Sequence record: PP488543.1
Reading direction: 5' to 3' (one strand)
Source: Escherichia phage BP9
Length of the DNA: 64,000 nt
Shown: one piece after another, positions 1 through 64,000 of the stretch
Layout of the letters: each line of letters starts with the position of its first letter
Position numbering within the stretch: position 1 is the stretch's first letter
Notes under the pieces: generated by a model
Told to the model about the DNA's origin: nothing
Databases searched by the model: none
Seen by the model: the letters and a program-made list of their open reading frames with translations, nothing else
Made by a program: the position numbers and the translations under genes

Positions 1-651
1 TATGACAGTGTCGGCATGTACGATCCTCGTGCTGATAAAGATTTTCCAGAGGGTGGTATCGTAGGCGCTATGGCATCCAACGATCCGTCTTACGGTGACA
101 GCTTGCACTTAAAACAGATGCCGGGTGTGATTGCACCATCTCTGACTTTAACTCAGCGCATGGCGATTTGGGAAAACCACGTTAACTTCTATAGAATGAT
201 TAACGGTGTTGGTGCTTTCTGGGAAGGTAAGTGTGCTTCAGGTCAGTATGCAGACGCTATTCGTTTTGCACACTGGATCAAGTTCAGATCTGAAGAATCT
301 ATGTTTGGGTACATGCATCGCCGCTCCAACATGGGTTTAAGCATGAAGATGTCTGATGATGATCTTCCGGTTATCAAGTCTGTCTTGATGAACAACCCAA
401 TCAACACTGGCATTAAGAATGGTGCGATCCTGACAGGTTTCGACGAAGACAATAATGTATTCTACGACCCGATCATTACAGTTCCTAAACGTGCAGAAAT
501 CCCAACTAATCAGTTGGCTGCTCGTGTTCTGGAAGGTGTGAAAGTAGAACTGGTGTATAACAACGCCCTGCACTTCGTTCGTATCCGGATCAACGTCCTT
601 CTGGACAAAGTTGGTTCTAAATCCACCAATGCTGTTGCAATGACTGAATAA
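1..651 (+). CDS. tail structural protein, 5'-truncated at window start (C-terminal ~216 aa; tail sheath or major tail protein)
   Basis: Reading frame is open from base 1 (first ATG at 16 has no upstream in-frame stop). Sits directly upstream of a tube-sized gene, a chaperone pair and the tape measure gene. No diagnostic motif recognised; sheath versus major tail is inferred from gene order. Confidence 0.4.
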   Translation, partial: YDSVGMYDPRADKDFPEGGIVGAMASNDPSYGDSLHLKQMPGVIAPSLTLTQRMAIWENHVNFYRMINGVGAFWEGKCASGQYADAIRFAHWIKFRSEESMFGYMHRRSNMGLSMKMSDDDLPVIKSVLMNNPINTGIKNGAILTGFDEDNNVFYDPIITVPKRAEIPTNQLAARVLEGVKVELVYNNALHFVRIRINVLLDKVGSKSTNAVAMTE

Positions 652-661
652 GGAAGCCTAG

Positions 662-1135
662 ATGGAAACTCAAATTTTAACTCCTTATGCGTATGACCCT
701 AAAAAGGTCAAACTGTATCTGATGCAGCAGCGTGTCACTGGCTTCGCTGCTGACACCAAGATTGTTGTTTCAAGAAACGAAGACAACATTTATCCTCACG
801 TTGGTGTGGATGGTGAAATGTCTGCGGCTCTGTCCCGTAACCAATCTGGTGTTATGACTGTATCTTTGCAGAACACTTCTGTATGGAACGCTTACCTTTC
901 TGACTGGCAGAAACAGGCATCGATCACTGGCCTGGTATTCTTCCCGGTTCTGCTGGAAGGTAGCCAGGGCCCCGGTATTTCCACAATCGGTTGGATCCAG
1001 AAACAGCCTGACCTGACTTACGGAACCGAAGTAGGTCAACTGGACTGGGATATCGGTATTCTGGATGCATGGCTCAACCGTGACAACATCACTGGTGCTC
1101 TCACTGGCCTCGCAGGTCTTGCAGGTATTATCTAA
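662..1135 (+). CDS. putative tail tube protein (157 aa)
   Basis: Size and position between the truncated tail gene and the chaperone/tape-measure genes; followed by a strong intrinsic terminator. Assignment by synteny only. Confidence 0.3.
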   Translation: METQILTPYAYDPKKVKLYLMQQRVTGFAADTKIVVSRNEDNIYPHVGVDGEMSAALSRNQSGVMTVSLQNTSVWNAYLSDWQKQASITGLVFFPVLLEGSQGPGISTIGWIQKQPDLTYGTEVGQLDWDIGILDAWLNRDNITGALTGLAGLAGII

Positions 1136-1153
1136 GGGCACACTTTAGCATAG

Positions 1154-1180
1154 GCCTCACCTTCGGGTGGGGCTTTTTGC
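1154..1180 (+). terminator. rho-independent terminator (8-bp GC stem, UUCG loop, T-run)
   Basis: gcctcacc-ttcg-ggtggggc followed by ttttt, immediately after the stop at 1135. Confidence 0.7.
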
Positions 1181-1225
1181 TTTTATGGTTTTGACACACG
1201 TTCTTGAATTGCTTGAAAGGTTAAA

Positions 1226-1254
1226 TTGACAATGCACCATAATCATGGTAAAAT
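1226..1254 (+). promoter_or_regulatory. sigma70-type promoter with extended -10 (TTGACA-17 bp-TGgTAAAAT)
   Basis: -35 TTGACA at 1226-1231, 17-bp spacer, TG at -15/-14 and TAAAAT at 1249-1254; about 44 bp upstream of the 1298 start. Confidence 0.6.
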
Positions 1255-1297
1255 ACACAAATATGGTGCACAACATGACTAATAAGGATGCTATAAA

Positions 1298-1771
1298 ATG
1301 GCTATAAACTTTAGACCTACAACAGAGATTGATTTAGCAGGGCACAACTTTGTGATCACCCACTGGGGACCGATGAAAGCAATGAAAAATATGCCTAAAA
1401 TCGGTAAGATTGTGGCTGTCCCGCTAGGTGCTATCGGTGGATCTATTATCTCAGGTGGTCAGAATATGGCAGAGGTCCTTCCTACTGCTCTGGCTTACCT
1501 GTTCCAAGAACTTGATGATAACTCTATTGAAGAGTTATTTAAAATTTTGTTCGAAGATATTACCGTAGATGGTGTGGATAAGCTTAACCCGGATGTTGTG
1601 TTTGCAGGGCATCTGCTGGAGATGATTAAGCTGGCAGGTAAGGTTCTGGAGGTTAACTACGGCTGTTTTTTCACACAAGACGGTTTAGGAAGCCTTCTGG
1701 AGATGTTACAGCAGATGGGTATGATTCAGCAGGTGAACAACCTGGATCAGACTCCGGAAGAGCAGGAATAA
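1298..1771 (+). CDS. tail assembly chaperone (lambda G / P2 E-like)
   Basis: 157-aa acidic protein immediately upstream of the tape measure gene, with an overlapping -1 frame ORF and a slippery heptamer at 1666-1672. Confidence 0.55.
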   Translation: MAINFRPTTEIDLAGHNFVITHWGPMKAMKNMPKIGKIVAVPLGAIGGSIISGGQNMAEVLPTALAYLFQELDDNSIEELFKILFEDITVDGVDKLNPDVVFAGHLLEMIKLAGKVLEVNYGCFFTQDGLGSLLEMLQQMGMIQQVNNLDQTPEEQE

Positions 1772-2031
1772 GCAAGGTTGTTGTGAGGGCCAGTGAGTGG
1801 GCAGCCAAGAACAGTTCACTAAACTGGTTCGACTTTCTTTGGTGCAGGGTGCTCAAGAATTTCAAAGGGGAAAATTTTGAATCGCTAAATCTTGCAGATA
1901 TGGCGTATTTCCTGAAGCTCTGTGAGTATCTTGATATCGAAGAATTCCTAGATACCGTCCAAAACAGGGAAATGGAGCGGGAGCAGAAGGCTGCCGCAGC
2001 TGCTGCGAAAGCTAAGCGCAGGAGAGGATAA
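1657..2031 (+). CDS. -1 frame extension ORF of the tail chaperone (GT / E+E'-like frameshift product region)
   Basis: The -1 frame is open from 1657 to the stop at 2031 and overlaps the 3' end of the 1298..1771 gene. T_TTT_TTC at 1666-1672 is a classic X_XXY_YYZ slip site. The track ORF 1783..2031 is the GTG-initiated part of this frame. Confidence 0.5.
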   Translation, partial: LRLFFHTRRFRKPSGDVTADGYDSAGEQPGSDSGRAGISKVVVRASEWAAKNSSLNWFDFLWCRVLKNFKGENFESLNLADMAYFLKLCEYLDIEEFLDTVQNREMEREQKAAAAAAKAKRRRG

Positions 2032-2085
2032 TCTAAGGGCCGGATTCCTTTTCTGGGATCTGGCCCTTTTTATTATGAGGAAACC

Positions 2086-4422
2086 ATGGCTACAAACAAA
2101 ATAGTTGCCACAACAGTCAACAAGATTGGCTTTGAGATAGAGAACTCCTCCTACAAAAAAGCTGTAGAGAAAATTCGCAGTATTGGGAGGGAGTTCAGGA
2201 AACTGGGCGAAGATTTTAACTCAGCCAACCCCATGAGTAGATGGCAGGCGGTAGCTGTTAAAACCCAGCAGACAATGCAGCGGGTTGCCAGACAGCAATC
2301 TCAGGCAAATGCTAAGCTGCACAGGGAGAGCGTAGCACAGGCCAAGAAAGAGGCTGCAGTAAGGGCTGCAATAGAACGTAGGGAGAATGCGAGACGTAAA
2401 CAAGCTGTAGGTAATCTTACCGCTAAAAATCCAGAAATGGCTAGGATGCGTAAGTTCTACCAGCAGCAAGCTAAAGAGGCCAAAAAGGCTGCCAAATCTG
2501 CACCAGTGTCTTACGGTGGTTATAAGGCACCTAAGGCAAGAGTTCTTGCTAACGCCAAGTCTTTCAGATATATTCCAGGCAACCCGAACATGGGTGGGGT
2601 GGCTTCAGATCCTAATCTTGTTAAAGCCCAGACCGCTGCCATGAACCGTTATCACAGACAGCTAAGAAGGGACGGTAAAGCTGGTATGGATAATAGGCTT
2701 ATGTCGGATCGTGAGGCAAGAAGAACCCACCTCTACAACTCCGCGATAAGACTTTCTGCCAAGTATGGTGCCGGATTCCGTGGAAGCTTGCCAGGATACT
2801 CAGAGTTAGAGTCCAGGTTTGCTCGCGGGGAGATGAAAAAGTCAACATTTAACGCCCACTTGTCAGCGCTGCAGTCTGGATTTAAAAGCGCCACCAGCCA
2901 AACGCTTACACTAGGCGATGCCATGAGAGACTTACGTAGATCTGTTATTAATGCAACAGCTGCGTATACAGCTTTTTCTGGATTTGCTGCGGTTAACAGA
3001 TCCGGTCACATGATGGAGGGGGCAAGTGCTGCTCTTACTGCTGTTACTGGAGATCCAAACAAAGCCAACAGTGAGGTTGCGTTTGTCCAGCAAGAGGCTA
3101 TGCGTCTTGGTTTTGATCTCAAATCTGGTCTTCAAGGTTACGCCCAGATGTCGGTAAACGCCAAAAACCAGATGACAAATCAGGAAGTGCATGAGCTGTT
3201 TTCTGCATACTCCCAGTATGCTGCTGCTTATGGTGCTGATGAGGTAAAATATCAGCGCGGTATCATGGCAATCCAGCAGATGCTTGGCAAGGGACAAGTA
3301 ATGTCCGAGGAACTGAAGCAACAGCTTGCTGAAGCATTACCTGGTGCATACGAACCTTTTATCAAGGCCACCAAAGAGGCTTTTGGTCTTTCTGAACTCT
3401 CCATGGATCAGTTCATGGACATGATGAAGAAAGGTGAGGTTAAAACAGCCAAGATCATGAAGTATGTGGCTAAGTACATGAACGAGGCATCTGCAGCTGG
3501 TTATGAAAGAATGCAGAAGTCTAACGTGCTGGCAGAAAACAGACTGAAAACCTTCATTGAACTGACTCGTCAGAAACTGTTCACCCGTTGGTCTGACGAA
3601 CTAACAGAGTTCTATTATACACTAATCCGCACTGGTGAGACTCTGCAATTTGTGTGGGATGCCTCTGGTGATTTTGTTAGCGGGTTTGTGAGAGGCCTTA
3701 ACTGGGTAGTTGGTGAACTAAACAACACTATAGTCAAGATCCGCATGTTTTTCCTTGAATGGGGGATTAAATGGGGATTCATAACAGCTAAGACGAAGGA
3801 ATATTCTGAAGAGCTTCATGACACCTTTAGCTATGCTAGATGGGCAGGGTTTGCTGCTGCCATCATGCTGGTAGTCAACGCCCTAACAAAAGGTTTTGTC
3901 ATGGCATCCATGCTTGTAAAAACCTTTAAATTCCTTAACTCTTTAAGAGGTGCAGCTGGAGCAGCTGGTGTCGCTACTGCAGAAGGATCTGGTGGTGGAG
4001 CTCCGGCAGGAAAAGGTGGAGGTGGCCTCAAGACACCTGGTGGCAAAGTTGGTCTGCTTGGTAAGCTGGGTATTATCGGTACAATATTAAGCGCAGGGGA
4101 ATTATTTAATGACCGTTTCAACCCACTAAGTGAAAGAAATCAGCAGCTGGACACTATCAGCGATATGATTCGCAAAGATATCATATCAGGAGGTAACGGG
4201 TTTGTTAATCCTTTGGACACCTTACCGGGCGGGACTCTTCCGTTGCCAGGTGGCCCCGGTTTTGCTTCTCAATTAAGAACTATGGAAATGCTACCTTTAG
4301 AGATCAGTGATGGGAAAATCACGATTTCAATAGATGAGGGTGAGTTTAACAAAATATTTGATGCAAAACTTGAGTGGGAGAACAATAAAGATATCAACTT
4401 CATGTCTACCGACCTTTGGTAA
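2086..4422 (+). CDS. tail tape measure protein (778 aa)
   Basis: Long alpha-helical, Ala/Lys/Gln-rich N-terminal half; conserved tape-measure motif (GIMAIQQMLGKGQVMSEELKQQLAEALPGAYE); hydrophobic segment and Gly-rich region (GAAGAAGVATAEGSGGGAPAGKGGGG); position after the chaperone pair. Confidence 0.85.
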   Translation: MATNKIVATTVNKIGFEIENSSYKKAVEKIRSIGREFRKLGEDFNSANPMSRWQAVAVKTQQTMQRVARQQSQANAKLHRESVAQAKKEAAVRAAIERRENARRKQAVGNLTAKNPEMARMRKFYQQQAKEAKKAAKSAPVSYGGYKAPKARVLANAKSFRYIPGNPNMGGVASDPNLVKAQTAAMNRYHRQLRRDGKAGMDNRLMSDREARRTHLYNSAIRLSAKYGAGFRGSLPGYSELESRFARGEMKKSTFNAHLSALQSGFKSATSQTLTLGDAMRDLRRSVINATAAYTAFSGFAAVNRSGHMMEGASAALTAVTGDPNKANSEVAFVQQEAMRLGFDLKSGLQGYAQMSVNAKNQMTNQEVHELFSAYSQYAAAYGADEVKYQRGIMAIQQMLGKGQVMSEELKQQLAEALPGAYEPFIKATKEAFGLSELSMDQFMDMMKKGEVKTAKIMKYVAKYMNEASAAGYERMQKSNVLAENRLKTFIELTRQKLFTRWSDELTEFYYTLIRTGETLQFVWDASGDFVSGFVRGLNWVVGELNNTIVKIRMFFLEWGIKWGFITAKTKEYSEELHDTFSYARWAGFAAAIMLVVNALTKGFVMASMLVKTFKFLNSLRGAAGAAGVATAEGSGGGAPAGKGGGGLKTPGGKVGLLGKLGIIGTILSAGELFNDRFNPLSERNQQLDTISDMIRKDIISGGNGFVNPLDTLPGGTLPLPGGPGFASQLRTMEMLPLEISDGKITISIDEGEFNKIFDAKLEWENNKDINFMSTDLW

Positions 4423-4432
4423 TAAACTGTGC

Positions 4433-4458
4433 AGGGGGCTCCGGCCCCCTTTATTTTA
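4433..4458 (+). terminator. rho-independent terminator
   Basis: agggggc-tccg-gccccct hairpin followed by ttattttat, right after the tape measure stop. Confidence 0.65.
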
Positions 4459-4464
4459 TCGGTG

Positions 4465-4493
4465 TTGTAAAAACAGCTATTTTATGATACAAT
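4465..4493 (+). promoter_or_regulatory. sigma70-type promoter with extended -10 (TTGTAA-17 bp-TGaTACAAT)
   Basis: -35 at 4465-4470 and -10 at 4488-4493 with 17-bp spacer and upstream TG. Confidence 0.5.
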
Positions 4494-4526
4494 ATCTAGA
4501 TGGTATCGGAGTGTCCTGGAGAGGTT

Positions 4527-5411
4527 ATGCCAAGCAATATAGTTGATGAAAAAGACCTGTACAAGCCTCAAGAGGTTAAATCTCCAAAGGCTGAAAAGGC
4601 AGAGCAGCAAACTGAAAGCGATGTAAAGTACACTATGTTTGTCAGCGGTCTTAACTATGGTGGTCGCAATACGGAGATGAAGGGTAAAAACTTTACTAAC
4701 GATCTTGCCATTATCTTCGACCAGGTTGAGAACTATTCTTTCAAACATTCTGTTGATAAGACTGATTTTGCAGTGGAAGATAAATCTACCCTGTCAGACC
4801 ACGCTGTAATTAAAGATGGTGTATTTTCTTTTACTGGTAGGGTAAATACATCACCACATATAATCTATGAGCAAAACTACATTGACAGGAATACTGACTC
4901 TAAAAACCCTGCAGCATCTATGCGACCGGGCGCTGCACTGGAGGCTTTGACTGAAATCATTAATAAGCGCCAATTGGTTTCTTTGGTTACCGAGGAAAGA
5001 CTCCTTGAGAACTACATTATAACCAGCCTTTCTGCCAGCAAGTCTGTTGGCGAAGGTGCTGCAATGGTTTTTGATGTAGAGCTTACAGAGTTCCGCACAT
5101 TCTACTTGAACAAGGTTGTTAATGCAACTGTATACAGCAATCCTAAGAAAGTAGGCAAGACCCAACAAAAAGGTGCTGTCAACGACTGTAAGAATGGTAG
5201 TAACGTAGGTAACAAGAGGGACACAGGAGCATTCGCAGACACTGCATCCACAAACGCTGCAGAGGAGTGGCAGCCATACAAATCTATGATGTGGACAGAT
5301 GAAAACGGTGTTACCCAATCGGCTGCGGATTGGTATTATCAGGAATATGGAAGACCTTCTACCATAGTCCCATCTGAGCAGGGAAACTACAACAAAGTTA
5401 ACGGGAAATAA
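4527..5411 (+). CDS. tail/baseplate assembly protein of unknown function (post-tape-measure gene)
   Basis: ATG at 4527 has a GGAGAGG Shine-Dalgarno; the track start at 4500 overlaps the promoter -10 and is unlikely. Occupies the position of LysM/DNA-circulation-type proteins in contractile-tail operons; no motif recognised. Confidence 0.35.
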   Translation: MPSNIVDEKDLYKPQEVKSPKAEKAEQQTESDVKYTMFVSGLNYGGRNTEMKGKNFTNDLAIIFDQVENYSFKHSVDKTDFAVEDKSTLSDHAVIKDGVFSFTGRVNTSPHIIYEQNYIDRNTDSKNPAASMRPGAALEALTEIINKRQLVSLVTEERLLENYIITSLSASKSVGEGAAMVFDVELTEFRTFYLNKVVNATVYSNPKKVGKTQQKGAVNDCKNGSNVGNKRDTGAFADTASTNAAEEWQPYKSMMWTDENGVTQSAADWYYQEYGRPSTIVPSEQGNYNKVNGK

Positions 5412-5423
5412 GGGGAGCGTATA

Positions 5424-5804
5424 ATGGAGCTTAAAGATTGGTGCATAATCACCTTTGTGTGGGACATTGACGGCTTTCCTGATCAAACCATGCGTGTTGT
5501 TTTAGACAACGAAACGTATGAAATGCGTATGCAATGGAATGAGAGGGATGAGTCTTGGTGGTTATCTCTTGGTCCAGTAGGTGACAGCCCTTTAGTAACC
5601 AGAAAAGTAACAGCTTGTCAAGATATCTTAGACGGACTGCATTATAGAGACGATTTACCGAAAGGTAGATTGATGGCACTGTCGTTTAAAGATGATCAAT
5701 ATTGGGGCAGGGTTGGAAGATACAACCTTGGAGCAAGATCCGAGCTACAACTTGTATACGGCACTCCAGTTGATCTTTACAAGGAACAGCAAGGGTTAGA
5801 ATAA
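5424..5804 (+). CDS. small baseplate/tail protein of unknown function (126 aa)
   Basis: Translationally coupled (stop/start overlap at 5804) to the gpD-like hub gene. Confidence 0.3.
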   Translation: MELKDWCIITFVWDIDGFPDQTMRVVLDNETYEMRMQWNERDESWWLSLGPVGDSPLVTRKVTACQDILDGLHYRDDLPKGRLMALSFKDDQYWGRVGRYNLGARSELQLVYGTPVDLYKEQQGLE

Positions 5805-6808
5805 TGGCAGAGTACAGACGTAGAACATGGCGATTATTGTTTGGTCGTCCTGTAGAACATGGCGGTAAATCAAAAACCAATATCCCAAAATCTGTTGAAA
5901 AGAAAGGGGAGAGTGATTCCGGAGTTTATGAAGTTAGCTCAGACACTGGTGCTGCCAATATAGAGTTTGACATACAAAAGGACAATACCAAAGAGCCAAA
6001 CAAAGGTTATGTGACAGTTTACAACCTGTCCGACGATACAGTTAACTATCTGGATATGCATCAGGCTGATGCTCTTGCAGTTATGTTTGAAGCTGGCTAT
6101 GATAATGAGAACCAGTTGATATTCTCCGGAACTGTGGAGTTTGTTGAAGACAGATGGGAAGGTCCTACCAGAAAAACTAAGTTCATCTTTGGGGATGGCA
6201 CTGAGAACATCATTAAGTGCCAAAGCACAAGATCTTATCAGAAAGGCACACCTCTGAACTCTGTGCTTAATGACTTACTGAAGGATATGAACTTGCCAAA
6301 AGGTAGGGTTGTTGGTTTTGGAAACCAGACTTTGCAATACTCTATGGCTTTCTCTGGAAACACTGCAGAGAACCTCCGCAGGTTTGCAAGGCTGACCAAC
6401 TCAACATTTAGCGTTCAGGATGGGGCTTTGTATTGGACCAAGGTTGGAAAAAGGTTCAAAGACTCTGTGTTTGAAATAAGCGCAGAGTCTGGGATGCACG
6501 GATCTCCTACCCCTAAAAACCCAGAACCTGCTAAAAAACGAAAAGCTAAAGCTGCTGCCAAAGGTGGTTCGACATCTAAAAAGAAAAAGAAAAACCCGAG
6601 AGAGGATGTTGGCCTTACTGTAACCACATGCCTTAACGGAGCTATCCTCCCAGAGTCCACTATTTATCTTAAAAGCAAGCAATATACAGGCTTCTATAAG
6701 GTGATCACGGTGCATCATAAGGGCACCATAGAAGGTGGTGATTACACTACAGAGCTTGGCCTTGGGGAAACAGTGGGTGGAGTTGTTGACAAAACTGAGG
6801 AGGTATAA
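5804..6808 (+). CDS. baseplate hub protein, Phage_GPD (P2 gpD / Mu gp44 / gp27-like) family
   Basis: C-terminal signature similar to the P2 gpD terminus (GFYKVITVHHKGTIEGGDYTTELGLGE versus GFKPEID..WIITRVTH..GYQTTLELE); size 334 aa; located upstream of the spike and wedge genes. Confidence 0.55.
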   Translation: MAEYRRRTWRLLFGRPVEHGGKSKTNIPKSVEKKGESDSGVYEVSSDTGAANIEFDIQKDNTKEPNKGYVTVYNLSDDTVNYLDMHQADALAVMFEAGYDNENQLIFSGTVEFVEDRWEGPTRKTKFIFGDGTENIIKCQSTRSYQKGTPLNSVLNDLLKDMNLPKGRVVGFGNQTLQYSMAFSGNTAENLRRFARLTNSTFSVQDGALYWTKVGKRFKDSVFEISAESGMHGSPTPKNPEPAKKRKAKAAAKGGSTSKKKKKNPREDVGLTVTTCLNGAILPESTIYLKSKQYTGFYKVITVHHKGTIEGGDYTTELGLGETVGGVVDKTEEV

Positions 6809-7485
6809 TGGCAATAAATAGGAAAGATGCTGCTGTAAGATCCTTCATAGAAAAAATAATGAGGGACTACCACACCAGTATCAGGGCCAGAGTTGTCAGT
6901 GTAGACTACAGTATCCCTTCTGCATCTGTGCAGCCAATAGCTGAAACCACGTTTGATGACGGAGATGTGGAGAGATACCCCCTTATCTATGACGTTCCAA
7001 TTCAGGTGATGTCTGCAAACAGCGGAAAGGCAAGGTTAACACTTCCTATTAAGGCCGGAGATGTTGTAGGATTGCAGTTTTCAGAGAGGAATGAAAACAA
7101 TAACGACGATCAACAAACTCACGGCCTGTTTCCAGGGTGGGCAATCACCTCCGTTCATTCAGACTCAAACGCTTTACAGATCGATCCTGATAACGTAGAG
7201 TTATGGAATGATAGGGTTTATTTTAAACTGACACCTTCTGGCGATTTTGAGCTTCAGACACCGGGTGGAACATTACGGTGCGACAGCAGCGGGGAGTTTT
7301 CTTTCACTAACGGTGCTGCCAATTTGCGAGCTGCTGTGGATGGAAATATCAGAATGAATGGTGCCACAATAGACCCATCTGGTAGAATTATAACTGCTGC
7401 TGGCGTGGATTTGGATTCATTCTATGCAGAATATAAAGGTCATACCCACTCTTGCCCTGATGGCGAGACAAGTGGACCGCACTAA
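6808..7485 (+). CDS. baseplate central spike protein (P2 gpV / Mu gp45-like, OB-fold plus metal-binding apex)
   Basis: C-terminal GHTHSCPDGETSGPH matches the gpV terminus HTHKHPGDSGGTTGSPL; N-terminal region resembles the gpV OB-fold; start overlaps the hub stop. Confidence 0.7.
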   Translation: MAINRKDAAVRSFIEKIMRDYHTSIRARVVSVDYSIPSASVQPIAETTFDDGDVERYPLIYDVPIQVMSANSGKARLTLPIKAGDVVGLQFSERNENNNDDQQTHGLFPGWAITSVHSDSNALQIDPDNVELWNDRVYFKLTPSGDFELQTPGGTLRCDSSGEFSFTNGAANLRAAVDGNIRMNGATIDPSGRIITAAGVDLDSFYAEYKGHTHSCPDGETSGPH

Positions 7486-7497
7486 TAGAGGGCTTTC

Positions 7498-8214
7498 ATG
7501 GCTACGCTTTATAGTGATATATTGATGGACCCACAGACAGGCGATTTGGCGATAGACAAAGGTCTTGAGTTGATAGATTCAAACCAGGTAAGTCTGCGCC
7601 AGCGCTTGTGGATGAGATTTAATACGTGGAAGGGGAGCTGGTACTTTGACGAGCTGTTTGGCTTCCCTTATATGGACTTTCTCAGCAAGAAGGTCATGAA
7701 GACTGTTCTTGATAACAAGATTATGGAAGTGGCAAGACAAGAGCCGGATGTGCTAAACATCATAAACTTCCAATCTACCATGGATAGAAGATCGAGAACA
7801 TACCAAGCGTTCTTTGAGGTTGTTACCAAAGAGAACGAGATTGTAAGGCTGGCTTTTGTAGGTCTTGATCAGTTCACCTACCCACAGCCTGATTCTGGGA
7901 CAACCTCCCTCTGTGATGATGAGGGTTGGATTAAGTGGGCTAATAAACTGTACTATCTGATCAACTTCAGATTGCCTAGAACCGGAGATGCCACATGGTG
8001 GAACCAGTATGCTGGTCCTGAGATGGAAAACCCGATCCCTGTAGGCTCTCTGTTGACTCAGGATAAAGATCTGCTGATGACTGAGGCAGAACAAACCATT
8101 AACCGCAATACCTGGACGCTTGCTCCAGATGAGCGCGAATACTCTGGTGTTATTGCTACCTCCAATGATGAGGCTATTGCCAACCAGTCTGGTCGTGCTA
8201 TTGATGTTAACTAA
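7498..8214 (+). CDS. baseplate wedge protein, gp25/gpW-like (DUF2634-type) with C-terminal extension
   Basis: N-terminal pattern D..TGDLAIDKG..L..QRLWMRFNTWKGSWYFDELFGFPY resembles the gp25/W family consensus. Confidence 0.45.
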   Translation: MATLYSDILMDPQTGDLAIDKGLELIDSNQVSLRQRLWMRFNTWKGSWYFDELFGFPYMDFLSKKVMKTVLDNKIMEVARQEPDVLNIINFQSTMDRRSRTYQAFFEVVTKENEIVRLAFVGLDQFTYPQPDSGTTSLCDDEGWIKWANKLYYLINFRLPRTGDATWWNQYAGPEMENPIPVGSLLTQDKDLLMTEAEQTINRNTWTLAPDEREYSGVIATSNDEAIANQSGRAIDVN

Positions 8215-8223
8215 GGAGAAATC

Positions 8224-8892
8224 ATGGCTGTAGCTTATCCTACAATACCAATTCCAGATCTTGAAGATGCAGAAACAGTCCTGAGTGATGACTTCTTGGT
8301 TGTCAACCAGACTGATGGGACAAGAAAGGCTAAGATTGACGATGTTGTCAACGATCTTAGCATCACTAAGATAGTCTATTTCACAGAGGGTGGTTATCTT
8401 AAGAGCAAGAAGGACTTTGCTTATGATCCAGAAACTAAGCGCTACTACACGTGGAACGGGGATTATCCTAAAATAATCCTCCCAGACTCCACTGTAGAGG
8501 GTGCTGGGGGTGTGTCTGCAAATGCCTGGTCTGTTTTTGGTGAGCTTGCTGCAACTTCTTCTGGCAGAATAGTTGATTACGGATCTATCGGTGGTCAGCT
8601 TGATATGGATCTTGAAGTTGCGGATACCTTTAAGGTTCGACTAACTTCAAATACCACAATCTCTTTTGAAAATCAAACAGAAGGTCTTGAAGGGGTGGCG
8701 AGAACTATAACCGTATGCATTACTCAGACCTCTGGCGGCAACAAAGTCTATTGGCCAGGTAATGTTAAATGGTCCTACGGAAGAGATCCTATCCTAACAT
8801 TTACAGCTGGTGCAACAGACATTTTCAAGTTGGAAACCTACGACAACGGGTTAACTTGGTACGGGGCACTGATTATCGCAGGAGCTATCTAA
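8224..8892 (+). CDS. short fibre/adaptor protein sharing the N-terminal anchor domain of the long fibre
   Basis: N-terminal ~100 aa (DDFLVVNQTDGTRKAKIDDVV..GGYL..DFAY) are clearly paralogous to the N-terminus of the 11528..15340 fibre (DDYLVVQQPDLTRRVKIGDVV..GGKL..DFAY). Confidence 0.5.
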   Translation: MAVAYPTIPIPDLEDAETVLSDDFLVVNQTDGTRKAKIDDVVNDLSITKIVYFTEGGYLKSKKDFAYDPETKRYYTWNGDYPKIILPDSTVEGAGGVSANAWSVFGELAATSSGRIVDYGSIGGQLDMDLEVADTFKVRLTSNTTISFENQTEGLEGVARTITVCITQTSGGNKVYWPGNVKWSYGRDPILTFTAGATDIFKLETYDNGLTWYGALIIAGAI

Positions 8893-8893
8893 G

Positions 8894-11491
8894 ATGCGTA
8901 TTCAACATAACATTGATAACGTATTTCAGATGATTGAGGGGCACAGGAAGTGCCTCGATAACAACACAGGCATTACCAATCTCCCTACGCAGAACAAGCT
9001 GGTAAACCCTGATGGTCTTATAGCTGCAGGGTGGGCAGGTAATAAGATAAATAATGATTGGGCAATGCATGAGTCCCAAGCTGTGTTGATTCTGGGATAC
9101 ATTGAAGCATACAGGGCATCGAAAAGCGATTTCTATCTGGATAGGGCAAAAGATGCTTGGGAAGCTTACAATAGTCATCTTCTGGGTGCATATGCAGTAG
9201 AAAGTAAAATGCAAAGATTGTCCCACTACCCTCTATCTACAGATGGGGTTCCATCACATGGTGGGTTTAAAGATGTGGTGGTGTCTTTTACCAATGGTAG
9301 AGGAAAAATCCCAGCTGGATCTCCGACATGGGGAGAATACCTGGACAAGGCATTCCAAGCGTATAACGGTGTGTTAGGAAGAAACACGGTAGACTCCGAT
9401 GTTTACGGTGGCACAGATGCTAACCCAGATTGGACAACATCCGGATTAAGTTGGTGGGTTGAGTGGTATATAGCATGGGATGGTAACCGCTATTGGGCTA
9501 ACGGTAGCATAGCCGACAGTGGGCATACGTCTGTAGAGTTCGGCACAATCCAATTACAAGATAAGGGTGTTACAGGAAGCCACAAGGTAACCTATTGTGT
9601 AAGATTACCTCAAGAGCAGGGTGGATCGGTGATACCTGCAGGATCCCCTGTAATTGTGAATCCTATAAACGTGGTTGCAGACAATCAAGCCCCAGAGTTG
9701 GACGGGGAAGAAATGTGGTGTGACGCTTGTTATCAACTCTACACCTTGACAGGTGAGGAAAAGTATTACACCGCGTTTAAACAGTCTTACAACAAGTTGC
9801 TTAATTTCAGTGATATAAACGCCTACGACAAACTGTTTAGAAAGACCACGTTGATTAAGGCACCATTTACAGATGGTGCTTGTCTTGTTGCAGGAACAGT
9901 TCCTGTCATGATCAGGGATAGTGACGGGTATATCAATTTTAGAATGAACGCACGCCAGCCTTGCGAAATAATTCAAAAAGGGACTACATACAAAATAGGC
10001 AGAGATGCTGAAATTGTTATGAATTTCGGAGGAGAAGGGGTTCTGTTCCAGCCACATTTCATCCTTAATGATGGCAACAATAACAAAAAACAGTACAGGA
10101 TAGGTGTTCCTTTTGGAGGTGCAGAGGTAACAGAAATAGTTGCCAAGGTTACTGATTTCGTAGAGGTAGTTGGTAAAGACGGTAATCCGTACCTCTTACC
10201 TAAAGAGGAAAACATTGCCGTGAGCGGTGGTGCCAGTGTTAGTATGCAGTACGATACCGACATTTACAACCACTCTGACAACTTCACCCGTTGTAATATA
10301 GCAAGGGGCAAAGTAACTTTCAATTTTGGAAGAGAGATTTCTTTAAACTCAGTAACTTATCGATCAGATGATGAGATGGTAAGGGTCAAATTTCTTGACA
10401 AAGACAGGTGGTTATGGTATGCTGATCTATATGCCACTAATGGACAATGGATAACAGAAACTCTTACTCTAGGAGATTTCAAACTAGATCCGACACAACC
10501 TCATCACACCGAAGAAGAGATTAAACCTTTCTTTGCTAATCCTAAGGGGCTCACCTCTGTAGATTTCAGCCTAAGCGACAGGCAGATAGGTAATGGCTTG
10601 TTTGACCTATATTGTGTCAACACACTGCCGCAATTTTATATTGCAGATAGAGATGCTTATCTAATCTGGTTTAGCGTATGGATGGCAAGCAAGACAGAAT
10701 CAACCGCTAGGGTTGGCGATTGCTATGTCAGAAACTACAAGCAAGGCGCATACAGGCACACACCGGGTGTGTTCCCTGCCGGAAAGGTGATAGATAAGGA
10801 AAACTATCTCTTAGAGGAAAAGCCAAATTGGCCCTACCCTGGCATGCAATATCCAGCAGTCTACTGCATGGGTGCAGAAAACATAGATCGCCATAGATTG
10901 TCAAATACAATAGGCTTTCTGTATGACGCTCAAGTCTGGTATAATAATACATTTAAGACAGAGGGTCCAGTTGCCTCGCGTTATGTATGGCAGAGAGGTA
11001 ATGAAGGGCTGACTGGTTGGTGGGAGATGGTAGATAACTCTAAACTCCAGTCAAGATCTTTTGTTGCTGCGTGCCGCACAATATATGAGCTCAAGAAACA
11101 TAAAGAACCTGTTGATGAAAGACTATTCCTGTTCTGCCAGAAATGGGCATGGTTCCTCAACAGATTCCAGTCATCTCATTCAGGAAATCTGCCCACAGAC
11201 TTTAACACCTCTGGGGGATATTCTTATCAAGACAGAGGAGACAGGATGTGGGTGGTAGGTGAATGGCTTGCAGGTTGCTGCTGGCTAGGTCTGTGCGGGT
11301 ATTCAGAGACAATACCTCAAATAGATATTGTTGTGGAAGCCTGTGTGAAGCTACTGCAAAAGCACCACTTCATTAATGGGGATAATATTTTAAACGGCTG
11401 CTGGGCAGTTTCTGATCCGGTTGGCTATCACTCTGGCGAAATCCTTCGCGGTCTGGGCCTTTATGCTCAATACCGTGGATTGTACCTTTAA
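8894..11491 (+). CDS. putative virion-associated polysaccharide-degrading protein (alpha/alpha-toroid-like ends with a beta-rich insert), 865 aa
   Basis: Trp/Tyr-rich N- and C-terminal segments reminiscent of (alpha/alpha)6-barrel glycosidases/lyases; located among fibre genes. Weak, composition-based inference. Confidence 0.3.
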   Translation: MRIQHNIDNVFQMIEGHRKCLDNNTGITNLPTQNKLVNPDGLIAAGWAGNKINNDWAMHESQAVLILGYIEAYRASKSDFYLDRAKDAWEAYNSHLLGAYAVESKMQRLSHYPLSTDGVPSHGGFKDVVVSFTNGRGKIPAGSPTWGEYLDKAFQAYNGVLGRNTVDSDVYGGTDANPDWTTSGLSWWVEWYIAWDGNRYWANGSIADSGHTSVEFGTIQLQDKGVTGSHKVTYCVRLPQEQGGSVIPAGSPVIVNPINVVADNQAPELDGEEMWCDACYQLYTLTGEEKYYTAFKQSYNKLLNFSDINAYDKLFRKTTLIKAPFTDGACLVAGTVPVMIRDSDGYINFRMNARQPCEIIQKGTTYKIGRDAEIVMNFGGEGVLFQPHFILNDGNNNKKQYRIGVPFGGAEVTEIVAKVTDFVEVVGKDGNPYLLPKEENIAVSGGASVSMQYDTDIYNHSDNFTRCNIARGKVTFNFGREISLNSVTYRSDDEMVRVKFLDKDRWLWYADLYATNGQWITETLTLGDFKLDPTQPHHTEEEIKPFFANPKGLTSVDFSLSDRQIGNGLFDLYCVNTLPQFYIADRDAYLIWFSVWMASKTESTARVGDCYVRNYKQGAYRHTPGVFPAGKVIDKENYLLEEKPNWPYPGMQYPAVYCMGAENIDRHRLSNTIGFLYDAQVWYNNTFKTEGPVASRYVWQRGNEGLTGWWEMVDNSKLQSRSFVAACRTIYELKKHKEPVDERLFLFCQKWAWFLNRFQSSHSGNLPTDFNTSGGYSYQDRGDRMWVVGEWLAGCCWLGLCGYSETIPQIDIVVEACVKLLQKHHFINGDNILNGCWAVSDPVGYHSGEILRGLGLYAQYRGLYL

Positions 11492-11527
11492 CATAGGGGG
11501 GCTGTTTGCCCCCTTTCAGGAGAAAGA

Positions 11528-14500
11528 ATGGCTGATATTAAAGTTGTCAGAATTGAATCTCTTCCTGCCACTACCGCAGTGACAGAGGATGATTACCTGG
11601 TTGTTCAACAACCAGACCTGACCCGTCGTGTAAAAATTGGCGATGTTGTCCATGTTGATGGGACTGTTTCTCATGTAATCTCCTTTAAGGAAGGTGGTAA
11701 GTTAAACGGCCCAATGGATTTTGCCTACTTCGAAGAGGAAGACCTCTACCTGCGTTGGAAAGGCGAATTTCCGCACACTGTTCCTGCACTATCTTCACCG
11801 TACTCCGATGGCGGGATTACTGACGCTGCATGGATGGTATATACTGACCCGTCCTTAAGGGAGGAGCTGGAATCTACCATTGGCGCATCCATGATCATGA
11901 CAGCCGAAGGGCAGTCTGTCCAGGATGTAATGGATGTTACTGTTCAGACAGCTAACGATGCCAAAGCACTTGCACAGCGTGTAGATTTTGGTACAGTGCA
12001 CACTGTAGGCGATGTTATTCACCTTGATAACTTTGTTGGCCCTGCAGTTATTGAAGAGGGAAGAACTACCAACTACCCTTCTGTAGCAGCTGGTGAAAAA
12101 TTTCTGAACGGTGTGGTATCTCGTCGTGATACTACAACTGTTGATGGTATTTTCCGTGGCGCTACCTCCGGAGCAATGTATACCATTGCAGTAACCAACG
12201 GTGTAGCAACAACAAAAAGAATAGCACTTCGTGATGAATTTAAACGCCTGGAGGCAAACAACCAAACAAGAACAATTATCCGTGCTGGAGATGATTTAAA
12301 CACGGCAGGGTACTTGCAGCTTGATGCAACAGGCCGTTGGGGTATGTGGAACCAACAAACAGCTTCTTGGCAGCCTCTTGCTATAGAGCAGGGCGGCACA
12401 GGGGCTAGAGATGCCGCTGGAATCCGTACCAATATCGGTGCTTTCTATAAGCAACGTGCAGCCCTTGAGCCAAATTTCAATATCAATAACTTGACTGGTA
12501 ATCAGGATGGTATATACTACCAGCCGATGACTGCTTATGCAACTGAGGCAAATGGTTATCCTGCAGGTTCTGGTGCTGGTCACTTGATTGTTTGGCAGAA
12601 CAATGCTAACGGTGGTACAGGTTGTCGTCAGGAATACTATCCATTCTCCAACGTAGATGTTTGGTATTTGAGAACCTATCAGGCCAACACAAATCAGTGG
12701 ACTGCATGGCAGCCGATGGTCAGACCTCGTAACGATGATACCTTTAGAGCGCACATCGGTCTCGGGTCTAGAAACTCCCCTACCTTCGGGCACCTTTACC
12801 TGTCTCAAAGCTCTGCGGATGTTAAGTCAGCATCAGGTATTGTTAACGGAGACAAATACAACGCTGACGGTGTCCTTGAGCATGGGTATAGGATCTACTC
12901 TGAGGTAAGGAACGACAATAAGGCTTGGTTGACAATCCACCTGCACAAAGGTGCAAAAGGATCTGAAACTCATAGATATTTAGGCTTCCGTGAGGATGGG
13001 GTCTTAGATTGTCCTAAATATATGCAGGTTGGTGATCTGAACGGTCAGATGGCAAACTGGGGACTTGGAGAATGGATCCGCAGTTCAGGAGCAGAAAGAG
13101 GTTTCTGGGGATCTAAGAAAGCCGCCAAGATGGTCATCTGGGATGGCGGTATGGACGAGCAAGGTGAAGGAACGCTTGAGTGGGGTGTTTATAACAACCG
13201 GAAAGCCAAATGGGAACCACTACCGATAGCTTGTGGTGGTACCAGTGCCAGGACTGTAGGGGATGCTCAAGCACAATTCAGAATCCCTCTGGCAGCAGGT
13301 ACTAGACCATATGTAAACCTGCCTAGAACTGCAGCTATGCAGGACGGTAAGTATTATCCTATTATCGTCAGAACTGACCCCAACTTTGCAGCAACTATCG
13401 GGACAGATTTAACCATTGTCACCAGATCTTCTTCTGGCGGCGACCCAATGAACTGTGCTACACTACAGTGTCACTACAGAATTGGTGGCTGGACAGACAG
13501 AGGTGATTCTTTCCAAGGGGTTATTAATTTCTACCAAAACGAGAAAGCAATCCTCGGATGTGTATCTCCAACCAGAGGTAAGCAGGAGTATGTTGCATTC
13601 TATGTAGAGGCACGTGCATTCCCTGTTACAGTATATGCTGGCGCTACTGTAATAGAAGTGTCAACCAGGGAGGTTGATTGGCAGGTAGGCAACGTGGAAG
13701 GTAACCAAGATGGTGTCAAGTTCTGTGCTCCTCTGGCATCTGCAGATTTGAGTCTTGCAATCAAAGGTGATGATGTAACAAACACTAGACCTCTGGTTGA
13801 GTTCAAAGGGACATCAGGTTTCTACACTGGTGGTGGAACTATGTGGCACTACCTGGGAACTCCTGAACGCTATGCAGTGATGAGCAAAATGAACATGCCT
13901 AAAGTCGAGCTTTGGGCAGACGGTATTGACTACATTTGTCCTGGTAGTCAGACCACTAGAAAAGCACTGTTCTCTAACGCAGGGTTCCAAGCTGCATCGG
14001 AAGGAACAGAGGATCTGATCAACAACACCTTTACCTCTAAATGTGGTAATGGTGCAAGACTACAAGGCCAGGCAGAGTTCAGATCTACTCCAGAGGCTGG
14101 TCAAGTTATTGTTCGTGATGTTGTAGGCACAGCTCATAGATTCTATAACTTCAACAAAGATGGCACTTTCTCAGCCCCTGGTGGTTTTGTATGTCATACT
14201 GGTGCAGACTGGAACAACCAGTTTGGGCCTAACAACCCTTCTAAAATAATGGCAGGCAATGTCAACGGACCTGAAGGATCGATGGTTGTTGGTGGGTTGT
14301 CTGTGGCGTTTTCTGGAAACTATGCCTTCCAAATGGCTGGTCGCCTTGATCAGTTATACACCAGATCTATCGAGGGTGGTAACCATAGGGCATGGAACAA
14401 AGTTATTCAGCACCGTGGTCAAGGTCTGGGGACAGAAGACCTTAATGACTACGATGGTAGCCGTGAAGGTTTCTATCACCAGGGTTCAAACGCTGACGCA

Positions 14501-15340
14501 CTTGTAATAGCTCGTCACTACCCTGCTCCGTACGCTGGTACGCTGCTTGTTTACAAAAACACAGCCAACAGACCGCAAGGTTGTGTGCAGGAATACATTA
14601 CCTATTTTGGTGACAGATATACTCGTGCTGGTAACTACGTTGGCGATGTCTTTACTTGGGAAGAATGGAGACACGATGCTGGTAAGGGCATTCAGTTAAG
14701 ACCTAATTACACTTTCGGTGAAAACAGTACTCAGCTGGAAATTCATGTTGGTGCTAATGGTCTTCCATCCAACGCCGATAACTTACCTACCAACAATGCT
14801 ATACTCCATTATTGGGGTAACGGCAGTGCAGGGACTCGTCCAAACGTGTTAGAGTTTAAGGTTCTTGACGAGTCTCAATCGGCTTATGTATGGCATTGCG
14901 GTACCTTGCCGGATAAATCAAGATATCTTTCTGTAAACGGTGCTGTGAATTGCACATCTGTCAATCAGAGTTCTGACAGAGATCTGAAAGATAACATAGC
15001 TGTTATTCCTGATGCGTTAGAAGCTATCCGGAAGATGAGGGGTTATACTTACACTCTTAAAGAGAACGGTATGCCTTATGCAGGTGTTATAGCACAAGAA
15101 GTTCTTGAAGCGCTGCCGGAAGCAGTTAGCTCTTTCGTGCAAAGAAAGGAAATCCCAAACCCTGATCAGGATGGAACTCCTTTAATAACAGAGGAAAGAT
15201 TCTACAGCGTGGATTACGCAGCTGTAACAGGCTTGCTTGTCCAGGTTTGCAGGGAACAGGATGATAAAATAACCGCCCTTGAGGAGCAGGTTAAAAAATT
15301 GACAGAGGTTGTTACTGGGTTGCAAGAGAAACTGAAGTAA
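11528..15340 (+). CDS. long tail fibre with C-terminal peptidase S74 intramolecular chaperone domain (1270 aa)
   Basis: C-terminus SDRDLKDNIAVIPDALEAIRKMRGYTYTLKENGMPYAGVIAQEVLEALPEAV...coiled coil is the hallmark autoproteolytic chaperone domain of endosialidases and T5 L-shaped fibres; N-terminal anchor shared with 8224..8892. Confidence 0.8.
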   Translation: MADIKVVRIESLPATTAVTEDDYLVVQQPDLTRRVKIGDVVHVDGTVSHVISFKEGGKLNGPMDFAYFEEEDLYLRWKGEFPHTVPALSSPYSDGGITDAAWMVYTDPSLREELESTIGASMIMTAEGQSVQDVMDVTVQTANDAKALAQRVDFGTVHTVGDVIHLDNFVGPAVIEEGRTTNYPSVAAGEKFLNGVVSRRDTTTVDGIFRGATSGAMYTIAVTNGVATTKRIALRDEFKRLEANNQTRTIIRAGDDLNTAGYLQLDATGRWGMWNQQTASWQPLAIEQGGTGARDAAGIRTNIGAFYKQRAALEPNFNINNLTGNQDGIYYQPMTAYATEANGYPAGSGAGHLIVWQNNANGGTGCRQEYYPFSNVDVWYLRTYQANTNQWTAWQPMVRPRNDDTFRAHIGLGSRNSPTFGHLYLSQSSADVKSASGIVNGDKYNADGVLEHGYRIYSEVRNDNKAWLTIHLHKGAKGSETHRYLGFREDGVLDCPKYMQVGDLNGQMANWGLGEWIRSSGAERGFWGSKKAAKMVIWDGGMDEQGEGTLEWGVYNNRKAKWEPLPIACGGTSARTVGDAQAQFRIPLAAGTRPYVNLPRTAAMQDGKYYPIIVRTDPNFAATIGTDLTIVTRSSSGGDPMNCATLQCHYRIGGWTDRGDSFQGVINFYQNEKAILGCVSPTRGKQEYVAFYVEARAFPVTVYAGATVIEVSTREVDWQVGNVEGNQDGVKFCAPLASADLSLAIKGDDVTNTRPLVEFKGTSGFYTGGGTMWHYLGTPERYAVMSKMNMPKVELWADGIDYICPGSQTTRKALFSNAGFQAASEGTEDLINNTFTSKCGNGARLQGQAEFRSTPEAGQVIVRDVVGTAHRFYNFNKDGTFSAPGGFVCHTGADWNNQFGPNNPSKIMAGNVNGPEGSMVVGGLSVAFSGNYAFQMAGRLDQLYTRSIEGGNHRAWNKVIQHRGQGLGTEDLNDYDGSREGFYHQGSNADALVIARHYPAPYAGTLLVYKNTANRPQGCVQEYITYFGDRYTRAGNYVGDVFTWEEWRHDAGKGIQLRPNYTFGENSTQLEIHVGANGLPSNADNLPTNNAILHYWGNGSAGTRPNVLEFKVLDESQSAYVWHCGTLPDKSRYLSVNGAVNCTSVNQSSDRDLKDNIAVIPDALEAIRKMRGYTYTLKENGMPYAGVIAQEVLEALPEAVSSFVQRKEIPNPDQDGTPLITEERFYSVDYAAVTGLLVQVCREQDDKITALEEQVKKLTEVVTGLQEKLK

Positions 15341-15347
15341 CTGTTTT

Positions 15348-15372
15348 GCCCCCGCTTCGGCGGGGGCTTTTT
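15348..15372 (+). terminator. rho-independent terminator (cccccgc-UUCG-gcggggg + T5)
   Basis: Perfect 7-bp GC stem with ttcg tetraloop and ttttt, 8 bp after the fibre stop. Confidence 0.8.
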
Positions 15373-15379
15373 GTTTGTA

Positions 15380-15408
15380 TTGCGTATTAACTCAAAATCT
15401 GGTAAAAT
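15380..15408 (+). promoter_or_regulatory. sigma70-type promoter with extended -10 (TTGCGT-17 bp-TGgTAAAAT)
   Basis: -35 at 15380-15385, -10 TAAAAT at 15403-15408 with TG at -15/-14; same -10 block as the promoters at 1226 and 21196. Confidence 0.55.
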
Positions 15409-15439
15409 AACTATCATGATTGTTTAACCGGGAGGCACA

Positions 15440-16030
15440 ATGTTTTTATGGGAAAGGCCTAGATACCTTCCAGATATTAGATTGGAGCTGCTGGCAGATA
15501 TTGTTACGTTTAAAAGTCCGTTTACAGGTAAAACGCAAAAAGTAACCTATGCCACACCTAACTGGAAAGGCACTTTGACGGTTTCCAATATCAGCGAGTC
15601 ACAGTTGCTAGAGCTTAAGAGCTTTGTTGATCAGGTGTATAAAGATGGAAACATCTTTCTTATTAAAACTTACGGTCACTCAGTAACAGCTAATGAGCCA
15701 ATCGCCCTCGGGCCTACTGGTAACGATGATTTTTTGAGGACGGTTGGGTGGGAGCCAAACAGAGACATAGCCAGAGCTGGGGATAAAATATCTGTCAATG
15801 ATGAATTGAAAGTGGTAACAGCTCCAGTGCGTAGCGATGGTGTTGGGTCTGCTGTTATAAGCATATCTCCAAGACTTAGAAAACCTATTGCCGCAGGGGA
15901 CACTATGAAGATAATAACTCAATCCCCGAAGGGTAGGTTTCATATCAGAGATATTTATAAAATTAAGCAAAAAGTCGATGCTATGCAAAAAGGGGATAAT
16001 ATAGTTATCAACTTCTTTGAGGATTTCTAA
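15440..16030 (+). CDS. putative distal tail / minor tail protein (lambda M or GTA Dit-like position)
   Basis: First gene of a four-gene unit ending in the lambda J-like gene; assignment by synteny. Confidence 0.3.
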   Translation: MFLWERPRYLPDIRLELLADIVTFKSPFTGKTQKVTYATPNWKGTLTVSNISESQLLELKSFVDQVYKDGNIFLIKTYGHSVTANEPIALGPTGNDDFLRTVGWEPNRDIARAGDKISVNDELKVVTAPVRSDGVGSAVISISPRLRKPIAAGDTMKIITQSPKGRFHIRDIYKIKQKVDAMQKGDNIVINFFEDF

Positions 16031-16135
16031 GATGATCAGAGCGCCATTAGATAATTTATTTCTTGAAAGCTGGAGCTTGATGGTGTTGAGATCTTAATTG
16101 CTGCAAAGCTGGAGCTACCGACAGGAACTGTCAGG

Positions 16136-16582
16136 GTGTGCTCAGGCACTGGTGTTGTAGTAATTGAGGGGCAACATTTTATAGGGATAGGTGGGTCAGC
16201 AACATTAACCGCTGTGTCTGAGAAAGATGCCACCAACTTCGGATCTGTGGTAGCGACATTGAACGGGTTTGATCCTAAGTATGTGGGTGATCTGCTGAAG
16301 ACGGAGTATTCTGGTTGTCGTGCCACGTTGTACATTACCGCTATGGAGAATGGTCTGCCTGTTACAACTAATGGCTTGTTTGACGGCCTTATAACAGATA
16401 TGGCTATTCAGACGGGTGAGAATAGCGCTTTGTCCATATCCATCTCTTCCATCTTCAACAGTTGGTTAAGAGGTTTTCCTTATCGGTACACGGAGGAAAG
16501 CCACAGCTCAAGAAACGATAACGACAGATTTTTTAAATATGTGGATCAGGTGGCGAGCCGCCCGATCATTTGGGAGGTTTAA
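16136..16582 (+). CDS. putative minor tail protein (lambda L / hub-associated position)
   Basis: GTG start at 16136 in the track; the frame is open upstream to about 16055 with a possible TTG start near 16076. Synteny only. Confidence 0.3.
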   Translation: MCSGTGVVVIEGQHFIGIGGSATLTAVSEKDATNFGSVVATLNGFDPKYVGDLLKTEYSGCRATLYITAMENGLPVTTNGLFDGLITDMAIQTGENSALSISISSIFNSWLRGFPYRYTEESHSSRNDNDRFFKYVDQVASRPIIWEV

Positions 16583-17007
16583 TGAGCACACATCCTCGTC
16601 TAGTGGACTGGCAAGAAAGATTGTGGAAAGTGTTTGACGAAGAGGCCACCATACCTTTTGAATGGGGATTCCACGATTGTTGCACCTTTGCAGCTAAGTG
16701 TGTTGATGCCCAATACGGAACAGATTTTCTTTCTAACTTCGAAGGAACGTATAAAACAGAGTTGGAAAGCAAAAGATGGTGCATGCTCCGTTTCAAAACC
16801 ACACACCTGCCTACTATTTTTGATCTCTTTATGACTCGGCTGGATACTCCTAAACAGGTTCAGCGTGGAGATATTGTCATTTTCGAAGGTCTGAACGGCC
16901 TCACCGCTGGTGTGTTCTGGAACAACCAGATTTGGGCGAAAGGTGATAAAGGGGTCTTTATGTTCGATATGAAAGATTCTATCGTTGTTGATGTCTGGAG
17001 GTATTAA
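16570..17007 (+). CDS. NlpC/P60-like cysteine peptidase-fold tail protein (lambda K / GTA phage-NlpC family)
   Basis: FEWGFHDCCTFAAKCVDAQYG contains the His-Asp-Cys arrangement typical of phage tail NlpC/P60 proteins; directly precedes and overlaps the J-like gene. Confidence 0.5.
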   Translation: MGGLMSTHPRLVDWQERLWKVFDEEATIPFEWGFHDCCTFAAKCVDAQYGTDFLSNFEGTYKTELESKRWCMLRFKTTHLPTIFDLFMTRLDTPKQVQRGDIVIFEGLNGLTAGVFWNNQIWAKGDKGVFMFDMKDSIVVDVWRY

Positions 17008-20000
17008 TGCCAATTGCAATGATTGATAACATCGTTGCTTCTGCAAGATCTTCAAGTTATGACTGGAACGCATCCAAGGCAGCTCTGGCTGACAGCCTGA
17101 ACACTGTTACCACCAGAACTCTGGATAAGATTTTTGAGGGTAACAAATCTTACAGAAGTCAGCAAGATAGACAAAAGCTTCTCAGATCTTCTGCTGCACC
17201 CTGCTCTGTAGTGTATGGAAAGACACGCACATCTGGATTGCTTGCGTTTTTGGAGCAGGATAGAGACAAAACCCTCCATTGTGCTATTGTTCTTGCCAAT
17301 CACCCTCTGGAAGGTATAGAAGATATACTTATCGATGGTAATCCTATTTCCTCGTATGGAGATTTGGTATCGTGGGAGTTACATAACGACAGAAAAACGG
17401 CTGATCCTTTCATGGGGACACACTGCCCATCGTGGTCACCAGACATGATAGGTAGAGGGATCAGTTGGCTACGTGCCAGCTTCAAGTTCGACCCTAACAA
17501 GTTTCCTTTTGGGTTGCCAAACGTTACACTCGTTAAGGTTGGTAAAAAATGCTATGATCCTCGTATCAGTAAAGAGGTGTACACCAATAACGCATCCTTG
17601 GTGATCCTGGACTATTTAAGAACGTACCTTAAATGTCCTGACGAAACCATCAACTGGGAGTCCTTTAAGGAGGCTGCCAACATATGCGACGAGGCGGTAA
17701 AAAACGCTGACGGAACCAGTGAGCGACGTTACACCATTAACGGTGAGTTTGACATGGATGAGGCCCCAGCAAGTATTATGGCAGAAATGCTGAAAGCTTG
17801 CGGTGCAGACCTTAGTTATGTTGCTGGTAAGTATGGTTTGCTGGTTGGTGCATACTATGGTCCGGCAACAATGACATTGAGTGAGGACTGTGTCTGTGGT
17901 GAGGTTAAGATCTATCCGGAAGCCTCATTTGACAAAAGATCTAACACAATAACTGGCAGATTCACTAGTCCGACCAAAGGGTATTCTGAAACAGATTTCC
18001 CATCAGTGTTTGTCCCAGAGTGGATAGAGAAGGATGGAGAAAGAAAGATAATCGATATAGACTATCGCTTTGTTACCAGTCCTTATCAAGCTCAACGTGT
18101 TTCTGCAATCTTCTTAAGACGTGCTAGAGCTGGCAGGATTATTGAAGTCACCTGCAATATGCGAGGTTTTAAATTTAAGCCTGGCCGTTACGTTACAATG
18201 AATCTCCCAAGTATTGGTATAGTAGGCCAAGAAATGAGGGTTCTTGAATGGGAGTTCACCAAAAAGGGTGGTGTCAAGGTAAAACTTCGTCAAGATGCTA
18301 AAGAGTGGAATGATGCCACAGGGCAACTTCCGGATTCTGGTGATGTAGATATTCCGATATCTCCATCTGGTGTAGCTCAACCGCAAAACTTCAGATACTC
18401 CGTCCTCCAAGCTGGGGAAATAACTCACGGTGTTCTGGCTTGGGACAACGTTGGGACTTACGCTCAAAATATTGTGCAGGTAAGAAAGAACGGAGAGATT
18501 GTTTGGACAGCACAGACAGTTGAGCAGTTTGTCCGAGTAGAAGGCTTGACCAAAGGGTCATACACAGCAACCGTGGTTGCAACATCTTATAAAGGTGGTG
18601 TATCTCCAGAAGCGTACTGCGAGTTTAACATTCAGGCACCTGAAGCTCCTGTTTCTGTAGAGGTTAAGCAGGGATACTTTGCTATCACCTTGATTCCACA
18701 CAGCAGGGATTTAGCAAGTGTAAGCACCCAGTATGACTTTTGGACATCTGGTATGACAAGGTTGCCCGACACCAGCGATGCAACCGTTACTTCAAACGCC
18801 ACCCGTATGGGTGTTGGTTCAACTTGGACATCCGAAGGTCTGCAGAACGATAAGGTTTATTATTGGTATATTCGAACCACAAACGCTTTTGGTAGCTCTC
18901 AGTTTGTAGAGTGTGCTGCACGCTGCTATACCTCCATTGAGGATTTGATGCCTCAGATAGATGCTGAATTCAAAAAGACAGAAACTTATAAAGAGTTGAT
19001 GAGCACTTTGGATTCCTCTATTGAAGAGGTTGAAAATCGTGTCACAGAACTTAACAGGTACATGGATGGTAGAGTTGACGAGGCTTTTGACCACATGGAA
19101 GGTGAGTTCTCTAGAGTAGACAAGCTGTATGCTCAGTTGGGAGATAGGGTTGGAATATTCATCCAAGAAACCCACGACAACTTCCAGGACGTTAATGGAA
19201 CGCTTACCACTCTAGATCAGAAACTGGTAGCCACTCAGAACAAGTTTGCAGATGATCTTTCTAAAGAAAGTGGCAAGCTTGCTTCTCTAATCCAGACCAC
19301 TAACAAAGCTACAACCGATCTGTTAAATCAGAAAACTGAAGCTTTGGACGAGAAGATTGTTTCAACCAGGGGTGAGTTGGAAGATGCTTTAGCGCAGGAA
19401 AGCTCTGAGCTGAACTCCCTGATTGTATCAACCAATAAAACGACTACAGATCTCCTTAATCGGAAAACCGAGGCTTTAGACAATAAGCTGACGGCAACGA
19501 AAGGTGAGTTGACCAACAATCTGCAGAATGAGAGTGCTAAACTATCGTCCTTGATTGAGTCAACCAACAAATCCACCACTGATCTTCTTAATAAGAAAAC
19601 AGAGGCGTTGGATGAAAAACTGGTTGCTGCACAGGGCGAGTTGACTGAGCAGATCGGAGATGTTGAAAAAGGCTATCTGGCTGGTGATAAGAGCCTAGAG
19701 GGCAAGTTGAATACTCAAAGATCTGAGTTGGATGCGAGCATTCTGAGCACTAACCAGGCCACTGTGGACTTGCTGAACAGAACTTCTGAGACTCTTGACC
19801 AGAAGATTAGCCAGACCAACGCCACAGTGTCCAAAAACTACACCACGCTTGATGGTAAGATAAACACCGCCAAGTCTGATCTTAATACGTTGATTTCTAC
19901 CACCAACAAGGCCACAACTGACCTGTTGAATCAGAAAACGGCAGCTTTGACTGAGCAGTTAACCACTGCTAAAGGGCAGATTACAACCAACACCAATAAT

Positions 20001-21152
20001 ATTACTGGGTTGGACAATAAGCTGACTCAGACGAAGAAAGACTTGTCTGCGAATATTTCTGAAACTAATAACGCCACTGTTGATCTGATTAACGGCACAG
20101 CGTCAGCTATTCGTCAAGAACTTGCTGTTGCTAAGCAGGAGATCATTGATGGTGTTGGCGATGTGTCCGAGATCAGGGCTGCAGTAGCTACAACAGCTAA
20201 GGCTGTGACCGACTTAGAGGGTAAAGTAAATGCTCAGTGGGGTACAAAAATACAGGTAGACTCCGCAGGGAATAAATATGTTGCAGGTATCCAGTTGGGG
20301 ATGGAAGGGTCTGGGGGCCAAGTTCAATCCTACTTCATGGTTAGTGCAAACAATTTTGCGGTATACAATCCTGGCAATGGAACAGCAACCCTTGCTTTCG
20401 CAATCAAGAACAACCAAGCGTTCTTGAAAGACGCTTTTATAGAGAATGGCACGATCTCCTCTGCCAAGATCGCACAAGAAATTTCGTCAAACAACTACGA
20501 TGGCAACGGGTACCATAAATACGGTTGGTATATTAACAAGAACGGGCACGCCCAATTTATGGATGTGTGGGTGAAAGGCAACATCAACGCCAGTTCTGGT
20601 AACTTCACAGGGGCAGTTAACGCCACTAGTGGTACCTTCCGTGGGGATGTTTATGCCAATAATGGTAGCTTTAGAGGCACCATAGATGCAACCGGAGGTA
20701 CCTTCCGTGGTCGTGTAGAAGCTTCTGTTATCCGTGCCAACCAGTTCGAAGGTGCAATTGTTGCACACAGGACTTACGGGGATTGTGCTCCAGTATATAA
20801 CTCTCAGCAAAGGGTTTGCCGTTGGAGGTGGAGATACGTAGATAACGTTTCAGGTCAGGGTAAGAACGTAACATTCTTCTTTAAACTGAACGGTACTCTT
20901 GCCAGCTCCCAACTGAATGCATGGATAGCTGGTCATCAGATCCTTGCTGGCAAGAAGTATTTTAACGACAACAACGGCATGTGTGCGGTAGGGATAACAG
21001 GTCTGGGTGAACAAACTATAGACATTGTTATCGAGATTTACACACCGTGGTCAACGTCGAGCGTGACAGGTGTCACAATCTCCTGTCCCACTGTGATAGT
21101 AAGTCGTTCAAACTCTAGCTTCCAGGGACCTTGGAACGAGTCTCACGACTAA
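17007..21152 (+). CDS. lambda J-like host specificity / central tail fibre protein (1381 aa) with internal coiled-coil repeat insert
   Basis: Segment ILDYLRTYLKCPDETINWESFKEAANICDEAV...RYTINGEFDMDEAPASIMAEMLKACGADL parallels the lambda J Phage-tail_3 core (AWCLWDMLTHPRYGMG...DKWALYVIGQYCDQSV...RITCNAYL). Further matches: APEAPVSVEVKQGYFAITLIPH versus lambda [23 protein letters not shown], and KIQVDSAGNKYVAGIQLGMEGS versus lambda [21 protein letters not shown]. Confidence 0.8.
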   Translation: MPIAMIDNIVASARSSSYDWNASKAALADSLNTVTTRTLDKIFEGNKSYRSQQDRQKLLRSSAAPCSVVYGKTRTSGLLAFLEQDRDKTLHCAIVLANHPLEGIEDILIDGNPISSYGDLVSWELHNDRKTADPFMGTHCPSWSPDMIGRGISWLRASFKFDPNKFPFGLPNVTLVKVGKKCYDPRISKEVYTNNASLVILDYLRTYLKCPDETINWESFKEAANICDEAVKNADGTSERRYTINGEFDMDEAPASIMAEMLKACGADLSYVAGKYGLLVGAYYGPATMTLSEDCVCGEVKIYPEASFDKRSNTITGRFTSPTKGYSETDFPSVFVPEWIEKDGERKIIDIDYRFVTSPYQAQRVSAIFLRRARAGRIIEVTCNMRGFKFKPGRYVTMNLPSIGIVGQEMRVLEWEFTKKGGVKVKLRQDAKEWNDATGQLPDSGDVDIPISPSGVAQPQNFRYSVLQAGEITHGVLAWDNVGTYAQNIVQVRKNGEIVWTAQTVEQFVRVEGLTKGSYTATVVATSYKGGVSPEAYCEFNIQAPEAPVSVEVKQGYFAITLIPHSRDLASVSTQYDFWTSGMTRLPDTSDATVTSNATRMGVGSTWTSEGLQNDKVYYWYIRTTNAFGSSQFVECAARCYTSIEDLMPQIDAEFKKTETYKELMSTLDSSIEEVENRVTELNRYMDGRVDEAFDHMEGEFSRVDKLYAQLGDRVGIFIQETHDNFQDVNGTLTTLDQKLVATQNKFADDLSKESGKLASLIQTTNKATTDLLNQKTEALDEKIVSTRGELEDALAQESSELNSLIVSTNKTTTDLLNRKTEALDNKLTATKGELTNNLQNESAKLSSLIESTNKSTTDLLNKKTEALDEKLVAAQGELTEQIGDVEKGYLAGDKSLEGKLNTQRSELDASILSTNQATVDLLNRTSETLDQKISQTNATVSKNYTTLDGKINTAKSDLNTLISTTNKATTDLLNQKTAALTEQLTTAKGQITTNTNNITGLDNKLTQTKKDLSANISETNNATVDLINGTASAIRQELAVAKQEIIDGVGDVSEIRAAVATTAKAVTDLEGKVNAQWGTKIQVDSAGNKYVAGIQLGMEGSGGQVQSYFMVSANNFAVYNPGNGTATLAFAIKNNQAFLKDAFIENGTISSAKIAQEISSNNYDGNGYHKYGWYINKNGHAQFMDVWVKGNINASSGNFTGAVNATSGTFRGDVYANNGSFRGTIDATGGTFRGRVEASVIRANQFEGAIVAHRTYGDCAPVYNSQQRVCRWRWRYVDNVSGQGKNVTFFFKLNGTLASSQLNAWIAGHQILAGKKYFNDNNGMCAVGITGLGEQTIDIVIEIYTPWSTSSVTGVTISCPTVIVSRSNSSFQGPWNESHD
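19240..20180 (+). repeat. tandem ~40-45-aa coiled-coil repeats (about 6-7 units) inside the J-like gene
   Basis: Recurring unit S(L/I)I.STNK(A/T)TTDLLN.KTEALD.KL....GEL seen repeatedly in the translation, with corresponding DNA periodicity. Confidence 0.7.
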
Positions 21153-21160
21153 CCTTTAAA

Positions 21161-21188
21161 GCCCCGCTTCGGCGGGGTTTATTTTTAT
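21161..21188 (+). terminator. rho-independent terminator (gccccgc-UUCG-gcggggt + T-run)
   Basis: Hairpin with ttcg loop followed by ttatttttat, 9 bp after the J-like stop. Confidence 0.8.
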
Positions 21189-21195
21189 GCTCAGA

Positions 21196-21224
21196 TTGAC
21201 TATTGTTACAAAATTTGGTAAAAT
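21196..21224 (+). promoter_or_regulatory. sigma70-type promoter with extended -10 (TTGACT-17 bp-TGgTAAAAT)
   Basis: -35 TTGACT at 21196-21201, -10 TAAAAT at 21219-21224, TG at -15/-14. Confidence 0.6.
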
Positions 21225-21257
21225 ACCTTGTAGAGATTTTCATACCGGAGGAGTGAC

Positions 21258-22748
21258 GTGGCTAAGTATGGATTGACAGAGGCTGGTTTCGTTATACCAA
21301 CCCTAAATGACCTAATCGTTGAAACTAAGCAAAGCCTGATCCGTGCTTTTGGCGAAAACTTCAACGTACAGAGTAACTCCGTTGCAGATAAGCTGACCAC
21401 TATCTTCAACGAGCGAGAGTATCAACTTATTCTTATGGCAGCATCTGTATACGCATCACAGACGCTGTATGGGGCAGAAGGTATTTACCTAGATGAGCTT
21501 CTTGGAAGACAGGGTATTTACCGAAGAGGCCGTTCTAAATCATCAGGTACCTGCCAGTTGACAATCAACACAACTGTGCCGTACAATATGATTTATGATT
21601 CCAAAACTTATACGCTGGACAGTGGCAACTTTGTTCTTAGCAACGATGTGCAAGTAGCAGGGAATCTTATTGCTCACAGAATAAATGCTCCAGACCTAAG
21701 GATTGGGAAATACAACTTCCAAATTACCAACCAGACAGATGGAAGTATCAAAACAAAAAGCCTGGTTTTAACAGATAAGTCTCTGGACTCTTCTGATTTG
21801 CCAAGCTTTTACGGAGAGATTAAGCAATTCATTGTCGATAATACAACCCTGTTGAACGACGATTTGATTCAGATCGATATGTTGACAGGGACGTTGTGGA
21901 TAGGGTACAATTCAAATCTTGATCAAGTTGGACTTAATAGCAGAGTAGATTTCAGAGTATCCCCGATTGTAGGGGAAAGAACTATCACACTGGATGTTAT
22001 CGCTAACGAGGCTGGTGAGCTGTCAAGAGAAGCAGAAACCGTGACAACAATGTCGCCTACTCCTAGTGGATTTATCAAGCTTACCAACCGAGAAAGATTC
22101 AATGAGGGCAGGGATGTTGAGAAAGACTCAGAGTATCGCTTAAGAGCTTCCAGCACAAAACAGTTAACATCGAAGGCTACCCGTCCTGCAATCCTTAGCG
22201 CTGTAAGCGAGGTAAAAGGTGTTGAGAAAGTGAGAGTGTTCTCCAACAACACCGATAAAACTGATGCTAAAGGTATACCTCCTTACAAGTTCCAAGTGGT
22301 TGTGTTTGGTGGTGCAACGGAGGACATTTGCCAAGCACTTTACCAAACTATAGCCTGTACGAACAGGACTTATGGTAATATTTTCTACGATATCACTACA
22401 TCTGACGGTCAAACTGAAAGAATTTATTACTCCAGGGCAAATACCTACCGCCTAGATGTAAGAATTACCTATTCCGGCGCTGCGCTTTCCACAACCGAAA
22501 AAGATGCCATTGTAGAGGCTCTTTTGCAGGTTGTTAACGGACTTGATGTTGCAGATACGTTGTACAATATCCAATTGGTCGGTGCTGCATCCGCTGCTGT
22601 GTCGATAGGTAGATTTAATAGACTGGTAATTCAAGTTAAACCAGTAGGAGCTTCTGATGAAGCTTACACGACAAACGATATTGTTGCGAACATGACCGAG
22701 GTGTTTGACCTCGACGAAAGTAATATAACTTTCCAACAAACTATTTAA
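21258..22748 (+). CDS. putative baseplate wedge protein (baseplate J / gp6-like)
   Basis: GTG start with GGAGG Shine-Dalgarno. N-terminus MAKYGLTEAGFVIPTLNDL...FGENFNV resembles the N-terminal pattern of baseplate J-family proteins as I recall it; downstream partner of a gpI-like position. Not verified. Confidence 0.4.
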   Translation: MAKYGLTEAGFVIPTLNDLIVETKQSLIRAFGENFNVQSNSVADKLTTIFNEREYQLILMAASVYASQTLYGAEGIYLDELLGRQGIYRRGRSKSSGTCQLTINTTVPYNMIYDSKTYTLDSGNFVLSNDVQVAGNLIAHRINAPDLRIGKYNFQITNQTDGSIKTKSLVLTDKSLDSSDLPSFYGEIKQFIVDNTTLLNDDLIQIDMLTGTLWIGYNSNLDQVGLNSRVDFRVSPIVGERTITLDVIANEAGELSREAETVTTMSPTPSGFIKLTNRERFNEGRDVEKDSEYRLRASSTKQLTSKATRPAILSAVSEVKGVEKVRVFSNNTDKTDAKGIPPYKFQVVVFGGATEDICQALYQTIACTNRTYGNIFYDITTSDGQTERIYYSRANTYRLDVRITYSGAALSTTEKDAIVEALLQVVNGLDVADTLYNIQLVGAASAAVSIGRFNRLVIQVKPVGASDEAYTTNDIVANMTEVFDLDESNITFQQTI

Positions 22749-22759
22749 GGCGGCGAGAT

Positions 22760-23446
22760 ATGGCAGAGATTAAGTCGGATGTTAACCACATCCACACTCT
22801 GCCAGATTTTGTTCAGGGAGGTCTTGACTACCTACCTGGAGATTTTCTGGCTGAGAAGGTTAATTTAGTCACATTCTTAACCGTATACCTTAAAAGGTTG
22901 GAGGATGTTGATAAGATGCTGGTAGGTTTGGCTGAAGGAAGATTGCTTAACAATGCCAGCGGAAGATACCTTGACGAAGTTGGTAATCAATTTGGTATTC
23001 TTAGGAATGGACTTTCAGATGCTGATTTTCGTGCCACACTAATTATTCAGCAGGCCGCAGCATCAAGGGGCGGGACTCGCGAAGATGTCATCTCCACCTT
23101 GCGACAATTGTTCGGAAGAGACAATTTCGATACGTGGAAAGGAGACAACTTCAGGTTTGACATAAATATTAGAAAAACTTGCTTTGACATATTGCAGTCT
23201 ATCGATCAGATCTTAGATATGCTACCATTGCCTTGTCATTTGCGTCTTACAGAATCGCAAGGGCAAGCTTTTGGTTTTGAAGGGGACTCTACAGCTCTTG
23301 GCTTCGGATCGGTGTGGGAAGAAAACCAATTCGGAGTTGGTGGGCTGGCTACTTTGCTGTATGTTCCTGACGTAAGACCTGATTGGGACACCACAACCAT
23401 TTATTGTGAAAGTATTACAGTAAACGCAACTAGACAGGAGGGTTAA
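22760..23446 (+). CDS. baseplate/fibre-associated protein of unknown function (gpI-like position)
   Basis: Position between the putative baseplate J gene and the first distal fibre gene; no motif recognised. Confidence 0.25.
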   Translation: MAEIKSDVNHIHTLPDFVQGGLDYLPGDFLAEKVNLVTFLTVYLKRLEDVDKMLVGLAEGRLLNNASGRYLDEVGNQFGILRNGLSDADFRATLIIQQAAASRGGTREDVISTLRQLFGRDNFDTWKGDNFRFDINIRKTCFDILQSIDQILDMLPLPCHLRLTESQGQAFGFEGDSTALGFGSVWEENQFGVGGLATLLYVPDVRPDWDTTTIYCESITVNATRQEG

Positions 23447-25518
23447 TGGCAACAGCTGTTTTTAAACCTTACCGTGATTACTCTACAATGGCTGCACAGT
23501 TTCATTACCGAACAGTTCAGGATACTGCCGTTCCTGGTAGGGATTATAATCATGTTGAGGGCGATGTAACTATCCCAATTGGGGCAACCAGTATTGAAAT
23601 CCCAGTGGAAATTGTTGACAAATTACCCAACAGGTTACCAAGAAGCTTCTTTATGGAGTTTTCATCAAAATCTCAAGGGGTGATGATTGGGACACAAAGG
23701 GCAAAATGTACAATAGTTTCAGATGAGAATCTTGACAGGATATCTTGGGATACTGTTGAGGAGAGAATGTTTCACCCAAGATATTGGGTTACAACCACCC
23801 AGCAGACTGAAAGTACCTGTATTGTTGCAGATGACAACTGTTGTATTAACCGTTTAGTGTCAAGAACATATGGGGGTATGGCTGGGTGCATTTGGGAAAC
23901 AGTTGACAAGTATGACCATTTCGGTATTGGGTTTGATGATCACTATGAGATGAGAAATACCAAGCTTTGGTTCAGAATGTCAATAACCAATGCCAGCAAC
24001 TTCTCCACTCCTGAAAAGATGATTATGACTGTAGACCTTGTTGATGGCACAATCATCTATGTTCCTTTAGCTCAATATGCTGTCAGCATCTCAGAGGATA
24101 AGAATGTTGCAGAAATTCATATTGATTTTGAGGACTGCGTCGGGATGGACCAGAACAACAACATGATGGGTGTTGATCCTCGGCAGGTGAGAAGGATTTT
24201 AATACCGCTCATGCCTAAAGACTGGGTAAGTAATAGCACAGACCCGAGAACGGAAAATGTAGAGTGCGAGTTGCGCTTAGACCTGCTTCAGCCAGACACA
24301 GGTTGGAAAATGATGCAACTTAACAATATTCAGGTTAAAGAGCACGACGTTGGGATCTGCACTGCATATGACGATATGTGGAACGTATCCCCTTTAAGGG
24401 TGTTGAACAATATCAAGCGTCTGGGCTATACCGGAACCATAAACCATTATGTTGGTATGAGTCATTATTATGACTACACGTGGTCAGGAACCCAATGGTC
24501 TATAAACAGAACAGGGGCGCTAAACGCTGCAGCTTATAAATGGCATGATGATTTTATGTACAATGCCAAACGACATAACTTCGACGTTATGCAGTCTGTA
24601 AGTTTTGAGCTTTACAGCGATGCCTGCCCGTTGGAATGGACCCAAAGAGACTGGAACGATAACTACGCTAAAACAGGGTATACACCTTGTAGCTACCTCC
24701 TGTCTCCAACCATTGAAGAGGGTATGAATTTCCTTACTGCAGTATTTAAGAATTTTGCATCAGCCGCTATGAGAAACAACCTGCCAGTGATTATGCAGGT
24801 TGGTGAACCGTGGTGGTGGTACAATACCGATACTCGTAGACCTTGTATTTATGATTACCCTACAAAACAGGCGTTTTATGATGAGACAGGCGAGTATGCA
24901 TTAGATATTGGGACTATTGACGATCCTAAAACTGGCGGTGTTTACGATAAGTATGTAGCATTTTGTCGTGGTAAGCTTGGCGCTCGTATTGCGGCTATTT
25001 CAAAGGCAATAAAGGCACACGCTGCATCAGCTCAGATGACAGCTCTGCTGTTTTTCCCAACCATTATGGAAACCGAGCTTACGCAAAAGCTTAACCTTGC
25101 TGACCAATATAAAAAGGAAGCAGGTGCTCTTGATTTCTTCTGCACCGAGTGCTACGATTGGGTGATGCAGGGAGGTATTGAAAAGGCAAAAGAGTCTGTA
25201 AACATACCTATCGTTAAGTTAGGTTGGCAACCGTCTGAAATACAATACCTTGCAGGGTTCGTTCCTAGCAAAGAGCTTGCTCCGGTATATGGCTACGACC
25301 CAACCAGGAATTACCAAGAATTCTTATGGAGATGTATCTGCGGAAACATGGCAACTATAGAGTATAGATACCCTGAGGTAAAACAGTATGTGTGGGCATA
25401 CCCGCAAGTAATGTCTGACAGCATTACTGTTACCGCTAGAGATTCTACCGTGCTTCATATGGGGCAGGTTGCTCTGAAAGGGTATGTAGAGGATGTTGTC
25501 CCGCCAGACTTCTCATAA
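23446..25518 (+). CDS. putative tailspike/depolymerase: N-terminal Calx-beta-like domain plus TIM-barrel glycoside-hydrolase-like domain (690 aa)
   Basis: N-terminal DYNHVEGDVTIPIGATSIEIPVEIVD resembles Calx-beta; central/C-terminal region has a GEPWWWY segment reminiscent of the NEP acid/base motif of clan GH-A hydrolases. Confidence 0.35.
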   Translation: MATAVFKPYRDYSTMAAQFHYRTVQDTAVPGRDYNHVEGDVTIPIGATSIEIPVEIVDKLPNRLPRSFFMEFSSKSQGVMIGTQRAKCTIVSDENLDRISWDTVEERMFHPRYWVTTTQQTESTCIVADDNCCINRLVSRTYGGMAGCIWETVDKYDHFGIGFDDHYEMRNTKLWFRMSITNASNFSTPEKMIMTVDLVDGTIIYVPLAQYAVSISEDKNVAEIHIDFEDCVGMDQNNNMMGVDPRQVRRILIPLMPKDWVSNSTDPRTENVECELRLDLLQPDTGWKMMQLNNIQVKEHDVGICTAYDDMWNVSPLRVLNNIKRLGYTGTINHYVGMSHYYDYTWSGTQWSINRTGALNAAAYKWHDDFMYNAKRHNFDVMQSVSFELYSDACPLEWTQRDWNDNYAKTGYTPCSYLLSPTIEEGMNFLTAVFKNFASAAMRNNLPVIMQVGEPWWWYNTDTRRPCIYDYPTKQAFYDETGEYALDIGTIDDPKTGGVYDKYVAFCRGKLGARIAAISKAIKAHAASAQMTALLFFPTIMETELTQKLNLADQYKKEAGALDFFCTECYDWVMQGGIEKAKESVNIPIVKLGWQPSEIQYLAGFVPSKELAPVYGYDPTRNYQEFLWRCICGNMATIEYRYPEVKQYVWAYPQVMSDSITVTARDSTVLHMGQVALKGYVEDVVPPDFS

Positions 25519-25530
25519 TCAGGAGATAAA

Positions 25531-26571
25531 ATGTCAAAACCTAGTTTTCCATTAGAGATTTGGGCAGAGGAGGATCAGGTTCTGCCTAACACCCACAGAC
25601 AGAACAGGCTACGCCCGATTGATGATTTGTGGAGAAAAGGTTGGGATCTTGGTCAAAAGCCCTCATGTGAAGAACTTAACTATATTTTCAATATGCTCGG
25701 AACTTGGGCAAAATACATTGCTGACGAGCAGATCCCCGCTCAAGAAGGCCGTTATCTGGTACGTGATAATAACTTGAGTGATCTTTTGAACATCCCTGTT
25801 GCCCGTAGAAACCTTGGGATTATTACCAAGGAAGAGGCAGACGCCAGGTATGTAAAAGTTACAGGTGATACAATGACAGGCCCGTTGGGTTTGCAACGTA
25901 TCAACTTTAAAGCTGCCGAGACAGATAAGGCTTGGATAGAGACAACTATTGGCCCAGATAAGACAACTCTCGACTTCGGGTTAAGTGATAATATTGGGTC
26001 GTTTGATGATGGTGGTACATCTACAGTAGATGCGTTTCGTTGGAGATTCCAGCCAACTCAGCCGGATATTAATCCAGAGTTCACTTTGATGTACCTTAAC
26101 GCGATCACGGCGAACCGTGCGCTGTTGAAAGTGGTAGGCAATGTTGAAGTTGTCGATAACATGAGGTGCAATAACCTTACTATCAGCAATACAGCAACAT
26201 TCACCAACTGTAATGTGGCTAGTCAGTTGACGGCCGGGTCAGTATATGTTAATGGTGGTGCAAGTTGTGACAGCATGGTTGTAAGAAGTCAGCACTGTGT
26301 TGTCGGTAACAGAAATGTGGTTCGCTCTGTGAACGGAGTGACGGCTAACGGTAACGGTGATGTAACGATCACTATCCCGCAGACAGGTGTGCAAGACATC
26401 AGAATCGGTGCAAGACTTGTTGACGGCGTTTCTGAATCTCCAATTCGCAACGGCTACGTTGTCACAGGCTGGCATTTCGGTGACAAAAAAGAGATGCGTG
26501 GTTCAACCTACTGGGCAGGACCTTTACAAAAACTTGTAAATGGTCAATGGATCACTGTTAATTATGCATAG
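25531..26571 (+). CDS. tail fibre protein with P2 gpH / Mu S-like C-terminal receptor-binding region
   Basis: C-terminus ...GWHFGDKKEMRGSTYWAGPLQKLVNGQWITVNYA parallels the P2 gpH end (...AGWHFYSQ...YINGTWYNVAQV); followed by a Tfa gene. Confidence 0.7.
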   Translation: MSKPSFPLEIWAEEDQVLPNTHRQNRLRPIDDLWRKGWDLGQKPSCEELNYIFNMLGTWAKYIADEQIPAQEGRYLVRDNNLSDLLNIPVARRNLGIITKEEADARYVKVTGDTMTGPLGLQRINFKAAETDKAWIETTIGPDKTTLDFGLSDNIGSFDDGGTSTVDAFRWRFQPTQPDINPEFTLMYLNAITANRALLKVVGNVEVVDNMRCNNLTISNTATFTNCNVASQLTAGSVYVNGGASCDSMVVRSQHCVVGNRNVVRSVNGVTANGNGDVTITIPQTGVQDIRIGARLVDGVSESPIRNGYVVTGWHFGDKKEMRGSTYWAGPLQKLVNGQWITVNYA

Positions 26572-26585
26572 ATCGGAGGACTAGC

Positions 26586-27170
26586 ATGAAAATACTTCAA
26601 GAGTTTAAACTTTACCAACCGGGATCTGGCGAATACCACGCCAACAAGGAAACCAAAGAGCTGACCCCTCAAGAGGTTGAGGATTACACCGCATACACTG
26701 GGTATTTTTTACGTAATGATGATGGCGATTGGTATGTGCAGTCACGAACATTACGACAAGAAAATCCGGGTTGTATCTTCCTACTTGTTGACGAGAAGGG
26801 AATTCTTAAGACATCTACAGAAGAACCTGATGCCTTATGGCCTGCTCCAGGTCTTCGTGTGGTTATCGCCAAAAAAGAAGAGGTACCAGAAAACATTATG
26901 CTTCACCACGACGCTTTGCGTTTAGTTGGTGATGAATTTGTCACAGATAATGAATTCTTTGTTCAACAGGCAGAGGGTGTCATAGAGACAGAACTTGCTT
27001 GGGCTACTGCTAGAATTGGTGCCTATCAAGACATGATTGACCTTGAATATGATCTTACTGATGACCAGAAACGTAACATCAGGGATTTGAAAATGTACAG
27101 GGTAAAACTTCTTGAAATAGATACATCTAAAGCCCCTGACATTTTCTTCCCGGAGCGACCTACCCTCTAA
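26586..27170 (+). CDS. tail fibre assembly chaperone (Tfa / P2 gpG-like)
   Basis: C-terminal block QKRNIRDLKMYRVKLLEIDTSKAPDIFFPERP matches the conserved Tfa terminus (..YR..L..VD...AP.I.WPEKP); immediately downstream of a fibre gene. Confidence 0.7.
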   Translation: MKILQEFKLYQPGSGEYHANKETKELTPQEVEDYTAYTGYFLRNDDGDWYVQSRTLRQENPGCIFLLVDEKGILKTSTEEPDALWPAPGLRVVIAKKEEVPENIMLHHDALRLVGDEFVTDNEFFVQQAEGVIETELAWATARIGAYQDMIDLEYDLTDDQKRNIRDLKMYRVKLLEIDTSKAPDIFFPERPTL

Positions 27171-27181
27171 GAGGAGGTGTT

Positions 27182-27496
27182 GTGGAGTTGGATTTGGCGG
27201 CATTGTACGGTATCTGCATGGGTACCGTTGTCCCGATCTGTGTATGGGCTTTCAACCAGTGGCACACCAAATGGAAAGGCATTTCCAAGAGGCTGGATGA
27301 ACTGGAGAAAGACCTCATCTTAGTGAAAAACAGTATGGTTACAAAAGATAAACTTGATTCCGTTATCGAGACCCGGTTAAGCAAGCTAGAGGCCGATATT
27401 AACGACCTTAAGCAGGATGTCAGGACAGATGTCTCCGGCATCAGAGCTGATGTACAAAAGATTTTGCACATGCTTGTAGAGCATAGTAAAAGGTAA
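27182..27496 (+). CDS. small N-terminally membrane-anchored coiled-coil protein (104 aa), function unknown
   Basis: GTG start after GAGGAGG; hydrophobic N-terminus LAALYGICMGTVVPICVWAF followed by heptad-rich sequence; architecture is i-spanin-like, but no partner lipoprotein was seen. Confidence 0.35.
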   Translation: MELDLAALYGICMGTVVPICVWAFNQWHTKWKGISKRLDELEKDLILVKNSMVTKDKLDSVIETRLSKLEADINDLKQDVRTDVSGIRADVQKILHMLVEHSKR

Positions 27497-27505
27497 ACAA
27501 AGGTC

Positions 27506-27540
27506 AGAACGGAAAGGACTCCGTTCTTGCATTTTGTTCT
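27506..27540 (+). terminator. rho-independent terminator
   Basis: agaacgg-aaaggact-ccgttct hairpin followed by a T-rich tract. Confidence 0.55.
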
Positions 27541-27555
27541 CTAAAGTGTTAAAAT
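27527..27555 (+). promoter_or_regulatory. sigma70-type promoter with extended -10 (TTGCAT-17 bp-TGtTAAAAT)
   Basis: -35 at 27527-27532 overlapping the terminator 3' arm; -10 TAAAAT at 27550-27555 with TG upstream. Confidence 0.5.
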
Positions 27556-27582
27556 AGTTCTAAGGAATTTTCTCAGGAGAAC

Positions 27583-28629
27583 GTGATGACTAAACCAGTT
27601 ATCCCTCTTGATATTTGGGCCAATCAGGATGTTGTGCTTGAAAATACGGGAGAGTTGAATAAATCTCAACCAAAAAAAGAAGAGAGATTGAAAGGTTGGG
27701 ATATGACACAAAGAATGGCATGTGAAGTTGTTAACTTTGAACTTCACATGCTTTCTGCGTGGTTGAAGCATTTAACAGAAGATGTTGTCCCTGGATGGGA
27801 TAATAGATTCTTAAGGGTCACTAATAATCTGGCAGACGTTCCAGACAAAGCTGCTGCACGTCAAGTTCTCAATGTATACTCGCCTGAAGAAATGGATGAC
27901 CTTTATGTTGACAAGACTGGAGACACAATGATCCAGACTCAAACTTTAGGTCTTCAAAGGATCGAGTTTGCATCTGCGTCAACAGACAATGCGGCGATAT
28001 ACACCACCATAACTCCAGACAAGACGATGATGGATTTCTGGATTATGGACAACATCGGTGGTGCTGACGGCACAGACCTTGATGACCCTTCTCACCAAAT
28101 AGACGGTTTCCGTTGGAGATTTCAACCTTCTGGTGGGCAGCCTGTGTTTTCGGCTATGAAGCTCAATGCTATAACTGCCAACCGTGCAAGACTGGCTATC
28201 CAAGGAAATCTTGAATGCAATGATGCAAAAAGCTCCTCTGCAAATGCTAATGCGGTAACGATACCAAGAGCCACTGTTAATGGGCAACAATCCTGCGGCA
28301 GCGCTCAAATAGGTGGAAGAGTAGATTGTAACGATAAAACCGCCAGGGGTCAATATGCAACAGTTGGTGGAAGAAACGTGGTCCGCAGGGTAAATGGTAG
28401 TAGCGCAGATAGCAGTGGTAACCTTACTATTCCTATGCCTAGTAGGGGTGTTGAAGATGTAAGGATAGCAAACCGTTTCAGAACCACCTATAGAGAATCA
28501 AGAGTATACCCTGGGCATGTAATGTGCTCCGGCAATTACGCCTATAAACACCCGTATCAGGGCGACTATTGGACTGGAGCTATTCAAAAATTTGTAAACG
28601 GTCAATGGATCACCATATCTTATGCTTAA
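27583..28629 (+). CDS. tail fibre protein, paralogue of 25531..26571 (P2 gpH-like C-terminus)
   Basis: Shared N-terminal (P(V/S)(I/F)PL(D/E)IWA..D.VL.NT) and C-terminal (YWTGAIQKFVNGQWITISYA) blocks with the upstream fibre; probable ATG start at 27586. Confidence 0.7.
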   Translation: MMTKPVIPLDIWANQDVVLENTGELNKSQPKKEERLKGWDMTQRMACEVVNFELHMLSAWLKHLTEDVVPGWDNRFLRVTNNLADVPDKAAARQVLNVYSPEEMDDLYVDKTGDTMIQTQTLGLQRIEFASASTDNAAIYTTITPDKTMMDFWIMDNIGGADGTDLDDPSHQIDGFRWRFQPSGGQPVFSAMKLNAITANRARLAIQGNLECNDAKSSSANANAVTIPRATVNGQQSCGSAQIGGRVDCNDKTARGQYATVGGRNVVRRVNGSSADSSGNLTIPMPSRGVEDVRIANRFRTTYRESRVYPGHVMCSGNYAYKHPYQGDYWTGAIQKFVNGQWITISYA

Positions 28630-28638
28630 AGAGGGTAA

Positions 28639-28905
28639 ATGAAATTAACTCAGTTTTTATGGGGACTGGTTGCAGCATCTGATGACCCTACAAAAGTGTC
28701 CCAATCTAAGCTATGGTCAAACATAGGCATGGCAGTGATGACTGGGGTGTTTATTCATATGGGGTACAATGATACGCTTCCTGAATGGTATGCGTGGATA
28801 TACGCACCTTCGGTAGCCTGCCCCCAGCTTATTAGCAAATTCATCTCGCTCCGGTGGGGTTGCCAGCACCCTGACCACGTTAAAAACGAAGAGCAAAAAG
28901 CTTAA
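28639..28905 (+). CDS. small putative membrane protein (88 aa), function unknown
   Basis: Hydrophobic segment LWSNIGMAVMTGVFIHMGY and charged C-terminus; occupies the position where a Tfa would be expected but lacks Tfa motifs. Confidence 0.3.
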   Translation: MKLTQFLWGLVAASDDPTKVSQSKLWSNIGMAVMTGVFIHMGYNDTLPEWYAWIYAPSVACPQLISKFISLRWGCQHPDHVKNEEQKA

Positions 28906-28914
28906 GGAGAAATC

Positions 28915-30660
28915 ATGGCGCAAGACATGACAAGCTTCGAGCAGGCGGTAGATCAAGTAATTGTTGATTCTGAACGTTTGCACTTGATTGTCAACGGTAA
29001 CGCTGTGGATGAAGTTGTCGTAGAGGATGGGACCACTATCCCTACGGTACGAAAAGCCATGCTTGACACCCTTTATTTTAAAACGCCACCAATCCCTTGG
29101 GCGTATGGTGCATCCACAACAGTTTTTAACCAGTTGTATGAGTTTAAAGGGGATACAGGCACTCAGTGGTGGTACGCCCCAGCAGCATCAAAATCTAACC
29201 CAGTTAGGATGCCAGCAGATCCTTCACAATCTCCGAACTGGAGATTATATACAGATTCTGCAGTAATGGCAAAATACTACGCAAAACTTAACAGCCCAAG
29301 GTTCGAAGGTGATCCGAGAGCACCTACACCTCCAATGGACGATAAGTCCGAGTCTATAGCAAACACAGAGTTTGTTGTTGACTATGTGGATAGTATATTC
29401 AAAGCCATGGAGGGGATGAAAGTAACTGTAGGGTCTTTGGTAGTGAAAGGTCTTACAGAACTGGCTAACACCATAGTTGGTGGCACCCTTACCATACACG
29501 GGCCTGTTAATGGGGCTGATTCTACTGCACGCTTCAGGAACCTAATCCTTACTGCAAATACTTCTACACTAACTTTTGCGTGGAGCGATCCTAAGCATGC
29601 AGACTGGAGAAGCACAGAGCTGCAACCTCATGAAGTGGTCACCCACAGAGTTATAGCTGACACTATAACTTCTGGGAAACCAGTGGCTAATAACAACGAT
29701 GTGCATTTTGATGGTCTAGGTAATAACTTTTTTGACTACGTGTACATTCGTGGTAATGCCATGAAGGCAGCAACCGAACCGACATTGCAGGTTGATGGGA
29801 CCACCAGGGTTAAGAACCTTGAGGTGACAGGCACCGTTACAGGGATAACCTACTCTGTGGATGGCACCATGATCTACCCTAGCTATATTGAAAGCACAGG
29901 GGATGCACTGATCAATGGGGATTTAGAGGTTGGCGGATCTATAGTCATTCGTGGCACAGCATCTGTTCAGAACATATCTTTAAATACTCTGAGGGTGAAT
30001 GAGCGTGCCACTTTTGAAGGGGAAGGGCTTACTGCCAACAAAGGTGTGATTACCGAGCTGACAGCCACCACTCTAACTGCAACAACTGCAAACTCTGAAA
30101 ACTGCAACGTTACCCGCAACTTGCAGGTAAATGGAGATGTTAGTTTAAACGCAGCAGGTACGGGTACCACCTCTGTTCACAACCTTGAAATATCTGGCAC
30201 GGTGACTGGGTGGCTGCCAGACTTCTCTAATGTCAACTTTGTCTGCAACGGCATTAACTCTAGTGGTAAGATAACCACCTCTCAAGAAATTGAGGCTGGT
30301 AAAACTATTACTGCCCCTACTTTCCACGCAGGGAAGGTAGATTTTGATCTAGAGGAGGTTGACGCATCAGGTGGGACATGGACACCTAACGGGCAGGCCA
30401 GCATGTATGTTGTCCACGCGAAAGGGGATTTTACAATAGGCCAATGGCCTGGAACATCGGCTGAAGATAAACCTTACCCGTTTACTGCAATCATCTATGT
30501 CATTCAAGATGCTGTAGGCCACAACGTGACTTTGCACGATAAATATGCCATACTGTCGGCTACCCCTGTCATTAACAACAAAGCCAACAGCGTTACCTTG
30601 CTACAATTGACATATTGTGGTGTTGGTGATATTGTGGATGTGGTTATTGCACAACGTTAA
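28915..30660 (+). CDS. tail fibre protein (581 aa) with conserved fibre collar motif
   Basis: Motif APTPPMDDKSESIANTEFV matches the widespread fibre shaft motif (for example lambda Stf PTAPTALRGTNNTQIANTAFV); C-terminal region Thr/Gly/Asn-rich and beta-like. Confidence 0.6.
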   Translation: MAQDMTSFEQAVDQVIVDSERLHLIVNGNAVDEVVVEDGTTIPTVRKAMLDTLYFKTPPIPWAYGASTTVFNQLYEFKGDTGTQWWYAPAASKSNPVRMPADPSQSPNWRLYTDSAVMAKYYAKLNSPRFEGDPRAPTPPMDDKSESIANTEFVVDYVDSIFKAMEGMKVTVGSLVVKGLTELANTIVGGTLTIHGPVNGADSTARFRNLILTANTSTLTFAWSDPKHADWRSTELQPHEVVTHRVIADTITSGKPVANNNDVHFDGLGNNFFDYVYIRGNAMKAATEPTLQVDGTTRVKNLEVTGTVTGITYSVDGTMIYPSYIESTGDALINGDLEVGGSIVIRGTASVQNISLNTLRVNERATFEGEGLTANKGVITELTATTLTATTANSENCNVTRNLQVNGDVSLNAAGTGTTSVHNLEISGTVTGWLPDFSNVNFVCNGINSSGKITTSQEIEAGKTITAPTFHAGKVDFDLEEVDASGGTWTPNGQASMYVVHAKGDFTIGQWPGTSAEDKPYPFTAIIYVIQDAVGHNVTLHDKYAILSATPVINNKANSVTLLQLTYCGVGDIVDVVIAQR

Positions 30661-30668
30661 TATATCTG

Positions 30669-30694
30669 ACCGCTCCTGACGGGGCGGTTTTCTT
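30669..30694 (+). terminator. rho-independent terminator
   Basis: ccgctcc-tgac-ggggcgg hairpin followed by ttttctt. Confidence 0.6.
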
Positions 30695-30708
30695 ATCTGG
30701 AGAACACA

Positions 30709-33700
30709 ATGCTTCCAATCCCTTTGCTAAAACTTGGTCGTCATTTCCTCGATAAGAGGGGTGGAGTTAAGGAACTTGCTGTTCTGTCATACCCAATAGA
30801 CAACAGTGACGGTACAAGCACTACAGTAGCCTATGTAAATAGTTTAGCTATACTTTTTGACGACGGTCAACTTAATATTACAGGGTACAACAGGTTCGGG
30901 GAGTGTAGGACTGGGGATCTTGACACGATAAACTACCCTAATGAGGCTGCCTGGAACGTTGATCATGTGTGGAGAGCAGATCGTGCGTTTGTGATCCGAA
31001 CTTTTGATAATCAGTTTTTCTACATCGGCTGTACTGCAGGGCTTATTGGGTCTGATGCTGCAGGCGGTAATGATGTTTGTGTAAGGGAGTGGACACCTCT
31101 TCCTGAACAAATCGTTAAAGGATTGCACCTTGACACCCACCCAGAGCGCCTTGTTGAGGTGATGGGTGGTATTAACAACACCGTCTGGGTTATGGCAGAG
31201 GCAGAAGGTACTGGCATTTTACACCTGTACGGATCTGGTAACAACACCTACGGATCTTTGCATGTGGATAAAAACCAGCATGCAACTCCTGTAAAGATTG
31301 GTGAAACATCGGAAAATCCTGAAACAGGTCCTTGGAAAAACCCAAGCATCAACTGTGAGGTGCATGATAACTCTGTTATTTTCGGCGGTCCTAAAGGTTT
31401 CTGGATTGCGGGATACGACTTTCTGAGAAACAACAGTAGAAACGACCTTGTTTGGCCTCCTGCTCAGATTACTCGTGACGATTTGAGAGGTATTCCTGCA
31501 GATGAGGAGTGGAAAGGGTTCATGTGTGGTCCGAACGGGGCAGTGGTTGTAACACAAAGAATGCACAGACCTGATGACCAGCAACTTGTTAACGTATTCT
31601 ACGGGCAAAACATCTGGGGAGATGATACATGGCGTTCCTTAAATCTTACCTACACCCATGAAGTAATAATGGCGCGTGGGTACGGAACAAGCGGCATTTT
31701 CTTCAATAATGGCACTAAGCAGTACCGTGGATTCTCTCGCAACTTATGTAATGATATTGGTGCACAGTCTGCAAACAATAGCCCTAGGGATAATTTTATC
31801 CACTATCAAGCCCTTGCTACAGCTAAATATGTTGAGCAAAGACTGCCAGTCAGCTGGACAGAGAGTGTTTATTTCCAAGGCATTCACAGAGAAGGTTTTT
31901 TAGGAACTTTTACCGTTGTTAATGGTAAACTTTGGTGGTCAGGTATCCCAAGGGGAAGTTTTGCAGGCTCTAATAACCTGTTTGGCGGCAGACTTAATAG
32001 CCAAGGGTTCACGGAGGTCCCTGAGAATTGGTATAAAAATGTCCCAGTAGATAGTTGGGGTGTTGATGATATTTTCGACGTTAACGGTGTTAGCAGCGTT
32101 AGCAATATCTACATTGGCGACACGGTCAAGATGAAATTGAAGCCTCAGCCAGAGGGGGCTACGTTCATTATTGACAAGATTGAACTGGTAAATGCTGCAG
32201 GTACGGTTGTTACAGATGCAAATTACCAATTCTCTACCAACTGGAACCACGGCGGGGCCAACGAAGTTATTGTTACCCAGTATAACAGGAATGTTAACAG
32301 ACGTGGACTGTACTCCGTAAAAATAACCTATCATGACAAACATGGCACAGGCAGGACCCACACAACAAGGACTTTGAACTGGAACACTATTGTCCCTGCG
32401 TATCCGTCTGATGGTAAATGGCATACTGTCGGTAGAAACAAACAGTTCCATGTTAATGACACTGTATACTTTGGACTAAATGCGGCCCAGCCTGCAGTAG
32501 AAGGGGATACATCGTATATGGTCAGACTCCATAGAATGGATGCTGGGTCAGTAACCTATGATGTTACCCAAGAGATTTATAATCAGCGACGAAATACCTA
32601 TGATAACTTGGTGCAGACACAGGCCCTATGGGAGTTCAACCCAAACGGAAGGGGTGGTAAAATGTTGCAGGTCAACGAACAAAACGGGACATCGTTGACT
32701 GTTCACGAACACCCAAACCCTTGGCCTGATCCTGGAAAACCTAACTCTGGTGCTCGTACACTAAAAATTGTCAGCCATGACGTAGGATATTTCGGAATAC
32801 GCTGGGAAGCCACAGTAAGATATGCCGACGGGACAACAAACAATATAGGGATTACCCTTGGTGGCACCAGTGAGAATAACTCGCTGAAAATTGCCTACAC
32901 TCCTAGAGGTATTTCTATTGATAATATGGATGTTGTTCGCAACGGTTACGGGGATGTGAACATCAAAGTTACTCTTGGTGAACATCTTGGCGGGGAAAGG
33001 ATCATCATGTATGCCTTTGATCATGACCCTCGCACCAACGGAACATATGCAGACCAGGCGTGGAGCTACCTGATAAGCGCACCTGAGCCAAATACCAAAG
33101 AATTCTACTACGGTATGAAGCGAGATGTGTGCAAGAAAACAGGGACACATGACTGGATTGCGATCTGTGTTAAAGATGAACGTACCGCTTGGAACGAGCC
33201 TGTTAACAGATGGTTCATAGGTATTCCCACCCGAAGTGATAAATACGTTGAAGAATACATTGTGTGCATGGGCGGCACCAACCTTAATATGTGTTGGAAC
33301 GGGGATGCAAACAACAAATACTCTGATTATGACTATATGCGGGACTATTCTTGCAATCAGTGGTTTAACCAACCTGGATATGCTGATCGACAGGCAAGAG
33401 TGAATCCTGCAATCTTTACAGATACGCAGGTTTTCTTGACAAAACAGGCCAACGAGGTTCAGACCTTCAAGAACAAATACGACCCTAACAAGTGGTTTTA
33501 TAACTGTTATGGCGCATTTTTCTGGGGTCCTGGGGAACTACCTGGCGGGGGATCTTGCTTCGAGTCTGCAACTTACGCCAGTGACTACATCATGGGGCAG
33601 GTTAAGAAGTATAAGATAATCCCCGGCCCTGAAACTTTGGGCAATGCCGTTGACCCTTATATCGTCATGACTGCGCTGAGATCAAACATGGATGGGACAT

Positions 33701-36345
33701 CCATGTCTATGCAAATCCCAGTAACAAATGGGTACAAACGTGTTGTAATGATCATTAAGTGCGACCTAATAGGTAAACAAGTTCTTGCGGAAAACGGTAC
33801 CTCCACACATCCTTTTGAGATCGCTCTACACTATCAGTTTGCTGACTCGCCTTTTGCAGGTGATAAGAGAATATCTGATACAGATACACAGCGTTGTAAG
33901 AAGGTGTTGTTAGGTGCAGGTTGGTGGTGGTATGAATTTGATTTAACAGACAAATTCACCGACACGTCAAAAGTTGTAACGGGTCTTCGCCTAGACCTTG
34001 GCGAGAACATGCATAAAGCTGTTTGTGATGGCACCTATGGTGATCCTACAGTATATCTAAAGTATGTCTCTTTTGAGCATCCGGAAGATGTTGTTTACGG
34101 TCCAAAACTGAGATTGTTTGGCAGTTGGATTGCAAAAGACAGGGTAGGCATGGGTAAAAAGGTAAGAGGGTTCTTAGTTGATGCAGGAACAGAGGACATG
34201 CTGGTTAATGCAGTATGGCCTGAATTGCCCGGCACTCAGTGGGATAACTCTGCCAAATCTATAAACTGGTTCAACATTCACAGGGCTATGTGGACCACTA
34301 ACTGCTACTTGTGGAGAGAGCTTAACGATCAGGCTTTTGGCTTCAGCAACGGCAGAAGGATGGCAATCATTTGCTGGACAACGCTGCAAAGGTGCTATGA
34401 CCATGACTACGAGATTGGCGGTAGGGCATGGAAAAATATCAGGGATAGAATCATAACCAATTTTGCAGACGACAACGGAGGTGGAGCACATAACTTCGGC
34501 ACAAGTAGACTTATTCACTTGAATGGGTCATCTGCATATAAGAAAGAGGGTTATTCTGGGTCTATGATCGAGTGGGGTCTGGTGAAAGATGCTCGCGTAT
34601 TGATGGGTCAACAACTTGCTGCTGCAATAGGACCTAACGCAGTGCAGTCTGTTAAACCAGCGTGGTTCGATATCCCAATATGGTCATCTGGAACACCAGG
34701 AACTGCGGCAATCAACCCTACCACTGGGGATCTGGAAATCTCTTGGGAGGACTTAAAGCAGGTTGGTGGCTGGGATAAGACTGGGTACCAAGTGCAATGG
34801 TGGAGATCTGACGGATCGTTAGCGGCTGATGAGTTTGTTAAGGACAATTTCTACACTATGTCCTCTGCAAAAGCACAGCAATTGTTTGGTCAAGCAACTC
34901 CGTCAACGATCACTATGTCTATGTGCTGTAAAGATACCAGGACTGGAGCTCTGGGGCCAAGGGTTGCTAAAGTTTTCTCAGGTATTAAGTGGAATCTTCC
35001 TGTTCAAAGTGTTTCATGGAAGCAAATAGGTGATAACAAGCTACTGGTTACTCCTGCCTGCCAGTTCAACGCAACTCTCAACGTTGACCCAGCTGTTGCA
35101 GCAAACTCGGCTAGAGCTTCTGACTTCTCTGTGTCTAACACTGCCATGGCAGATGTGAGAAAGATTGACACACTGAATGCCAGAATTACCTGTAAAAACA
35201 CTTATGGCACATTCCAGATCATCAACAACTTTACAGATGTTGATTCTAAGGCAGTGAGGACAGCCAGCCAGACTATGCAGTTAGGCACTCTGGCATACTC
35301 TGCACTGATCACTGAACAGTCTCCTACCCTTCAGGGTGGGGGTGTTGGTAAGTTGATTACAACTCCTGTATGGAAGCCAAATGAGTGGGTTGTATTCGAT
35401 TTGACTGTGGACTTCTCCAGTGATAATAACTGGACATGGGTAAGGAATTGTTTGTCACAGCTGATGGGTGGCCCAAACTCCATTAGTGATAGCCATGACT
35501 CTACTGACCCGAGTGTGTTCCAGGTTGGTAAAACTCACCCAGAAACTGGGGCACAGTTGCCTGACAGGAAGTATGCTTTGGTTTGCATCTCCAACGGCAA
35601 GGCAGATGTAACCTTCTCAGGGACACACACATATAACGGCACTTACAACTTCTCTAAAAAGTACAGCCTCAAGGCAGGTAACATTGTAGACGAGGTTGGT
35701 GCGTTGTATAATCCGGGAAACGGGATAGGGATTGTAGGTGGTAAACTGCAGATGCAGGAACCTTCTATTACCCCTTCCAATGTGCCAGGAATCAGAAAGA
35801 CTTGGGAAAGTAGTAATACCAACATTGCAACAGTGGATGCCACCACAGGATTGGTAACATTTAAAGCTACTGGGAATGTCACCATAAAGTTTGTAGTTAC
35901 AGATGATGCAGGGCGCAAAACGTCTTCAACATCTTTTACTGTCAAACAGATGGCACCGCAGTGGAGAATGTGGATAGGTACAGCAACAAACGGGGCATAC
36001 CCTAATCCGGCAGGTACTTCTGGTATGAAGACTTTCTCTACAAGCAAACCGATGGAGTACGGCAGCGGTCCTAAGGTAGGGCAGATGGTGTACTTTGGTG
36101 CGTATATTCCTGAAATTATAGGGCTTCCGAGAAGTCAGCTTCAGTTGCTGTTTGGGGCTGGTGTTGACGATCTTGCCACTTTCGGGTATAGCGACAACAT
36201 CGAGGCTGCAAGGAGTTCAGGATGGGTAGGGTTCAGAATGGAGTCTGGAAAGGAAGGCAGGATTCTAGGGACAGCCTCTATAGGTGTTATGTTCCCTGGT
36301 GACCAGCAGTATCGTCTAGAAGCCTACGCAACCTTTTCTCGTTAA
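30709..36345 (+). CDS. giant virion-associated protein (1878 aa) with N-terminal RCC1-like beta-propeller repeats and a C-terminal Big_2 Ig-like domain
   Basis: RCC1-like repeats (ITGYNRFGECRTGD, YGSGNNTYGSLH); Big_2-like segment VPGIRKTWESSNTNIATVDATTGLVTFKATGNVTIKFVVTDDAGRKTSSTSFTV; last gene of the fibre cluster before a bidirectional terminator. Confidence 0.5.
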   Translation: MLPIPLLKLGRHFLDKRGGVKELAVLSYPIDNSDGTSTTVAYVNSLAILFDDGQLNITGYNRFGECRTGDLDTINYPNEAAWNVDHVWRADRAFVIRTFDNQFFYIGCTAGLIGSDAAGGNDVCVREWTPLPEQIVKGLHLDTHPERLVEVMGGINNTVWVMAEAEGTGILHLYGSGNNTYGSLHVDKNQHATPVKIGETSENPETGPWKNPSINCEVHDNSVIFGGPKGFWIAGYDFLRNNSRNDLVWPPAQITRDDLRGIPADEEWKGFMCGPNGAVVVTQRMHRPDDQQLVNVFYGQNIWGDDTWRSLNLTYTHEVIMARGYGTSGIFFNNGTKQYRGFSRNLCNDIGAQSANNSPRDNFIHYQALATAKYVEQRLPVSWTESVYFQGIHREGFLGTFTVVNGKLWWSGIPRGSFAGSNNLFGGRLNSQGFTEVPENWYKNVPVDSWGVDDIFDVNGVSSVSNIYIGDTVKMKLKPQPEGATFIIDKIELVNAAGTVVTDANYQFSTNWNHGGANEVIVTQYNRNVNRRGLYSVKITYHDKHGTGRTHTTRTLNWNTIVPAYPSDGKWHTVGRNKQFHVNDTVYFGLNAAQPAVEGDTSYMVRLHRMDAGSVTYDVTQEIYNQRRNTYDNLVQTQALWEFNPNGRGGKMLQVNEQNGTSLTVHEHPNPWPDPGKPNSGARTLKIVSHDVGYFGIRWEATVRYADGTTNNIGITLGGTSENNSLKIAYTPRGISIDNMDVVRNGYGDVNIKVTLGEHLGGERIIMYAFDHDPRTNGTYADQAWSYLISAPEPNTKEFYYGMKRDVCKKTGTHDWIAICVKDERTAWNEPVNRWFIGIPTRSDKYVEEYIVCMGGTNLNMCWNGDANNKYSDYDYMRDYSCNQWFNQPGYADRQARVNPAIFTDTQVFLTKQANEVQTFKNKYDPNKWFYNCYGAFFWGPGELPGGGSCFESATYASDYIMGQVKKYKIIPGPETLGNAVDPYIVMTALRSNMDGTSMSMQIPVTNGYKRVVMIIKCDLIGKQVLAENGTSTHPFEIALHYQFADSPFAGDKRISDTDTQRCKKVLLGAGWWWYEFDLTDKFTDTSKVVTGLRLDLGENMHKAVCDGTYGDPTVYLKYVSFEHPEDVVYGPKLRLFGSWIAKDRVGMGKKVRGFLVDAGTEDMLVNAVWPELPGTQWDNSAKSINWFNIHRAMWTTNCYLWRELNDQAFGFSNGRRMAIICWTTLQRCYDHDYEIGGRAWKNIRDRIITNFADDNGGGAHNFGTSRLIHLNGSSAYKKEGYSGSMIEWGLVKDARVLMGQQLAAAIGPNAVQSVKPAWFDIPIWSSGTPGTAAINPTTGDLEISWEDLKQVGGWDKTGYQVQWWRSDGSLAADEFVKDNFYTMSSAKAQQLFGQATPSTITMSMCCKDTRTGALGPRVAKVFSGIKWNLPVQSVSWKQIGDNKLLVTPACQFNATLNVDPAVAANSARASDFSVSNTAMADVRKIDTLNARITCKNTYGTFQIINNFTDVDSKAVRTASQTMQLGTLAYSALITEQSPTLQGGGVGKLITTPVWKPNEWVVFDLTVDFSSDNNWTWVRNCLSQLMGGPNSISDSHDSTDPSVFQVGKTHPETGAQLPDRKYALVCISNGKADVTFSGTHTYNGTYNFSKKYSLKAGNIVDEVGALYNPGNGIGIVGGKLQMQEPSITPSNVPGIRKTWESSNTNIATVDATTGLVTFKATGNVTIKFVVTDDAGRKTSSTSFTVKQMAPQWRMWIGTATNGAYPNPAGTSGMKTFSTSKPMEYGSGPKVGQMVYFGAYIPEIIGLPRSQLQLLFGAGVDDLATFGYSDNIEAARSSGWVGFRMESGKEGRILGTASIGVMFPGDQQYRLEAYATFSR

Positions 36346-36354
36346 CAAGGGGTA

Positions 36355-36389
36355 AATAAAAAGGGGCCGTTTGGCCCCTTTCTTTTTAT
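36355..36389. terminator. bidirectional intrinsic terminator between convergent gene blocks
   Basis: aggggcc-gttt-ggcccct hairpin flanked by an A-run upstream and a T-run downstream; lies between the 36345 stop (+) and the 36392 stop (-). Confidence 0.75.
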
Positions 36390-36391
36390 AG

Positions 36392-36592
36392 TTAGTAATA
36401 CTCCCAACATGCCCCATCTTCAGACGGCTTGACGCGCTTACCTTTATGGTCAACATAGGTATAGCCACAACCTTCACAAATAACAGGTGCTGCATAGCCT
36501 TCCTTCCACTGATCCTCAGTGATCAGACCTTCCAAATCTTTGCAGTCAAAGCCAAACAACTCTTCAGAGCAATCTTTACAAAAATCAGCCAT
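36392..36592 (-). CDS. small zinc-ribbon protein (66 aa)
   Basis: Two CxxC pairs (CKDC ... CEGC). Confidence 0.4.
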   Translation of the reverse strand: MADFCKDCSEELFGFDCKDLEGLITEDQWKEGYAAPVICEGCGYTYVDHKGKRVKPSEDGACWEYY

Positions 36593-36595
36593 TTC

Positions 36596-37042
36596 TCAGT
36601 CCTCGCATTTAACAAATTTTTCTACAGATCCACCAAGCACAGCTTGTTGTTTGATGGCACTTTCTTCATCATAGTGGATAGACTTATGTTCCGTACCTCC
36701 AAACTTACCTGTGTGGAAGGTGTGCACCCAAATCTCTTTAGGAAGGGATTTATTCTCTTCTTCCACCAACTCCCACATTCCCCATAAGTGATCTGTGATA
36801 TCTCTGATGAAATATCCCTCGCCGAGGTTTGTATTCACACTATAAGCTGATTCGTGATTTCCACAAATATAACGGAAGGCTGTGTACTCTTTACCTGGTG
36901 TGAAGTGAGTGTCCATTAGTATAGCTGTTAAAGAATAAGGGTCTCGAAAGCCCAAGAACTTTAGTTTAACAATTTCGACATTTACATCTGCAAGATTGTT
37001 CATGACGATCTCCTCTGTTTGGTTGGTGAGATAATCATACAT
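36596..37042 (-). CDS. hypothetical protein (148 aa)
   Basis: ORF tightly packed in the minus-strand block; contains a GNHE tetrapeptide but no other phosphoesterase motifs. Confidence 0.35.
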   Translation of the reverse strand: MYDYLTNQTEEIVMNNLADVNVEIVKLKFLGFRDPYSLTAILMDTHFTPGKEYTAFRYICGNHESAYSVNTNLGEGYFIRDITDHLWGMWELVEEENKSLPKEIWVHTFHTGKFGGTEHKSIHYDEESAIKQQAVLGGSVEKFVKCED

Positions 37043-37167
37043 AGATCTGATGTTGGAGTCAAGCTTAATTTTAAACGATTTTGGGGAGGTATTTTGTTCA
37101 GGAGGGTAATCACATAGGGTAGGACAATTTATGAAGGCACAGGCCTCGTTTGAGGCCTTAAAATCGA

Positions 37168-37548
37168 TTATGACACTTTGACGTAACGCTCTGACAGAGC
37201 TGGAAAGCCAAAAGCAGTACCTATACTACCGTATGCTACCCACCATTGAAGTTCATCGTGACACCATTTTCCGATCAGGAAGGTGCTGGGGTAGCGGGTC
37301 AGTATTTTGGCATAAGCTTTAGGGTCTGCATCTTCTGGGATAATGATACTTGGAACATCTTTGTTATGACCACAGCAGCAGTTTAGAGTTTTCAATCCTG
37401 CCGCCCATAGACTCATGATAGGCTTAGCCATGCACTTATCAAGGCACACACGTTTTTTGCCGTCACGGAGCTTTTTAGGCACATCAACGATAACATTTTG
37501 ATGCTTGGCACCTTTCACTTTCCAATTATAGGATTTACACTTGCACAT
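37168..37548 (-). CDS. Cys-rich hypothetical protein (126 aa)
   Basis: Multiple Cys/His (CKCK, CLDKC, CCCGH, WCH), probably metal-binding; family not recognised. Confidence 0.35.
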   Translation of the reverse strand: MCKCKSYNWKVKGAKHQNVIVDVPKKLRDGKKRVCLDKCMAKPIMSLWAAGLKTLNCCCGHNKDVPSIIIPEDADPKAYAKILTRYPSTFLIGKWCHDELQWWVAYGSIGTAFGFPALSERYVKVS

Positions 37549-37754
37549 TTAATCAGTCTCCATCTAGAAAGCAATACTTTACTTAAAATCTTTGTCACCT
37601 ATTACGATTGCACGAATCCACTCATTGTGATGTTCAATGGCGGCAAGGCGTAACATAATGCAGTGATTGTCATTACTAAACACGGTGCGGTAAGCTTTAG
37701 CAGCACCATGATATAACTTCCACATCAGGTAATGATATCTTCGCCTCATAGCTC

Positions 37755-38226
37755 TTACTCCGGTTCAGGATCTGGGTAATCTTCAATAATAAAGGGCCAT
37801 CCGTTCCGCTTAGCCTCAGACTTATACTCAATCTCCTTCATTGCAAACTCTAACTGATTCTTAGCCGGAATACATGCCGGAGAATCATCAATCCAGATGT
37901 CTGGGTAGATATCAAACTGCGCCAGATAGGCTGCCTTCTGAACACCTCCAGTATAAAACACACCAACATCAAGCTCCTTGCGCCAATACTCAATGTCTAC
38001 ATTGTCTTGAGTAATGAATCGGAAAGTCACAAGGTAGACTGTCCACCCCCTCCTTCTTCAGATCCCTGATCAGGCGGGAGAAGATGAAAGGGCTCGCATT
38101 AAATGTTCCATCAAAGTCAATGGCAATGATGTGTGTGCCGTGGCGTGTCTCATATGGATTGCTTGTGGTAAGATTGCTGTAGTTAAAAGGGACCTCTTCC
38201 CCGCAGTAGCTGTAGTCCATATTCAC
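37755..38226 (-). pseudogene. HAD-superfamily 5'(3')-deoxyribonucleotidase-like phosphatase, split by a frameshift at a homopolymer run
   Basis: Track ORFs 37990..38226 (N-terminal part with the HAD motif IIAIDFDGTF) and 37755..38030 (C-terminal part with IWIDDSP) overlap in different frames. Removing one base from the C5 run at about 38046-38050 (G5 on the coding strand) gives one continuous ~157-aa HAD protein reading ...LKKEGWTVYLVTFR.... Confidence 0.6.
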
Positions 38227-38498
38227 ACCTTCTCGTTGATAAATTTACGGGCGGTTTGGTGAGTTGTTTCTGCTGTCTTCAGAATGATATTAATTTTATC
38301 GTCAAGATCATTCATCTCAGCAGTTAATTCAGGAATCTCTCCGGCATGCATGGTGAAATCATACATAGACATGCCAAGGATCTCATTGATTCGGCGGTTG
38401 CATTCTGCAGCACGCTGGTTCATTTTCCAAGCCAACACCAGAGCCTCTTGCGTAGCCTCCAGTGCAAAGTCTAATACGTCAGCTTCTTCTTTCGTCAT
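38223..38498 (-). CDS. hypothetical protein (91 aa)
   Basis: ORF in the co-directional block; stop/start overlap with the neighbouring gene. Confidence 0.35.
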   Translation of the reverse strand: MTKEEADVLDFALEATQEALVLAWKMNQRAAECNRRINEILGMSMYDFTMHAGEIPELTAEMNDLDDKINIILKTAETTHQTARKFINEKV

Positions 38499-38553
38499 CT
38501 CAGTCTCTCTTGTTGTATTGTTAGTAGGTGCATGAACACCTTATATCTCACTT

Positions 38554-39120
38554 TTATTCAAACTGCAATAGCAAGTCCACCACCGCGCTAGGTCTGTCAA
38601 CAAATTCCCCAGGTCCACATGCCCACAGAGGGTATCCGTCCACATACCGCCAAATCCAACCTGCAGTGTGGAGTTCGAGCAGGGCAGTACCGTCCTTACT
38701 GTCAACCACTCTTTCCCACAGTGTTGGGCAGCGAAGCTTGAGAATCGGATCACCTCCCTTATACCCGTCCATGTAGATACCCATTGCAAAGTTCAGCATC
38801 ATCTTTTTGTGCACTGATCTCTTACTGAGGGTGCTCATCACTTCCTCTTTGTGAATGTTTGTAAGCTTCTCTTTGGCTACCTGCAGATCGTTGCAACCAT
38901 TGTTCAGCAGATCTTCCAGACACTTGATCCGGAGGTCGTGAATGTCTTTGTCGTGTACCGTTGGCACAGGGTCGTAGCGGTATAGCACTGTTGATACAAG
39001 GTTGCTCGGGTGTGGGTCTGACAGCAACCCATAACCCCAATACTCTTCTGTATCTGAAAGGACAAGACACCCAATGTCTCTGTCAAGCTTTCCTGTGTTG
39101 TAAGCCACATTGACCGCCAT
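38554..39120 (-). CDS. hypothetical protein (188 aa)
   Basis: ORF in the co-directional block; no motif recognised. Confidence 0.4.
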   Translation of the reverse strand: MAVNVAYNTGKLDRDIGCLVLSDTEEYWGYGLLSDPHPSNLVSTVLYRYDPVPTVHDKDIHDLRIKCLEDLLNNGCNDLQVAKEKLTNIHKEEVMSTLSKRSVHKKMMLNFAMGIYMDGYKGGDPILKLRCPTLWERVVDSKDGTALLELHTAGWIWRYVDGYPLWACGPGEFVDRPSAVVDLLLQFE

Positions 39121-39122
39121 GA

Positions 39123-39368
39123 CTATAGCTCCACTAGCAAAGTGCTTTCAAAGTGCCGTTCATGCAGACCGTTGTAAGGGACCACTTCCACAACACCATC
39201 ACGGACATACGGGGCCATCATAGTGGTATAATCTCCAAACGGGTTGGTATTGTCACTAACCACAACCACCTTCTGCCCTTCCTTGGCAGAGTGCCAAATA
39301 GATCTACACTTCATCAGGTGTTCGAGAGCTCCAGGTAAAATTTTGTTACGTTCTTTACGGGTCTTCAT
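39123..39368 (-). CDS. hypothetical protein (81 aa)
   Basis: ORF in the co-directional block. Confidence 0.3.
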   Translation of the reverse strand: MKTRKERNKILPGALEHLMKCRSIWHSAKEGQKVVVVSDNTNPFGDYTTMMAPYVRDGVVEVVPYNGLHERHFESTLLVEL

Positions 39369-39814
39369 AACAGATATAGCTCCTTATGAAAGTGGTCTTT
39401 TAATTTCTCACTGAGAAACTTCTTGATACCTTCCTCTAAAGTGTTTTCGATGTAGTCCAGCTTAACTGCTTCGATGGACATATCATAGATCGCCAGCTCT
39501 AAGCTGTCAAGTCCCATCATAGCATGAACCATAAGATTTTCATCTTCAGATACATTCAGGGGACTTCCTATAACATCTGTAGGTAGGATAGTTTCCCAAT
39601 TATTCTGAGTGGTAGTTCTCCCACCATCCACTTTACGGCGCAGTTCGAAGGTGTTCTTAGTGTAGAACACTTCATAAGAAACGATACGACTATCGCTCTC
39701 ATAATAAACGAAGTTCAGGTAGGAGCCTAGCCGCAGTCGGCAAACTTCTACCCCAAACCATTGTTTCTTATAAGAATTCAGGCTAATGCTGTCGCATTCA
39801 CGCTTGCTCAACAC
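39365..39814 (-). CDS. hypothetical protein (149 aa)
   Basis: ORF in the co-directional block; 4-bp overlap with the downstream gene. Confidence 0.4.
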   Translation of the reverse strand: MLSKRECDSISLNSYKKQWFGVEVCRLRLGSYLNFVYYESDSRIVSYEVFYTKNTFELRRKVDGGRTTTQNNWETILPTDVIGSPLNVSEDENLMVHAMMGLDSLELAIYDMSIEAVKLDYIENTLEEGIKKFLSEKLKDHFHKELYLL

Positions 39815-39830
39815 GGCTATCTCCTTTTTG

Positions 39831-40064
39831 TTAATCTTCGTAAATCAGGATTTCTGCTTTAGGTTTTCGTGCTTTCAAGTCCAGCTCTATCCAGTGCACC
39901 ATAGCTGTTTCAAGAAAAACAGCTTGGATGCATCCGTCCTCAGCGTGCCCCACCAACATAACAAGATCTTCACCTTCGTCATCTGCATCACGAACATACA
40001 GAATATCTCCAGATTCAAAGTCTTTCACAACCTGATTGCTGGATAATTTACGAATTTTTGCCAT
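39831..40064 (-). CDS. hypothetical protein (77 aa)
   Basis: ORF in the co-directional block. Confidence 0.3.
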   Translation of the reverse strand: MAKIRKLSSNQVVKDFESGDILYVRDADDEGEDLVMLVGHAEDGCIQAVFLETAMVHWIELDLKARKPKAEILIYED

Positions 40065-40065
40065 A

Positions 40066-40329
40066 TCAGAAACCCTCTAAAAAGCTCTTGTAGAAAACAA
40101 TCTCAGTATCAACACCAGTCACGATCTTGTCGTTCCGGATTTCATCGGTAAGATAGGTGTCAAAACGCAGAACCTGTGTGGTGTTGTCACACATCCACTC
40201 AGCTGTGACCATTGCGAAAATCTTAGCATCTTCATTATCTGGTGTGAATGTTACCACCTCGCCGCATTTAAACTTTTCGATAGGTTGCGTGTTAGCTTTC
40301 GGTTCTGCAATAGTGATTTTCGTGGTCAT
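40066..40329 (-). CDS. hypothetical protein (87 aa)
   Basis: ORF in the co-directional block. Confidence 0.3.
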   Translation of the reverse strand: MTTKITIAEPKANTQPIEKFKCGEVVTFTPDNEDAKIFAMVTAEWMCDNTTQVLRFDTYLTDEIRNDKIVTGVDTEIVFYKSFLEGF

Positions 40330-40595
40330 TACTCTTCCTCCATAGTTTCACCAAATACTTCGATACGAGCATCGAGCTCGGTTGCTTTCAGCTCCCCAAC
40401 AAAATCTTTTAGTTCTTTCTCATCCAGATCGTAAGCCCACACACAAGAAGAACATGCAGATTTCACAATCAGCAGCGTAGATACACGACCTGACTCTGTG
40501 ATCATGCTCACAATGGTCCCCACAGGGAACGTGTTGATAGCTTTTTTAACTGGACGTTCAGCTTTAATTACTACCTCTGTTGCCATAAATAACAT
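40329..40595 (-). CDS. hypothetical protein (88 aa)
   Basis: ORF in the co-directional block. Confidence 0.3.
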   Translation of the reverse strand: MLFMATEVVIKAERPVKKAINTFPVGTIVSMITESGRVSTLLIVKSACSSCVWAYDLDEKELKDFVGELKATELDARIEVFGETMEEE

Positions 40596-40601
40596 CCTCT
40601 C

Positions 40602-42083
40602 TTACTTAGCGTACTCGATTAATTCCACAGTTTTACCAAAGCTAGGGATATAATTTTTATTATACCCTTCGGTGAGAACCCATAAAGTATCGTACTTTTT
40701 CCACTTGTTGTCAACAGCCTTTTGTTCAAAGTTATGCTCAAAGTATAGGTCGGTCAGGACGATGACATCTTTTGCATTTGGTATGTTGGCATCCAGATAC
40801 TCGAACACGCAAGCAGCTGTTGTGCCCCATGTTGAGTGGACCTCATAGTTGATCATTTCGTCTATGTTGCCGCGAGTATATACTTTAACCTCTCCGACTT
40901 CAGTTGACCAACAGAACATTGTAACCTTAAACTCTTTATACAGATTGCACAATCCGGTGATTTCATTGAACATTTTCTTTAAAGTTCTTTGAGAGATCGA
41001 GCCAGAAACGTCTAAAGCTACCACAATATCTATGGTGTTTTCCGGATTACGACCAGGAACAATAACGTGCTGGTTCTTGTTTATAGCCCCAACTTTTCGC
41101 ATTGTGCTGGTCAAAGACCCAGATCGGCGACCAGGTTTTCTGTAGGTCAGTTCGGCCTTTCGTTTAGACAACATGCGTTGCTTAATGATGTCTATATAGT
41201 TGATTACAGGCTTACCTCTGTTCTTGACAAACTCACGCACCGCCTCGGGGCAACGACCTCCGGAAGCTTGCATTGCTGCTTCCAGCATGTCACCAGAGTC
41301 TTGCATGGCCTGATCTTTATCAGATTGGCTGATTACAGGTTGTGGCTGATCATACCCCATAGCCTTTCCAAGATCATCGCTGGTGCCACCGTTCCCACTC
41401 ATGTGATCATCGGTTTGTCGCTTATCCCCTTGAGAGTTCTCACCTTTACCGCTCTTACTTTTACCGTTATTCTGATCTCTTTGCTTATCAAGAACCGCAT
41501 AGACGTTCTCAGCAATCCATCCATGAAACCTCATGTCGCAGTAGCAGCTGGCTAAGAAACCAAAAGGCTTACCTTTCACGAACGTAGTGCTTTTCCCCTT
41601 CGGGAAGAAAACACAGGGAGGCTTGCTAAAGTCAACCACAAGACCTGTGTTGATAACATGATCACAAGCAATATTAAACAGTTCCGGCTCGAAGCTTTTA
41701 CCACGGACCAGGTGATCACAGATAATATGCCCCACCTCGTGTGACAGAAGAAAAGCCACCTCTTTCACAGATTTGGGAGAATAGAAAACCTCAGCCATCT
41801 CAAACTGTTCGTCAGTTAGAGAAGCCTTAAGAATAGCCTTGCGTTCATCAGCCAATCCCATAATGAACTCAGGGCTGTAATAGATGCGTTTATGGTCGGT
41901 TGCCATGGTGGAGCACCATGTGTGGTTTTCTACGAACTGCAATCCTGACAGCAGTGTGCCATAAAACGGCAGCTTTTCAAGGAGATACATACGTGCAGCC
42001 TGCAACATTCTCAGGGCATCATCTTTCTGTGAGGCAATGATTTCTGAACTTCTGCTATCCATTAAAACTCCAGAAGGGGCCAA
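40602..42083 (-). CDS. VWA-domain protein with N-terminal zincin-like (HExxH) domain (DUF2201-type), 493 aa
   Basis: HEVGH metallopeptidase motif (LLSHEVGHIICDH) in the N-terminal half and a MIDAS motif (IVVALDVSGSIS) in the C-terminal half. Confidence 0.7.
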   Translation of the reverse strand: MAPSGVLMDSRSSEIIASQKDDALRMLQAARMYLLEKLPFYGTLLSGLQFVENHTWCSTMATDHKRIYYSPEFIMGLADERKAILKASLTDEQFEMAEVFYSPKSVKEVAFLLSHEVGHIICDHLVRGKSFEPELFNIACDHVINTGLVVDFSKPPCVFFPKGKSTTFVKGKPFGFLASCYCDMRFHGWIAENVYAVLDKQRDQNNGKSKSGKGENSQGDKRQTDDHMSGNGGTSDDLGKAMGYDQPQPVISQSDKDQAMQDSGDMLEAAMQASGGRCPEAVREFVKNRGKPVINYIDIIKQRMLSKRKAELTYRKPGRRSGSLTSTMRKVGAINKNQHVIVPGRNPENTIDIVVALDVSGSISQRTLKKMFNEITGLCNLYKEFKVTMFCWSTEVGEVKVYTRGNIDEMINYEVHSTWGTTAACVFEYLDANIPNAKDVIVLTDLYFEHNFEQKAVDNKWKKYDTLWVLTEGYNKNYIPSFGKTVELIEYAK

Positions 42084-42095
42084 TGGCCCCTGTCA

Positions 42096-43151
42096 TTATT
42101 TAACGTGTTTGAAAATACCTGCCAACTCGGTCATTGTCATGCGGGTGGTCTTCATAAGATCTGTCATAGCTTTCTCCATAATTGGAGATACTACCATAAA
42201 GTTACCCTTGGTGAAACCTTTATTCCAGTCGGTCACTAATAGTGGTTTAAGTCCGACCCCGAGACGCTCACCAGTTAAAGCACAACATTTTCGAATGTAC
42301 GTGCTCTTAAATTGACTGAATGACAGATCAACTTTCATACCTGCATCGTAGAACGTCTGACAATAGAAAGTGTAAGCTTTGGCAATCTCAACATCGTCAG
42401 GCAGTGCAGGAACCTCTTCTGTGAGCTCTTCTTCGTCCCCTTGAGGCTCTTTTTCCTCTTCGTAAGCCTGTTGCGCCACTTCTTTAATCTCCTCTGCTGC
42501 AGGCTCGTTTACAATGTCAGAAATGTGCTTGTTGGCTCCACGGTTAGCCATGAAGTTTTTAAAATCCTGCATTGGTGACATATCTTCCTCCCATTCTTCG
42601 TCAAAGAGTGCCAGTTTATCCTCTTCCGTCCCATATTGCAAGATGAAATCTTCAAAAGTGTAATCACCTTTCAATTTCTCCATGCGCTCTTCGCTCAGGT
42701 GGAGCATCATCTGCTGGACAATTTTTCGATCAGTTTTGTCTTTAATCAAGATTGCGGTCTTTTTATCTACCAGGCAGTCTTTCAGAGAGTTACACCTCAA
42801 TCCTACCACACAACAGTTATCAATTGCGTAAGGACCTTCATCATCTATCCGCTCCAGAGATGGGTAGAAAGGATTCCCCAGCCCGTTTTCATCTGTGTAC
42901 ATGTCGAAAGGTATAAGGGTATAGTCGCATACCCCCTCTCCTAAAAGTTTTTTACCAAATAGGAGGTATTCTTCCCATGACAGGTTGAACTCTATATCCC
43001 GTTTCCGTGCATTATTCTGTTTGCGTCTATATTTTTTGAGCAGGCGCTCTAACTCTTCTGGTGTATAATATTTTTCAAGATTCATGAGTTGTCTCTTGTG
43101 CTCTGTAGGTGAAGAAATCTTATCAAGTGCCTCAACAGATGTCAACCTCAA
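42096..43151 (-). CDS. hypothetical protein (351 aa) with acidic linker
   Basis: TTG start at 43151 in the track; first gene of the minus-strand block, read from a divergent promoter region; no family recognised. Confidence 0.4.
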   Translation of the reverse strand: MRLTSVEALDKISSPTEHKRQLMNLEKYYTPEELERLLKKYRRKQNNARKRDIEFNLSWEEYLLFGKKLLGEGVCDYTLIPFDMYTDENGLGNPFYPSLERIDDEGPYAIDNCCVVGLRCNSLKDCLVDKKTAILIKDKTDRKIVQQMMLHLSEERMEKLKGDYTFEDFILQYGTEEDKLALFDEEWEEDMSPMQDFKNFMANRGANKHISDIVNEPAAEEIKEVAQQAYEEEKEPQGDEEELTEEVPALPDDVEIAKAYTFYCQTFYDAGMKVDLSFSQFKSTYIRKCCALTGERLGVGLKPLLVTDWNKGFTKGNFMVVSPIMEKAMTDLMKTTRMTMTELAGIFKHVK

Positions 43152-43158
43152 AAACGTG

Positions 43159-43187
43159 TTGACTTTACCCTAAATCCACGATATAGT
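43159..43187 (+). promoter_or_regulatory. sigma70-type promoter (TTGACT-17 bp-TATAGT) for the plus-strand accessory block
   Basis: -35 at 43159-43164, -10 at 43182-43187 in the divergent intergenic region; AGGAG Shine-Dalgarno precedes the ATG at 43228. Confidence 0.5.
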
Positions 43188-43227
43188 GCACCCATTCGAA
43201 AGAAAACGAACACAGGAGTACTTAATC

Positions 43228-44127
43228 ATGGCAAATCTTAACAGCTTTAGCACTCGGTGGAAACAAGATATCACAACCAATCTCTCAGCAGGCGATATCC
43301 TTTCTGCAATTTACGAGGCTTTGGATGATAAAGCTACTTCAAAAGCGGTTTGTACCAACCCACTAATTCCTGTAGTGATGAAGGTTATTGAGCGTAGATT
43401 GGTATCTGGGTCTGATAAGTGGACATATTTAGATAATGAAGGACACACCTATTCCAATGGGTACGTCGATATAAAAGTAGAATACGCGGTATCATACCGC
43501 CGGAGCGGTTCTGTAACTTTCAACTTCTCTGGAGGTTTTCGATCTCTGGCTACCTCACCTTTTGTTTCCTCAGAGGAGAAGTATGAGCTTCCATTTCTTT
43601 GGATGATGGCTAACGCGACAGGAAAAACCCCCGTTAGCATCCGAGTAAAATACAACTACAACGGATCTAGTAAGATCTATGCCGAGAGTGTCTCAGCAAG
43701 TTTTTATTTTGTGATGGGGGATGGAATCCTCAAACATATAAAGATGTGCGATATGCATGATGTTATAAATGAAGTGACTGATAAGAATGTTCTGGTGAAG
43801 GATCTCAACAATTTTTATACACCCGGAGACTATTACGTCAGCCGTCCACTGTGCATCTTTAATGCCGCACACCCTCTAGGTGAGTATTTGATCGCCAATA
43901 GCGATATTGCCAATAACCGCTTCGAGGTAGCAAGAGTACAGAATGAGGTATTGACATCTTGCAAGAGCGGTGATAAGTTTACCGAAGAAGAGATGGGTGT
44001 TTTAGAAATGATGGGATATAAGTGTAGCCTTTGGGTAGATGAGGTGTTTAATGATTGCATCTATGGACAGGATATTTACCCATTAAAGAAGTATACTGAT
44101 TCCAGTTTAATTTACGCGGAGATTTGA
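43228..44127 (+). CDS. hypothetical protein (300 aa)
   Basis: ATG at 43228 with AGGAG Shine-Dalgarno; the track start at 43186 overlaps the promoter -10. Confidence 0.45.
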   Translation: MANLNSFSTRWKQDITTNLSAGDILSAIYEALDDKATSKAVCTNPLIPVVMKVIERRLVSGSDKWTYLDNEGHTYSNGYVDIKVEYAVSYRRSGSVTFNFSGGFRSLATSPFVSSEEKYELPFLWMMANATGKTPVSIRVKYNYNGSSKIYAESVSASFYFVMGDGILKHIKMCDMHDVINEVTDKNVLVKDLNNFYTPGDYYVSRPLCIFNAAHPLGEYLIANSDIANNRFEVARVQNEVLTSCKSGDKFTEEEMGVLEMMGYKCSLWVDEVFNDCIYGQDIYPLKKYTDSSLIYAEI

Positions 44128-44402
44128 CTATGATGAAGTCATGTGGTAGTGTATATTATGTTGGTGAGAATGTTCAGGCAGATAGTGTGTGGAAATCCAT
44201 TAAGTCCACCACCGATGATGCCTTTCTGAGCGGGTTATGCTTTCCCAGCCCAGGGGACACTCTCCCTTACCCTGGAGATTTTGTTGTCAACAAGATGGAC
44301 GGTTATACCGTGTGCCTGATGGTTGAAAAAATCTTTTTAGACACTAGACACAATCACCGTCTTGTGTTAAAATTTCAAGAATGTAAAATGACAATTGCCT
44401 AA
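44124..44402 (+). CDS. hypothetical protein (92 aa)
   Basis: 4-bp start/stop overlap with the upstream gene. Confidence 0.35.
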   Translation: MTMMKSCGSVYYVGENVQADSVWKSIKSTTDDAFLSGLCFPSPGDTLPYPGDFVVNKMDGYTVCLMVEKIFLDTRHNHRLVLKFQECKMTIA

Positions 44403-44415
44403 GGAGACCTTGCCG

Positions 44416-44772
44416 ATGTCTAAAGTTACTTATCGTGCAGCTATTTACTGCAATGAACACCCAATCTATAATGATGGTCACTGCCTTTTTAAAGAAAATC
44501 AATTGGGCTGTATTGTCCTCCCTGATGAAGGTGAAGGTTATCTGATTGCGTTGACAGGGTTTGAACCTGAAGCTCTGGAAACCAATCTTGACTACCTGGT
44601 AGAAGAGGGTGCTGCAGACCTGGTTGCCAATGGCCTATCCGTAAGCCTTGATGAAGTGGAGCGCTTCATGGGCAATTACCGTGTAGTGCGTGAGTTTACT
44701 ATCGAGGTGGAAACTCCAGAGTGGGGTAGCACTGAAACTAATGCCGAAGAAAAAGAAGAGGAGGTAGAATAA
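44416..44772 (+). CDS. hypothetical acidic protein (118 aa)
   Basis: ATG at 44416 preceded by TAAGGAGA; the track start at 44395 is less likely. Confidence 0.4.
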   Translation: MSKVTYRAAIYCNEHPIYNDGHCLFKENQLGCIVLPDEGEGYLIALTGFEPEALETNLDYLVEEGAADLVANGLSVSLDEVERFMGNYRVVREFTIEVETPEWGSTETNAEEKEEEVE

Positions 44773-45029
44773 TGAAAGTGCAGATCTTGACTAATGCCGA
44801 GAAGATGTTTATTGAAGATACACCTTTTGAAGCTGGTGAGCTACAGTTCGTTTATTTTGTTGACTTAGATAAGGTGTTCCCTGCACTGAATCTGGGTCTG
44901 GATGAAGTTCCTCATAAGGTTTTGTGCCAAGTTGTTCGTGCCTTAGCGGCAGAGGGGGAGTTCCACACCCTTCAAGATATCCAGACCTACGGGTATCTTG
45001 AACTACAACGAGAAGAAGAGGTGGACTGA
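44772..45029 (+). CDS. hypothetical protein (85 aa)
   Basis: Stop/start overlap with the upstream gene. Confidence 0.35.
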   Translation: MKVQILTNAEKMFIEDTPFEAGELQFVYFVDLDKVFPALNLGLDEVPHKVLCQVVRALAAEGEFHTLQDIQTYGYLELQREEEVD

Positions 45030-45031
45030 TA

Positions 45032-45412
45032 ATGGCTCAGTGGAAGACAACAGTTGACCTTCATGATCAGTGGTTAGGACGCATCACTGAAGACGGGAAG
45101 TTAGTTGAGTGGGACAATAAGCATGTTAGCGAGTTGGCAAGTATTGTGGCTGGCAAGTTACGATCCAAGTTCCCTGAACAACTGGATCCTGATAGTTCAA
45201 AGTTCGATCCTGAGTTGGAGGATGTTGTATACTACTTCGACACCGTGGATGACTACGATGCGTGGTTTGCAGCACGGGAGCTTTACCCACAAGGATCTGC
45301 TATGCGCCAGATGGAAGAAGATTATCCTCCGTGCGAGCAATTCAATAGTGCAATGACTTGCCTCTACGATTGGGCAGATAAGAACCTTGTCTGGATTCGG
45401 ACTGCATTTTAG
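45032..45412 (+). CDS. hypothetical protein (126 aa)
   Basis: Tightly packed ORF. Confidence 0.4.
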   Translation: MAQWKTTVDLHDQWLGRITEDGKLVEWDNKHVSELASIVAGKLRSKFPEQLDPDSSKFDPELEDVVYYFDTVDDYDAWFAARELYPQGSAMRQMEEDYPPCEQFNSAMTCLYDWADKNLVWIRTAF

Positions 45413-45456
45413 TGGGCAGGAATGGCGGCAAGGATGCTGCTTAAGGAGTAGTAGAG

Positions 45457-45726
45457 ATGTTATACCAGCAATATGAACTTCGTGCAGAAAAAGAGTTAAA
45501 TTTTGACAAAGATATTCACAGATATTATTATGGGAAAGTTAGAGGGCAAGCAAGAAAGTGTACTCCAACACTCTTTTATGCCAGCAGACGACTAGCGCCA
45601 GAAGAGGCAACAGCAGAAAGGGTTGCGTACAACTGGAGAGTCACGTATGATATTGACAGATCCGATGTGATATCTGTTTTGGAAAACTTTGAAAACACTT
45701 ACACACAAGTAGAGGACTTTTACTAA
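45457..45726 (+). CDS. hypothetical protein (89 aa)
   Basis: Tightly packed ORF whose stop overlaps the ATPase start. Confidence 0.35.
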   Translation: MLYQQYELRAEKELNFDKDIHRYYYGKVRGQARKCTPTLFYASRRLAPEEATAERVAYNWRVTYDIDRSDVISVLENFENTYTQVEDFY

Positions 45727-46910
45727 TGTCAAGAAACGTATTTGAAAGTGGTCAAATCACTGTCCGTGAGTTGCCAGCTATCATTCAGTTTGCCCAGCGT
45801 CATAACCGATCTGTCCTGATTTTAGGACCAATGGGTGTGGGAAAGAGCCAGGTGATGAAGCAGATCGCAGACAATATGTTCGGTGAGCGAGATGACAACT
45901 TGGTTGACGTGCGGTTGTCAGATAAAGATCCTGCCGACTTATCTGGGCTACCTATCCCTGTAGAAGCGGATGGAACTACACGTACAGTGTTTGCAATTCC
46001 AGAATTTTGGCCTGCGGATCCTGGCTGGAGCGGAATTATCTTTCTGGATGAGCTCACTCATGCAGATAACTACCTGCAAAAGGTTGCAATGCAAATTATG
46101 CTCGACCACAAGTGCGGTACCTATGCATTCCCTAAAGGTTCTGTTTTTGTGGCTGCTGGTAACCGTTCTACAGATGGTGCGGTTCTTTCGGCGCTCGAAG
46201 CCCCTCTGGCTAACCGTTTTATCATTGTAGAAGTTACAAGCAATGCAGAGGTGTTTATTGAGGACTACGCATTCCTTAATGGGGTGCACTCCTCTGTAAT
46301 TGGATATTTGAAAAGAGTTCCATCAGCTATCGATAATTATGAGGCTATGGCTGAGATTAATTGTCCATCTTTTGCCACACCACGATCTTGGGTTGCTGCA
46401 TCTGACATCTTGCACGATTTTGACAGCGGTATTATTTCTGACGCTATGGCCCGTGTTCTTCTGCAAGGTGCTGTTGGTCACACTGCAGCGGTAGAGATCT
46501 GGACTTACCACATCAAGAAACGTAACTTACCGGAAATCGGTCGGATTATGGCAGGAGGTTGCAAAGAATATGTAGGTCCTAAACAGCCAGACATCTTGTG
46601 GATTCTTGGATCTGAAGGTTGTATCGCTATTCGTAATATGATGGAAAATGCAAGTATCTCCGACGAAGATCTTGTTAGCTGTGTGGCAAACTTCCTCGAT
46701 TTCCTTTGGGAAAATTTCAAGGACGAGAACCGAGATTTTGTATTCTCAGTCTTTATGGCGATGATGAAACCTAATGCCTTAGGAAATGCCTTGCTTATCG
46801 GTAAAGGGCGTGACAAGATTGTTGCTCAGCTGATCAAAGCATACCCAAACCTAATGAAGATTGTAAAAGAGTTTGGTGAAGAGTTTAGCGCCATTTTGGC
46901 TAAAGCTTGA
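45726..46910 (+). CDS. MoxR-type AAA+ ATPase (AAA_5 family)
   Basis: Walker A LILGPMGVGKSQ, Walker B IIFLDELTHA, sensor region VFVAAGNRSTDGA..LANRF typical of MoxR/RavA-like ATPases. Confidence 0.8.
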   Translation: MSRNVFESGQITVRELPAIIQFAQRHNRSVLILGPMGVGKSQVMKQIADNMFGERDDNLVDVRLSDKDPADLSGLPIPVEADGTTRTVFAIPEFWPADPGWSGIIFLDELTHADNYLQKVAMQIMLDHKCGTYAFPKGSVFVAAGNRSTDGAVLSALEAPLANRFIIVEVTSNAEVFIEDYAFLNGVHSSVIGYLKRVPSAIDNYEAMAEINCPSFATPRSWVAASDILHDFDSGIISDAMARVLLQGAVGHTAAVEIWTYHIKKRNLPEIGRIMAGGCKEYVGPKQPDILWILGSEGCIAIRNMMENASISDEDLVSCVANFLDFLWENFKDENRDFVFSVFMAMMKPNALGNALLIGKGRDKIVAQLIKAYPNLMKIVKEFGEEFSAILAKA

Positions 46911-46919
46911 GGAGGTTGT

Positions 46920-47300
46920 ATGGCTAAAGTAGGTAAGCGGGGAAACTACTTGGTAGTATTGACCGAGGAGCCGGAGAAGGAGTACGAATGCAGCTCCACT
47001 TGCGTGATCGATATCCGAGAAAAAGATGTAGATGAAATCTGGTTTGAAATATTAGACGCTTGCGACAGCAGTGATTATTTCTTCATCTATGTCAACGATA
47101 AAGCCGGGTTCTTCCATGACGACGGAGAGTTGCCGTATGAAATCTATGAGCTTGTAGAGGCTTGCCATCGTGGAGATGCGGAGTTGTTTGGCTTACGGCT
47201 GAAAAGCGGTAAATTCTTCTATCAAGATGAGTGCATGAATCTTCATAACTTTGTAGAGGGAACTTGCAACGATGGAGAGATTTTGGTACACTACGATTAA
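46920..47300 (+). CDS. hypothetical acidic protein (126 aa)
   Basis: ORF followed by a strong terminator. Confidence 0.4.
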   Translation: MAKVGKRGNYLVVLTEEPEKEYECSSTCVIDIREKDVDEIWFEILDACDSSDYFFIYVNDKAGFFHDDGELPYEIYELVEACHRGDAELFGLRLKSGKFFYQDECMNLHNFVEGTCNDGEILVHYD

Positions 47301-47311
47301 TTTCTAAGACA

Positions 47312-47340
47312 CCCCCGCTTCGGCGGGGATTTTCTATTTG
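47312..47340 (+). terminator. rho-independent terminator (ccccgc-UUCG-gcgggg + T-rich)
   Basis: Same hairpin core as the terminators at 15348 and 21161. Confidence 0.75.
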
Positions 47341-47348
47341 GAGTTATT

Positions 47349-47849
47349 GTGAAAATTAAGATCTTTGCTATTATTTTGAGCGCACTTTTATCGCTGCCTG
47401 TTGTTGCAGCACCAAAACAAAAAGTATATCATACTTGCAAGCCATCGGATACTAAGGAAAACATTCTGGCATGCAATATCTACAGGGAAGCTAGAGGAGA
47501 TGGCACGATGGGTATGCTGGCATCTGGGTTTGCCACCCTAAACAGGAAATCTCATCCCAAATACCCGGACACTATAAGAAAGATTGTCTACCAACCTAAT
47601 CAGTTTTCGTGGACAACCTACGGCAAAACTTTTAAGGTGACAGAAAAAGATTCATGGGATCACGCTAAAAGTCTTGCAAAGATGCTTCTAAAGGTCTATA
47701 ATAACAACCATGTTGCATACATGGCTATGGATATAACAGGTGGAGCAACACACTACCATACGACCAAAGTACGACCGAAATGGGCAAAAAAGATGCAGAG
47801 GACAGCTCAATTCGGGAGTCATATCTACTACAAGGAGCGCAATAAATGA
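47349..47849 (+). CDS. secreted cell-wall hydrolase, SleB/CwlJ (Hydrolase_2) family, with N-terminal signal peptide
   Basis: GTG start after GGAG. Signal peptide MKIKIFAIILSALLSLPVVAAP. Conserved block NIYREARGDGTMGMLASGFATLNRKSHPKYPDTIRKIVYQPNQFSW matches the SleB-family consensus (..EARGE..GQ.AVA.V..NR..S..FP.T...VVFQP.QFS). Confidence 0.7.
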   Translation: MKIKIFAIILSALLSLPVVAAPKQKVYHTCKPSDTKENILACNIYREARGDGTMGMLASGFATLNRKSHPKYPDTIRKIVYQPNQFSWTTYGKTFKVTEKDSWDHAKSLAKMLLKVYNNNHVAYMAMDITGGATHYHTTKVRPKWAKKMQRTAQFGSHIYYKERNK

Positions 47850-49828
47850 TTGTAAACAGTAATGAAACTAAAGCAGTGCTAACTGGAAATATGGAGGTCA
47901 CCAGGGGCTCAATTTCTCTGAACAAAGAGACTTTTGGGCTAATCATTAAAGGGATTTACGAAGATAAGGTGCTGGCAAGCTGCCGTGAACCAATCTTCAA
48001 TGCTGTGGACTCTCATGTTGAGTCTGGACGGGGTGATGTACCGATCATCATTCACTCTCCTACAGACCTTGAACCATACTTCTTTGTGCAGGACGTTGGA
48101 TTAGGCATGTCAGAAGAGATGGTCCGCAACACTTTCATGAACCTCGGAGAGTCAACCAAGCGCAACAGCAACGCTCTGGTGGGTAATAAAGGTGTTGGTT
48201 CAAAGGCCCCGTTCAGCATGGTGGACACTTTCGATGTGATCAGTGTACACAATGGTGTTGAAAGCACATATCTATTGTTCTTGGATCAGGGTATCCCAAA
48301 CGTTACCAAAATCCGCGAGCGGAAGACCGAAGAGCACAATGGGGTAAAAGTTCAGTTCCATGTTAAGAAAGAGCATGTTCTGAAATATCGCACTGCTATT
48401 GCATCATGCCTACGCTATGCAAAGTTTCCGTTTACCGTTACCGATCCTATGACCAATAAGATGCTGGAAGGTGACAAGGTTGAGGCGCAGTATCGCTACG
48501 AGAAAGATGGTTGGAAAATGACCATCCTAAAGGGCTATACCAGCTCTGACGAGAGTCGCGTGGTAATGGGTCACCAACCTTACCGTTCTAAGTTCCTGGA
48601 GACATTAACAGACTACCCTGCAATCTGTGTAGAGATCCCTATCGGGGATTGCAATATTAACCCTGGGCGCGAATGGACCATAGAGGGGCACGACGATGGT
48701 GGATTCCAAGAGCGGTTGGAGGCTTTTGTCAAAGAGGGTATCCGTCTTCGTGGGGCAGAAGTTGTTGCGGAATTGGAGACAGCAAAAACATCCTCAGAAG
48801 CACGTGAGATGATGAAGAACAGTGGAGTGTTCGGGCACATCTTCGGTAAGAATTTTATGTGGGACCGATGGGAAGAGACAGGACTAGGAAGTTTGGGAGA
48901 TTGTGAGATCTTCGCTGGCGGCTTAAATAAAGGCCGCATAGGTTACGCCTGCTACGGAAAGTCGGAGTTCTTACGAGGGGTCTACTTAGTGTTTAACGAC
49001 GGAGACGGCAAATATAACCGAAATAAGTGTAACTACTTAAGCGAGATCACCGGACGCAACGTTTTCTATTGCCGTAACACGGATTTGGTGGAAGAGTTTA
49101 AAGAAGCGGCACACCACCCGTTCTTTGCAGATACGGTCAAATTGTTATCAGAGCTTCCTCGCCGACCTGTGAAGAAAGGTGAAACCAAAACTCGTTACGA
49201 GCCAGGCTATTGGGTTAAAAAACTTGAGAAGGATGGTTACTTCCGTCGTGAGCGTATTACTAAGGCAGAGTTCAGGAAGATTAAGCACTGCATTCCTTAT
49301 GAGGGTGATATCCAACGTGGAAGTTGTTGGCTGGGACAGCTGAGTAACATCTACCAGCAAAATTATGACCGTGTGCGTGCGGCACTCCAGATTCCTGAAG
49401 GGGAAGATCTGTACCTAGTATCAGAATCTCGTCTGCTTTGGACTGATCCTGATTGCCAGTATGTTACAGAGAAGAATGTGGAACATTTGTTGAAAGAGGA
49501 CGCCTGGAAATTCTTACTGACTCGCGCAGCAAATGAAACTTCATATGACAGCCTGTATAGACAATTAGGGAAAATTATTCCCATGCAAGATTTTGGAAAT
49601 TATCGGCCACATTTCCACAAGTGGGAAGGTAACACCGCGTGGAAGCACAGTGAGCTAAATCATCGTGCCAAAATCTTAATCGCCAACCGAGTTAAATGCG
49701 GGAAGGCCTATATTGCAAGATTGGAAAAGAAATACCCACTTTTGAAGCATGTAGGCTTGAAATATTGGGACACTCCTGCTATGATTGAATACCGTGAACT
49801 GATCGATACAAAGAATAACATCAAATAA
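47846..49828 (+). CDS. GHKL (Bergerat-fold) ATPase-domain protein, possibly rIIA-like (660 aa)
   Basis: N-box FNAVDSHVESG, G1 box VQDVGLGMS and G2 box GNKGVGSKAPF in the N-terminal 150 aa; start overlaps the hydrolase stop (ATGA). The rIIA relationship is an inference from domain architecture. Confidence 0.55.
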   Translation: MIVNSNETKAVLTGNMEVTRGSISLNKETFGLIIKGIYEDKVLASCREPIFNAVDSHVESGRGDVPIIIHSPTDLEPYFFVQDVGLGMSEEMVRNTFMNLGESTKRNSNALVGNKGVGSKAPFSMVDTFDVISVHNGVESTYLLFLDQGIPNVTKIRERKTEEHNGVKVQFHVKKEHVLKYRTAIASCLRYAKFPFTVTDPMTNKMLEGDKVEAQYRYEKDGWKMTILKGYTSSDESRVVMGHQPYRSKFLETLTDYPAICVEIPIGDCNINPGREWTIEGHDDGGFQERLEAFVKEGIRLRGAEVVAELETAKTSSEAREMMKNSGVFGHIFGKNFMWDRWEETGLGSLGDCEIFAGGLNKGRIGYACYGKSEFLRGVYLVFNDGDGKYNRNKCNYLSEITGRNVFYCRNTDLVEEFKEAAHHPFFADTVKLLSELPRRPVKKGETKTRYEPGYWVKKLEKDGYFRRERITKAEFRKIKHCIPYEGDIQRGSCWLGQLSNIYQQNYDRVRAALQIPEGEDLYLVSESRLLWTDPDCQYVTEKNVEHLLKEDAWKFLLTRAANETSYDSLYRQLGKIIPMQDFGNYRPHFHKWEGNTAWKHSELNHRAKILIANRVKCGKAYIARLEKKYPLLKHVGLKYWDTPAMIEYRELIDTKNNIK

Positions 49829-49838
49829 GGAGACCAAG

Positions 49839-50738
49839 ATGATTTTCATCTACGAACATTTCAAAACCCGTAAAGAAGCAAGAGACCGCCGTGCAGAACT
49901 TGAGAAGAAGGGTTTCATATGTGCCATTGAGAAAGGCGACACAACCTGGACACTGGCAGTTGGTGCCCCAGAGTTGTTCGATCCTGACCGTGACAGCGTC
50001 TGCTACACCCGTGAAGATTTTGAAACCCGCGAAGAGGCCCGTTTATTTCGATACGGTCTGGAAGATAACGGTAAGTACGCCATGATCTTAGATTTAGGCG
50101 AAGGGTCCGTTAAACGTTGGGGCGTGGTATACCCACTGTGTGTTGTTCATGGTGTGGGGTTCACTGGGGTAGCAATCAAGTCAGAAGAACCTTTAGTAGA
50201 AGTCAAAGATCCGGTGCTGGAGGTGGTGAGCAGTGTATCTCAGCAACAGACTCGAAGTATTGAGCCTTTGGTAGTTATTTGTGGGGAACTCCTCCAGATC
50301 ACCTGCAACGAAGGCATTTTTGAAATTCGCCGCAGTGAAAGTGAGGAAGTTTACCAGAAAGTCTTCGACCATATCTCTGTCCAGAAATATGACGAGGCAA
50401 TTGGTGAAATCCTTGTCTGGTTGGAACGCAAGAATGAGTTCACTACACTTGCAGACAACCTGATCATGAAAGATGGTAAGCTCTACTACTACGGTGTAGA
50501 GATGCGATCCACCATTGCAAAGAAAATTGAGAAAGATTATGCAGACGGAACACTAGATGACCGCTATGTGAAATTCCTAGTTCGCCTGCTACGCAATCCT
50601 TCTGCAAAATCTGTAAACATGCTCTACGATTTTATGCAGGCCAACGATATCCAGCTTGCAGAAGATGGTCGAATCATTTGCTACAAAGGAGTTCATTTTC
50701 CATCGTTTTTTTGCCGAGCAGGAGCTGGAGTTCTTTAA
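49839..50738 (+). CDS. hypothetical protein with two N-terminal repeats; 3' end replaced by IS2 sequence (possible rIIB-like partner, unverified)
   Basis: Repeats [19 protein letters not shown] / [18 protein letters not shown]; the last ~17 codons are encoded by IS2-derived DNA (IS2 homology begins at about 50688), so the native C-terminus is lost. Confidence 0.4.
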
Positions 50739-50976
50739 TCTGCTTCATGGCAGCAGCAAGTTCAGAGGCAGGAACGACCTGTTCTCCTGCGGCCACAGCA
50801 GTAAGACTTCCCTCCTGGTATTGCTTGCGCCAGAGAAATAACTGGCTGGCTGCCACACCGTGTTGCCGGGCAACAAGGGAGACCGTCATTCCCGGTTCAA
50901 AGCTCTGCTGAACAATAGCGATCTTTTCCTGTGTAGTACGCCGTCTGCGTTTCTCCGGTCCTAAGACATCAATCAT
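50674..50976 (-). pseudogene. insC: truncated IS2 insC (orfA) reading out of the IS fragment into phage DNA
   Basis: InsC N-terminal ~96 aa are intact, then the frame runs across the junction at about 50688 and terminates at 50674. Confidence 0.8.
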
Positions 50977-51067
50977 CTGCTCTCCAATGACTAGTCTAAA
51001 AACTAGTATTAAGACTATCACTTATTTAAGTGATATTGGTTGTCTGGAGATTCAGGGGGCCAGTCTA
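50688..51067 (-). mobile_element. IS2 fragment (left inverted repeat plus 5' part of insC/orfA), truncated internally
   Basis: Reverse complement matches the IS2 left end TAGACTGGCCCCCTGAATCTCCAGACAACCAATATCACTTAAATAAGTGATAG... and the start of InsC ([84 protein letters not shown]..); only ~380 bp of the 1.3-kb element is present. Confidence 0.9.
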
Positions 51068-51386
51068 TATTCCACGCTGTACTGCAGTGATGAATGGAGT
51101 ATCTTCTGATCTTATCGGTTCAAATTCGTTTCAGGTAAACCCATCTATTTTTCACAAACATACTAGTTCAATCGATGTCAATAATGGAATTCATTCTATG
51201 GCATACGATAATCACATGGCCTCTGGTAACATTGCAGAAACTGAAATATCTGAACTTACTCAGGATATTGTATCTAAAATAAAACTTGGTTATGCAAGTG
51301 AAACGACTTCTGGAGTTGATGTTGTTATTGCCAGAGTGCAGGTTATTTTTGATGGATTAACATCATCTGGAGTTTGCAGGAAATAA
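51068..51386 (+). CDS. 3' remnant of a gene interrupted by the IS2 insertion (product unknown)
   Basis: The frame is open across the IS2 end at 51067; the encoded C-terminal ~100 aa are Gly/Ser/Asn-rich; no family recognised. Confidence 0.3.
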
Positions 51387-51549
51387 ATTTTGGCAACTAA
51401 TAAACCGCCTTACATTTATGGTTGTTTATGAATATTGTCATCAAAAACCAATGAATTGATAGTTATTTCAGAATATCTGATGGTTAAACATATATGGTTT
51501 GTTGTGTGTGGTGAGCTGTAAGTGAAGAGGTTCGATATGTACAAAAAAA

Positions 51550-51966
51550 ATGGTGTGTGCTATGTCGGTTAACATAACAACTGAGTCTTTAAATCAATGG
51601 CTTAGTGTGAGCTCTCTTGCTGCGGTTATCGTAGGCGTTCCGCCAGAGGTGGCGCTCGGTGCTCTTGCTGGCGCGGTAATTTTTGTTACCTCTGCGGTAG
51701 AGTATCCAATTCGTCGTCGCGTACTCTTGTCGATGCTCAGCTTTCTCTGCGGACTTCTTTTCTACAAACCAGCAGCATCAATTCTTATCGGCATAGCCAG
51801 CCTGATCCCTACCATCACGCAGGACTCTTTTGAAAAAGGTATTGTTTTCTCTGCTGGCGCATTCGTGTCAGCAATTGTCGCTGTGCGTATTGGTATATGG
51901 CTCTACCACCGTTCAGACAATCCACGCGATTTAATTCCGGGGAGAAAAGACGATGGTAACGCATGA
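51550..51966 (+). CDS. putative holin (multi-pass membrane protein, 138 aa)
   Basis: 3-4 predicted transmembrane helices; first gene of a cassette containing endolysin and spanins; alternative in-frame start at codon 5. Confidence 0.5.
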   Translation: MVCAMSVNITTESLNQWLSVSSLAAVIVGVPPEVALGALAGAVIFVTSAVEYPIRRRVLLSMLSFLCGLLFYKPAASILIGIASLIPTITQDSFEKGIVFSAGAFVSAIVAVRIGIWLYHRSDNPRDLIPGRKDDGNA

Positions 51967-52261
51967 GTTTTTTTTGCTTATCACCAATGCAGTTATTTGT
52001 ACTGGCATAGCAATTCGCGTTGTCACATTCCGGCGTAACGGATCTCAACACCGAAGATGGGGTGGGTGGATTGCTTATTTCCTGATTGTTGCTGCGGCCA
52101 GTATTCCTGTTCGTGTCGTTTATGCAATCTGGTTACGCACGCCAATGGCTGTGGATTTATCTGAGGTCATTATCAACGCTGTCATGCTTGCTGCGGTTAT
52201 TAAAACGCGCGGTAACGTCGTTCAGATTTTCAAAATAACGAGGTCTAAACATGGAGATTAA
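51953..52261 (+). CDS. putative second lysis membrane protein (holin/antiholin-like, 102 aa)
   Basis: Three hydrophobic helices; overlaps the holin stop and the endolysin start. Confidence 0.45.
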
Positions 52262-52880
52262 ACAATTCCAGCGAGCTGCTGGTATTAGAGAGGCGCTGGC
52301 CGCTCGCTGGTTCTCGCATATAACTTCTGCGATGAAAGAGTTTGGTATCAGCAAAGCAGAGGATCAGGCAATGTTTATTGCTCAGGTCGGGCATGAATCT
52401 GTGGGCTTCACCAGATTGCAGGAGAATTTCAACTACAGTGTCAGCGGTCTGGCTAACTTCGTTCGGGCTGGGCGTCTCACTCAGGGGCAGGCTAATGCAC
52501 TGGGTCGCCGTGCTGGTGAACCACCATTGCCACTCGAGCGCCAGCGAGCGATCGCCAATCTGGTGTACAGCAAACGCATGGGGAACAATTCCCCTGGTGA
52601 CGGCTGGAATTACCGAGGCCGTGGACTTATCCAGATTACCGGTTTGAATAACTATCGTGACTGCGGAAACGGCCTGAAAGTGGACCTGCTGGAGAATCCT
52701 GAACTGTTAGCGCAGGACGAATATGCGGCTCGTAGCGCGGCGTGGTTCTTCTCCAGCAAAGGTTGCATGAAGTATACCGGCGATATTGCACGTGTAACTT
52801 TGATTATCAATGGTGGCAGGAACGGCATCGACGACCGGAGAGCGCGGTACATCACTGCCAGTAAGGTGCTGGCGGTATGA
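52251..52880 (+). CDS. endolysin, glycoside hydrolase family 19 (chitinase-like lysozyme)
   Basis: GH19 signatures ([12 protein letters not shown] ... [16 protein letters not shown]) in a lysis-cassette context. Confidence 0.8.
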
Positions 52881-53359
52881 TCTGGGCATTCGTAAAAGCA
52901 TACTGGAAACAGTTGCTTATCGTGGCGGTGCTTGCTGTTCTGGTCATATCAGGGGTTGTTGCCTGGAATGTACACGGTAGTCGTCAGTACGACGCCGGGT
53001 ATGCACAGGCGAAAGAAGACCGCAAAACCGAAGATGAGAGAGTTCGTCAGCACTACGAACAGGAGAAATCGATCAATGAACGTGAAGCGCAGCAGAGGAT
53101 CGACCAGGCGCGCAATGATGCTCTTGATGCTGCCGCTCGCGCTGGCCGGTTGCAGCAACAGCTCGTTGCCATCCGTGAGCAGCTCAGGCAGTATAACGCC
53201 ATTGTCGGCGCTGGGACGTCAGCCGCAGACACCGGAGTTTTGCTTGCCGACGTGCTCAGTAAATCTCTCGAGAGAAACAGACAACTGGCAGAGTATGCTG
53301 ACCGGGCAGCCGAAGCCGGAAGAGTCTGTGAAAAACAGTACGACACCCTGACCAGATAG
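52877..53359 (+). CDS. Rz: i-spanin (Rz-like)
   Basis: N-terminal transmembrane segment ([18 protein letters not shown]) followed by coiled-coil periplasmic domain; contains an embedded lipoprotein gene in another frame. Confidence 0.65.
53076..53351 (+). CDS. Rz1: o-spanin (Rz1-like outer-membrane lipoprotein) embedded within Rz
   Basis: ATG at 53076 preceded by AGGAGAAATCGATCA; lipobox LALAGC ([30 protein letters not shown]), Pro-rich mature part; entirely inside the Rz gene in a different frame. Confidence 0.7.
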   Translation: MNVKRSRGSTRRAMMLLMLPLALAGCSNSSLPSVSSSGSITPLSALGRQPQTPEFCLPTCSVNLSRETDNWQSMLTGQPKPEESVKNSTTP

Positions 53360-53532
53360 CATGGCATTTTTCATGGTACTGATTTCCGGTGACGGTATAT
53401 AAAACGGTACGGTAAAAATTGAGATTTGGAAAAATGTTATCACTCAATTGGTTATGGTATCCGTAAATAATTGAGTGGGAATGATTAACAGCTAACTCAT
53501 AGCAAATCATTCCTATTCAGATGCTAACTCAA

Positions 53533-53566
53533 CCCTCTGTTTTTGCAGAGGGTTTTTGTTTTTATG
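53533..53566 (+). terminator. rho-independent terminator downstream of the lysis cassette
   Basis: ccctctg-tttttg-cagaggg hairpin followed by tttttgtttttat. Confidence 0.6.
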
Positions 53567-53676
53567 TATTCATTTCTATTCACTCTACACCATATTTTTC
53601 GGCGGTACAGGTGACGGTATTACCTTAAAGGTATACTCTCATACCGTCATGAAAATGGTTTCTATATGGGTGAATT

Positions 53677-54933
53677 GTGCTTACCGATACAAAATTAAAA
53701 AACCTCAAGCCGCAGGACAAACTGTACAAGGTCTCCGACCGTGACGGGCTGTATGTAGCTGTGCTTACGTCAGGCACGGTCTCGTTTCGCTATGACTACC
53801 GTATCAACGGTCGCCGCGAAACACTGGTAATCGGGCAGTATGGGCGTGACGGTATCAGCCTGGCAGAAGCGCGAGAAGAACTGATTGCTGCAAAGAAGCT
53901 GCTTAAAGCAGGCCAGTCACCGGCTGCGGCTAAACGTGACGGTATCAAAAAGATTCGTGGTGCCGAGACGTTTGCGGTACATACCGACAGTTATATGAAA
54001 CACGTCATCCTGGCTGACAGTACCCGCGCAATGAAGCAGGCGGTGATCGACCGTGACATACTTCCGGTTCTTGGCAACAAAATGATGGCTGAAATTACCA
54101 CATCGATGGTTCGTGATTTGTGTGACCGGATTGTCGAACGCGGTGGTCGGGCAACAGCAGTACAGGCCAGGGAGATCATCAGCAGCGTATACCGTCACGC
54201 CAATGACCGTGGTCATGGTTTGTTTAATCCTGCGGCTGACATTAAACCTTCGTCTATCGCCATATTTAAACCACGAGAGCGAACACTGACACCAGAAGAA
54301 ATTGGCCTGTTCTTCCGCACGCTGGATGCCATTGGTGCTATGGGCACTATGAAAATGGCTTTAAAGCTGGTGCTTATCACTATGGTTCGTAAAGGCGAAT
54401 TCACCAATGCAACGTGGGATGAAATAGATTTTAAAAAATGGACATGGACAATTCCTTCAGACCGCATGAAGGGAAGCCGGGCGCACGTTATTTACCTGCC
54501 TAAACAGGCACAGGATATATTGGTTGGGTTGCAGATGTGCGCTGGTGGAAGTGAATATCTGGTTCCTGGTCGTTACAATTTCCGGAAGCCATTATCTAAT
54601 GCCGCGCTGAACTCTCTGATCGACAGAACGGTGAAAATAATAAATGAAGATGGTGAGCATATTCAGGGCTTCACCGTACACGATATGCGCCGTACAGCCA
54701 GTACGTTGTTGCATGAGGCTGGTTATCCTTCAGACTGGATTGAAAAGGCGCTGGCACATGAGCAGAAAGGTGTGCGCGCCGTATATAACAAAGCGGAATA
54801 CGCCAGACAGCGCGCCTGGATGTTGCAGCAGTGGGCCGATATGATTGATTCCTGGATTAACGGGGAGCATACGGATCTGATTCCGTTCTCCCCGTCGAAG
54901 TTTGAGAGGTGGATGGAAGACAGTAATAAATAA
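53677..54933 (+). CDS. int: tyrosine integrase, P4-like family
   Basis: N-terminus MLTDTKLKNLKPQDKLYKVSDRDGLYVAVLTSGTVSFRYDYRINGRRETLVIGQYG is the classic P4-type integrase arm-binding domain; the C-terminal catalytic region contains HDMRRT and a tyrosine near the end (RAVYNKAEY). Confidence 0.9.
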   Translation: MLTDTKLKNLKPQDKLYKVSDRDGLYVAVLTSGTVSFRYDYRINGRRETLVIGQYGRDGISLAEAREELIAAKKLLKAGQSPAAAKRDGIKKIRGAETFAVHTDSYMKHVILADSTRAMKQAVIDRDILPVLGNKMMAEITTSMVRDLCDRIVERGGRATAVQAREIISSVYRHANDRGHGLFNPAADIKPSSIAIFKPRERTLTPEEIGLFFRTLDAIGAMGTMKMALKLVLITMVRKGEFTNATWDEIDFKKWTWTIPSDRMKGSRAHVIYLPKQAQDILVGLQMCAGGSEYLVPGRYNFRKPLSNAALNSLIDRTVKIINEDGEHIQGFTVHDMRRTASTLLHEAGYPSDWIEKALAHEQKGVRAVYNKAEYARQRAWMLQQWADMIDSWINGEHTDLIPFSPSKFERWMEDSNK

Positions 54934-54935
54934 TT

Positions 54936-55595
54936 CTATCCTTCCTGGACTTTGGTAAGCGTCAGATTTCCGCAGAACACTGCGCCGGTGTCGATGTACA
55001 TCTGGTTTGCATACACCAGTGGGTGATGTGCTGGCGTATGACCGAAGATGAACAAATCGGCACCGGTTATCTCCGAGACAATACCGTCCTGCGCGTCGCT
55101 AACCCGCTCACGATTCCATATCACCATTTCTTCTGGTACTGGCTTATCGAATGCGTATTCGTTGTGCGGGTAGTCTGCGTGACAGATGACGACCTTCTTA
55201 TTGCCGGTAACCAGTTCGATAATCATCGGGAGGTTGGTAATCTTTGGCAGAAGGTATTTGAGTTGCACATCCTGCTCAGAATCAAGTTGGTGCCACCATC
55301 CACCGCCGTTTGACATCCAATGTCCGAAACTTCCGCCGTTGACCAGTGCATCCAGCATCATCTGCTCATGGTTGCCACGAACAGCTCGGAACCACGGCAT
55401 AGTAATCAAATCCAGGCATTCGACGTTTTCAGCGCCGCGGTCAACAAGGTCACCAACGGAAATAAGTAAATCGCGCGCCGGGTCGAATGAAACTTTGTCG
55501 AGTTCGTTCATCAGCAGCGTGTAGCACCCATGCAGATCGCCGACGACGAAGATATTGCACCAGTCAGCACCATTGATGCGTTGATATAGGTTCAT
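54936..55595 (-). CDS. Ser/Thr protein phosphatase (lambda NinI / PP-lambda-like metallophosphatase)
   Basis: Metallophosphatase motifs GDLHGC, GDLVDRG, GNHE. The probable start is the internal Met ([12 protein letters not shown]) at about 55595, giving ~219 aa and a 4-bp overlap with the upstream gene; the track ORF extends to 55715. Confidence 0.85.
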
Positions 55596-56242
55596 GCTGC
55601 ACGCTCCCGCCCCTGGTTGTCTATTGGTGACACCGGAGCATTGCTGAATGCATTTGTTAATCCGCCAATATCCAACGCGTATCCAGGGTGTAGTTGCACT
55701 ACCGGGTCTTCGCACTGATTACCCCAAACATCGAAGCCATGAGACGTCTGGCGGGCGAACAGTTCAATGCGAGAAACATCGCCTAACAATTGCACAAGTT
55801 TTTCACGAACGACATCTGGTTTTCTTGAATGCTCAAGCCGCGGTGCGGTAAATGCCTGAACGATCCCTGCATTAATGCGTGGAGGTAGTTTTCCCTTTAC
55901 TGCAAACAGGCAATCTTCACTATTGGCGCGAGTCATGTGTCCCATACCCATAACCAGTTTATCTGGTTGTCGACTACCACATTTTATCCACGTGAAGCCC
56001 TTCATCGTCATCAGACGAAATCCCCAGGCTTCAACAACTTTTAGTGCTTCGAGTGGTTGTGTTGGCACCCACCACATGGCCAACAGACAGTTTTCATCGG
56101 CCAAATCCCACACAGGAAGGCGGCAGATATCCAGCACACTCATAACCGGATATTTAAAACCGGCACCGCGATTACCATCTGCGGCTTTGTCCCGGTATAC
56201 CCAGGGTGGATCTGCATAGATTAGCGTGTATTTCTTAGTCAT
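55592..56242 (-). CDS. MT-A70 family N6-adenine DNA methyltransferase (orphan, no cognate nuclease seen)
   Basis: Catalytic DPPW motif ([10 protein letters not shown]) and the MT-A70 fold pattern. Confidence 0.8.
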
Positions 56243-56534
56243 AAACCACCCCGCAACATCCTATGCCGCTATAGTCGCCACGGCGAAGGCCGTTACCTTT
56301 TGTGATACATTGGTCCCTGCGAACCGCGATCCTTGCACGCTCAACATCACCAGAAGCAACATCCATACACTTAAGCCAAAGGTGAGCGGCAATGCGGAAC
56401 TGTCCTTTTTTCTCTCTTTCAATTGCGCGTTTTTCGAACTCTATCGCCGCAGGAGTAACGGCGACAATCTTTGACGGACTGCGCATTGAAACCTTGTTCA
56501 TGTGATATTTTTCAAGTCGGCTTAACTTTCTCAC
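56235..56534 (-). CDS. hypothetical early protein (99 aa)
   Basis: ORF in the leftward early operon overlapping the methyltransferase start; no family recognised. Confidence 0.35.
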   Translation of the reverse strand: MRKLSRLEKYHMNKVSMRSPSKIVAVTPAAIEFEKRAIEREKKGQFRIAAHLWLKCMDVASGDVERARIAVRRDQCITKGNGLRRGDYSGIGCCGVVYD

Positions 56535-56643
56535 TTAATCCAACCCTCTCTGAAAATTAATGCCAGCAGATAAAGCCATGCTGAAACAGAGGCCAGGAAT
56601 AAGTACCATCCTGACCATTTGCTCCAGTGCCTTAGCAGCACAC

Positions 56644-56892
56644 TCATGCAGCGTTGCTCACAGGACGATATACACGTTGCTGAACAGGAGGCTTTTTACC
56701 CTGGAACTCTGCCGGGCTTGCTGCCTGACGTTCATCAAGCCAACGCTCAACTTCATCACGGTTCCATGCGCAGCGTTTGTCAGTGATATACCAGCGTTTA
56801 GGAAATTCCCCTGCGCGCTCCATGCGGTCGATAGTGCTCCATGACAGTGGCACCACCGCCAGGAGTTCCTTCTTACCTAATGCACCTTTCAT
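56644..56892 (-). CDS. AlpA-family transcriptional regulator / putative excisionase
   Basis: MerR-like helix-turn-helix (..ELLAVVPLSWSTIDRMERAGEFPKRWYITDKRCAWNRDEVERWL) typical of AlpA/Xis proteins that accompany P4-type integrases. Confidence 0.6.
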   Translation of the reverse strand: MKGALGKKELLAVVPLSWSTIDRMERAGEFPKRWYITDKRCAWNRDEVERWLDERQAASPAEFQGKKPPVQQRVYRPVSNAA

Positions 56893-56941
56893 AAATACCT
56901 CTCTTGGTTGCAGTGCGGCGCGCGTGGCGCCGCGGTGGTGG

Positions 56942-57910
56942 TTACATAGATGTTTCGTTTAATTCTTCCCGACGAACGCTGTAAACGTCGGTGGCTTTTG
57001 CCAGCAGTTCGTCATCATCTGAAAGTTTTTGTGCAATGTATTTGTAAGCTTTATCCAGTTCGGAGACAGTGCTGTAATTCATCGCTGCGCTGGTAAAGGC
57101 CATCAGCATTTCTTCTGGATCACGGCTATCCGCTTTACGCGTTTGCTCATCAGGCTTTTTCACTTGTTTAGCGTTGATCAGACTGTTCATTCCCGCAGCA
57201 GTGGTCGTTTGCGGAGTAATGTCTCGCTCAACGCGCGGTGCCGTTTCCTGTAATTCGTCTGGTGTGTAGACGCCCATGATTACGTCAGGACAGTGCAAGC
57301 GAGACCAGCGTTTTGTCGCAAGGTATGCGAGTTGTTGTTTCGGATCACTGGCCCAAAGTGTGGAGTTTCTTACCTGTGCTTGAGATAGCATTAACTCAAG
57401 CACTCGAGGTTGATCCTCGCCCTTCATGGTTGCCCATACGCGAACACCGCAGCCTTCTTCGTCTTTTAGAGTCCAGCCTGGTGCAATATATGGATTGCCG
57501 TTTTTGGATGTTTTCTCAACAAACTTACCGATCACGCGTTCCCACGGCCCGAACCACTCGTAGTTGATGCGATCTTTTGTTGGCGACATCGTTGAGATAA
57601 CTGCGTTTACTAATTGGGCTTCATAACCTAGCGTGCCGTTCACAACATGGGTTTTCTGAGCCACGGCAAACGGGTTCATTCCCCACTGCGCAGCCTGCAT
57701 TGCCACGGCCATGCAATCAGCTGGTTTCCCGGCGAGGTGCGCCGGTACCGTTACGCGGCTTTGCGCCATTACCTCGGCGAATTTCATCAGTTGGTTCAAG
57801 CCGTCTGGGCTGAAAATAGTTGCAGCAGTTCCAGCGATTGCTGTGTCTACTGGTGCGTTGATGTTTGCGATGTCGTTGCTCATATGTACATATCCTGTTT
57901 GCGTGCCCAC
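56942..57910 (-). CDS. RecT/Red-beta-family single-strand annealing protein
   Basis: Domain order and conserved C-terminal block (QQLAYLATKRWSRLHCPDVIMGVYTPDELQE) resemble RecT; overlaps the upstream exonuclease gene as in recET/red operons; probable ATG start at about 57883. Confidence 0.55.
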   Translation of the reverse strand: MGTQTGYVHMSNDIANINAPVDTAIAGTAATIFSPDGLNQLMKFAEVMAQSRVTVPAHLAGKPADCMAVAMQAAQWGMNPFAVAQKTHVVNGTLGYEAQLVNAVISTMSPTKDRINYEWFGPWERVIGKFVEKTSKNGNPYIAPGWTLKDEEGCGVRVWATMKGEDQPRVLELMLSQAQVRNSTLWASDPKQQLAYLATKRWSRLHCPDVIMGVYTPDELQETAPRVERDITPQTTTAAGMNSLINAKQVKKPDEQTRKADSRDPEEMLMAFTSAAMNYSTVSELDKAYKYIAQKLSDDDELLAKATDVYSVRREELNETSM

Positions 57911-58701
57911 TCAGGGCGTTTAATGATTTCCACACCGCCCCATTCATCATTGATGCGGCATTCGTGATAGGTATTCAGATCCCGGCGGAACAGAGCGTGC
58001 CCGGCATCGACATCCTGCGCATCCAGCTCGAACACGCGTACCGGATACCGACCACAATCAATGCTTTCGCTCACGGCAAGAAAGAAAAAACCATGCGGCT
58101 GACCAGTAACCCTCATTGCGCCTTCGCGGTACATTGCGTCCTGCACGTGGTAGCGGAATTCCTCGATGTGGCGTGCAAAACGGTCCATATCTGCAACCTT
58201 TTTCACGTCGACGATCACGTTGTGCTCGTTCAGCCATTTGTCTGGACGAATTCGGCACAACTCACCCGTCTCTTCATCGTTCCAGTACATTGACGCTTCG
58301 CAGTAACCAGGTGCTTCCAACATCCAGCGTGCAGCCGGGTGAGCCATTGTGCTATCACGCATCAGCTCCAGTTTTCGCCACTGCTCGACATCAAGTACCG
58401 TAATACCCATATCCGCCACATCACGAAGAAATGCTTCTTCGTCAGCTTTACCTTGTTTTGTCCGACGATCGAATTTCGGTGAAACGATGAAGCGTTTGTC
58501 GAATTCTCCAGGTTCCAGAAGCAGACAGTGCAATGCGGTTCCCATATCCAGTGCAGACTTTTTCTCTTCGTCTTCTGGTGCTGCCTGAACCCATTTAAGA
58601 AGCGCCGGATTCTTGGCAACCATGTCAAGTTGCGACTTACTCACGCCGTCACCGGCGTGGTAGTCTTCGTTGCTGATGCCGAAATAAATTCCCGGTTTCA
58701 T
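57880..58701 (-). CDS. PD-(D/E)XK-family phage exonuclease (YqaJ/RecE-like recombination exonuclease)
   Basis: Catalytic motif arrangement (..CRIRPDKW..VIVDVKKV..) and genomic pairing with a RecT-like gene. Confidence 0.55.
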   Translation of the reverse strand: MKPGIYFGISNEDYHAGDGVSKSQLDMVAKNPALLKWVQAAPEDEEKKSALDMGTALHCLLLEPGEFDKRFIVSPKFDRRTKQGKADEEAFLRDVADMGITVLDVEQWRKLELMRDSTMAHPAARWMLEAPGYCEASMYWNDEETGELCRIRPDKWLNEHNVIVDVKKVADMDRFARHIEEFRYHVQDAMYREGAMRVTGQPHGFFFLAVSESIDCGRYPVRVFELDAQDVDAGHALFRRDLNTYHECRINDEWGGVEIIKRPEWARKQDMYI

Positions 58702-59012
58702 GCCGCGTCCTTCTGTCCATCAAGCTGATCCGCCAGATCCCAGCGGGCGATAATTGCCATTGCCTCTCGCCGGTAGGCATCCATTAGTTCTTCGAACTCA
58801 GGGCTGTCTTTAGCGGCCTCCAGCACTTCCTGACGAACGCCTTTGCCTGTTACAACGTCAAAAGTTGAGGCCAGTTGATGAAGCCGGATACTCTCAATCA
58901 GTTCGACTTGTCGGTCATATAGCTGTTCTGACAGGCGGTAGTCCTTGTCGAATGCCAGCATGATTTTTTGAAGATTTTTCTGCTGATTAACGTTCATTAT
59001 CAGCCCTCCCAT
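58698..59012 (-). CDS. hypothetical early protein (104 aa)
   Basis: ORF in the leftward early operon, at the position held by gam/kil-type genes in lambda; no motif recognised. Confidence 0.35.
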   Translation of the reverse strand: MGGLIMNVNQQKNLQKIMLAFDKDYRLSEQLYDRQVELIESIRLHQLASTFDVVTGKGVRQEVLEAAKDSPEFEELMDAYRREAMAIIARWDLADQLDGQKDAA

Positions 59013-59171
59013 ATCTCGTTATCGTTGGCCACATCGCGAGCTTCTTTGCTGACGAAAGCCCACTTAATGCCTTCCTGTAAGGTGCGGAACTTCCAGCTCA
59101 TGAATCCGCATGCAGTAACGCAGTACCAACCGTTGATGATTTTCCACTGCATAACTTGTTACCTCGGTCTG

Positions 59172-59186
59172 TTACCGTTGAGGTAA
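59172..59186. promoter_or_regulatory. operator half-site pair TTACC-N5-GGTAA (leftward early promoter region)
   Basis: TTACCgttgaGGTAA; an extra TTACC half-site lies 9 bp upstream. Confidence 0.5.
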
Positions 59187-59232
59187 TGATTATGCGTATT
59201 TGGTTTGGTGTCAATAGATATGAGTTAAAAAA

Positions 59233-59249
59233 ATTACCCTTAAGGTAAT
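59233..59249. promoter_or_regulatory. 17-bp operator ATTACC-N5-GGTAAT (leftward early promoter region)
   Basis: ATTACCcttaaGGTAAT, perfect inverted half-sites, located between the repressor terminator and the leftward early genes. Confidence 0.6.
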
Positions 59250-59260
59250 TGTGTAGACAA

Positions 59261-59283
59261 TAAAAAAGCCGCCAGAAGGCGGC
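59261..59283 (-). terminator. rho-independent terminator of the repressor gene
   Basis: On the minus strand gccgcc-ttct-ggcggc followed by a U-run (the plus strand shows AAAAAA then gccgcc-agaa-ggcggc), 20-45 bp downstream of the repressor stop. Confidence 0.7.
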
Positions 59284-59305
59284 TTACTTACTGAAAAATA
59301 TGATT

Positions 59306-59890
59306 TTATTGTTTGTTTTTTTCGTTCTGGTTGATGACAAATTCAATGTAACTTTCGATCTTTGCTTTCTCGGTTTCGGGTAACAATGCGTAGCGCGAGC
59401 GGTCATAGTTGATGGTCGCAGGGTCGTGCGGGTGAATCAGTAATTCATAGCCGTGACGCCCGAATGCGGATGCAACATTCTCCAGGGTGGAAATGGAAAC
59501 GCTGACCTCATTGTTTAACAGGCGGCTGATTGTCACCTGGGCGACGCCGGATGCGCGGTGAAGTTTTCCCTGTGTTGAAAGGTCGCGGCTTTCGCTCATC
59601 CAGCGTTCCAGGTTGTGAGCCGCCAGCTGACCAATGTCGCTTGGGCCGACAGGCTGAAAACCTTCCTGAGAAAGCGAGCGATCGATATCAAGCCAGTTAC
59701 GGGGTTTATTGGCGGCAGCTTCAATTTTTCGCGCAACCTGGTCGCCGATAACCTTCTTGCCAAGAGCCCAGCGGTTTACCAGATTTGCCTGAGTTCCAAG
59801 TTTTTCTGCCATCCGCGTCTGAACACCATTGAATTCACGGTCGATCAAGTCGTTGAGATTTTGCCTGCGGACGTCCTGGATACTTTTCAT
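59306..59890 (-). CDS. CI-like repressor with helix-turn-helix domain(s) and no recognisable LexA/S24 peptidase domain
   Basis: Divergent from a cro-like gene; helix-turn-helix segment QTRMAEKLGTQANLVNRWALGKKVIGDQVARKI and a second HTH-like segment ASGVAQVTISRLLNNEVSVSISTLENVASAF; operators on both sides. Confidence 0.6.
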   Translation of the reverse strand: MKSIQDVRRQNLNDLIDREFNGVQTRMAEKLGTQANLVNRWALGKKVIGDQVARKIEAAANKPRNWLDIDRSLSQEGFQPVGPSDIGQLAAHNLERWMSESRDLSTQGKLHRASGVAQVTISRLLNNEVSVSISTLENVASAFGRHGYELLIHPHDPATINYDRSRYALLPETEKAKIESYIEFVINQNEKNKQ

Positions 59891-59944
59891 TTTCTGGAAA
59901 ATCGCCTCGTATATGAATCAGTAGATGATTCAATTTAAAGCAAT

Positions 59945-59961
59945 ATTACCCAACAGGTAAA
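59945..59961. promoter_or_regulatory. 17-bp operator ATTACC-N5-GGTAAA in the divergent repressor/cro control region
   Basis: ATTACCcaacaGGTAAA, 55 bp from the repressor start. Confidence 0.6.
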
Positions 59962-59990
59962 TGCACCCCATAGGTAACTATCCTTGATTT

Positions 59991-60019
59991 TTGTTACCTT
60001 ATGGGTGAATATTTATTAT
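59991..60019 (+). promoter_or_regulatory. putative rightward early promoter (TTGTTA-17 bp-TATTAT) with overlapping operator TTACC-N5-GGTGA
   Basis: -35 at 59991-59996, -10 at 60014-60019; the imperfect operator at 59994-60008 lies in the spacer; cro-like ATG at 60045. Confidence 0.45.
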
Positions 60020-60044
60020 CTGAAATAAATATCAGGCAATAGCT

Positions 60045-60275
60045 ATGAGCGATAACGGACATTTCGATTTCAAAAAGCACTGGCTTGCACTTACTCCGGA
60101 TGAGCGTGAAGCCTTCGCACAGGAAGCCGGAACGACGAGTCACTATATCCAGACTCACTTAACAGGTAAGCGCAAAATGCCAGGTAAAGTATTGATGAAT
60201 GGGCTTTTTAAAGCCTGTAAAACAAGACAATGGCTGCGCTCAAAAGCAGAACTGGCATACTTCTTCTACTCATGA
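60045..60275 (+). CDS. Cro-like / YdaS-like small DNA-binding regulator (76 aa)
   Basis: Small basic protein transcribed divergently from the repressor, in the canonical cro position. Confidence 0.5.
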   Translation: MSDNGHFDFKKHWLALTPDEREAFAQEAGTTSHYIQTHLTGKRKMPGKVLMNGLFKACKTRQWLRSKAELAYFFYS

Positions 60276-60425
60276 TATCCAGCCACAACCCTCTGTAGAC
60301 CGCCACCCGGCGGTCTTTTCATATCTATTCGCACCTCAAAGGTAATAAAAAACCAAATCTGGTTGATCTTTTTTTTGTGTCAGCACAAAATGACCGTAAT
60401 CCCAATACTAATAACAGGGCTTACC

Positions 60426-60626
60426 ATGGAAATCATTACACGTATTGATGCCGCAAAGCGCGGACTTAAACGCTACTACACCGGAAAACCATGTAAGCAC
60501 GGACATGACAGTGAACGTTGGGTTTACAACGGACACTGTGTTGAGTGCACCATGGAATCAAACCGTCGCATCAGGGCTGAGATTAAGCAGATCATGATTA
60601 ATTCCTCCCCACAACATTCAAGCTGA
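60426..60626 (+). CDS. small zinc-binding protein in the cII position (about 66 aa from the internal ATG)
   Basis: CKHGHDSERWVYNGHCVEC Cys/His cluster; the track ORF starts at 60363 but its N-terminus is hydrophobic junk-like, so the internal Met is preferred. Confidence 0.4.
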   Translation: MEIITRIDAAKRGLKRYYTGKPCKHGHDSERWVYNGHCVECTMESNRRIRAEIKQIMINSSPQHSS

Positions 60627-60641
60627 TAGCGGAGATTAATC

Positions 60642-61433
60642 ATGAGCAGACATGCAACAGATTGGGCCTGGGAGACAGATCCAGGTAGCTCATCATTAAA
60701 GCTCATACTGCTCTCGATGGCTGACAGAGCCGATGAATATAACCTCTGCTACCCCAGCATAGAACGCCTCGTTAAAGACACTTGCCTGAATAAAAAAACC
60801 GTGCAGGCCGGGCTTATATCGCTCATGAAAATGGGGCTTATTTCAGATACCGGAGAGAGAAAGGGAGCGACAAAAAGAGTGCGGGTTTTCTCTCTTAATA
60901 TAACCAAAAACGGGAACATTAAAGGCAACCGGGAGGGGGGCAATGAACCCGAAAACGGTAATGTTACCGAAAACGGGAATATACCCAAAAACGGGATGTT
61001 GAATGATCCCAAAAACGGGATCCAGAACCAGTCATATAACCAGTCATTTAACCAAGAGAGGGAGAGCAGGACAAAAAACGGGGATTCTGTGCCTCATGAC
61101 CCCGACGCAAACAACGCCGTGATGAATAACTTTGTTCCTCCTGGTGGGCCAGGGCAATTAGGCAAATTTGTCATGCATGAACAATGGCAGCCATCAGATG
61201 ACTTTCTTCGGAAAAGCTCATTGCAGGGGATCTACCTGGACAGTCTGCCAACGGCACAGGAACTTGCAGAGTTCAGAATTTACTGGATGGCTGAGGGTAA
61301 GGCATACCATCAGGCACAGTGGGAGCAGAAGCTGGCAAGGCGGCTGCAGATTAGCAGACAGAAGCAATCAACATTACCTGATAACAACGTTCCGCACTGG
61401 AACAGCCCTGAAGCATGGGAGGATTTCTTGTGA
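60642..61433 (+). CDS. replication initiator / replisome organiser (lambda O-like) containing the putative origin
   Basis: N-terminal winged-helix pattern like lambda O; six AAAACGG(G/T)AA iterons lie inside the gene; directly followed by a lambda P homologue. Confidence 0.65.
   Translation: MSRHATDWAWETDPGSSSLKLILLSMADRADEYNLCYPSIERLVKDTCLNKKTVQAGLISLMKMGLISDTGERKGATKRVRVFSLNITKNGNIKGNREGGNEPENGNVTENGNIPKNGMLNDPKNGIQNQSYNQSFNQERESRTKNGDSVPHDPDANNAVMNNFVPPGGPGQLGKFVMHEQWQPSDDFLRKSSLQGIYLDSLPTAQELAEFRIYWMAEGKAYHQAQWEQKLARRLQISRQKQSTLPDNNVPHWNSPEAWEDFL
60906..61088. repeat. iteron array (six copies of about cc.aAAAACGG(G/T)AA), candidate origin of replication
   Basis: Copies begin near 60906, 60951, 60968, 60986, 61011 and 61073, inside the O-like gene, followed by an A/T-richer stretch with ccagtcat repeats. 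Confidence 0.6.
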
Positions 61434-62215
61434 ACAACGTTTTTACCGCGATACAAAACCGTGACGGAGAAGCCCTTTCTCGCATGTCAGGTTATGAGCA
61501 TCAGTACGTCAACAATGACAATGTGGTGAACATGTCAGCAGAGAGGCTTGTTGATGCCCTTTTTAAACAGCTGAAACAACTGTTTCCGGCGGCAGTGGTA
61601 ACCAACCTGAAGACGCCAGAGCAGGAAGTTGCTGCAAAACAGCAGTGGATTGCTGCGTTTGCCGAAGGGGGGATCCGAACCCGTGAACAGGTTTCTGCTG
61701 GTATGCGCCACGCCCGCGCCAGTGAATCTCCGTTCTGGCCGTCTCCAGGGCAATTTATCAAGTGGTGCAAAGACAGCAAGATGGTTCTTGGCGTCACCAT
61801 TGACGATGTGATGGCGGAGTTTCACCGGTACAGCAAGGAAAAAAGTTTATATCCTGGTGGTCCCGAAAGATTCCCGTGGCGACATCCGGTTATGTACTGG
61901 GTCGTATGTGATACCCGCCGCGCAATGTATCAGCGCCAGCTTAGCGAGATTGAGGTTGAGAAACACGCACGCAGGCTGCTCGATGATTGGGCGAAAAAGG
62001 TGGCTTCCGGACAGCAGATACCCGATCCGGTGATCAGCATACAGGCAAAGCCAGAACCCATGAGTACGCCTCCGGACACAGGGAGAGACGTTTACCATCC
62101 ACCAGGGCGAAGTTTCGGGTGCATGCCTAACGCCGCCACCCTTGGGGGAATAACACCGGCGCAGTGGCTGATGGAGGAATACAGGCGGGGAAAGGCGGCA
62201 GGATTTATCAAGTAA
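61415..62215 (+). CDS. P: replication protein P homologue (DnaB helicase loader)
   Basis: Strong similarity to lambda P: AAFAEGGIRTREQVSAGMRHARASESPFWPSPGQFIKWCKD versus lambda LAFRENGITTMEQVNAGMRVARRQNRPFLPSPGQFVAWCREE. Confidence 0.85.
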   Translation: MGGFLVNNVFTAIQNRDGEALSRMSGYEHQYVNNDNVVNMSAERLVDALFKQLKQLFPAAVVTNLKTPEQEVAAKQQWIAAFAEGGIRTREQVSAGMRHARASESPFWPSPGQFIKWCKDSKMVLGVTIDDVMAEFHRYSKEKSLYPGGPERFPWRHPVMYWVVCDTRRAMYQRQLSEIEVEKHARRLLDDWAKKVASGQQIPDPVISIQAKPEPMSTPPDTGRDVYHPPGRSFGCMPNAATLGGITPAQWLMEEYRRGKAAGFIK

Positions 62216-62220
62216 TACCA

Positions 62221-62240
62221 GCGCGATAGCGCATTTTTTT
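62221..62240 (+). terminator. rho-independent terminator after the P-like gene
   Basis: gcgc-gata-gcgc hairpin followed by attttttt, beginning 6 bp after the P stop. Confidence 0.5.
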
Positions 62241-62245
62241 ACGTC

Positions 62246-62274
62246 TTGATAATTACCTGTTGGGTAATAAAATA
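62246..62274 (+). promoter_or_regulatory. repressor-gated promoter: TTGATA -35, 17-bp operator ATTACCtgttgGGTAAT as the spacer, AAAATA -10
   Basis: The 17-bp palindromic operator (62252-62268) exactly fills the spacer between the -35 (62246-62251) and -10 (62269-62274) hexamers. Confidence 0.55.
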
Positions 62275-62313
62275 TTCTAAAATCTATTGATTTCGTGTCT
62301 TATGTGGTTTTTA

Positions 62314-62330
62314 ATTACCTTAGAGGTAAA
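62314..62330. promoter_or_regulatory. second operator ATTACC-N5-GGTAAA overlapping the Shine-Dalgarno of the 62333 gene
   Basis: ATTACCttagaGGTAAA ends 2 bp before the ATG at 62333; the GAGG ribosome-binding site is inside the operator. Confidence 0.55.
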
Positions 62331-62332
62331 TC

Positions 62333-62680
62333 ATGAGAAAACAGATACAGGCTCTTGGTCGACTCAAAACAGGCCAGATGAACAAAACAGAATCTGCGTA
62401 TTGCCAGCACCTTGAGCAGCGTAAACGTGCAGGGGAAATCGCCTGGTATCGATTCGAGGGTATTAAGCTGCGGTTAGCTGACAACACGTTCTATACGCCC
62501 GATTTCGCTGTGATGCTCGCCACCGGAGAGATGGAACTGCACGAAGTGAAAGGGGGATTCTGGACCGACGACGCCAGGGTGAAAACCAAAGTAGCCGCAG
62601 ATCAGTATCCGTTCCGAATCATCGGGGTAACGGTTAAACCAAAGAAAGCAGGTGGCGGCTGGAACATCGAAGAGTTCTGA
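62333..62680 (+). CDS. DUF1064-like PD-(D/E)XK nuclease-fold protein (115 aa)
   Basis: Pattern ..MNKTESAYCQHLEQRKRAGEIAWYRFE..L.LA..TFYTPDFAV....ELHEVKGG....AR.KTKVAADQYP matches the DUF1064 layout with a PD..E.K core. Confidence 0.5.
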   Translation: MRKQIQALGRLKTGQMNKTESAYCQHLEQRKRAGEIAWYRFEGIKLRLADNTFYTPDFAVMLATGEMELHEVKGGFWTDDARVKTKVAADQYPFRIIGVTVKPKKAGGGWNIEEF

Positions 62681-62741
62681 ATCGACGATCTTTTTAGTTA
62701 TCAATGTAATCAATAAGTTATGTGGATAAGCGAGGGTAAAG

Positions 62742-63278
62742 ATGGAAAGTAATATCAAAGGGTTAGTTTCCGCCGGGCATGAGATGGCTTCGGAACTGAA
62801 AGCTGAATGTGGTGCCGTTGATATGCGTAGTGTGGCAAAGCTGCTCAGCGATTTGGCAACGCAACTGGAAGTGCAACTGGTGCGTGCTAATGCGCTGGCA
62901 GCGGAGAGTGCGGGGCTGAAGTCTGCGCACCCTCAACCATTCGGACATGAGATGATGAAGGCTCTTGATGCGTATGAGAAGCATCAGGATGAAGTGCCAG
63001 AGACTGGAATGCTCAATGCATTTTTCATCTTGCGCGACAGCATCCGTGTTGACACCCCAGCCACCGACGCTTTCCTGGCTGAAGTACGGGCGCAGGGCGT
63101 GGATGCTGCTATAGAAGCTGCAAAAAATCTGGTGGCCCAAGAATATGAGTATAAGGATTTCAAAGCGGCGCAGAGTGATTGCTGTATGCACCCTGGTTCA
63201 GACCTGGTAGGGAAGGTTGAAATGACTGAGTGGTTAGTTGACTTTGCTGCCCAGCTTCGCAAAGGAGGCAACCAGTGA
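62742..63278 (+). CDS. hypothetical protein (178 aa)
   Basis: ORF in the rightward operon; 4-bp overlap with the downstream gene. Confidence 0.4.
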   Translation: MESNIKGLVSAGHEMASELKAECGAVDMRSVAKLLSDLATQLEVQLVRANALAAESAGLKSAHPQPFGHEMMKALDAYEKHQDEVPETGMLNAFFILRDSIRVDTPATDAFLAEVRAQGVDAAIEAAKNLVAQEYEYKDFKAAQSDCCMHPGSDLVGKVEMTEWLVDFAAQLRKGGNQ

Positions 63279-63826
63279 GCGAAATTAATTACCAGGCACT
63301 GCGTGAGGCGGCGGAACGTGCAATTCCAGCAATGGAACGCCTGTTAATGTTGCCAGCTGATGATGATTTGTTAAGTGAACAGGAACTTAAAGATTACGGT
63401 GTGGATATTGATGCGCTCAACGCCTTCAAATTTCTGGCCGGACCAGAAACCGTGCTGGCACTACTGGATGAACGGGAAAGGAACCAGCAATACATCAAAT
63501 CCCGCGACCAGGAGAACGAGGATATTGCGCTAACGGTAGGGAAGTTGCGCGTTGAGCTGGAAGCAGCAAAATCAAAACTCAACGAGCAGCGTGAGTATTA
63601 CGAAGGTGTTATCTCTGATGGGAGTAAGCGCATAGCAGAGTTAGAAAGTGGTTCTCAGGCACAAAAGTTAGTTGAAGCAATCATTGTTGCGATAGAAAAC
63701 GAACAGGAACGTCTTTTTGATGAAGATTACCTAATGGATTCGAAAGAATGCATTGACGTAATTCGTGAAGAAGTAAAGCGATGGGATGATTCCCGCGCCG
63801 CTGGCATTGGCATCAAAGGAGAGTGA
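63275..63826 (+). CDS. ead/Ea22-like coiled-coil protein (183 aa)
   Basis: N-terminus MSEINYQALREAAERA resembles the Ea22-family start as I recall it; acidic coiled-coil rest. Confidence 0.4.
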   Translation: MSEINYQALREAAERAIPAMERLLMLPADDDLLSEQELKDYGVDIDALNAFKFLAGPETVLALLDERERNQQYIKSRDQENEDIALTVGKLRVELEAAKSKLNEQREYYEGVISDGSKRIAELESGSQAQKLVEAIIVAIENEQERLFDEDYLMDSKECIDVIREEVKRWDDSRAAGIGIKGE

Positions 63827-63828
63827 TA

Positions 63829-64000
63829 TGGCAACTTTGACAAAAAAAGAACAAGCATGGTTGAGCGAATTACAGGACGTTCTTGATCGCTGCCCATCAC
63901 CGAAAAAAATTGGTTTTTACACCATTGGCGATAAAAGCATTTACCTGTATGACCTGCGCCGCATGGATGAAATCATGGAGGCTCTTGATAATCGTTCGTC
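63829..64000 (+). CDS. hypothetical protein, 3'-truncated at window end
   Basis: ATG at 63829 (MATLTKKEQAWLSELQDVLDRCPSPKK...) with the frame open to the window edge. Confidence 0.35.

Follow-up and report, generated by a model that had tools for sequence, protein, structure and literature searches.

A SleB-like hydrolase, rIIA and a truncated rIIB probably represent a conserved Vequintavirus gene block in Escherichia phage BP9 sequence record PP488543.1

Introduction

SleB-like hydrolases have been described in the Vequintavirinae, including CB7_83 of Pectobacterium phage CB7, CR3_087 of Cronobacter phage CR3, and bas57_0064 of Escherichia phage MaxTheCat, and the hydrolase examined in this study belongs to the same family. 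In a previous report, a signal peptide was predicted in this family, its members were found in all Vequintavirinae genera, and they were described as toxic in E. coli with "data not shown" (PMC7344957). The described hydrolases share with the present one the signal peptide and the position upstream of a helicase block, and nothing material differs, except that the downstream neighbour in Certrevirus is a 62-aa membrane protein, not rIIA/rIIB. The arrangement of hydrolase, rIIA, and rIIB is also already known, being discussed in PMC7344957 and present, as the fixed block hydrolase, rIIA, rIIB, and helicase, in the annotation of over 100 phage genomes. As a discovery, the block consequently matters little; it is a standard annotated feature, and publications already cover the hydrolase's signal peptide, toxicity, and distribution.

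The catalytic domain is homologous to those of Bacillus SleB and CwlJ (4f55, 4fet, and PF07486) with an identity of approximately 25-30%, and the catalytic Glu, which we take to be E157/E151 in SleB, is aligned. Bacillus SleB requires muramic-delta-lactam, and the peptidoglycan of E. coli is without it. The phage hydrolase differs from SleB in that it has no N-terminal peptidoglycan-binding domain, being a single-domain protein like CwlJ, and in that it belongs to a phage of a Gram-negative host and is predicted to be periplasmic. Another likeness is to the secreted and SAR endolysins, e.g., Lys44 of Oenococcus phage fOg44, P1 Lyz, and phage 21 R21, which are muralytic enzymes that use Sec, and no canonical holin, to reach the wall. 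These are the sole endolysins of their phages, whereas a separate lambda-R-type endolysin is present in the case described below.

Results and Discussion

Origin of the gene block

We analysed positions 47349-50738 of a stretch of 64,000 nucleotides (the window). Positions 1-50689 showed 95-99% nucleotide identity to more than 100 genomes of Vequintavirus, i.e., rV5-like lytic myoviruses of E. coli. Over the stretches 1-25000 and 47000-50699, by which membership was judged, the collinear nucleotide identity with sequenced members was 95-99%, and the gene order was the same as that of the members. The order within the block matched that of the curated genome MaxTheCat and that of six independently assembled contigs bearing the identical hydrolase. 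The identity, domains, motifs, synteny, and junction anatomy of the block were computed directly. Taken together, these findings suggest that the region is probably the conserved SleB-like hydrolase, rIIA, and rIIB block of Vequintavirus; this estimate applies jointly to the identity of the block, an accessory role of an exported hydrolase, ordinary gene packing, and a chimeric truncation of rIIB. The features of the hydrolase gene are as follows.

47313..47338, plus strand: terminator-like hairpin CCCCGC-TTCG-GCGGGG with a T-rich tail, found by pattern scan, directly upstream of the hydrolase ribosome-binding site
47340..47343, plus strand: Shine-Dalgarno GGAG, 5 nt ahead of the hydrolase GTG, read from the sequence
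47349..47849, plus strand: SleB/CwlJ-type (Hydrolase_2) cell-wall hydrolase, 166 aa, single domain, GTG start
47349..47408, plus strand: predicted signal peptide, residues 1-20 (MKIKIFAIILSALLSLPVVA), by heuristic analysis
47487..47489, plus strand: codon of Glu47 in the motif Y-R-E-A-R-G-D, aligned to the Glu of SleB 'YGESRGE' (4f55_A and 4fet_B)

Catalytic domain of the hydrolase

The hydrolase matched the Pfam profile Hydrolase_2 (PF07486) at residues 51-161 and profile positions 2-100 of 100, with 69.4 bits and an E-value of 4.3e-19, the gathering cut-off being 27 bits. It also matched phrog_938 'endolysin' (E = 5.5e-27) and the SleB catalytic domains 4f55_A and 4fet_B (E = 2e-6). The sequence YREARGD agrees with the Hydrolase_2 motif Y-x-E-[AS]-R-G-[ED], and Glu47 was invariant across all hydrolase homologues examined. 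SleB is a lytic transglycosylase, and its catalytic Glu is essential for activity (PMC12331253). Indeed, the profile score and the Glu47 motif bear out the SleB-like assignment made by an earlier sequence-only reading of this DNA. We also considered whether the protein is a two-domain SleB proper, and rejected this; the mature protein is approximately 146 aa, Hydrolase_2 fills residues 38-161, and there was neither room nor a match for the N-terminal three-helix domain that binds peptidoglycan in SleB. The protein therefore appears to be SleB-like solely in its catalytic domain.

The exact protein was found on 15 public contigs, where it is called as 166 aa, and the window copy was 97-99% identical to Vequintavirus copies. 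Codon differences from the relatives were 11 synonymous and 3 nonsynonymous, and the gene appears to be under purifying selection. A tblastn search with the hydrolase against phage genomes gave 1329 records, and a word-indexed search for homologues of this one sequence gave 5 proteins. The AlphaFold2 model, built with an alignment of only 5 sequences, had a mean pLDDT of 63 and a pTM of 0.54 and was too poor for fold search. A disulfide between Cys30 and Cys42 is possible.

Signal peptide

The N-terminus of the hydrolase, MKIK-IFAIILSALLSLPVVA|AP, showed the three-part layout of a Sec signal peptide in the heuristic analysis, with an n-region charge of +2, an 18-residue uncharged core, and a KD maximum of 2.79. 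Signal peptidase I was predicted to cut between Ala20 and Ala21, the -3/-1 site being VVA|A. This layout was kept in seven divergent homologues though their N-terminal sequences differ. It was seen in Vequinta-, Seuna-, Avuna-, Mydo-, and Certrevirus, in Stephanstirmvirinae, and in T5-like phages. The cleavable Sec-type signal peptide proposed in the sequence-only reading is in agreement with these results. Furthermore, because the hydrolase has both a Sec-type export signal and the conserved catalytic Glu, export independent of a holin, as proposed in the same reading, is a sensible interpretation of the sequence.

Two other interpretations of the N-terminus were rejected. A SAR domain has weak hydrophobicity, is rich in Gly/Ala, and is not cleaved, whereas the N-terminus of the hydrolase is strongly hydrophobic, with a core rich in Leu/Ile/Phe and a G/A/S/T fraction of 0.33 (33%); a Pro at -4 from the predicted cut and the VVA|A site also argue against a SAR endolysin. 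As for a lipoprotein, no lipobox Cys was found in the sequence.

Start codon and upstream hairpin

A hairpin and a T-run of other sequence were observed at the same position in Seunavirus SPLA5a and Avunavirus Av-05, the upstream hairpin being conserved in three genera. Promoter and terminator consensus scans gave sites no more numerous than those in shuffled sequence, and only the hairpin at 47313 was retained from the scan hits, for its positional conservation across genera. The hairpin at 47313..47338 presumably acts as a terminator, but it may not. A non-ATG start of the hydrolase was found in five of the seven lineages, and its combination with GGAG recurs in homologues. The gene is located in the replication/early gene region, apart from the late genes; literature searches on the timing of Vequintavirus transcripts gave nothing usable.

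rIIA, rIIB, and the gene overlap

The genes following the hydrolase are as follows.

47833..47838, plus strand: Shine-Dalgarno AAGGAG of rIIA, within the 3' end of the hydrolase gene
47846..47849, plus strand: ATGA overlap of the rIIA start (ATG) and the hydrolase stop (TGA), from the sequence
47846..49828, plus strand: rIIA homologue, 660 aa, intact (phrog_612, PF13589, and BLASTP to T4 rIIA)
49839..50689, plus strand: rIIB homologue, N-terminal ~283 of 401 codons (phrog_609, E = 4.5e-27, residues 132-286)

The 660-aa protein, for which the sequence-only reading had proposed a GHKL ATPase of possible rIIA type, matched phrog_612 'RIIA' over the full length (E = 1.4e-124) and Pfam HATPase_c_3 (PF13589) with 34.9 bits, the cut-off being 25. 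By BLASTP, the N-terminal 198 aa showed 28% identity to T4 rIIA (E = 3e-21), whereas the C-terminal two-thirds were not alignable with the T4 protein of 725 aa. GHKL motifs were aligned to those of T4 as E48-x3-N52-x2-D55, D83-x-G-x-G87, and G113-x2-G-x-G118. The protein is judged from these matches to be a clear rIIA homologue with an intact GHKL ATPase N-domain, and the earlier proposal was correct on this point. The DNA of the gene was identical to that of phage VB-EcoM-WM across all 1983 nt, and codon differences from the relatives (71 synonymous and 8 nonsynonymous) suggest purifying selection.

Full-length rIIB relatives are 401 aa, compared with 312 aa for T4 rIIB, to which the C-terminal half shows 37% identity (E = 2e-39). 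The T4-like part of the intact relatives corresponds to residues 172-371, and the window gene is cut at approximately residue 283; hence, a large part of the conserved C-terminal region is missing.

The ATGA at 47846-47849 confirms that the hydrolase stop overlaps the start of the 660-aa gene. However, the translational coupling that had been claimed from it was an over-reading; overlaps of 1 or 4 nt between neighbouring genes are common in Vequintavirus genomes, rIIA possesses its own Shine-Dalgarno, and the overlap is replaced by a gap of 20 nt in Avunavirus and 190 nt in Seunavirus. The overlap is best regarded as routine gene packing.

The same observations bear on whether the hydrolase functions as a unit with rIIA/rIIB, in which rII would control or buffer the enzyme after export and the ratio of the proteins would be set by the overlap. 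The hydrolase and the rII genes are neighbours in Vequinta-, Seuna-, and Avunavirus alike, a small membrane protein takes the position behind the hydrolase in Certrevirus, and an annotation note describes rapid lysis by T4 rII mutants on some hosts. In addition to the loss of the overlap and the separate Shine-Dalgarno, however, T5-like, Stephanstirmvirinae, Pakpunavirus, and Plateaulakevirus phages have the hydrolase but no rII, and T4 carries rII but lacks the hydrolase, none lying upstream there. The association is limited to one subfamily, for which shared descent suffices, and we consider such a unit unlikely. Slightly more doubtful still is an envelope-integrity module, in which the sacculus would be weakened in advance from the periplasm and the rII pair would prevent premature lysis. 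If this were true, rII would gain a concrete biochemical partner. In a Certrevirus version of the module, the restraining part would fall to the small two-transmembrane-segment protein that stands in the place of rII. In the reading that we prefer, rIIA and rIIB would be the usual 'membrane integrity protector' pair, and the hydrolase would lie next to them by a gene order inherited within the Vequintavirinae.

Junction with phiV10-like DNA

Downstream of rIIB, the window contains the following features.

50686..51066, minus strand: 381-bp IS2 fragment with the IRL end and most of orfA, by match to an E. coli plasmid IS
51067..51386, plus strand: 3' end of a phiV10-like SGNH/GDSL hydrolase gene (869 aa when intact), abutting the IS2 IRL
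51550..53359, plus strand: lysis cassette of a phiV10-like temperate phage (two holin-like genes, GH19 endolysin, and DUF2514 spanin)

The IS2 fragment was identical at 377 of 378 positions to an IS3-family element of 1331 bp carried by an E. coli plasmid. The rV5-like homology ends at 50689 and the IS2 identity begins at 50686, with the 4-nt microhomology AAGG common to both, and the rIIB ORF continues for 16 codons into the IS2 sequence and ends at 50738. The IRL end at 51066 abuts phiV10-like DNA, whereas the other end is an internal break at 50686-50689, located approximately 378-381 bp inside IS2. Insertion of IS2 into rIIB was rejected; only 381 bp of the 1331-bp element is present, and there is no inverted repeat at the rIIB junction. 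The earlier statement that the next gene is cut by IS2 is accordingly half right, in that rIIB is cut and IS2 sequence adjoins it, but the breakpoint is internal to IS2 and not an insertion. Rather, rIIB appears to have been truncated here by joining, inside the IS2 fragment, to an unrelated phiV10-like phage.

The junction was not found in public phage genomes, E. coli genomes, viral contigs, or GTDB genomes; the scans were for exact matches, of both junctions in the viral contigs and of the rIIB/IS2 junction in the GTDB genomes. A look-up of the rIIB-IS2 fusion ORF also gave no match. The cassette region was 96% identical to phiV10, with the same genes annotated in an E. coli prophage, and the cassette is assigned on this similarity to the phiV10-like phage, not to the rV5-like element.

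These results bear directly on the idea that the window is one prophage-like element, in which the hydrolase and the GHKL ATPase would be a second, non-canonical lysis system beside the element's own cassette. The hydrolase is predicted to be exported and is separate from a holin, and the cassette lies 3.7 kb downstream, as such an element would have it. However, 1-50689 is virulent Vequintavirus and the sequence from 51067 onward is phiV10-like, the two being unrelated phages; moreover, the remaining contigs with the identical hydrolase run on into full-length rIIB and then helicase. The single element is refuted as stated, and we regard this reading as highly improbable. Most likely, the union is chimeric and has nothing to do with the biology of the block. 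It could be a real virulent/temperate recombinant instead of an assembly chimera, which we rank as less likely than the hydrolase-rII module considered above. As two phages are combined in the window, inference linking its halves is unsafe.

Role of the hydrolase

No holin or spanin was seen adjoining the hydrolase, rIIA, and rIIB block, as noted in the sequence-only reading. Vequintaviruses have a lambda-R-type endolysin (PDB 1am7, E = 3e-56, and also phrog_90), spanins (phrog_4297 and phrog_1267), and a putative holin, all of which are located elsewhere in the genome of approximately 137 kb. A Pfam search of this main endolysin gave no match, and its identity was settled by PDB and PHROGs. 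Because Vequintaviruses carry this machinery elsewhere, the SleB-like hydrolase is interpreted as a putative accessory, exported muralytic enzyme. Of the second lysis or wall function suggested earlier, what stands is a muralytic enzyme separate from the main endolysin; the cassette at 51.5-53.4 kb with which it had been contrasted is that of another phage.

Two other roles were weighed against this evidence. The SleB-like protein could itself be the main endolysin, exported by Sec and restrained until the membrane is depolarised, with the lambda-R-like protein being secondary. A primary lysis role is in line with the label 'endolysin' in PHROGs (phrog_938) and many genome records; furthermore, an overlapping gene behind the hydrolase gene of Certrevirus encodes a protein of 62 aa with two transmembrane segments that has been proposed to be a holin, and a part in lysis is attributed to the CR3 homologue (PMC7344957). 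Nevertheless, Vequintaviruses retain the cytoplasmic lambda-R-type transglycosylase together with spanins and the putative holin, and the gene is in the replication/early region, not among the late genes. T5-like and Stephanstirmvirinae phages with the hydrolase also carry another lysin, as in T5, which has its own endolysin (PMC7344957), and in a Phapecoctavirus (PMC10793346). We judge a main lysis role to be improbable.

The other role is that of a virion-associated lysin piercing the wall as DNA is injected, and phages frequently possess an additional peptidoglycan hydrolase for entry (PMC7344957). In this case, the cleavable Sec signal would direct the protein to the periplasm, away from the cytoplasmic assembly of virions, and the gene lies outside the structural module. 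Baseplate-associated lysozyme-like proteins are already annotated in Vequintaviruses (gp25-like in PMC7344957), and a virion role is extremely improbable.

Returning to the accessory enzyme, we infer its export, cleavage, enzymatic activity, low expression, and biological role from the sequence as follows. The hydrolase would be made from a weak GTG start and exported through Sec, with the signal peptide removed after Ala20, and a 146-aa single-domain Hydrolase_2 enzyme would be set free in the periplasm. By homology to SleB, the mature enzyme is most likely a lytic transglycosylase acting via Glu47. It could cut peptidoglycan without a holin, serving as an accessory wall-weakening or wall-remodelling enzyme beside the main lysis machinery. 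Over-expression of such a hydrolase is reported to be toxic, and its level is therefore probably held low by the non-ATG start and the upstream hairpin. This putative accessory muralytic enzyme, predicted to be exported by Sec, is conserved among several large virulent phage families.

The start of the hydrolase is often mis-annotated in public records, and the versions concerned are without the signal peptide and, in some cases, without the catalytic Glu. These wrong starts matter to anyone mining such proteins as enzybiotics.

ORFs and their products

The region 47349-50738 is filled by three ORFs, all on one strand (+).

Features of the hydrolase-rIIA-rIIB block
47349-47849, +, hydrolase ORF: GTG start, 166 aa; Pfam Hydrolase_2, 69.4 bits (cut-off, 27 bits); PHROG 938 'endolysin'
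47846-49828, +, rIIA ORF: 660 aa; Pfam HATPase_c_3 above the cut-off; PHROG 612 'RIIA', E=1.4e-124 over the whole length
49839-50738, +, rIIB ORF: matches to rIIB PHROGs

When the sequence was read, GGAG was seen 5 bases upstream of the hydrolase GTG, the hydrolase stop was found to overlap the rIIA start as ATGA (47846-47849), and rIIA was preceded by the Shine-Dalgarno sequence AAGGAG at 47833-47838. These matches and signals confirmed the observation of the sequence-only reading, namely a SleB-like cell-wall hydrolase whose stop overlaps the start of a 660-aa GHKL, possibly rIIA-like, protein; its interpretation was partly supported.

In sequence alignment, the hydrolase matched Bacillus SleB over the catalytic domain (4f55_A and 4fet_B, E=2e-6), and Glu47 of YREARGD was aligned on the Glu of SleB YGESRGE, which we take to be E157/E151. 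SleB's activity as a lytic transglycosylase requires a catalytic glutamate (PMC12331253). The family was found by tblastn in 1329 phage records, and Hydrolase_2 is among the dominant catalytic domains in the lysins of phages with Gram-negative hosts (PMC8223927). Two cysteines with a spacing of 12 residues, Cys30 (47436-47438) and Cys42 (47472-47474), stand shortly before the catalytic Glu. Vequintavirinae and the Stephanstirmvirinae homologue share both, and a disulfide between them could form in the periplasm.

The 660-aa protein aligned with T4 rIIA over residues 1-198 (28% identity, E=3e-21), and both proteins carry the Bergerat-fold motifs E48-x3-N52-x2-D55, D83-x-G-x-G87, and G113-x2-G-x-G118. 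For rIIB, intact relatives gave an alignment to the T4 protein at residues 172-371 (37% identity, E=2e-39); the protein encoded in the window stops at about residue 283 and hence lacks much of this region. Comparison of the part of the window encoding the N-terminal part of rIIA (47846-48400) with phrog_609 (rIIB) points to the existence of fused rIIA-rIIB proteins in some phages.

The block in rV5-like phages

Using megablast, 47000-50699 was found at 95-99% identity in at least 84 phage genomes, nearly all of them Escherichia rV5-like myoviruses. The best relative was phage VB-EcoM-WM (99.2%), in which the genes are annotated as 'cell wall hydrolase', 'RIIA', and 'RIIB' and the rIIA DNA is identical to that of the window. 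Compared with relatives, the hydrolase gene showed 11 synonymous and 3 nonsynonymous differences, and rIIA showed 71 and 8, respectively. Furthermore, window 1-25000 corresponded to the tail module of rV5-like phages, with 96% identity. The curated genome of MaxTheCat (genus Vequintavirus) is arranged alike, with MoxR ATPase, a hypothetical gene, the putative cell wall hydrolase (166 aa), rIIA, rIIB, and helicase in succession. The exact 166-aa hydrolase was present on 15 assembled contigs; every context shown that reaches beyond rIIA has the 660-aa HATPase_c_3 protein followed by a 401-aa rIIB (PF26926), and the longer contigs run on into a PIF1-type helicase. Homologues of the hydrolase have been reported in all Vequintavirinae genera (Buttimer et al. 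2020, PMC7344957). For rV5-like phages, the hydrolase-rIIA-rIIB block is commonplace and has been described before.

Sixteen to 18 GenBank records (MG0656xx, 128-143 kb) labelled 'Campylobacter phage' matched rV5-like phages of E. coli at 95-96% identity over the window and are probably mislabelled or contaminant sequences. Upstream of the block, 40602-46910 contains a DUF2201/VWA-like metallopeptidase gene and a MoxR-type AAA ATPase gene (45726-46910) adjoined by a small partner ORF (45457-45726); these genes look like a MoxR-VWA style pair in rV5-like phages.

Signal peptide and start of the hydrolase

The hydrolase begins with a charged stretch and an uncharged core followed by a predicted cut, VVA|A, after residue 20. 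The Sec-type signal peptide proposed earlier is thus also predicted here, and Buttimer et al. (2020, PMC7344957) described a signal peptide on the SleB-like protein as well as toxicity on its expression in E. coli (data not shown in that work). A SAR domain was rejected because the N-terminal core is strongly hydrophobic (33% G/A/S/T), and a lipoprotein was rejected because there is no lipobox Cys.

The gene was read in six other lineages: Seunavirus SPLA5a, Avunavirus Av-05, Mydovirus KB57, Certrevirus POP17, Stephanstirmvirinae ALITA, and T5-like TrudiGerster. Each homologue had a Shine-Dalgarno sequence, one or two positive N-terminal charges, an uncharged core of 13-20 residues, and a small-x-small site (VLA|K, AQA|E, SHA|T, and SFA|K among them). 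In Certrevirus, the hydrolase is followed by an overlapping protein with two transmembrane domains that was proposed to be a holin (Buttimer et al. 2020, PMC7344957), and this arrangement was confirmed in POP17.

The start codon was GTG or TTG in five of the seven lineages examined. Directly before the ribosome-binding site of the hydrolase (window 47313-47349), a GC-rich hairpin with a T-run was found within 25 nt upstream. Equivalent hairpins lie at about 4385-4417 of L005 and 4380-4417 of L006, which are the two loci from Seunavirus SPLA5a and Avunavirus Av-05; the position is kept in three Vequintavirinae genera and the hairpin sequence differs. From the non-ATG start and the upstream hairpin with its T-run, we infer that expression of the hydrolase is probably low, and the recurrence of these features looks like selection for low expression.

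Public records often annotate the gene short, from internal ATGs (113, 127, and 111 aa), as in L001 6511-6852 (a public record of a homologue), L005 4564-4947, and protein P0003. The short versions lack the signal peptide, and those of 113 and 111 aa also lack the catalytic Glu. The correct start is the GTG or TTG codon that follows GGAG.

Overlap and adjacency with rII

The sequence-only reading regarded the hydrolase and rIIA as translationally coupled. The overlap is, however, not special: 1- or 4-nt overlaps of neighbouring genes are frequent in rV5-like genomes, where many such pairs were listed, rIIA has its own Shine-Dalgarno sequence, and the ATGA is lost in Avunavirus and Seunavirus, in which the genes are separated by gaps of 20 and 190 nt, respectively. 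Moreover, T5-like, Stephanstirmvirinae, Pakpunavirus, and Plateaulakevirus phages carry the hydrolase but have no rII, whereas T4 has rII and lacks the hydrolase. Taken together, these findings indicate that the adjacency is explained by shared descent within Vequintavirinae, and nothing in these data requires a functional link between the hydrolase and rII.

Relation to the main endolysin

MaxTheCat encodes, far from the block, i- and o-spanins adjoining the terminase, a putative holin, and a 156-aa endolysin. The spanins matched Rz-like PHROGs and the endolysin was of the lambda R-type transglycosylase family.

Main endolysin of MaxTheCat
L004 (MaxTheCat) 24555-25025: PDB 1am7, E=3e-56; phrog_90

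No N-terminal export signal was evident on this endolysin, and the main Vequintavirus endolysin gave no Pfam match at E<=0.01 in the library used. With a separate endolysin, putative holin, and spanins so placed, the SleB-like protein is, as judged from sequence, a second, accessory muralytic enzyme. Its Sec signal would give it holin-independent access to the wall, and its role may be wall weakening before lysis, remodelling, or another.

Junctions of the composite window

The rV5-like homology ends within rIIB. In base-by-base alignment, rV5-like identity reached 50689 (...CTACAAAGG) and IS2 identity began at 50686 (AAGGAGTTCATTTTCC..., 377/378); accordingly, the crossover is a 4-nt microhomology (AAGG), which lies within a 14-nt imperfect similarity.

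IS2 fragment
50686-51066: 381 bp; left end (IRL) at 51066, other break internal to IS2

On the rIIB side, the break falls about 380 bp into IS2 and so does not mark a transposition end. IS2 sequence does follow the truncated rIIB, as had been noticed, but the element did not cut the gene by one of its ends. Searches of 5,426 complete genomes of E. coli and of 50,697 phage records found neither this junction nor the second one, and both were absent from viral contigs in an exact 39-40-mer search. The rIIB/IS2 junction, the sole one searched in GTDB genomes, gave no match there, and a look-up of the rIIB-IS2 fusion ORF found no record.

At 51066, the IS2 left end abuts a truncated SGNH/GDSL hydrolase gene, of which the final 320 nt are present; in phiV10-like prophages, this gene lies ahead of the lysis genes. 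From 51575 on, the window matches phiV10, a temperate phage unrelated to rV5, at 96% identity. From the end of rV5-like homology in rIIB, the anatomy of the IS2 junction, and the identity to phiV10, we assign the lysis cassette at 51.5-53.4 kb to a different phage than the hydrolase-rIIA-rIIB block. The join of DNA from a virulent Vequintavirus (1-50689) and from a phiV10-like temperate phage (51067-64000) through the IS2 fragment is most likely a chimera, and the composite nature of the window is the only unusual thing about the region. In the phiV10-like part, the lysis genes lead directly to the integrase gene (51550-54933) and then, unbroken, to early genes, which is the non-integrated (attP) order, whereas in an E. 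coli prophage host DNA follows the lysis genes (after the spanin gene). This order suggests that either phage particles or an excised genome supplied the phiV10-like DNA.

What the first reader, a model, noticed from the sequence alone, without database searches (positions are those of the whole stretch)
50674..51100. Internally truncated IS2 marks the junction between two modules
Only the first ~380 bp of IS2 (left end plus the 5' part of insC) are present. The true IS2 terminus at 51067 abuts the remnant of an interrupted gene upstream of the lysis cassette, while the internal break at about 50688 is fused in-frame to the 3' end of gene 49839..50738. Transposition inserts whole elements, so a second event (IS-mediated deletion, recombination between IS copies, or mis-assembly) joined the 50-kb structural/accessory region to the lambdoid region. 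No Q antiterminator gene is evident in the window where one would be expected upstream of the lysis cassette (51068-51549).
Basis: partly seen in the sequence, partly recalled or inferred. Interest (0 to 1): 0.55.

Follow-up and report, generated by a model that had tools for sequence, protein, structure and literature searches.

The report
Chimeric join of two phages inside IS2
The truncated IS2 is real in the sequence, but it marks where 50.7 kb of a strictly lytic rV5-like phage is stuck onto an unrelated temperate phiV10-like phage at a 4-base microhomology, most likely a chimeric molecule or contig and not a genuine mosaic prophage.

Summary
Window 50686-51067 (minus strand) is IS2 nt 1-382 of 1331. 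Its true left terminus sits at 51067 and its internal break at 50686-50689.

The flanks are not two modules of one lambdoid prophage:
- Positions 1-50689 are collinear with virulent rV5-like myoviruses (Vequintavirus) and end inside rIIB, at residue ~283-285 of 401.
- Positions 51068-64000 are a phiV10/epsilon15-like temperate podovirus in its unintegrated form: tailspike 3' end, lysis cassette, attP core 53470-53486, integrase, early genes.

IS2 inserted cleanly into the tailspike gene (target TATTC). In this phage family the lysis cassette follows the tailspike, so no Q antiterminator is expected there.

The rIIB/IS2 join lies at an exact 4-nt microhomology (AAGG) within a 12/14 similar patch (P about 4e-5 for random joins). 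That points to template switching. It argues against transposition, IS-IS homologous recombination and blunt ligation.

The only private substitutions near the join (50655, 50723) lie 31 and 34 nt beyond the two ends of the microhomology. Neither junction occurs in any collection searched.

Best reading: a template-switch chimera carried into an assembly of a mixed phage sample (~0.65). The rival is a genuine but dead-end in vivo illegitimate recombinant (~0.25). Interest is low.

The parts
1..50689 (+). Collinear segment of a virulent rV5-like myovirus (Vequintavirus) genome: tail, baseplate and tail-fibre genes ... rIIA and rIIB'
   Evidence: Single-piece megablast matches cover 100% of 1-25000 and of 25001-50000 at ~95-96% identity to many Vequintavirus records. 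Positions 48000-50699 are 99.9% identical to PQ014731. No match to 5,426 complete E. coli genomes for 44000-50686.
47846..49828 (+). rIIA (660 aa), intact
   Evidence: Annotated RIIA in PQ014731. The exact protein occurs on 23 contigs read from public assemblies (24 index blocks); in the 10 shown it is followed by an intact 401-aa rIIB. Pfam HATPase_c_3.
49839..50738 (+). Truncated rIIB fusion ORF (299 aa). The first 283 codons come wholly from native rIIB (intact 401 aa) and residues up to ~285 are unchanged. About 14 residues then read from IS2 antisense sequence to a stop.
   Evidence: Intact rIIB (PF26926) followed by a PIF1-like helicase in L006-L015.
50655..50655 (.). Private substitution (C; relatives have G or A) 31 nt left of the microhomology
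   Evidence: It is the only difference from L008, L009, L012 and L015 in 47846-50689. None of 115 phage records matches 50622-50689 at 100%.
50686..50689 (.). Crossover: exact 4-nt microhomology AAGG, inside a 14-nt patch (50686-50699) that is 12/14 identical between rIIB and IS2. The IS2 bases are kept at both mismatches (50690, 50696).
   Evidence: Alignments. Simulation of random joins gives P(microhomology >=4) = 0.015 and P(12/14 patch) = 4e-5.
50686..51067 (-). IS2 nt 1-382 of 1331 (IRL end, leader, 5' part of orfA/insC, A7 frameshift run at 50706-50712). orfB (DDE transposase) and IRR are absent.
50677..50976 (-). Truncated insC/orfA: 97 native codons plus 3 foreign codons (CSK) before a stop
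   Evidence: Pfam HTH_Tnp_1, E=1e-18.
50723..50723 (.). Private substitution in IS2 (A on the + strand; IS2 copies have C; InsC R->L) 34 nt right of the microhomology
   Evidence: It is the only difference from the CP168035 IS2 copy in 382 nt. The best full-length match among 6,643 E. coli records (18,667 IS2 places) is 98.6%, i.e. 1 mismatch.
51068..51072 (.). IS2 target pentamer TATTC in the tailspike gene (expected 5-bp duplication; only this copy is in the window)
   Evidence: The intact gene reads ...ATAATA|TATTCCACGC. The window reads ...CCAGTCTA|TATTCCACGC.
51068..51386 (+). 3' remnant (last ~105 codons, from codon 763 of 868) of the SGNH/GDSL-hydrolase tailspike gene of a phiV10-like phage
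   Evidence: 100% identical to CP063492, whose intact gene encodes 868 aa. PF13472 Lipase_GDSL_2 on intact copies.
51550..53359 (+). Lysis cassette: holin (51550-51966), 3TM holin (51953-52261), GH19 endolysin (52251-52880), DUF2514 Rz-like protein (52877-53359)
   Evidence: Pfam PF16931, PF05449, PF00182 and PF10721. Same order in CP063492 and in L016-L025.
53470..53486 (.). attP core attgagtgggaatgatt with phage arms on both sides (unintegrated or tandem form)
   Evidence: In the CP063492 prophage the two arms lie ~40 kb apart and overlap by these 17 nt. The same 17-mer is published as the attP of phiV10, epsilon15 and vB_EcoP_ZX5 and corresponds to the guaA 3' end (PMC9782041).
53677..54933 (+). 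P4-type tyrosine integrase of the phiV10-like phage
   Evidence: Pfam Arm-DNA-bind_3, Phage_int_M and Phage_integrase.
53487..64000 (+). int plus early region (phosphatase, MT-A70 methylase, RecT, PD-(D/E)XK nuclease, repressor region, DnaT-like, replication protein P ...) of the same phiV10-like phage
   Evidence: 99.8% identical to CP063492 4333177-4343731. Collinear with the virion genome of phiV10 DQ126339 at 96%.

Best explanation
The window is a composite of two unrelated phage genomes that were present in one sample.

- Partner 1 is a virulent rV5-like myovirus.
- Partner 2 is a spontaneously induced, or tandem, phiV10-like temperate podovirus. Its tailspike gene had earlier received a genuine IS2 insertion.

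A nascent DNA strand copied tailspike -> IS2 IRL -> IS2 nt 382. It then dissociated and re-annealed through its last ~14 nt (12/14 match, the terminal 4 nt perfect) to the antisense strand of rIIB in the abundant rV5-like DNA, and was extended there. This one template switch most likely happened in vitro, during amplification or library preparation. The assembler then used that rare chimeric molecule as the only way out of the multi-copy IS2 repeat.

The join has no function. It leaves a truncated rIIB, an immobile IS2 stump (no DDE transposase, no IRR) and a tailspike stump.

Shown: the identities of both flanks, the exact breakpoints, the microhomology, the clean IS2/target junction, the attP form, and the absence of this junction elsewhere. 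Inferred: the direction of the switch and that it happened in vitro.
For: 1. The flanks belong to different phages with incompatible lifestyles. The left flank is collinear with Vequintavirus, and 44000-50686 has no match in any of 5,426 complete E. coli genomes. The right flank is a phiV10-like phage with its published attP core and both phage arms.
2. Each side is 99.9-100% identical to extant sequences right up to the break. Both broken genes are cut mid-ORF. The join is therefore very recent or not biological.
3. The junction is homology-guided: AAGG within a 12/14 patch, P about 4e-5 for random joins. IS2 bases are retained at both patch mismatches, as expected for a primer-end switch.
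4. The only private substitutions in 2.85 kb of phage and 382 nt of IS2 lie 31 and 34 nt outside the microhomology. The genuine IS2/tailspike junction, by contrast, is followed by 2,420 nt of 100% identity. This suggests the junction consensus rests on very few molecules.
5. A viable recombinant is implausible. At least 13.3 kb of foreign DNA replaces the path to the genes immediately downstream of rIIB: PIF1-like helicase, DnaB-like helicase and DNA polymerase.
6. The junction 50-mer is absent from IMG/VR, GTDB genomes and JGI metagenomes. The fusion proteins are absent from the 153-billion-gene index.
7. rV5-like genomes are known to be co-assembled with E. coli isolates, for example the circular 137.5-kb 'plasmid' CP057073. 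Virus/non-virus chimeric contigs are a documented assembly problem (PMC7417191).
Against: - No reads or coverage are available, so an artefact cannot be demonstrated directly.
- A 4-14 nt overlap is too short for a de Bruijn or overlap assembler to invent the join. A physical chimeric molecule must therefore have existed, and in vivo template switching leaves the same sequence signature.
- Assemblers usually prune rare chimeric branches off a high-coverage phage path.
- The two private substitutions could be real polymorphisms.
Confidence: 0.65

Rival explanations
1. This is a genuine in vivo illegitimate recombinant. In a cell infected by the rV5-like phage while the IS2-bearing phiV10-like prophage was induced and replicating, a 3' end stalled in IS2. 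It invaded rV5-like DNA at the short homeologous patch (microhomology-mediated template switching or short-homology recombination). The result was a hybrid concatemer abundant enough to be sequenced. It would be a dead-end molecule and could not propagate as a phage.
For: - The same microhomology signature applies.
- The unintegrated attP form shows that phiV10-like DNA was free or replicating, or tandem.
- The phiV10-like phage encodes RecT and a PD-(D/E)XK exonuclease in this window.
- Mutations clustered near a breakpoint are also what error-prone template-switch repair synthesis would leave. That last link rests on my own knowledge of break-induced replication and was not tested here.
Against: - Such hybrids should be rare relative to either parent and would not normally dominate a consensus.
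- No independent occurrence was found in any collection.
- No reciprocal product is present in the window.
- No structure-forming sequence that might stall a fork lies at either breakpoint.
Confidence: 0.25
2. This is a viable mosaic phage: an rV5-like virus that has stably acquired a block of phiV10-like DNA, with the IS2 stump, in its non-essential rIIB gene.
For: - rII genes are dispensable in permissive hosts (knowledge of T4, not tested here).
- Natural hybrids between lytic and temperate phages exist, for example Pseudomonas phage Ab31 (PMC3974807, title and abstract seen).
Against: - The insert is at least 13.3 kb with no return to rIIB within the window.
- The genes just beyond rIIB are the replication genes, so they cannot be deleted to make room.
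- All 10 contigs shown that carry the same rIIA, and 115 phage records, keep rIIB intact at this site.
- Established mosaics show diverged junctions. This join has 99.9-100% identity to both parents up to a mid-gene break.
Confidence: 0.04
3. This is an IS2-driven event: an IS-mediated adjacent deletion, or homologous recombination between two IS2 copies, one of them in the 50-kb region.
For: The IS2 stump sits exactly at the boundary.
Against: - Transposase-mediated deletions start at an IS terminus. Here the terminus (51067) is the intact side and the break is at internal nt 382.
- IS-IS recombination needs IS2 sequence on both partners. The phage partner has only a 12/14-nt chance resemblance, and intact relatives carry no IS2 in rIIB.
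Confidence: 0.02

Closest known systems
IS2 (IS3 family) insertion into a prophage gene
   Same: The junction at 51067/51068 is a textbook IS2 end. The exact IRL terminus abuts a TATTC target in the tailspike ORF, with orfA (HTH_Tnp_1) reading inward.
   Different: Only nt 1-382 of 1331 are present. There is no orfB, no IRR and no second copy of the target duplication, so the fragment cannot transpose.
Chimeric contigs or template-switch chimeras in virus and virome assemblies (e.g. PMC7417191)
   Same: Two biologically unrelated sequences from one sample are joined at a single point. Each side is near-identical to known genomes, and the junction lies inside a repeat that tangles assembly graphs.
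   Different: The join lies at a specific 4-nt (12/14) microhomology. It is not at a shared k-mer or a repeat boundary, so a physical chimeric molecule is implied and the assembler alone cannot have made it.
Short-homology illegitimate recombination between phage and other DNA (lambda bio/gal transducing-phage formation; T4 rII deletions between short repeats). Recalled from knowledge, not tested.
   Same: The breakpoint sits at a few bases of identity within a slightly longer imperfect match, and one partner is an rII gene.
   Different: The partners here are a virulent phage and a temperate phage's IS2 insertion. The product looks non-viable, and there is no evidence it was ever propagated.
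phiV10 / epsilon15 / vB_EcoP_ZX5 (Uetakevirus)
   Same: Gene order is tailspike, two holins, GH19 endolysin, DUF2514, attP (attgagtgggaatgatt), integrase, RecT/early genes. Identity to phiV10 is 96% over 84% of 51068-64000.
   Different: The tailspike is of a different type (868-aa SGNH/GDSL hydrolase, as in the CP063492 prophage) and is interrupted by IS2.
rV5-like phages (Vequintavirus), e.g. VB-EcoM-WM, vB_EcoM_YN3, rV5
   Same: 50.7 kb are collinear at 95-99.9% identity, including rIIA and rIIB.
   Different: rIIB is cut at residue ~283-285 of 401, and the genome does not continue into the helicase gene that follows in every relative examined.

Membership tests
IS2 (IS3 family insertion sequence) | Terminal inverted repeat IRL with the exact element terminus (5'-TAGACTGGCC...) | tested here: met
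   Window 51067 corresponds to the last IS2 base. It is identical to the annotated IS2 copy in CP168035, whose ends are fixed by a TATTC duplication.
IS2 (IS3 family insertion sequence) | orfA (InsC) with a helix-turn-helix transposase N-domain | tested here: met
   97 codons are present. Pfam HTH_Tnp_1 scores 67.7 bits, E=1e-18. The C-terminal part is missing.
IS2 (IS3 family insertion sequence) | orfB DDE transposase produced by -1 frameshift, and the right inverted repeat IRR (complete 1331-bp element) | tested here: not met
   Nothing beyond IS2 nt 382 occurs anywhere in the window. The piece is a non-autonomous fragment and does not form a complete IS2 element.
IS2 (IS3 family insertion sequence) | 5-bp direct target duplication flanking both ends | not testable with these tools
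   Only the IRL-side copy (TATTC, 51068-51072) is in the window. The IRR side is absent.
Vequintavirus (rV5-like virulent myoviruses): left flank | Genome-scale nucleotide identity and collinearity with members; no integrated form | tested here: met
   100% coverage of 1-50000 in single pieces at ~95-96%. No match for 44000-50686 in 5,426 complete E. coli genomes.
Uetakevirus (phiV10/epsilon15-like temperate podoviruses): right flank | Late-operon end of tailspike then lysis cassette, followed by attP core attgagtgggaatgatt and a P4-type integrase; guaA 3'-end integration | tested here: met
   The attP sequence matches the one published in PMC9782041.
   In intact relatives the gene upstream of the holin is the 868-aa tailspike. 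No Q-like gene is annotated in the CP063492 prophage near the lysis cassette.
Natural mosaic (hybrid) phage genome | Junction inherited by a propagating lineage (found in independent isolates or contigs; coherent, packageable genome) | tested here: not met
   The junction is absent from IMG/VR, GTDB genomes, JGI metagenomes, INPHARED phages, PLSDB, complete E. coli genomes and the gene index. Genome coherence beyond the window cannot be tested.

The most novel reading that the evidence does not exclude
The junction is a real in vivo product. A replication or repair 3' end from an induced, IS2-carrying phiV10-like prophage switched templates onto a co-replicating virulent rV5-like genome at a 12/14-nt patch. 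The two nearby substitutions would be scars of error-prone synthesis. That would be a directly captured intermediate of DNA flow between a temperate and a strictly virulent coliphage.
Probability: 0.25. Interest if true: 0.45.

Novelty: not a real feature. Interest (0 to 1): 0.15.

Why it matters
Mainly as quality control. A contig like this would be scored as a ~50-kb 'prophage' with myovirus structural genes, an integrase and a lysis cassette. It could also be read as a lytic phage carrying an integrase, which matters for phage-therapy safety screens. Neither reading is correct.

It also shows that the 'missing Q' is a wrong expectation for epsilon15/phiV10-like phages.

If the join were shown to be in vivo, it would be a modestly interesting snapshot of microhomology-mediated exchange between virulent and temperate phages.

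Tried and rejected
- **Finding the source or a second occurrence.** The rIIB/IS2 junction 50-mer was searched in viral, genome and metagenome contigs. The IS2/tailspike junction 35-mer was searched in the same three collections. Exact look-ups were run for the rIIB fusion ORF, the truncated InsC and two versions of the tailspike stump. The junction region was searched in E. coli genomes, phages and plasmids. All found nothing.
- **A sibling chimera.** I tested whether PP350014 'phage PH444' (115 kb, UNVERIFIED_ORG) is one. It shares only the phiV10-like block and none of the rV5-like part.
- **Stalling structures.** I tested whether a hairpin at either breakpoint could explain stalling or switching. 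DNA folds of IS2 nt ~333-443 and of rIIB around the break are no better than shuffles (z = 0.53 and -0.02).
- **IS-based mechanisms.** IS-IS recombination and transposase-mediated deletion were rejected on the anatomy of the break.
- **Chromosomal context on the right.** An integrated context was considered. The lysis-attP-int arrangement argues for the free or tandem form, although tandem elements at guaA do occur in chromosomes (H56-H59).
- **A failed first alignment.** My first three-way alignment used the wrong IS2 slice and was uninformative for IS2. It was redone by BLAST and in register.

Full report
**1. What is at the coordinates**

Reading 49700-52000 and listing ORFs shows the IS2 left end on the minus strand. 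It consists of ...CCAGTCTA ending at 51067, the leader, and an orfA/insC ORF (Pfam HTH_Tnp_1, E=1e-18).

Megablast against 5,426 complete E. coli genomes hits thousands of IS2 copies, but only over 50686-51067. Local BLAST gives 50687-51068 against the IS2 of CP146681 (95.3%). Register comparison with the closest copy (CP168035) gives one mismatch in 382 nt.

The CP168035 element is bounded by a TATTC duplication and is 1331 bp long. The window therefore carries IS2 nt 1-382 only. No further IS2 sequence, no rIIB 3' part and no tailspike 5' part occur elsewhere in the 64 kb.

**2. The left flank is a virulent rV5-like phage**

- Window 48000-50699 is 99.9% identical to Escherichia phage VB-EcoM-WM across rIIA and rIIB.
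- Windows 1-25000 and 25001-50000 are each covered 100% in a single piece at ~95-96% identity by many Vequintavirus genomes.
- ORF 49839-50738 is rIIB cut at residue ~283-285 of 401.
- In the 10 public contigs shown (of 23 read) that encode the identical rIIA, rIIB is intact. It is followed by a PIF1-like helicase, a methylase, a DnaB-like helicase and DNA polymerase A.
- A 6.7-kb sample of this block (44000-50686) has no match in any complete E. coli genome. That fits a strictly lytic lifestyle.

**3. The right flank is a phiV10/epsilon15-like temperate podovirus in unintegrated form**

Window 51067-53486 is 100% identical to the right end of a prophage in E. coli EF5-18-41 (CP063492). It covers the last ~105 codons of an 868-aa SGNH/GDSL-hydrolase tailspike, two holins, a GH19 endolysin and a DUF2514 protein.

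Window 53470-64000 is 99.8% identical to the opposite end of the same ~40-kb prophage: integrase, phosphatase, MT-A70 methylase, RecT, nuclease, repressor region and replication genes.

The two blocks overlap by 17 nt, ATTGAGTGGGAATGATT (53470-53486). This is the published attP/attB core of phiV10, epsilon15 and vB_EcoP_ZX5 at the 3' end of guaA (PMC9782041).

The same lysis-attP-int order is found in the virion genome of phiV10 (96% identity over 84% of 51068-64000). The right side is therefore the free or circular (possibly tandem) form of a Uetakevirus-like phage. It is not ordinary chromosome.

In this family the lysis cassette follows the tailspike. The 'missing Q antiterminator' is therefore not an anomaly.

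**4. Two junctions of different nature**

*(a) 51067/51068, a clean transposition junction.* The exact IS2 terminus abuts TATTC|CACGC at codon 763 of the tailspike gene. It is followed by 2,420 nt of 100% identity to an intact relative.

*(b) 50686-50689, not a transposition junction.*
- rIIB homology runs to ...CTACAAAGG.
- IS2 homology starts at AAGGAGTTCATTTTCC.
- The two share AAGG exactly and 12 of 14 positions over 50686-50699.
- The window carries the IS2 base at both mismatches, 50690 and 50696.

In 400,000 simulated random joins between a parent-like phage locus and IS2, 1.5% had at least 4 nt of microhomology and 0.004% had a 12/14 patch. The join is therefore homology-guided.

The simplest mechanism is a nascent strand copied from tailspike into IS2 whose 3' end (IS2 nt ~369-382) re-annealed on rIIB antisense DNA and was extended. 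This rules out three alternatives:
- IS-mediated deletion, which starts at IS termini.
- Recombination between IS copies, because the phage carries no IS2.
- Blunt ligation.

It is also too short an overlap for an assembler to have invented.

**5. A signature around the chimeric junction**

Over 47846-50689 the window differs from four independent contigs (L008, L009, L012, L015) at a single site, 50655. None of 115 phage records has the window's base there.

Over the 382 nt of IS2 the window differs from the CP168035 copy at a single site, 50723. Among 6,643 E. coli records holding 18,667 IS2 places, the best full-length match to 50692-50760 still has that one mismatch.

The two private substitutions lie 31 and 34 nt outside the two ends of the microhomology. 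The genuine IS2/tailspike junction has none. I read this as a sign that the consensus around the join rests on very few, error-bearing molecules. Error-prone synthesis in vivo is the alternative reading. The sequence alone cannot separate the two.

**6. Is it found anywhere else?**

No. The junction 50-mer is absent from IMG/VR, from one genome per GTDB species and from JGI metagenomes. The same holds for the IS2/tailspike 35-mer.

The fusion ORFs are not in the gene index. No phage, plasmid or E. coli record spans the junction.

**7. Best explanation and rivals**

*Favoured (~0.65).* A mixed sample held the rV5-like phage together with the induced phiV10-like phage of its host, and probably host DNA with other IS2 copies. 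It yielded a template-switch chimeric molecule. The assembler followed that molecule out of the IS2 repeat and produced a composite contig.

*In vivo rival (~0.25).* A microhomology-mediated illegitimate recombinant has the same sequence signature, and only reads or PCR can separate the two.

*Heritable mosaic phage (~0.04).* This is unlikely. At least 13.3 kb of foreign DNA sits where the replication genes should follow rIIB. Both parents are 99.9-100% identical up to mid-gene breaks.

*IS2-driven mechanisms (~0.02).* These are contradicted by the anatomy of the break.

No hairpin explains either breakpoint.

**8. Context**

rV5-like genomes do turn up inside E. coli isolate assemblies. CP057073 'plasmid pRHB39-C03_2' is a circular 137.5-kb rV5-like genome with rIIB intact. 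Chimeric virus/non-virus contigs are a recognised hazard (PMC7417191).

**9. Verdict**

- Nothing new in kind. The feature is most probably not a biological structure.
- Interest is 0.15.
- The most novel reading still allowed is an in vivo virulent-temperate hybrid (probability ~0.25, interest ~0.45 if true).

Noticed in passing
window 53470-53486 (with 51068-64000): The phiV10-like phage is present in its attP (lysis-attP-int) configuration, not as an attL/attR-bounded prophage. It was therefore excised or packaged, or sits in tandem. With IS2 in its tailspike gene it should be unable to make infectious particles, yet its DNA was sampled.
   Followed up: partly
window 50655 and 50723: Two substitutions are private to this window (absent from 115 phage records and from ~18,000 IS2 copies). 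They lie 31 and 34 nt outside the ends of the chimeric crossover. Both are non-synonymous (rIIB V/I->L, InsC R->L).
   Followed up: yes
L027 = CP057073.1 (PLSDB 'plasmid' pRHB39-C03_2, 137,565 bp, circular): A record deposited as an E. coli plasmid from cattle faeces is an rV5-like phage genome, 96.8% identical over window 49900-50699, with rIIA, intact rIIB and helicase. It shows a lytic phage carried along with an isolate assembly.
   Followed up: partly
phage records MG0656xx (hits H27, H68-H73, H78-H81, H128-H131): About 16-18 GenBank records named 'Campylobacter phage' (host C. jejuni) are ~95% identical to E. coli rV5-like phages over tens of kb. The host label looks doubtful.
   Followed up: no
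L028-L031 = PP350014.1 'UNVERIFIED_ORG: Phage PH444' (114,913 bp): This unannotated 115-kb 'complete phage genome' contains a ~10.8-kb phiV10-like lysis-int-early block (record 89821-100636). It shares nothing else with the window. Its size is far above the ~39 kb of a Uetakevirus, so it may itself be composite.
   Followed up: partly
window 51068-51072 versus L026 (CP168035 IS2 copy): The IS2 in the window and the nearly identical IS2 copy in CP168035 both sit at a TATTC target followed by C, although the loci are unrelated. Many top IS2 hits also extend 12-18 nt past the IS2 end. This may be a target-site preference or chance.
   Followed up: no
one search hits H53-H59 (e.g. CP070111, CP027599): In several E. 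coli chromosomes the same lysis cassette is followed directly by an integrase gene at 93-95% identity. Tandem arrays of guaA-site elements therefore exist, which is why a tandem-prophage origin of the attP-like junction cannot be excluded.
   Followed up: no
L005 (CP063492 prophage) 1189-1647: In the closest intact relative an IS200C copy sits between attR and yfgI. In CP146681 (L003) a different IS3-family element splits the first holin gene. This prophage's late end is a recurrent IS target.
   Followed up: no

Follow-up and report, generated by a model that had tools for sequence, protein, structure and literature searches.

The 317 bp between the stop codon of Rz (53359) and the GTG start codon of int (53677), that is 53360-53676, form together with the first ~270 bp of int what is almost certainly the attP of a temperate podophage of the phiV10/epsilon15 type (genus Uetakevirus), an assignment against which no observation speaks. 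The attP of phages of this type, with guaA as its target, has already been published. Across Rz, attP and int the nucleotide identity is 96-98% to phiV10, ZX5, EC.W1-9 and the typing phages, and 86-87% to epsilon15 and SPN1S, and the attP regions of phiV10, ZX5 and epsilon15 share with the present one the gene order Rz, attP, int, the 17-bp core, the guaA 3' target, the GTGACGGTAT repeats and the terminator, with only point differences within the attP region. The Rz-like gene is the last of the late/lysis operon and provides the left boundary of the region, and in alignments that include a set of 13 sequences the blocks kept across genera coincide with the named attP elements (Table 1). The window, by which is meant the whole 64,000-nucleotide stretch that was analysed, is itself chimeric, being composed of a Uetakevirus, an rV5-like phage and a fragment of IS2; the phage segment starts inside the tailspike gene beside the IS2 fragment and is fused to the rV5-like phage. 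The Uetakevirus element has its attP in the uninterrupted configuration; no second att site or prophage end was found in the window, where the core is unique and long direct repeats are absent, as follows from its chimeric nature.

The attP common core is the 17-mer ATTGAGTGGGAATGATT, which is present in the window as a single, exact copy. It is the sole sequence common to attL and attR of one E. coli prophage; in E. coli 50579417 the 17-mer is shared by the guaA-attL-int and Rz-attR-yfgI junctions, with guaA on the int side, and in GPEC403-625 direct repeats of the core likewise bound the prophage, and guaA again lies on the side of int. The chromosomal match breaks exactly at window position 53470, which is the 3' end of guaA, in 569 E. 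coli genomes. The original prediction was right that an attP core is present here, but had recognised neither the guaA-derived core nor its match to the end of that gene. The alignment to attB that it had proposed returns the guaA 3' end as the core and, for 4463 of 5426 genomes, an attB that is uninterrupted. It is of relevance to annotation pipelines that ~18% of complete E. coli genomes have this site occupied. Beyond E. coli, guaA lies directly upstream of int in ten genome loci from other genera, and even Int homologues of down to 52-58% identity (Chromobacterium, Aquitalea and a Burkholderiales MAG) are found directly after guaA. The same 17-mer has been published as the core of phiV10, epsilon15 and ZX5; for ZX5, integration was established from attB, attL and attR by PCR and sequencing, with phiV10 and epsilon15 cited alongside (PMC9782041). 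In the proposed mechanism Int would recombine the core with its exact counterpart at the host guaA 3' end, and because the final five codons of guaA, stop codon included, are present in the phage core, GMP synthase would be unchanged by integration. Within the core we infer a 7-bp overlap, GAGTGGG (53473-53479), placed between the imperfect dyad AATAATT / AATGATT.

Why, then, is there no tRNA beside an integrase that was originally described as P4-type? The absence itself is borne out, in that ARAGORN found no tRNA or tmRNA in the whole window, and in 52800-54200 Rfam returned no tRNA/tmRNA match even at E <= 10 and no family near its gathering threshold. The absence had been taken as an anomaly, but the missing tRNA is expected because the integrase belongs to the epsilon15 cluster, all members of which target the 3' flank of guaA (PMC8138268; PMC9782041), so that within this cluster a 'P4-type' integrase normally has no tRNA beside it. 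A P4-type attP that targets a tRNA or tmRNA was rejected on the negative ARAGORN and Rfam searches and on a core that is guaA coding sequence. The present integrase, in which Pfam recognises Arm-DNA-bind_3 (4e-20), Phage_int_M and Phage_integrase (6e-19), shares with the P4 / Sf6 / CP4-57 type integrases the arm-binding, central and catalytic domains. The two also have in common an attP that adjoins the 5' end of int, repeated arm-type sites that flank the core, and a core that repeats the target gene's 3' end and hence restores that gene; the difference is that those integrases target tRNA/tmRNA genes, whereas the target here is protein-coding and the attP contains no tRNA-like sequence.

Table 1 Coordinates of the attP elements and of the associated genes and sites in the window.
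Feature	Coordinates	Strand	Sequence	Remarks
Rz-like spanin gene (DUF2514)	52877-53359	+		Pfam DUF2514 E = 6.6e-44; Rz-like in phiV10 and epsilon15 annotation
P-arm block	53384-53409	+	TTCCGGTGACGGTATATAAAACGGTA	Invariant in 6 Uetakeviruses from 4 host genera; flanks vary
Arm-type site P1	53389-53398	+	GTGACGGTAT	Inside P-arm block; CGGTA half-copy 12 bp downstream
IHF-like site(s), conserved	53438-53457	+	TCAATnnnTTAtG	Directly left of core; consensus match only; includes CACTCAATT
attP common core	53470-53486	+	ATTGAGTGGGAATGATT	17 bp; last 15 nt of guaA (I-E-W-E-stop) + TT
Core hairpin	53472-53519	+	TGAGTGGGAATGATT/AATCATTCCTATTCA	5' arm is core; 3' arm is near-copy of inverted core
Direct repeat	53507-53519, 53570-53582	+	TCATT(C/T)CTATTCA	Flanks terminator; 63 bp apart
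Intrinsic terminator	53531-53563	+	AACCCTCTGT-TTTT-GCAGAGGGTT, then T-run	Stem 53531-53554, 10 bp
Arm-type site P'1	53611-53620	+	GTGACGGTAT	Preceded by CGGTA half-copy 53602-53607; P'-arm feature 53600-53620
Operator-like palindrome	53619-53635	.	ATTACC-TTAAA-GGTATA	Candidate low-affinity repressor operator over putative int promoter
Putative int promoter -10 hexamer	53632-53637	+	TATACT	Overlaps right half of palindrome
Arm-type site P'2, inverted	53641-53649	-	TGACGGTAT	Around predicted int transcription start (near 53643-53645)
int, tyrosine integrase, epsilon15 cluster	53677-54933	+		N-terminal arm-type DNA-binding domain (residues 1-87); placement from literature (PMC8138268)
Intragenic arm-type site P'3	53846-53855	+	GTGACGGTAT	int codons R-D-G-I
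Intragenic arm-type site P'4	53936-53945	+	GTGACGGTAT	int codons R-D-G-I
AlpA-family small HTH protein	56644-56892	-		Pfam Phage_AlpA 3.1e-05; AlpA family in BUCT711 and BUCT554 annotation
Repressor operators	59172, 59234, 59946, 59994, 62253, 62315		TTACC-N5-GGTAA	Homologous 'repressor' sites annotated in epsilon15
Phage repressor gene	59306-59890	-		HTH_3

The repeats, the terminator and the palindrome that had been listed for this region are all where they were placed, and they are non-random: an 11-mer direct repeat would arise by chance with P = 0.026, and there are 8 pairs of perfectly matching inverted 8-nt arms with a loop of <=30 nt, against 0.22 in shuffles. The 11-bp direct repeat GGTGACGGTAT (53388-53398 and 53610-53620), with its inverted copy ATACCGTCA at 53641-53649, had been proposed as an arm-type site, an interpretation that is strengthened by the epsilon15 annotation and by intragenic copies kept at synonymous positions. 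The shorter motif TGACGGTAT occurs 6 times in the 64 kb against 0.31 expected, with all copies lying within 53390-54197 (~800 bp), and int carries three more copies of the arm-type motif (53847, 53937 and 54189) that the original prediction did not contain. In the GenBank record of epsilon15 an 'integrase' protein_bind feature is annotated at P1, and P'1, P'3 and P'4 are also annotated. The GTGACGGTAT repeats are the expected ligand of the N-terminal arm-binding domain of Int, which would occupy P1, P'1, the inverted P'2, and P'3 and P'4, the last two inside int itself. The conservation of the intragenic sites is strict, with all 9 positions of P'3 and P'4, including 3/3 third-codon positions, invariant in 10 sequences, as compared with 16% of third-codon positions over int as a whole; by way of internal control, a third stretch that encodes R-D-G, at 53740, does vary at synonymous sites. 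At P'1 both CGGTA and TGACGGTAT are invariant in 13 sequences, and the distant loci of Chromobacterium and Aquitalea, where the identity of Int is only 52-58%, still have GACGGTA. P'2 is conserved for the most part; its changes in BUCT554 and Superficieibacter are uncompensated, which argues for a DNA site and against an RNA stem.

Around the core itself, the two inverted repeats that had been suggested as att elements do bracket and contain it. In the first, CACTCAATT (53442-50) pairs with AATTGAGTG (53469-77), and in the second GAATGATT (53479-86) pairs with AATCATTC (53505-12), such that each uses one half of the core. The block directly to the left of the core is conserved in the alignment and annotated as IHF in epsilon15, and three overlapping matches to the IHF consensus WATCAANNNNTTR, with <=1 mismatch, fall at 53438-53476. 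This local cluster is suggestive, and IHF-like sites so placed would bend the DNA into an intasome; the consensus is degenerate, and across the window its matches are not enriched (79 observed, 78 expected). Both copies of the TCATT(C/T)CTATTCA repeat, which was absent from the original prediction, resemble the inverted core. CTATTCA is kept at both places in 13 enterobacterial sequences, and Chromobacterium, Aquitalea and the Burkholderiales MAG have lineage-specific repeats at the same two places.

The terminator that had been called in this region is real, its 10-bp stem and T-run giving a fold z-score of -4.8; pairing in the stem is 100% across 13 sequences, among which there are three G.U changes, each on one side only. 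All ten guaA-linked genome loci have a terminator at the same place, and the native guaA terminator has an identical stem. In the free phage the terminator ends the late operon. In the lysogen it replaces the displaced guaA terminator, ending the guaBA transcript and shielding int from guaBA read-through.

What controls the expression of int? The palindrome ATTACCttaaaGGTAT (53619-53634) had been described as operator-like, and it is a near-consensus match to the hyphenated 17-bp family operator of the epsilon15/SPC32H type, ATTACC-N5-GGTAAT, with a perfect left half and a right half, GGTATA, that agrees at 4/6 positions. Its matrix score of 15.4 bits ranks 6 in the phage part of the window, with 0.005 such matches expected by chance per 12.5 kb, and is comparable to the 15.1 bits of the weakest accepted OR operator. 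The accessible part of the epsilon15 annotation mentions neither this operator-class match nor the intragenic synonymous-site conservation, and the epsilon15 record labels the homologous palindrome RNaseIII, with no repressor-site call. The -10-like hexamer that the palindrome overlaps reads TATAAT in epsilon15 and TATATT in Superficieibacter, and T-A-T-A-x-T is kept in 13 sequences. A consensus scan found no sigma-70 promoter in 53200-53800, nor a good -35 for int, the best candidate being GTGACG with a 15-bp spacer, and a weak promoter with TATACT as its -10 probably drives int. Repressor control of int is plausible because the palindrome is operator-grade and overlaps a conserved -10-like hexamer, and with a near-consensus operator across the promoter silencing of int in the lysogen would be possible. 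This offers a cheap, testable hypothesis for how int is silenced in lysogens. The geometry of operator and promoter at the other operators is heterogeneous and uninformative. As two arm-type sites bracket the int promoter, Int autoregulation would be possible as well. The Int of P4 binds repeats near its own promoter. A small protein of the AlpA family is the probable excisionase (recombination directionality factor) and would work with int.

These elements can be joined in a single reading, which we regard as possible and hold tentatively. Here an int promoter embedded in the P' arm would be under dual control, by the repressor acting on a deliberately weakened operator, the right half of which doubles as the -10, and by Int acting on the flanking arm-type sites. 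With two arm-type sites inside int under selection at synonymous positions, the functional attP would extend over ~560 bp, part of them within int itself. In the lysogen the prophage would also supply the mRNA of the essential guaA with a new 3' end, composed of a hairpin of the last guaA codons and phage sequence followed by the phage copy of the guaA terminator, and if this is true the expression of guaA in lysogens could be altered. In the accessible literature no dual control of int, no synonymous-site extension of attP and no effect on the guaA mRNA 3' end is described. The int transcripts in the ZX5 paper were measured solely under int overexpression.

The same elements have been weighed against other explanations. 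That 53360-53676 might be no more than the 3' untranslated end of the lysis operon with its terminator, and attP elsewhere or a defective integrase, draws on the conserved intrinsic terminator in the middle of the region, but is refuted by the prophage junction data and can be given next to no credence: the junctions of prophages in hundreds of E. coli genomes fall precisely within the region, tandem lysogens restore it intact between two prophage copies, and the core has been experimentally confirmed (PMC9782041). It is unlikely, too, though considerably less so, that the hairpins at 53440-78, 53472-53519 and 53611-50 act as RNA, as RNase III processing sites that in a lambda sib-like manner control the stability of the late transcript, the int mRNA or the guaA mRNA 3' end in the lysogen. 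The homologous stretches are indeed annotated RNaseIII in the GenBank record of epsilon15, and all three are strong predicted hairpins, with z-scores of -5.1, -7.05 (the core hairpin, at -21 kcal/mol) and -3.8 respectively. Across 13 sequences 92% of cells in the 53472-53519 helix are still paired, and one-sided G.U to G-C changes occur opposite the fixed guaA arm, changes that are meaningful for + strand RNA only. Nevertheless, covariation in the core hairpin is not significant in these 13 sequences, with 40/500 shuffles reaching the observed score and only one pair changing on both sides, its central pair is broken in 7/13 sequences, the left hairpin has fewer pairs in epsilon15, SPN1S and the two BUCT phages, and the 53611-50 stem has uncompensated changes. 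Sib-like action is impossible because int is downstream of the hairpins, and the terminator downstream of two of them; a lambda sib-like RNase III retroregulator, which calls for a hairpin downstream of int and compensatory changes, was accordingly rejected. A role of the hairpins as RNA is compatible with attP function, to which it could merely add.

A closer contender, though again one that falls short of being probable, is that the palindrome is part of the cluster of Int arm-type sites rather than an operator, int being controlled by Int itself. Its bases do also carry the GGTA motifs of arm-type sites, and on either side it has an exact arm-type copy, the two being inverted (53612 and 53641). 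In Klebsiella phage BUCT711 and a K. pneumoniae prophage its right half is ACGGTAT, the arm-type core, and the distant guaA-targeting elements keep GACGGTA sites and are without TTACC. Against this, TACC follows GGTAT at none of the other four arm-type copies, yet is invariant here in 13/13 sequences; the half-sites of the palindrome are likewise invariant in these sequences, and its 5-bp spacer varies freely. On the matrix the palindrome outscores the accepted third OR operator both in this phage and in epsilon15, and the same operator half-site, within TTACC-N5-GGTAA, is used in 4/4 Uetakevirus genomes examined, even though their repressors are only 42-75% identical.

The organisation of the region invites comparison with other systems. 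Like the attP of lambda, whose P-O-P' layout comprises arm-type, core-type, IHF and Xis sites, it has a short core that arm-type repeats flank on either side and next to which IHF-like sites lie, and its integrase is heterobivalent; unlike in lambda, int is here transcribed away from the att site, a terminator lies within the P' arm, conserved arm-type copies reach ~460 bp to one side and into the coding sequence of int, and attB is inside the 3' end of a gene. Islands of the GIsul2 / CMGI-3 type, which belong to the epsilon15 cluster in the IntSXT subgroup of tyrosine recombinases, also integrate at the guaA 3' end and have int beside the att site and an alpA-type gene. They differ in being islands and not phages, the candidate repressor operator and lysis operon beside att being phage-specific. 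Among the matches listed from a tblastn search with Int against plasmids GIsul2 was not singled out. Its crossover lies in guaA at GAGTGGGA, inside the attP core of the present phage. The map of the region, with its core, five conserved arm-type sites, replacement terminator and palindrome, may be of help in the engineering of phiV10-type reporter phages and in studies of prophage excision.

The 317 bp between the Rz-like gene and int are an already known phage attachment site (attP), whose target is the 3' end of guaA. Over positions 53000-54100 the window is 96-98% identical to the Escherichia phages EC.W1-9, phiV10, ZX5 and the O157 typing phages, and 86-87% identical to the Salmonella phages epsilon15 and SPN1S, all of the genus Uetakevirus. 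Of 5426 complete E. coli genomes, 569 contain the same DNA, and in almost all of these the match begins exactly at window position 53470, adjoining guaA. For instance, in E. coli strain 50579417 guaA ends 15 nt inside the match, the opposite prophage end has the order Rz-attR-yfgI, and attL and attR have only ATTGAGTGGGAATGATT (window 53470-53486) in common, which comprises the four final guaA codons (I-E-W-E) with their stop, followed by TT. The core of ZX5, where attB, attL and attR were checked by PCR and sequencing, is the identical 17-mer, and the same core is cited for phiV10 and epsilon15 (PMC9782041); the suggestion that the gap holds an attP core is thereby borne out. The reconstructed empty site, guaA-yfgI, is intact in 4463 of the 5426 E. 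coli genomes. The guaA 3' attB is interrupted in the other ~963 (18%), which, set against the 569 genomes with the int region, indicates that other elements seem to use the site too, GIsul2-like islands being one possibility. GIsul2 inserts at the guaA 3' end with the crossover sequence GAGTGGGA (PMC9376610), which falls within the BP9 core.

The original prediction had treated a P4-type integrase without a tRNA as an anomaly. The absence itself stands: ARAGORN detects neither a tRNA nor a tmRNA anywhere in the window, and an Rfam scan of 52800-54200 (E <= 10) returned only noise, with no tRNA and with bit scores far under all gathering thresholds. What falls away is the anomaly, since the epsilon15 integrase, CMGI-3 and their relatives form one tyrosine recombinase cluster, all members of which target the guaA 3' flank, distinct from the tRNA-targeting P4 cluster (PMC8138268), and the lack of a tRNA is therefore expected. 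Homologues 80-90% identical to this Int are located directly after guaA in seven further genera of enterobacteria, and more distant ones (52-58%) have the same position in Chromobacterium, Aquitalea and a Burkholderiales MAG. What the present analysis adds to this known site is small: the palindrome reaches an operator-grade score, the arm sites inside int are conserved at synonymous positions, and the phage has a copy of the terminator of guaA.

The observation that the gap is rich in structured repeats is confirmed, with the repeats, inverted repeats, terminator and palindrome all recovered where they had been placed. The direct repeat GGTGACGGTAT has copies at 53388-53398 and 53610-53620 and a partial inverted copy at 53641-53649, and the inverted repeats CACTCAATT/AATTGAGTG and GAATGATT/AATCATTC are both present. 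These repeats are beyond chance: TGACGGTAT is present in six copies in 64 kb against 0.31 expected, all of them within 53390-54197; there are 8 perfect inverted repeats with 8-nt arms and short loops, where shuffles give 0.22; and z-scores for the predicted hairpins run from -3.8 to -7.05.

Features of the attP region, the phage repressor operators, the segments of the window and a tandem double lysogen
Feature	Position	Strand	Details
rV5-like (Vequintavirinae) lytic myovirus	1 to ~50,690		94-96% identity to many E. coli phages
Internal IS2 insC fragment	50,690-51,030 (segment); 50674-51021 (truncated insC fragment)	minus	no IS end on rV5 side
Uetakevirus prophage match	from 51,067		starts within 3' end of tailspike/SGNH hydrolase gene
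Rz (DUF2514)	52877-53359		
P arm TTCCGGTGACGGTATATAAAACGGTA	53384-53409		invariant in six phage-form sequences
IHF-like block TCAATnnnTTAtG	53445-57		IHF consensus, one mismatch
Core plus left flank			GTAAATAATTGAGTGGGAATGAT
Inverted near-copy of core AATCATTCCTATTCA	53505-19		
Terminator	53531-53554		stem, then T-run
Second direct copy TCATTTCTATTCA	53570-82		
P' arm			CGGTA-n4-GTGACGGTAT-TACC-n5-GGTATAC-n5-ATACCGTCA
Palindrome ATTACCttaaaGGTAT	53619-53634		
int	53677 (start)		GTG start, 418 aa
Perfect operators flanking repressor gene	59172, 59234, 59946		
Operator	59994		one mismatch
Further perfect operators	62253, 62315		
GPEC403-625 guaA-attL-int	1,379,742		
GPEC403-625 Rz-attP-int	1,420,515		
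GPEC403-625 Rz-attR-yfgI	1,461,189		

The anatomy of the site was read from two alignments, of six phage-form and thirteen P'-arm sequences, in which conserved blocks alternate with variable DNA. On the Rz side the IHF-like block is one of three such matches grouped together; across the window the IHF consensus is not enriched. From the imperfect dyad AATAATT-GAGTGGG-AATGATT one may predict a 7-bp overlap, GAGTGGG, in agreement with GIsul2. Position 53486 is T, G, C or A among the prophages of the thirteen-sequence alignment and hence probably does not belong to the exchanged segment. The copies AATCATTCCTATTCA and TCATTTCTATTCA stand on either side of the terminator, 63 bp apart. Repeats in this place (53507-53519 and 53570-53582) occur in all relatives with a lineage-specific sequence, being CTATTCA in enterics, CTATCG in Chromobacterium and Aquitalea, and CG(A/T)CTCAT in the Burkholderiales MAG, a pattern that would fit binding by an accessory protein co-evolving with them, perhaps an AlpA-type excisionase.

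The arm-type motif extends into the integrase gene. Two further copies of CGTGACGGTATC lie within int, at 53845 and 53935, and are invariant in ten sequences, including 6/6 third-codon positions, when only 16% of third-codon positions are invariant overall. A third R-D-G-coding stretch (53740), which serves as an internal control for these two copies, shows synonymous variation, and the sixth copy of the motif (54189, minus strand) is without conservation. In the epsilon15 GenBank record four of the 10-mers are already labelled as sites for the integrase, and the homologous region there also bears three annotated IHF sites, a terminator and two hairpins marked 'RNaseIII'. Int has an Arm-DNA-bind_3 domain. 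The arm-type sites of the original prediction are thus upheld as a motif that is clustered at attP, annotated in epsilon15 and conserved, with binding predicted.

The terminator, likewise correctly recognised, is real: its stem is 100% paired in thirteen sequences, and a terminator is present at this place in every guaA-linked relative, with a different sequence in the distant ones. The stem in the phage, AACCCTCTG/CAGAGGGTT, shares all 9 bp with that of the native guaA terminator, which integration displaces by ~40 kb. The best reading is a dual role: in the phage it would close the late operon, and in the lysogen it would serve as the guaA terminator and shield int from guaBA read-through. 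The shared 9-bp stem also suggests that the P' arm was derived from captured host DNA downstream of guaA.

Both inverted repeats use one half of the core as one of their arms. The left one is 9 bp long in E. coli phages only and is reduced to a palindromic TCAATT elsewhere among the six phage-form sequences; as an inverted repeat it is probably incidental, since its left arm coincides with the IHF-like site. The right one may be an RNA element located where the late transcript and, in lysogens, the guaA mRNA end, or it may be a duplicate of a core half-site that acts at the DNA level. As RNA it is predicted to pair at 15 positions, two of them G.U (-21 kcal/mol, z = -7.05), it is 92% paired in thirteen sequences, and the changes facing the fixed guaA arm convert G.U to G-C; its central pair is broken in 7/13 sequences and covariation measures over the thirteen are without significance.

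The operator-like palindrome had been taken to suggest repressor input into int expression, and this operator reading is not obviously over-interpreted. Among the 5-N5-5 palindromes of four Uetakevirus genomes TTACC-N5-GGTAA stands far ahead, with 5, 11, 9 and 8 copies against at most two for any other, and seven sites of this type are annotated as repressor-binding in the epsilon15 record. The half-site is identical in all four genomes though the repressors are only 42-75% identical. A matrix built from 16 perfect sites gives the palindrome upstream of int 15.4 bits, which ranks it sixth within the phage portion of the window and ahead of the third OR operator (15.1 bits), where chance would give ~0.005 such sites per 12.5 kb of shuffled sequence; its epsilon15 homologue (19.1 bits) likewise exceeds the third OR site of that phage. 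Across thirteen sequences both half-sites are invariant and the spacer varies. A -10-like hexamer, also conserved, overlaps the right half (TATACT in BP9, TATAAT in epsilon15, TATATT in one prophage); nothing passes a consensus promoter scan. The right half reads GGTATA, differing from GGTAAT. The GGTA motifs could instead be part of the arm-type cluster; in Klebsiella phages the right half is ACGGTAT. Repressor control of int is a reasonable hypothesis to which we would give about even odds, and autoregulation by Int through the arm-type sites P'1 (53611-53620) and P'2 (53641-53649), placed around the same putative promoter, would be compatible with it rather than exclusive. The epsilon15 operators (12, 2932, 19896, 24704, 35907 and 35969) are scattered genome-wide, before the terminase, portal, tailspike and lysis genes and at the immunity region, so that late operons are apparently silenced directly by the repressor.

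The window does not represent a chromosomally integrated prophage. Its rV5-like, IS2 and Uetakevirus segments, with junctions near 50690 and at 51030-51067, form a chimera that resembles a misassembled or illegitimately joined sequence rather than a natural genome. Within the Uetakevirus part attP is uninterrupted, a configuration found in free or circular phage DNA or between the copies of a tandem double lysogen, and the window holds no second att site. Five complete E. coli chromosomes have an intact Rz-attP-int junction; the one examined, GPEC403-625 (NZ_CM142769.1, 1,379,742-1,461,189), is a tandem double lysogen at guaA with attL, attP and attR at 40.8 kb spacing. Two 41,027-bp circular 'plasmids' of duck E. 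coli (NZ_CP079771.1 and NZ_CP079768.1) are of Uetakevirus size, carry a BP9-type int (98% protein identity) and probably derive from phage DNA that was excised or replicating when the culture was sequenced. Finally, some 18 'Campylobacter phage' records (MG0656xx; host Campylobacter jejuni) match rV5-like E. coli phages at 95-96% over 25 kb, and their host labels look doubtful.
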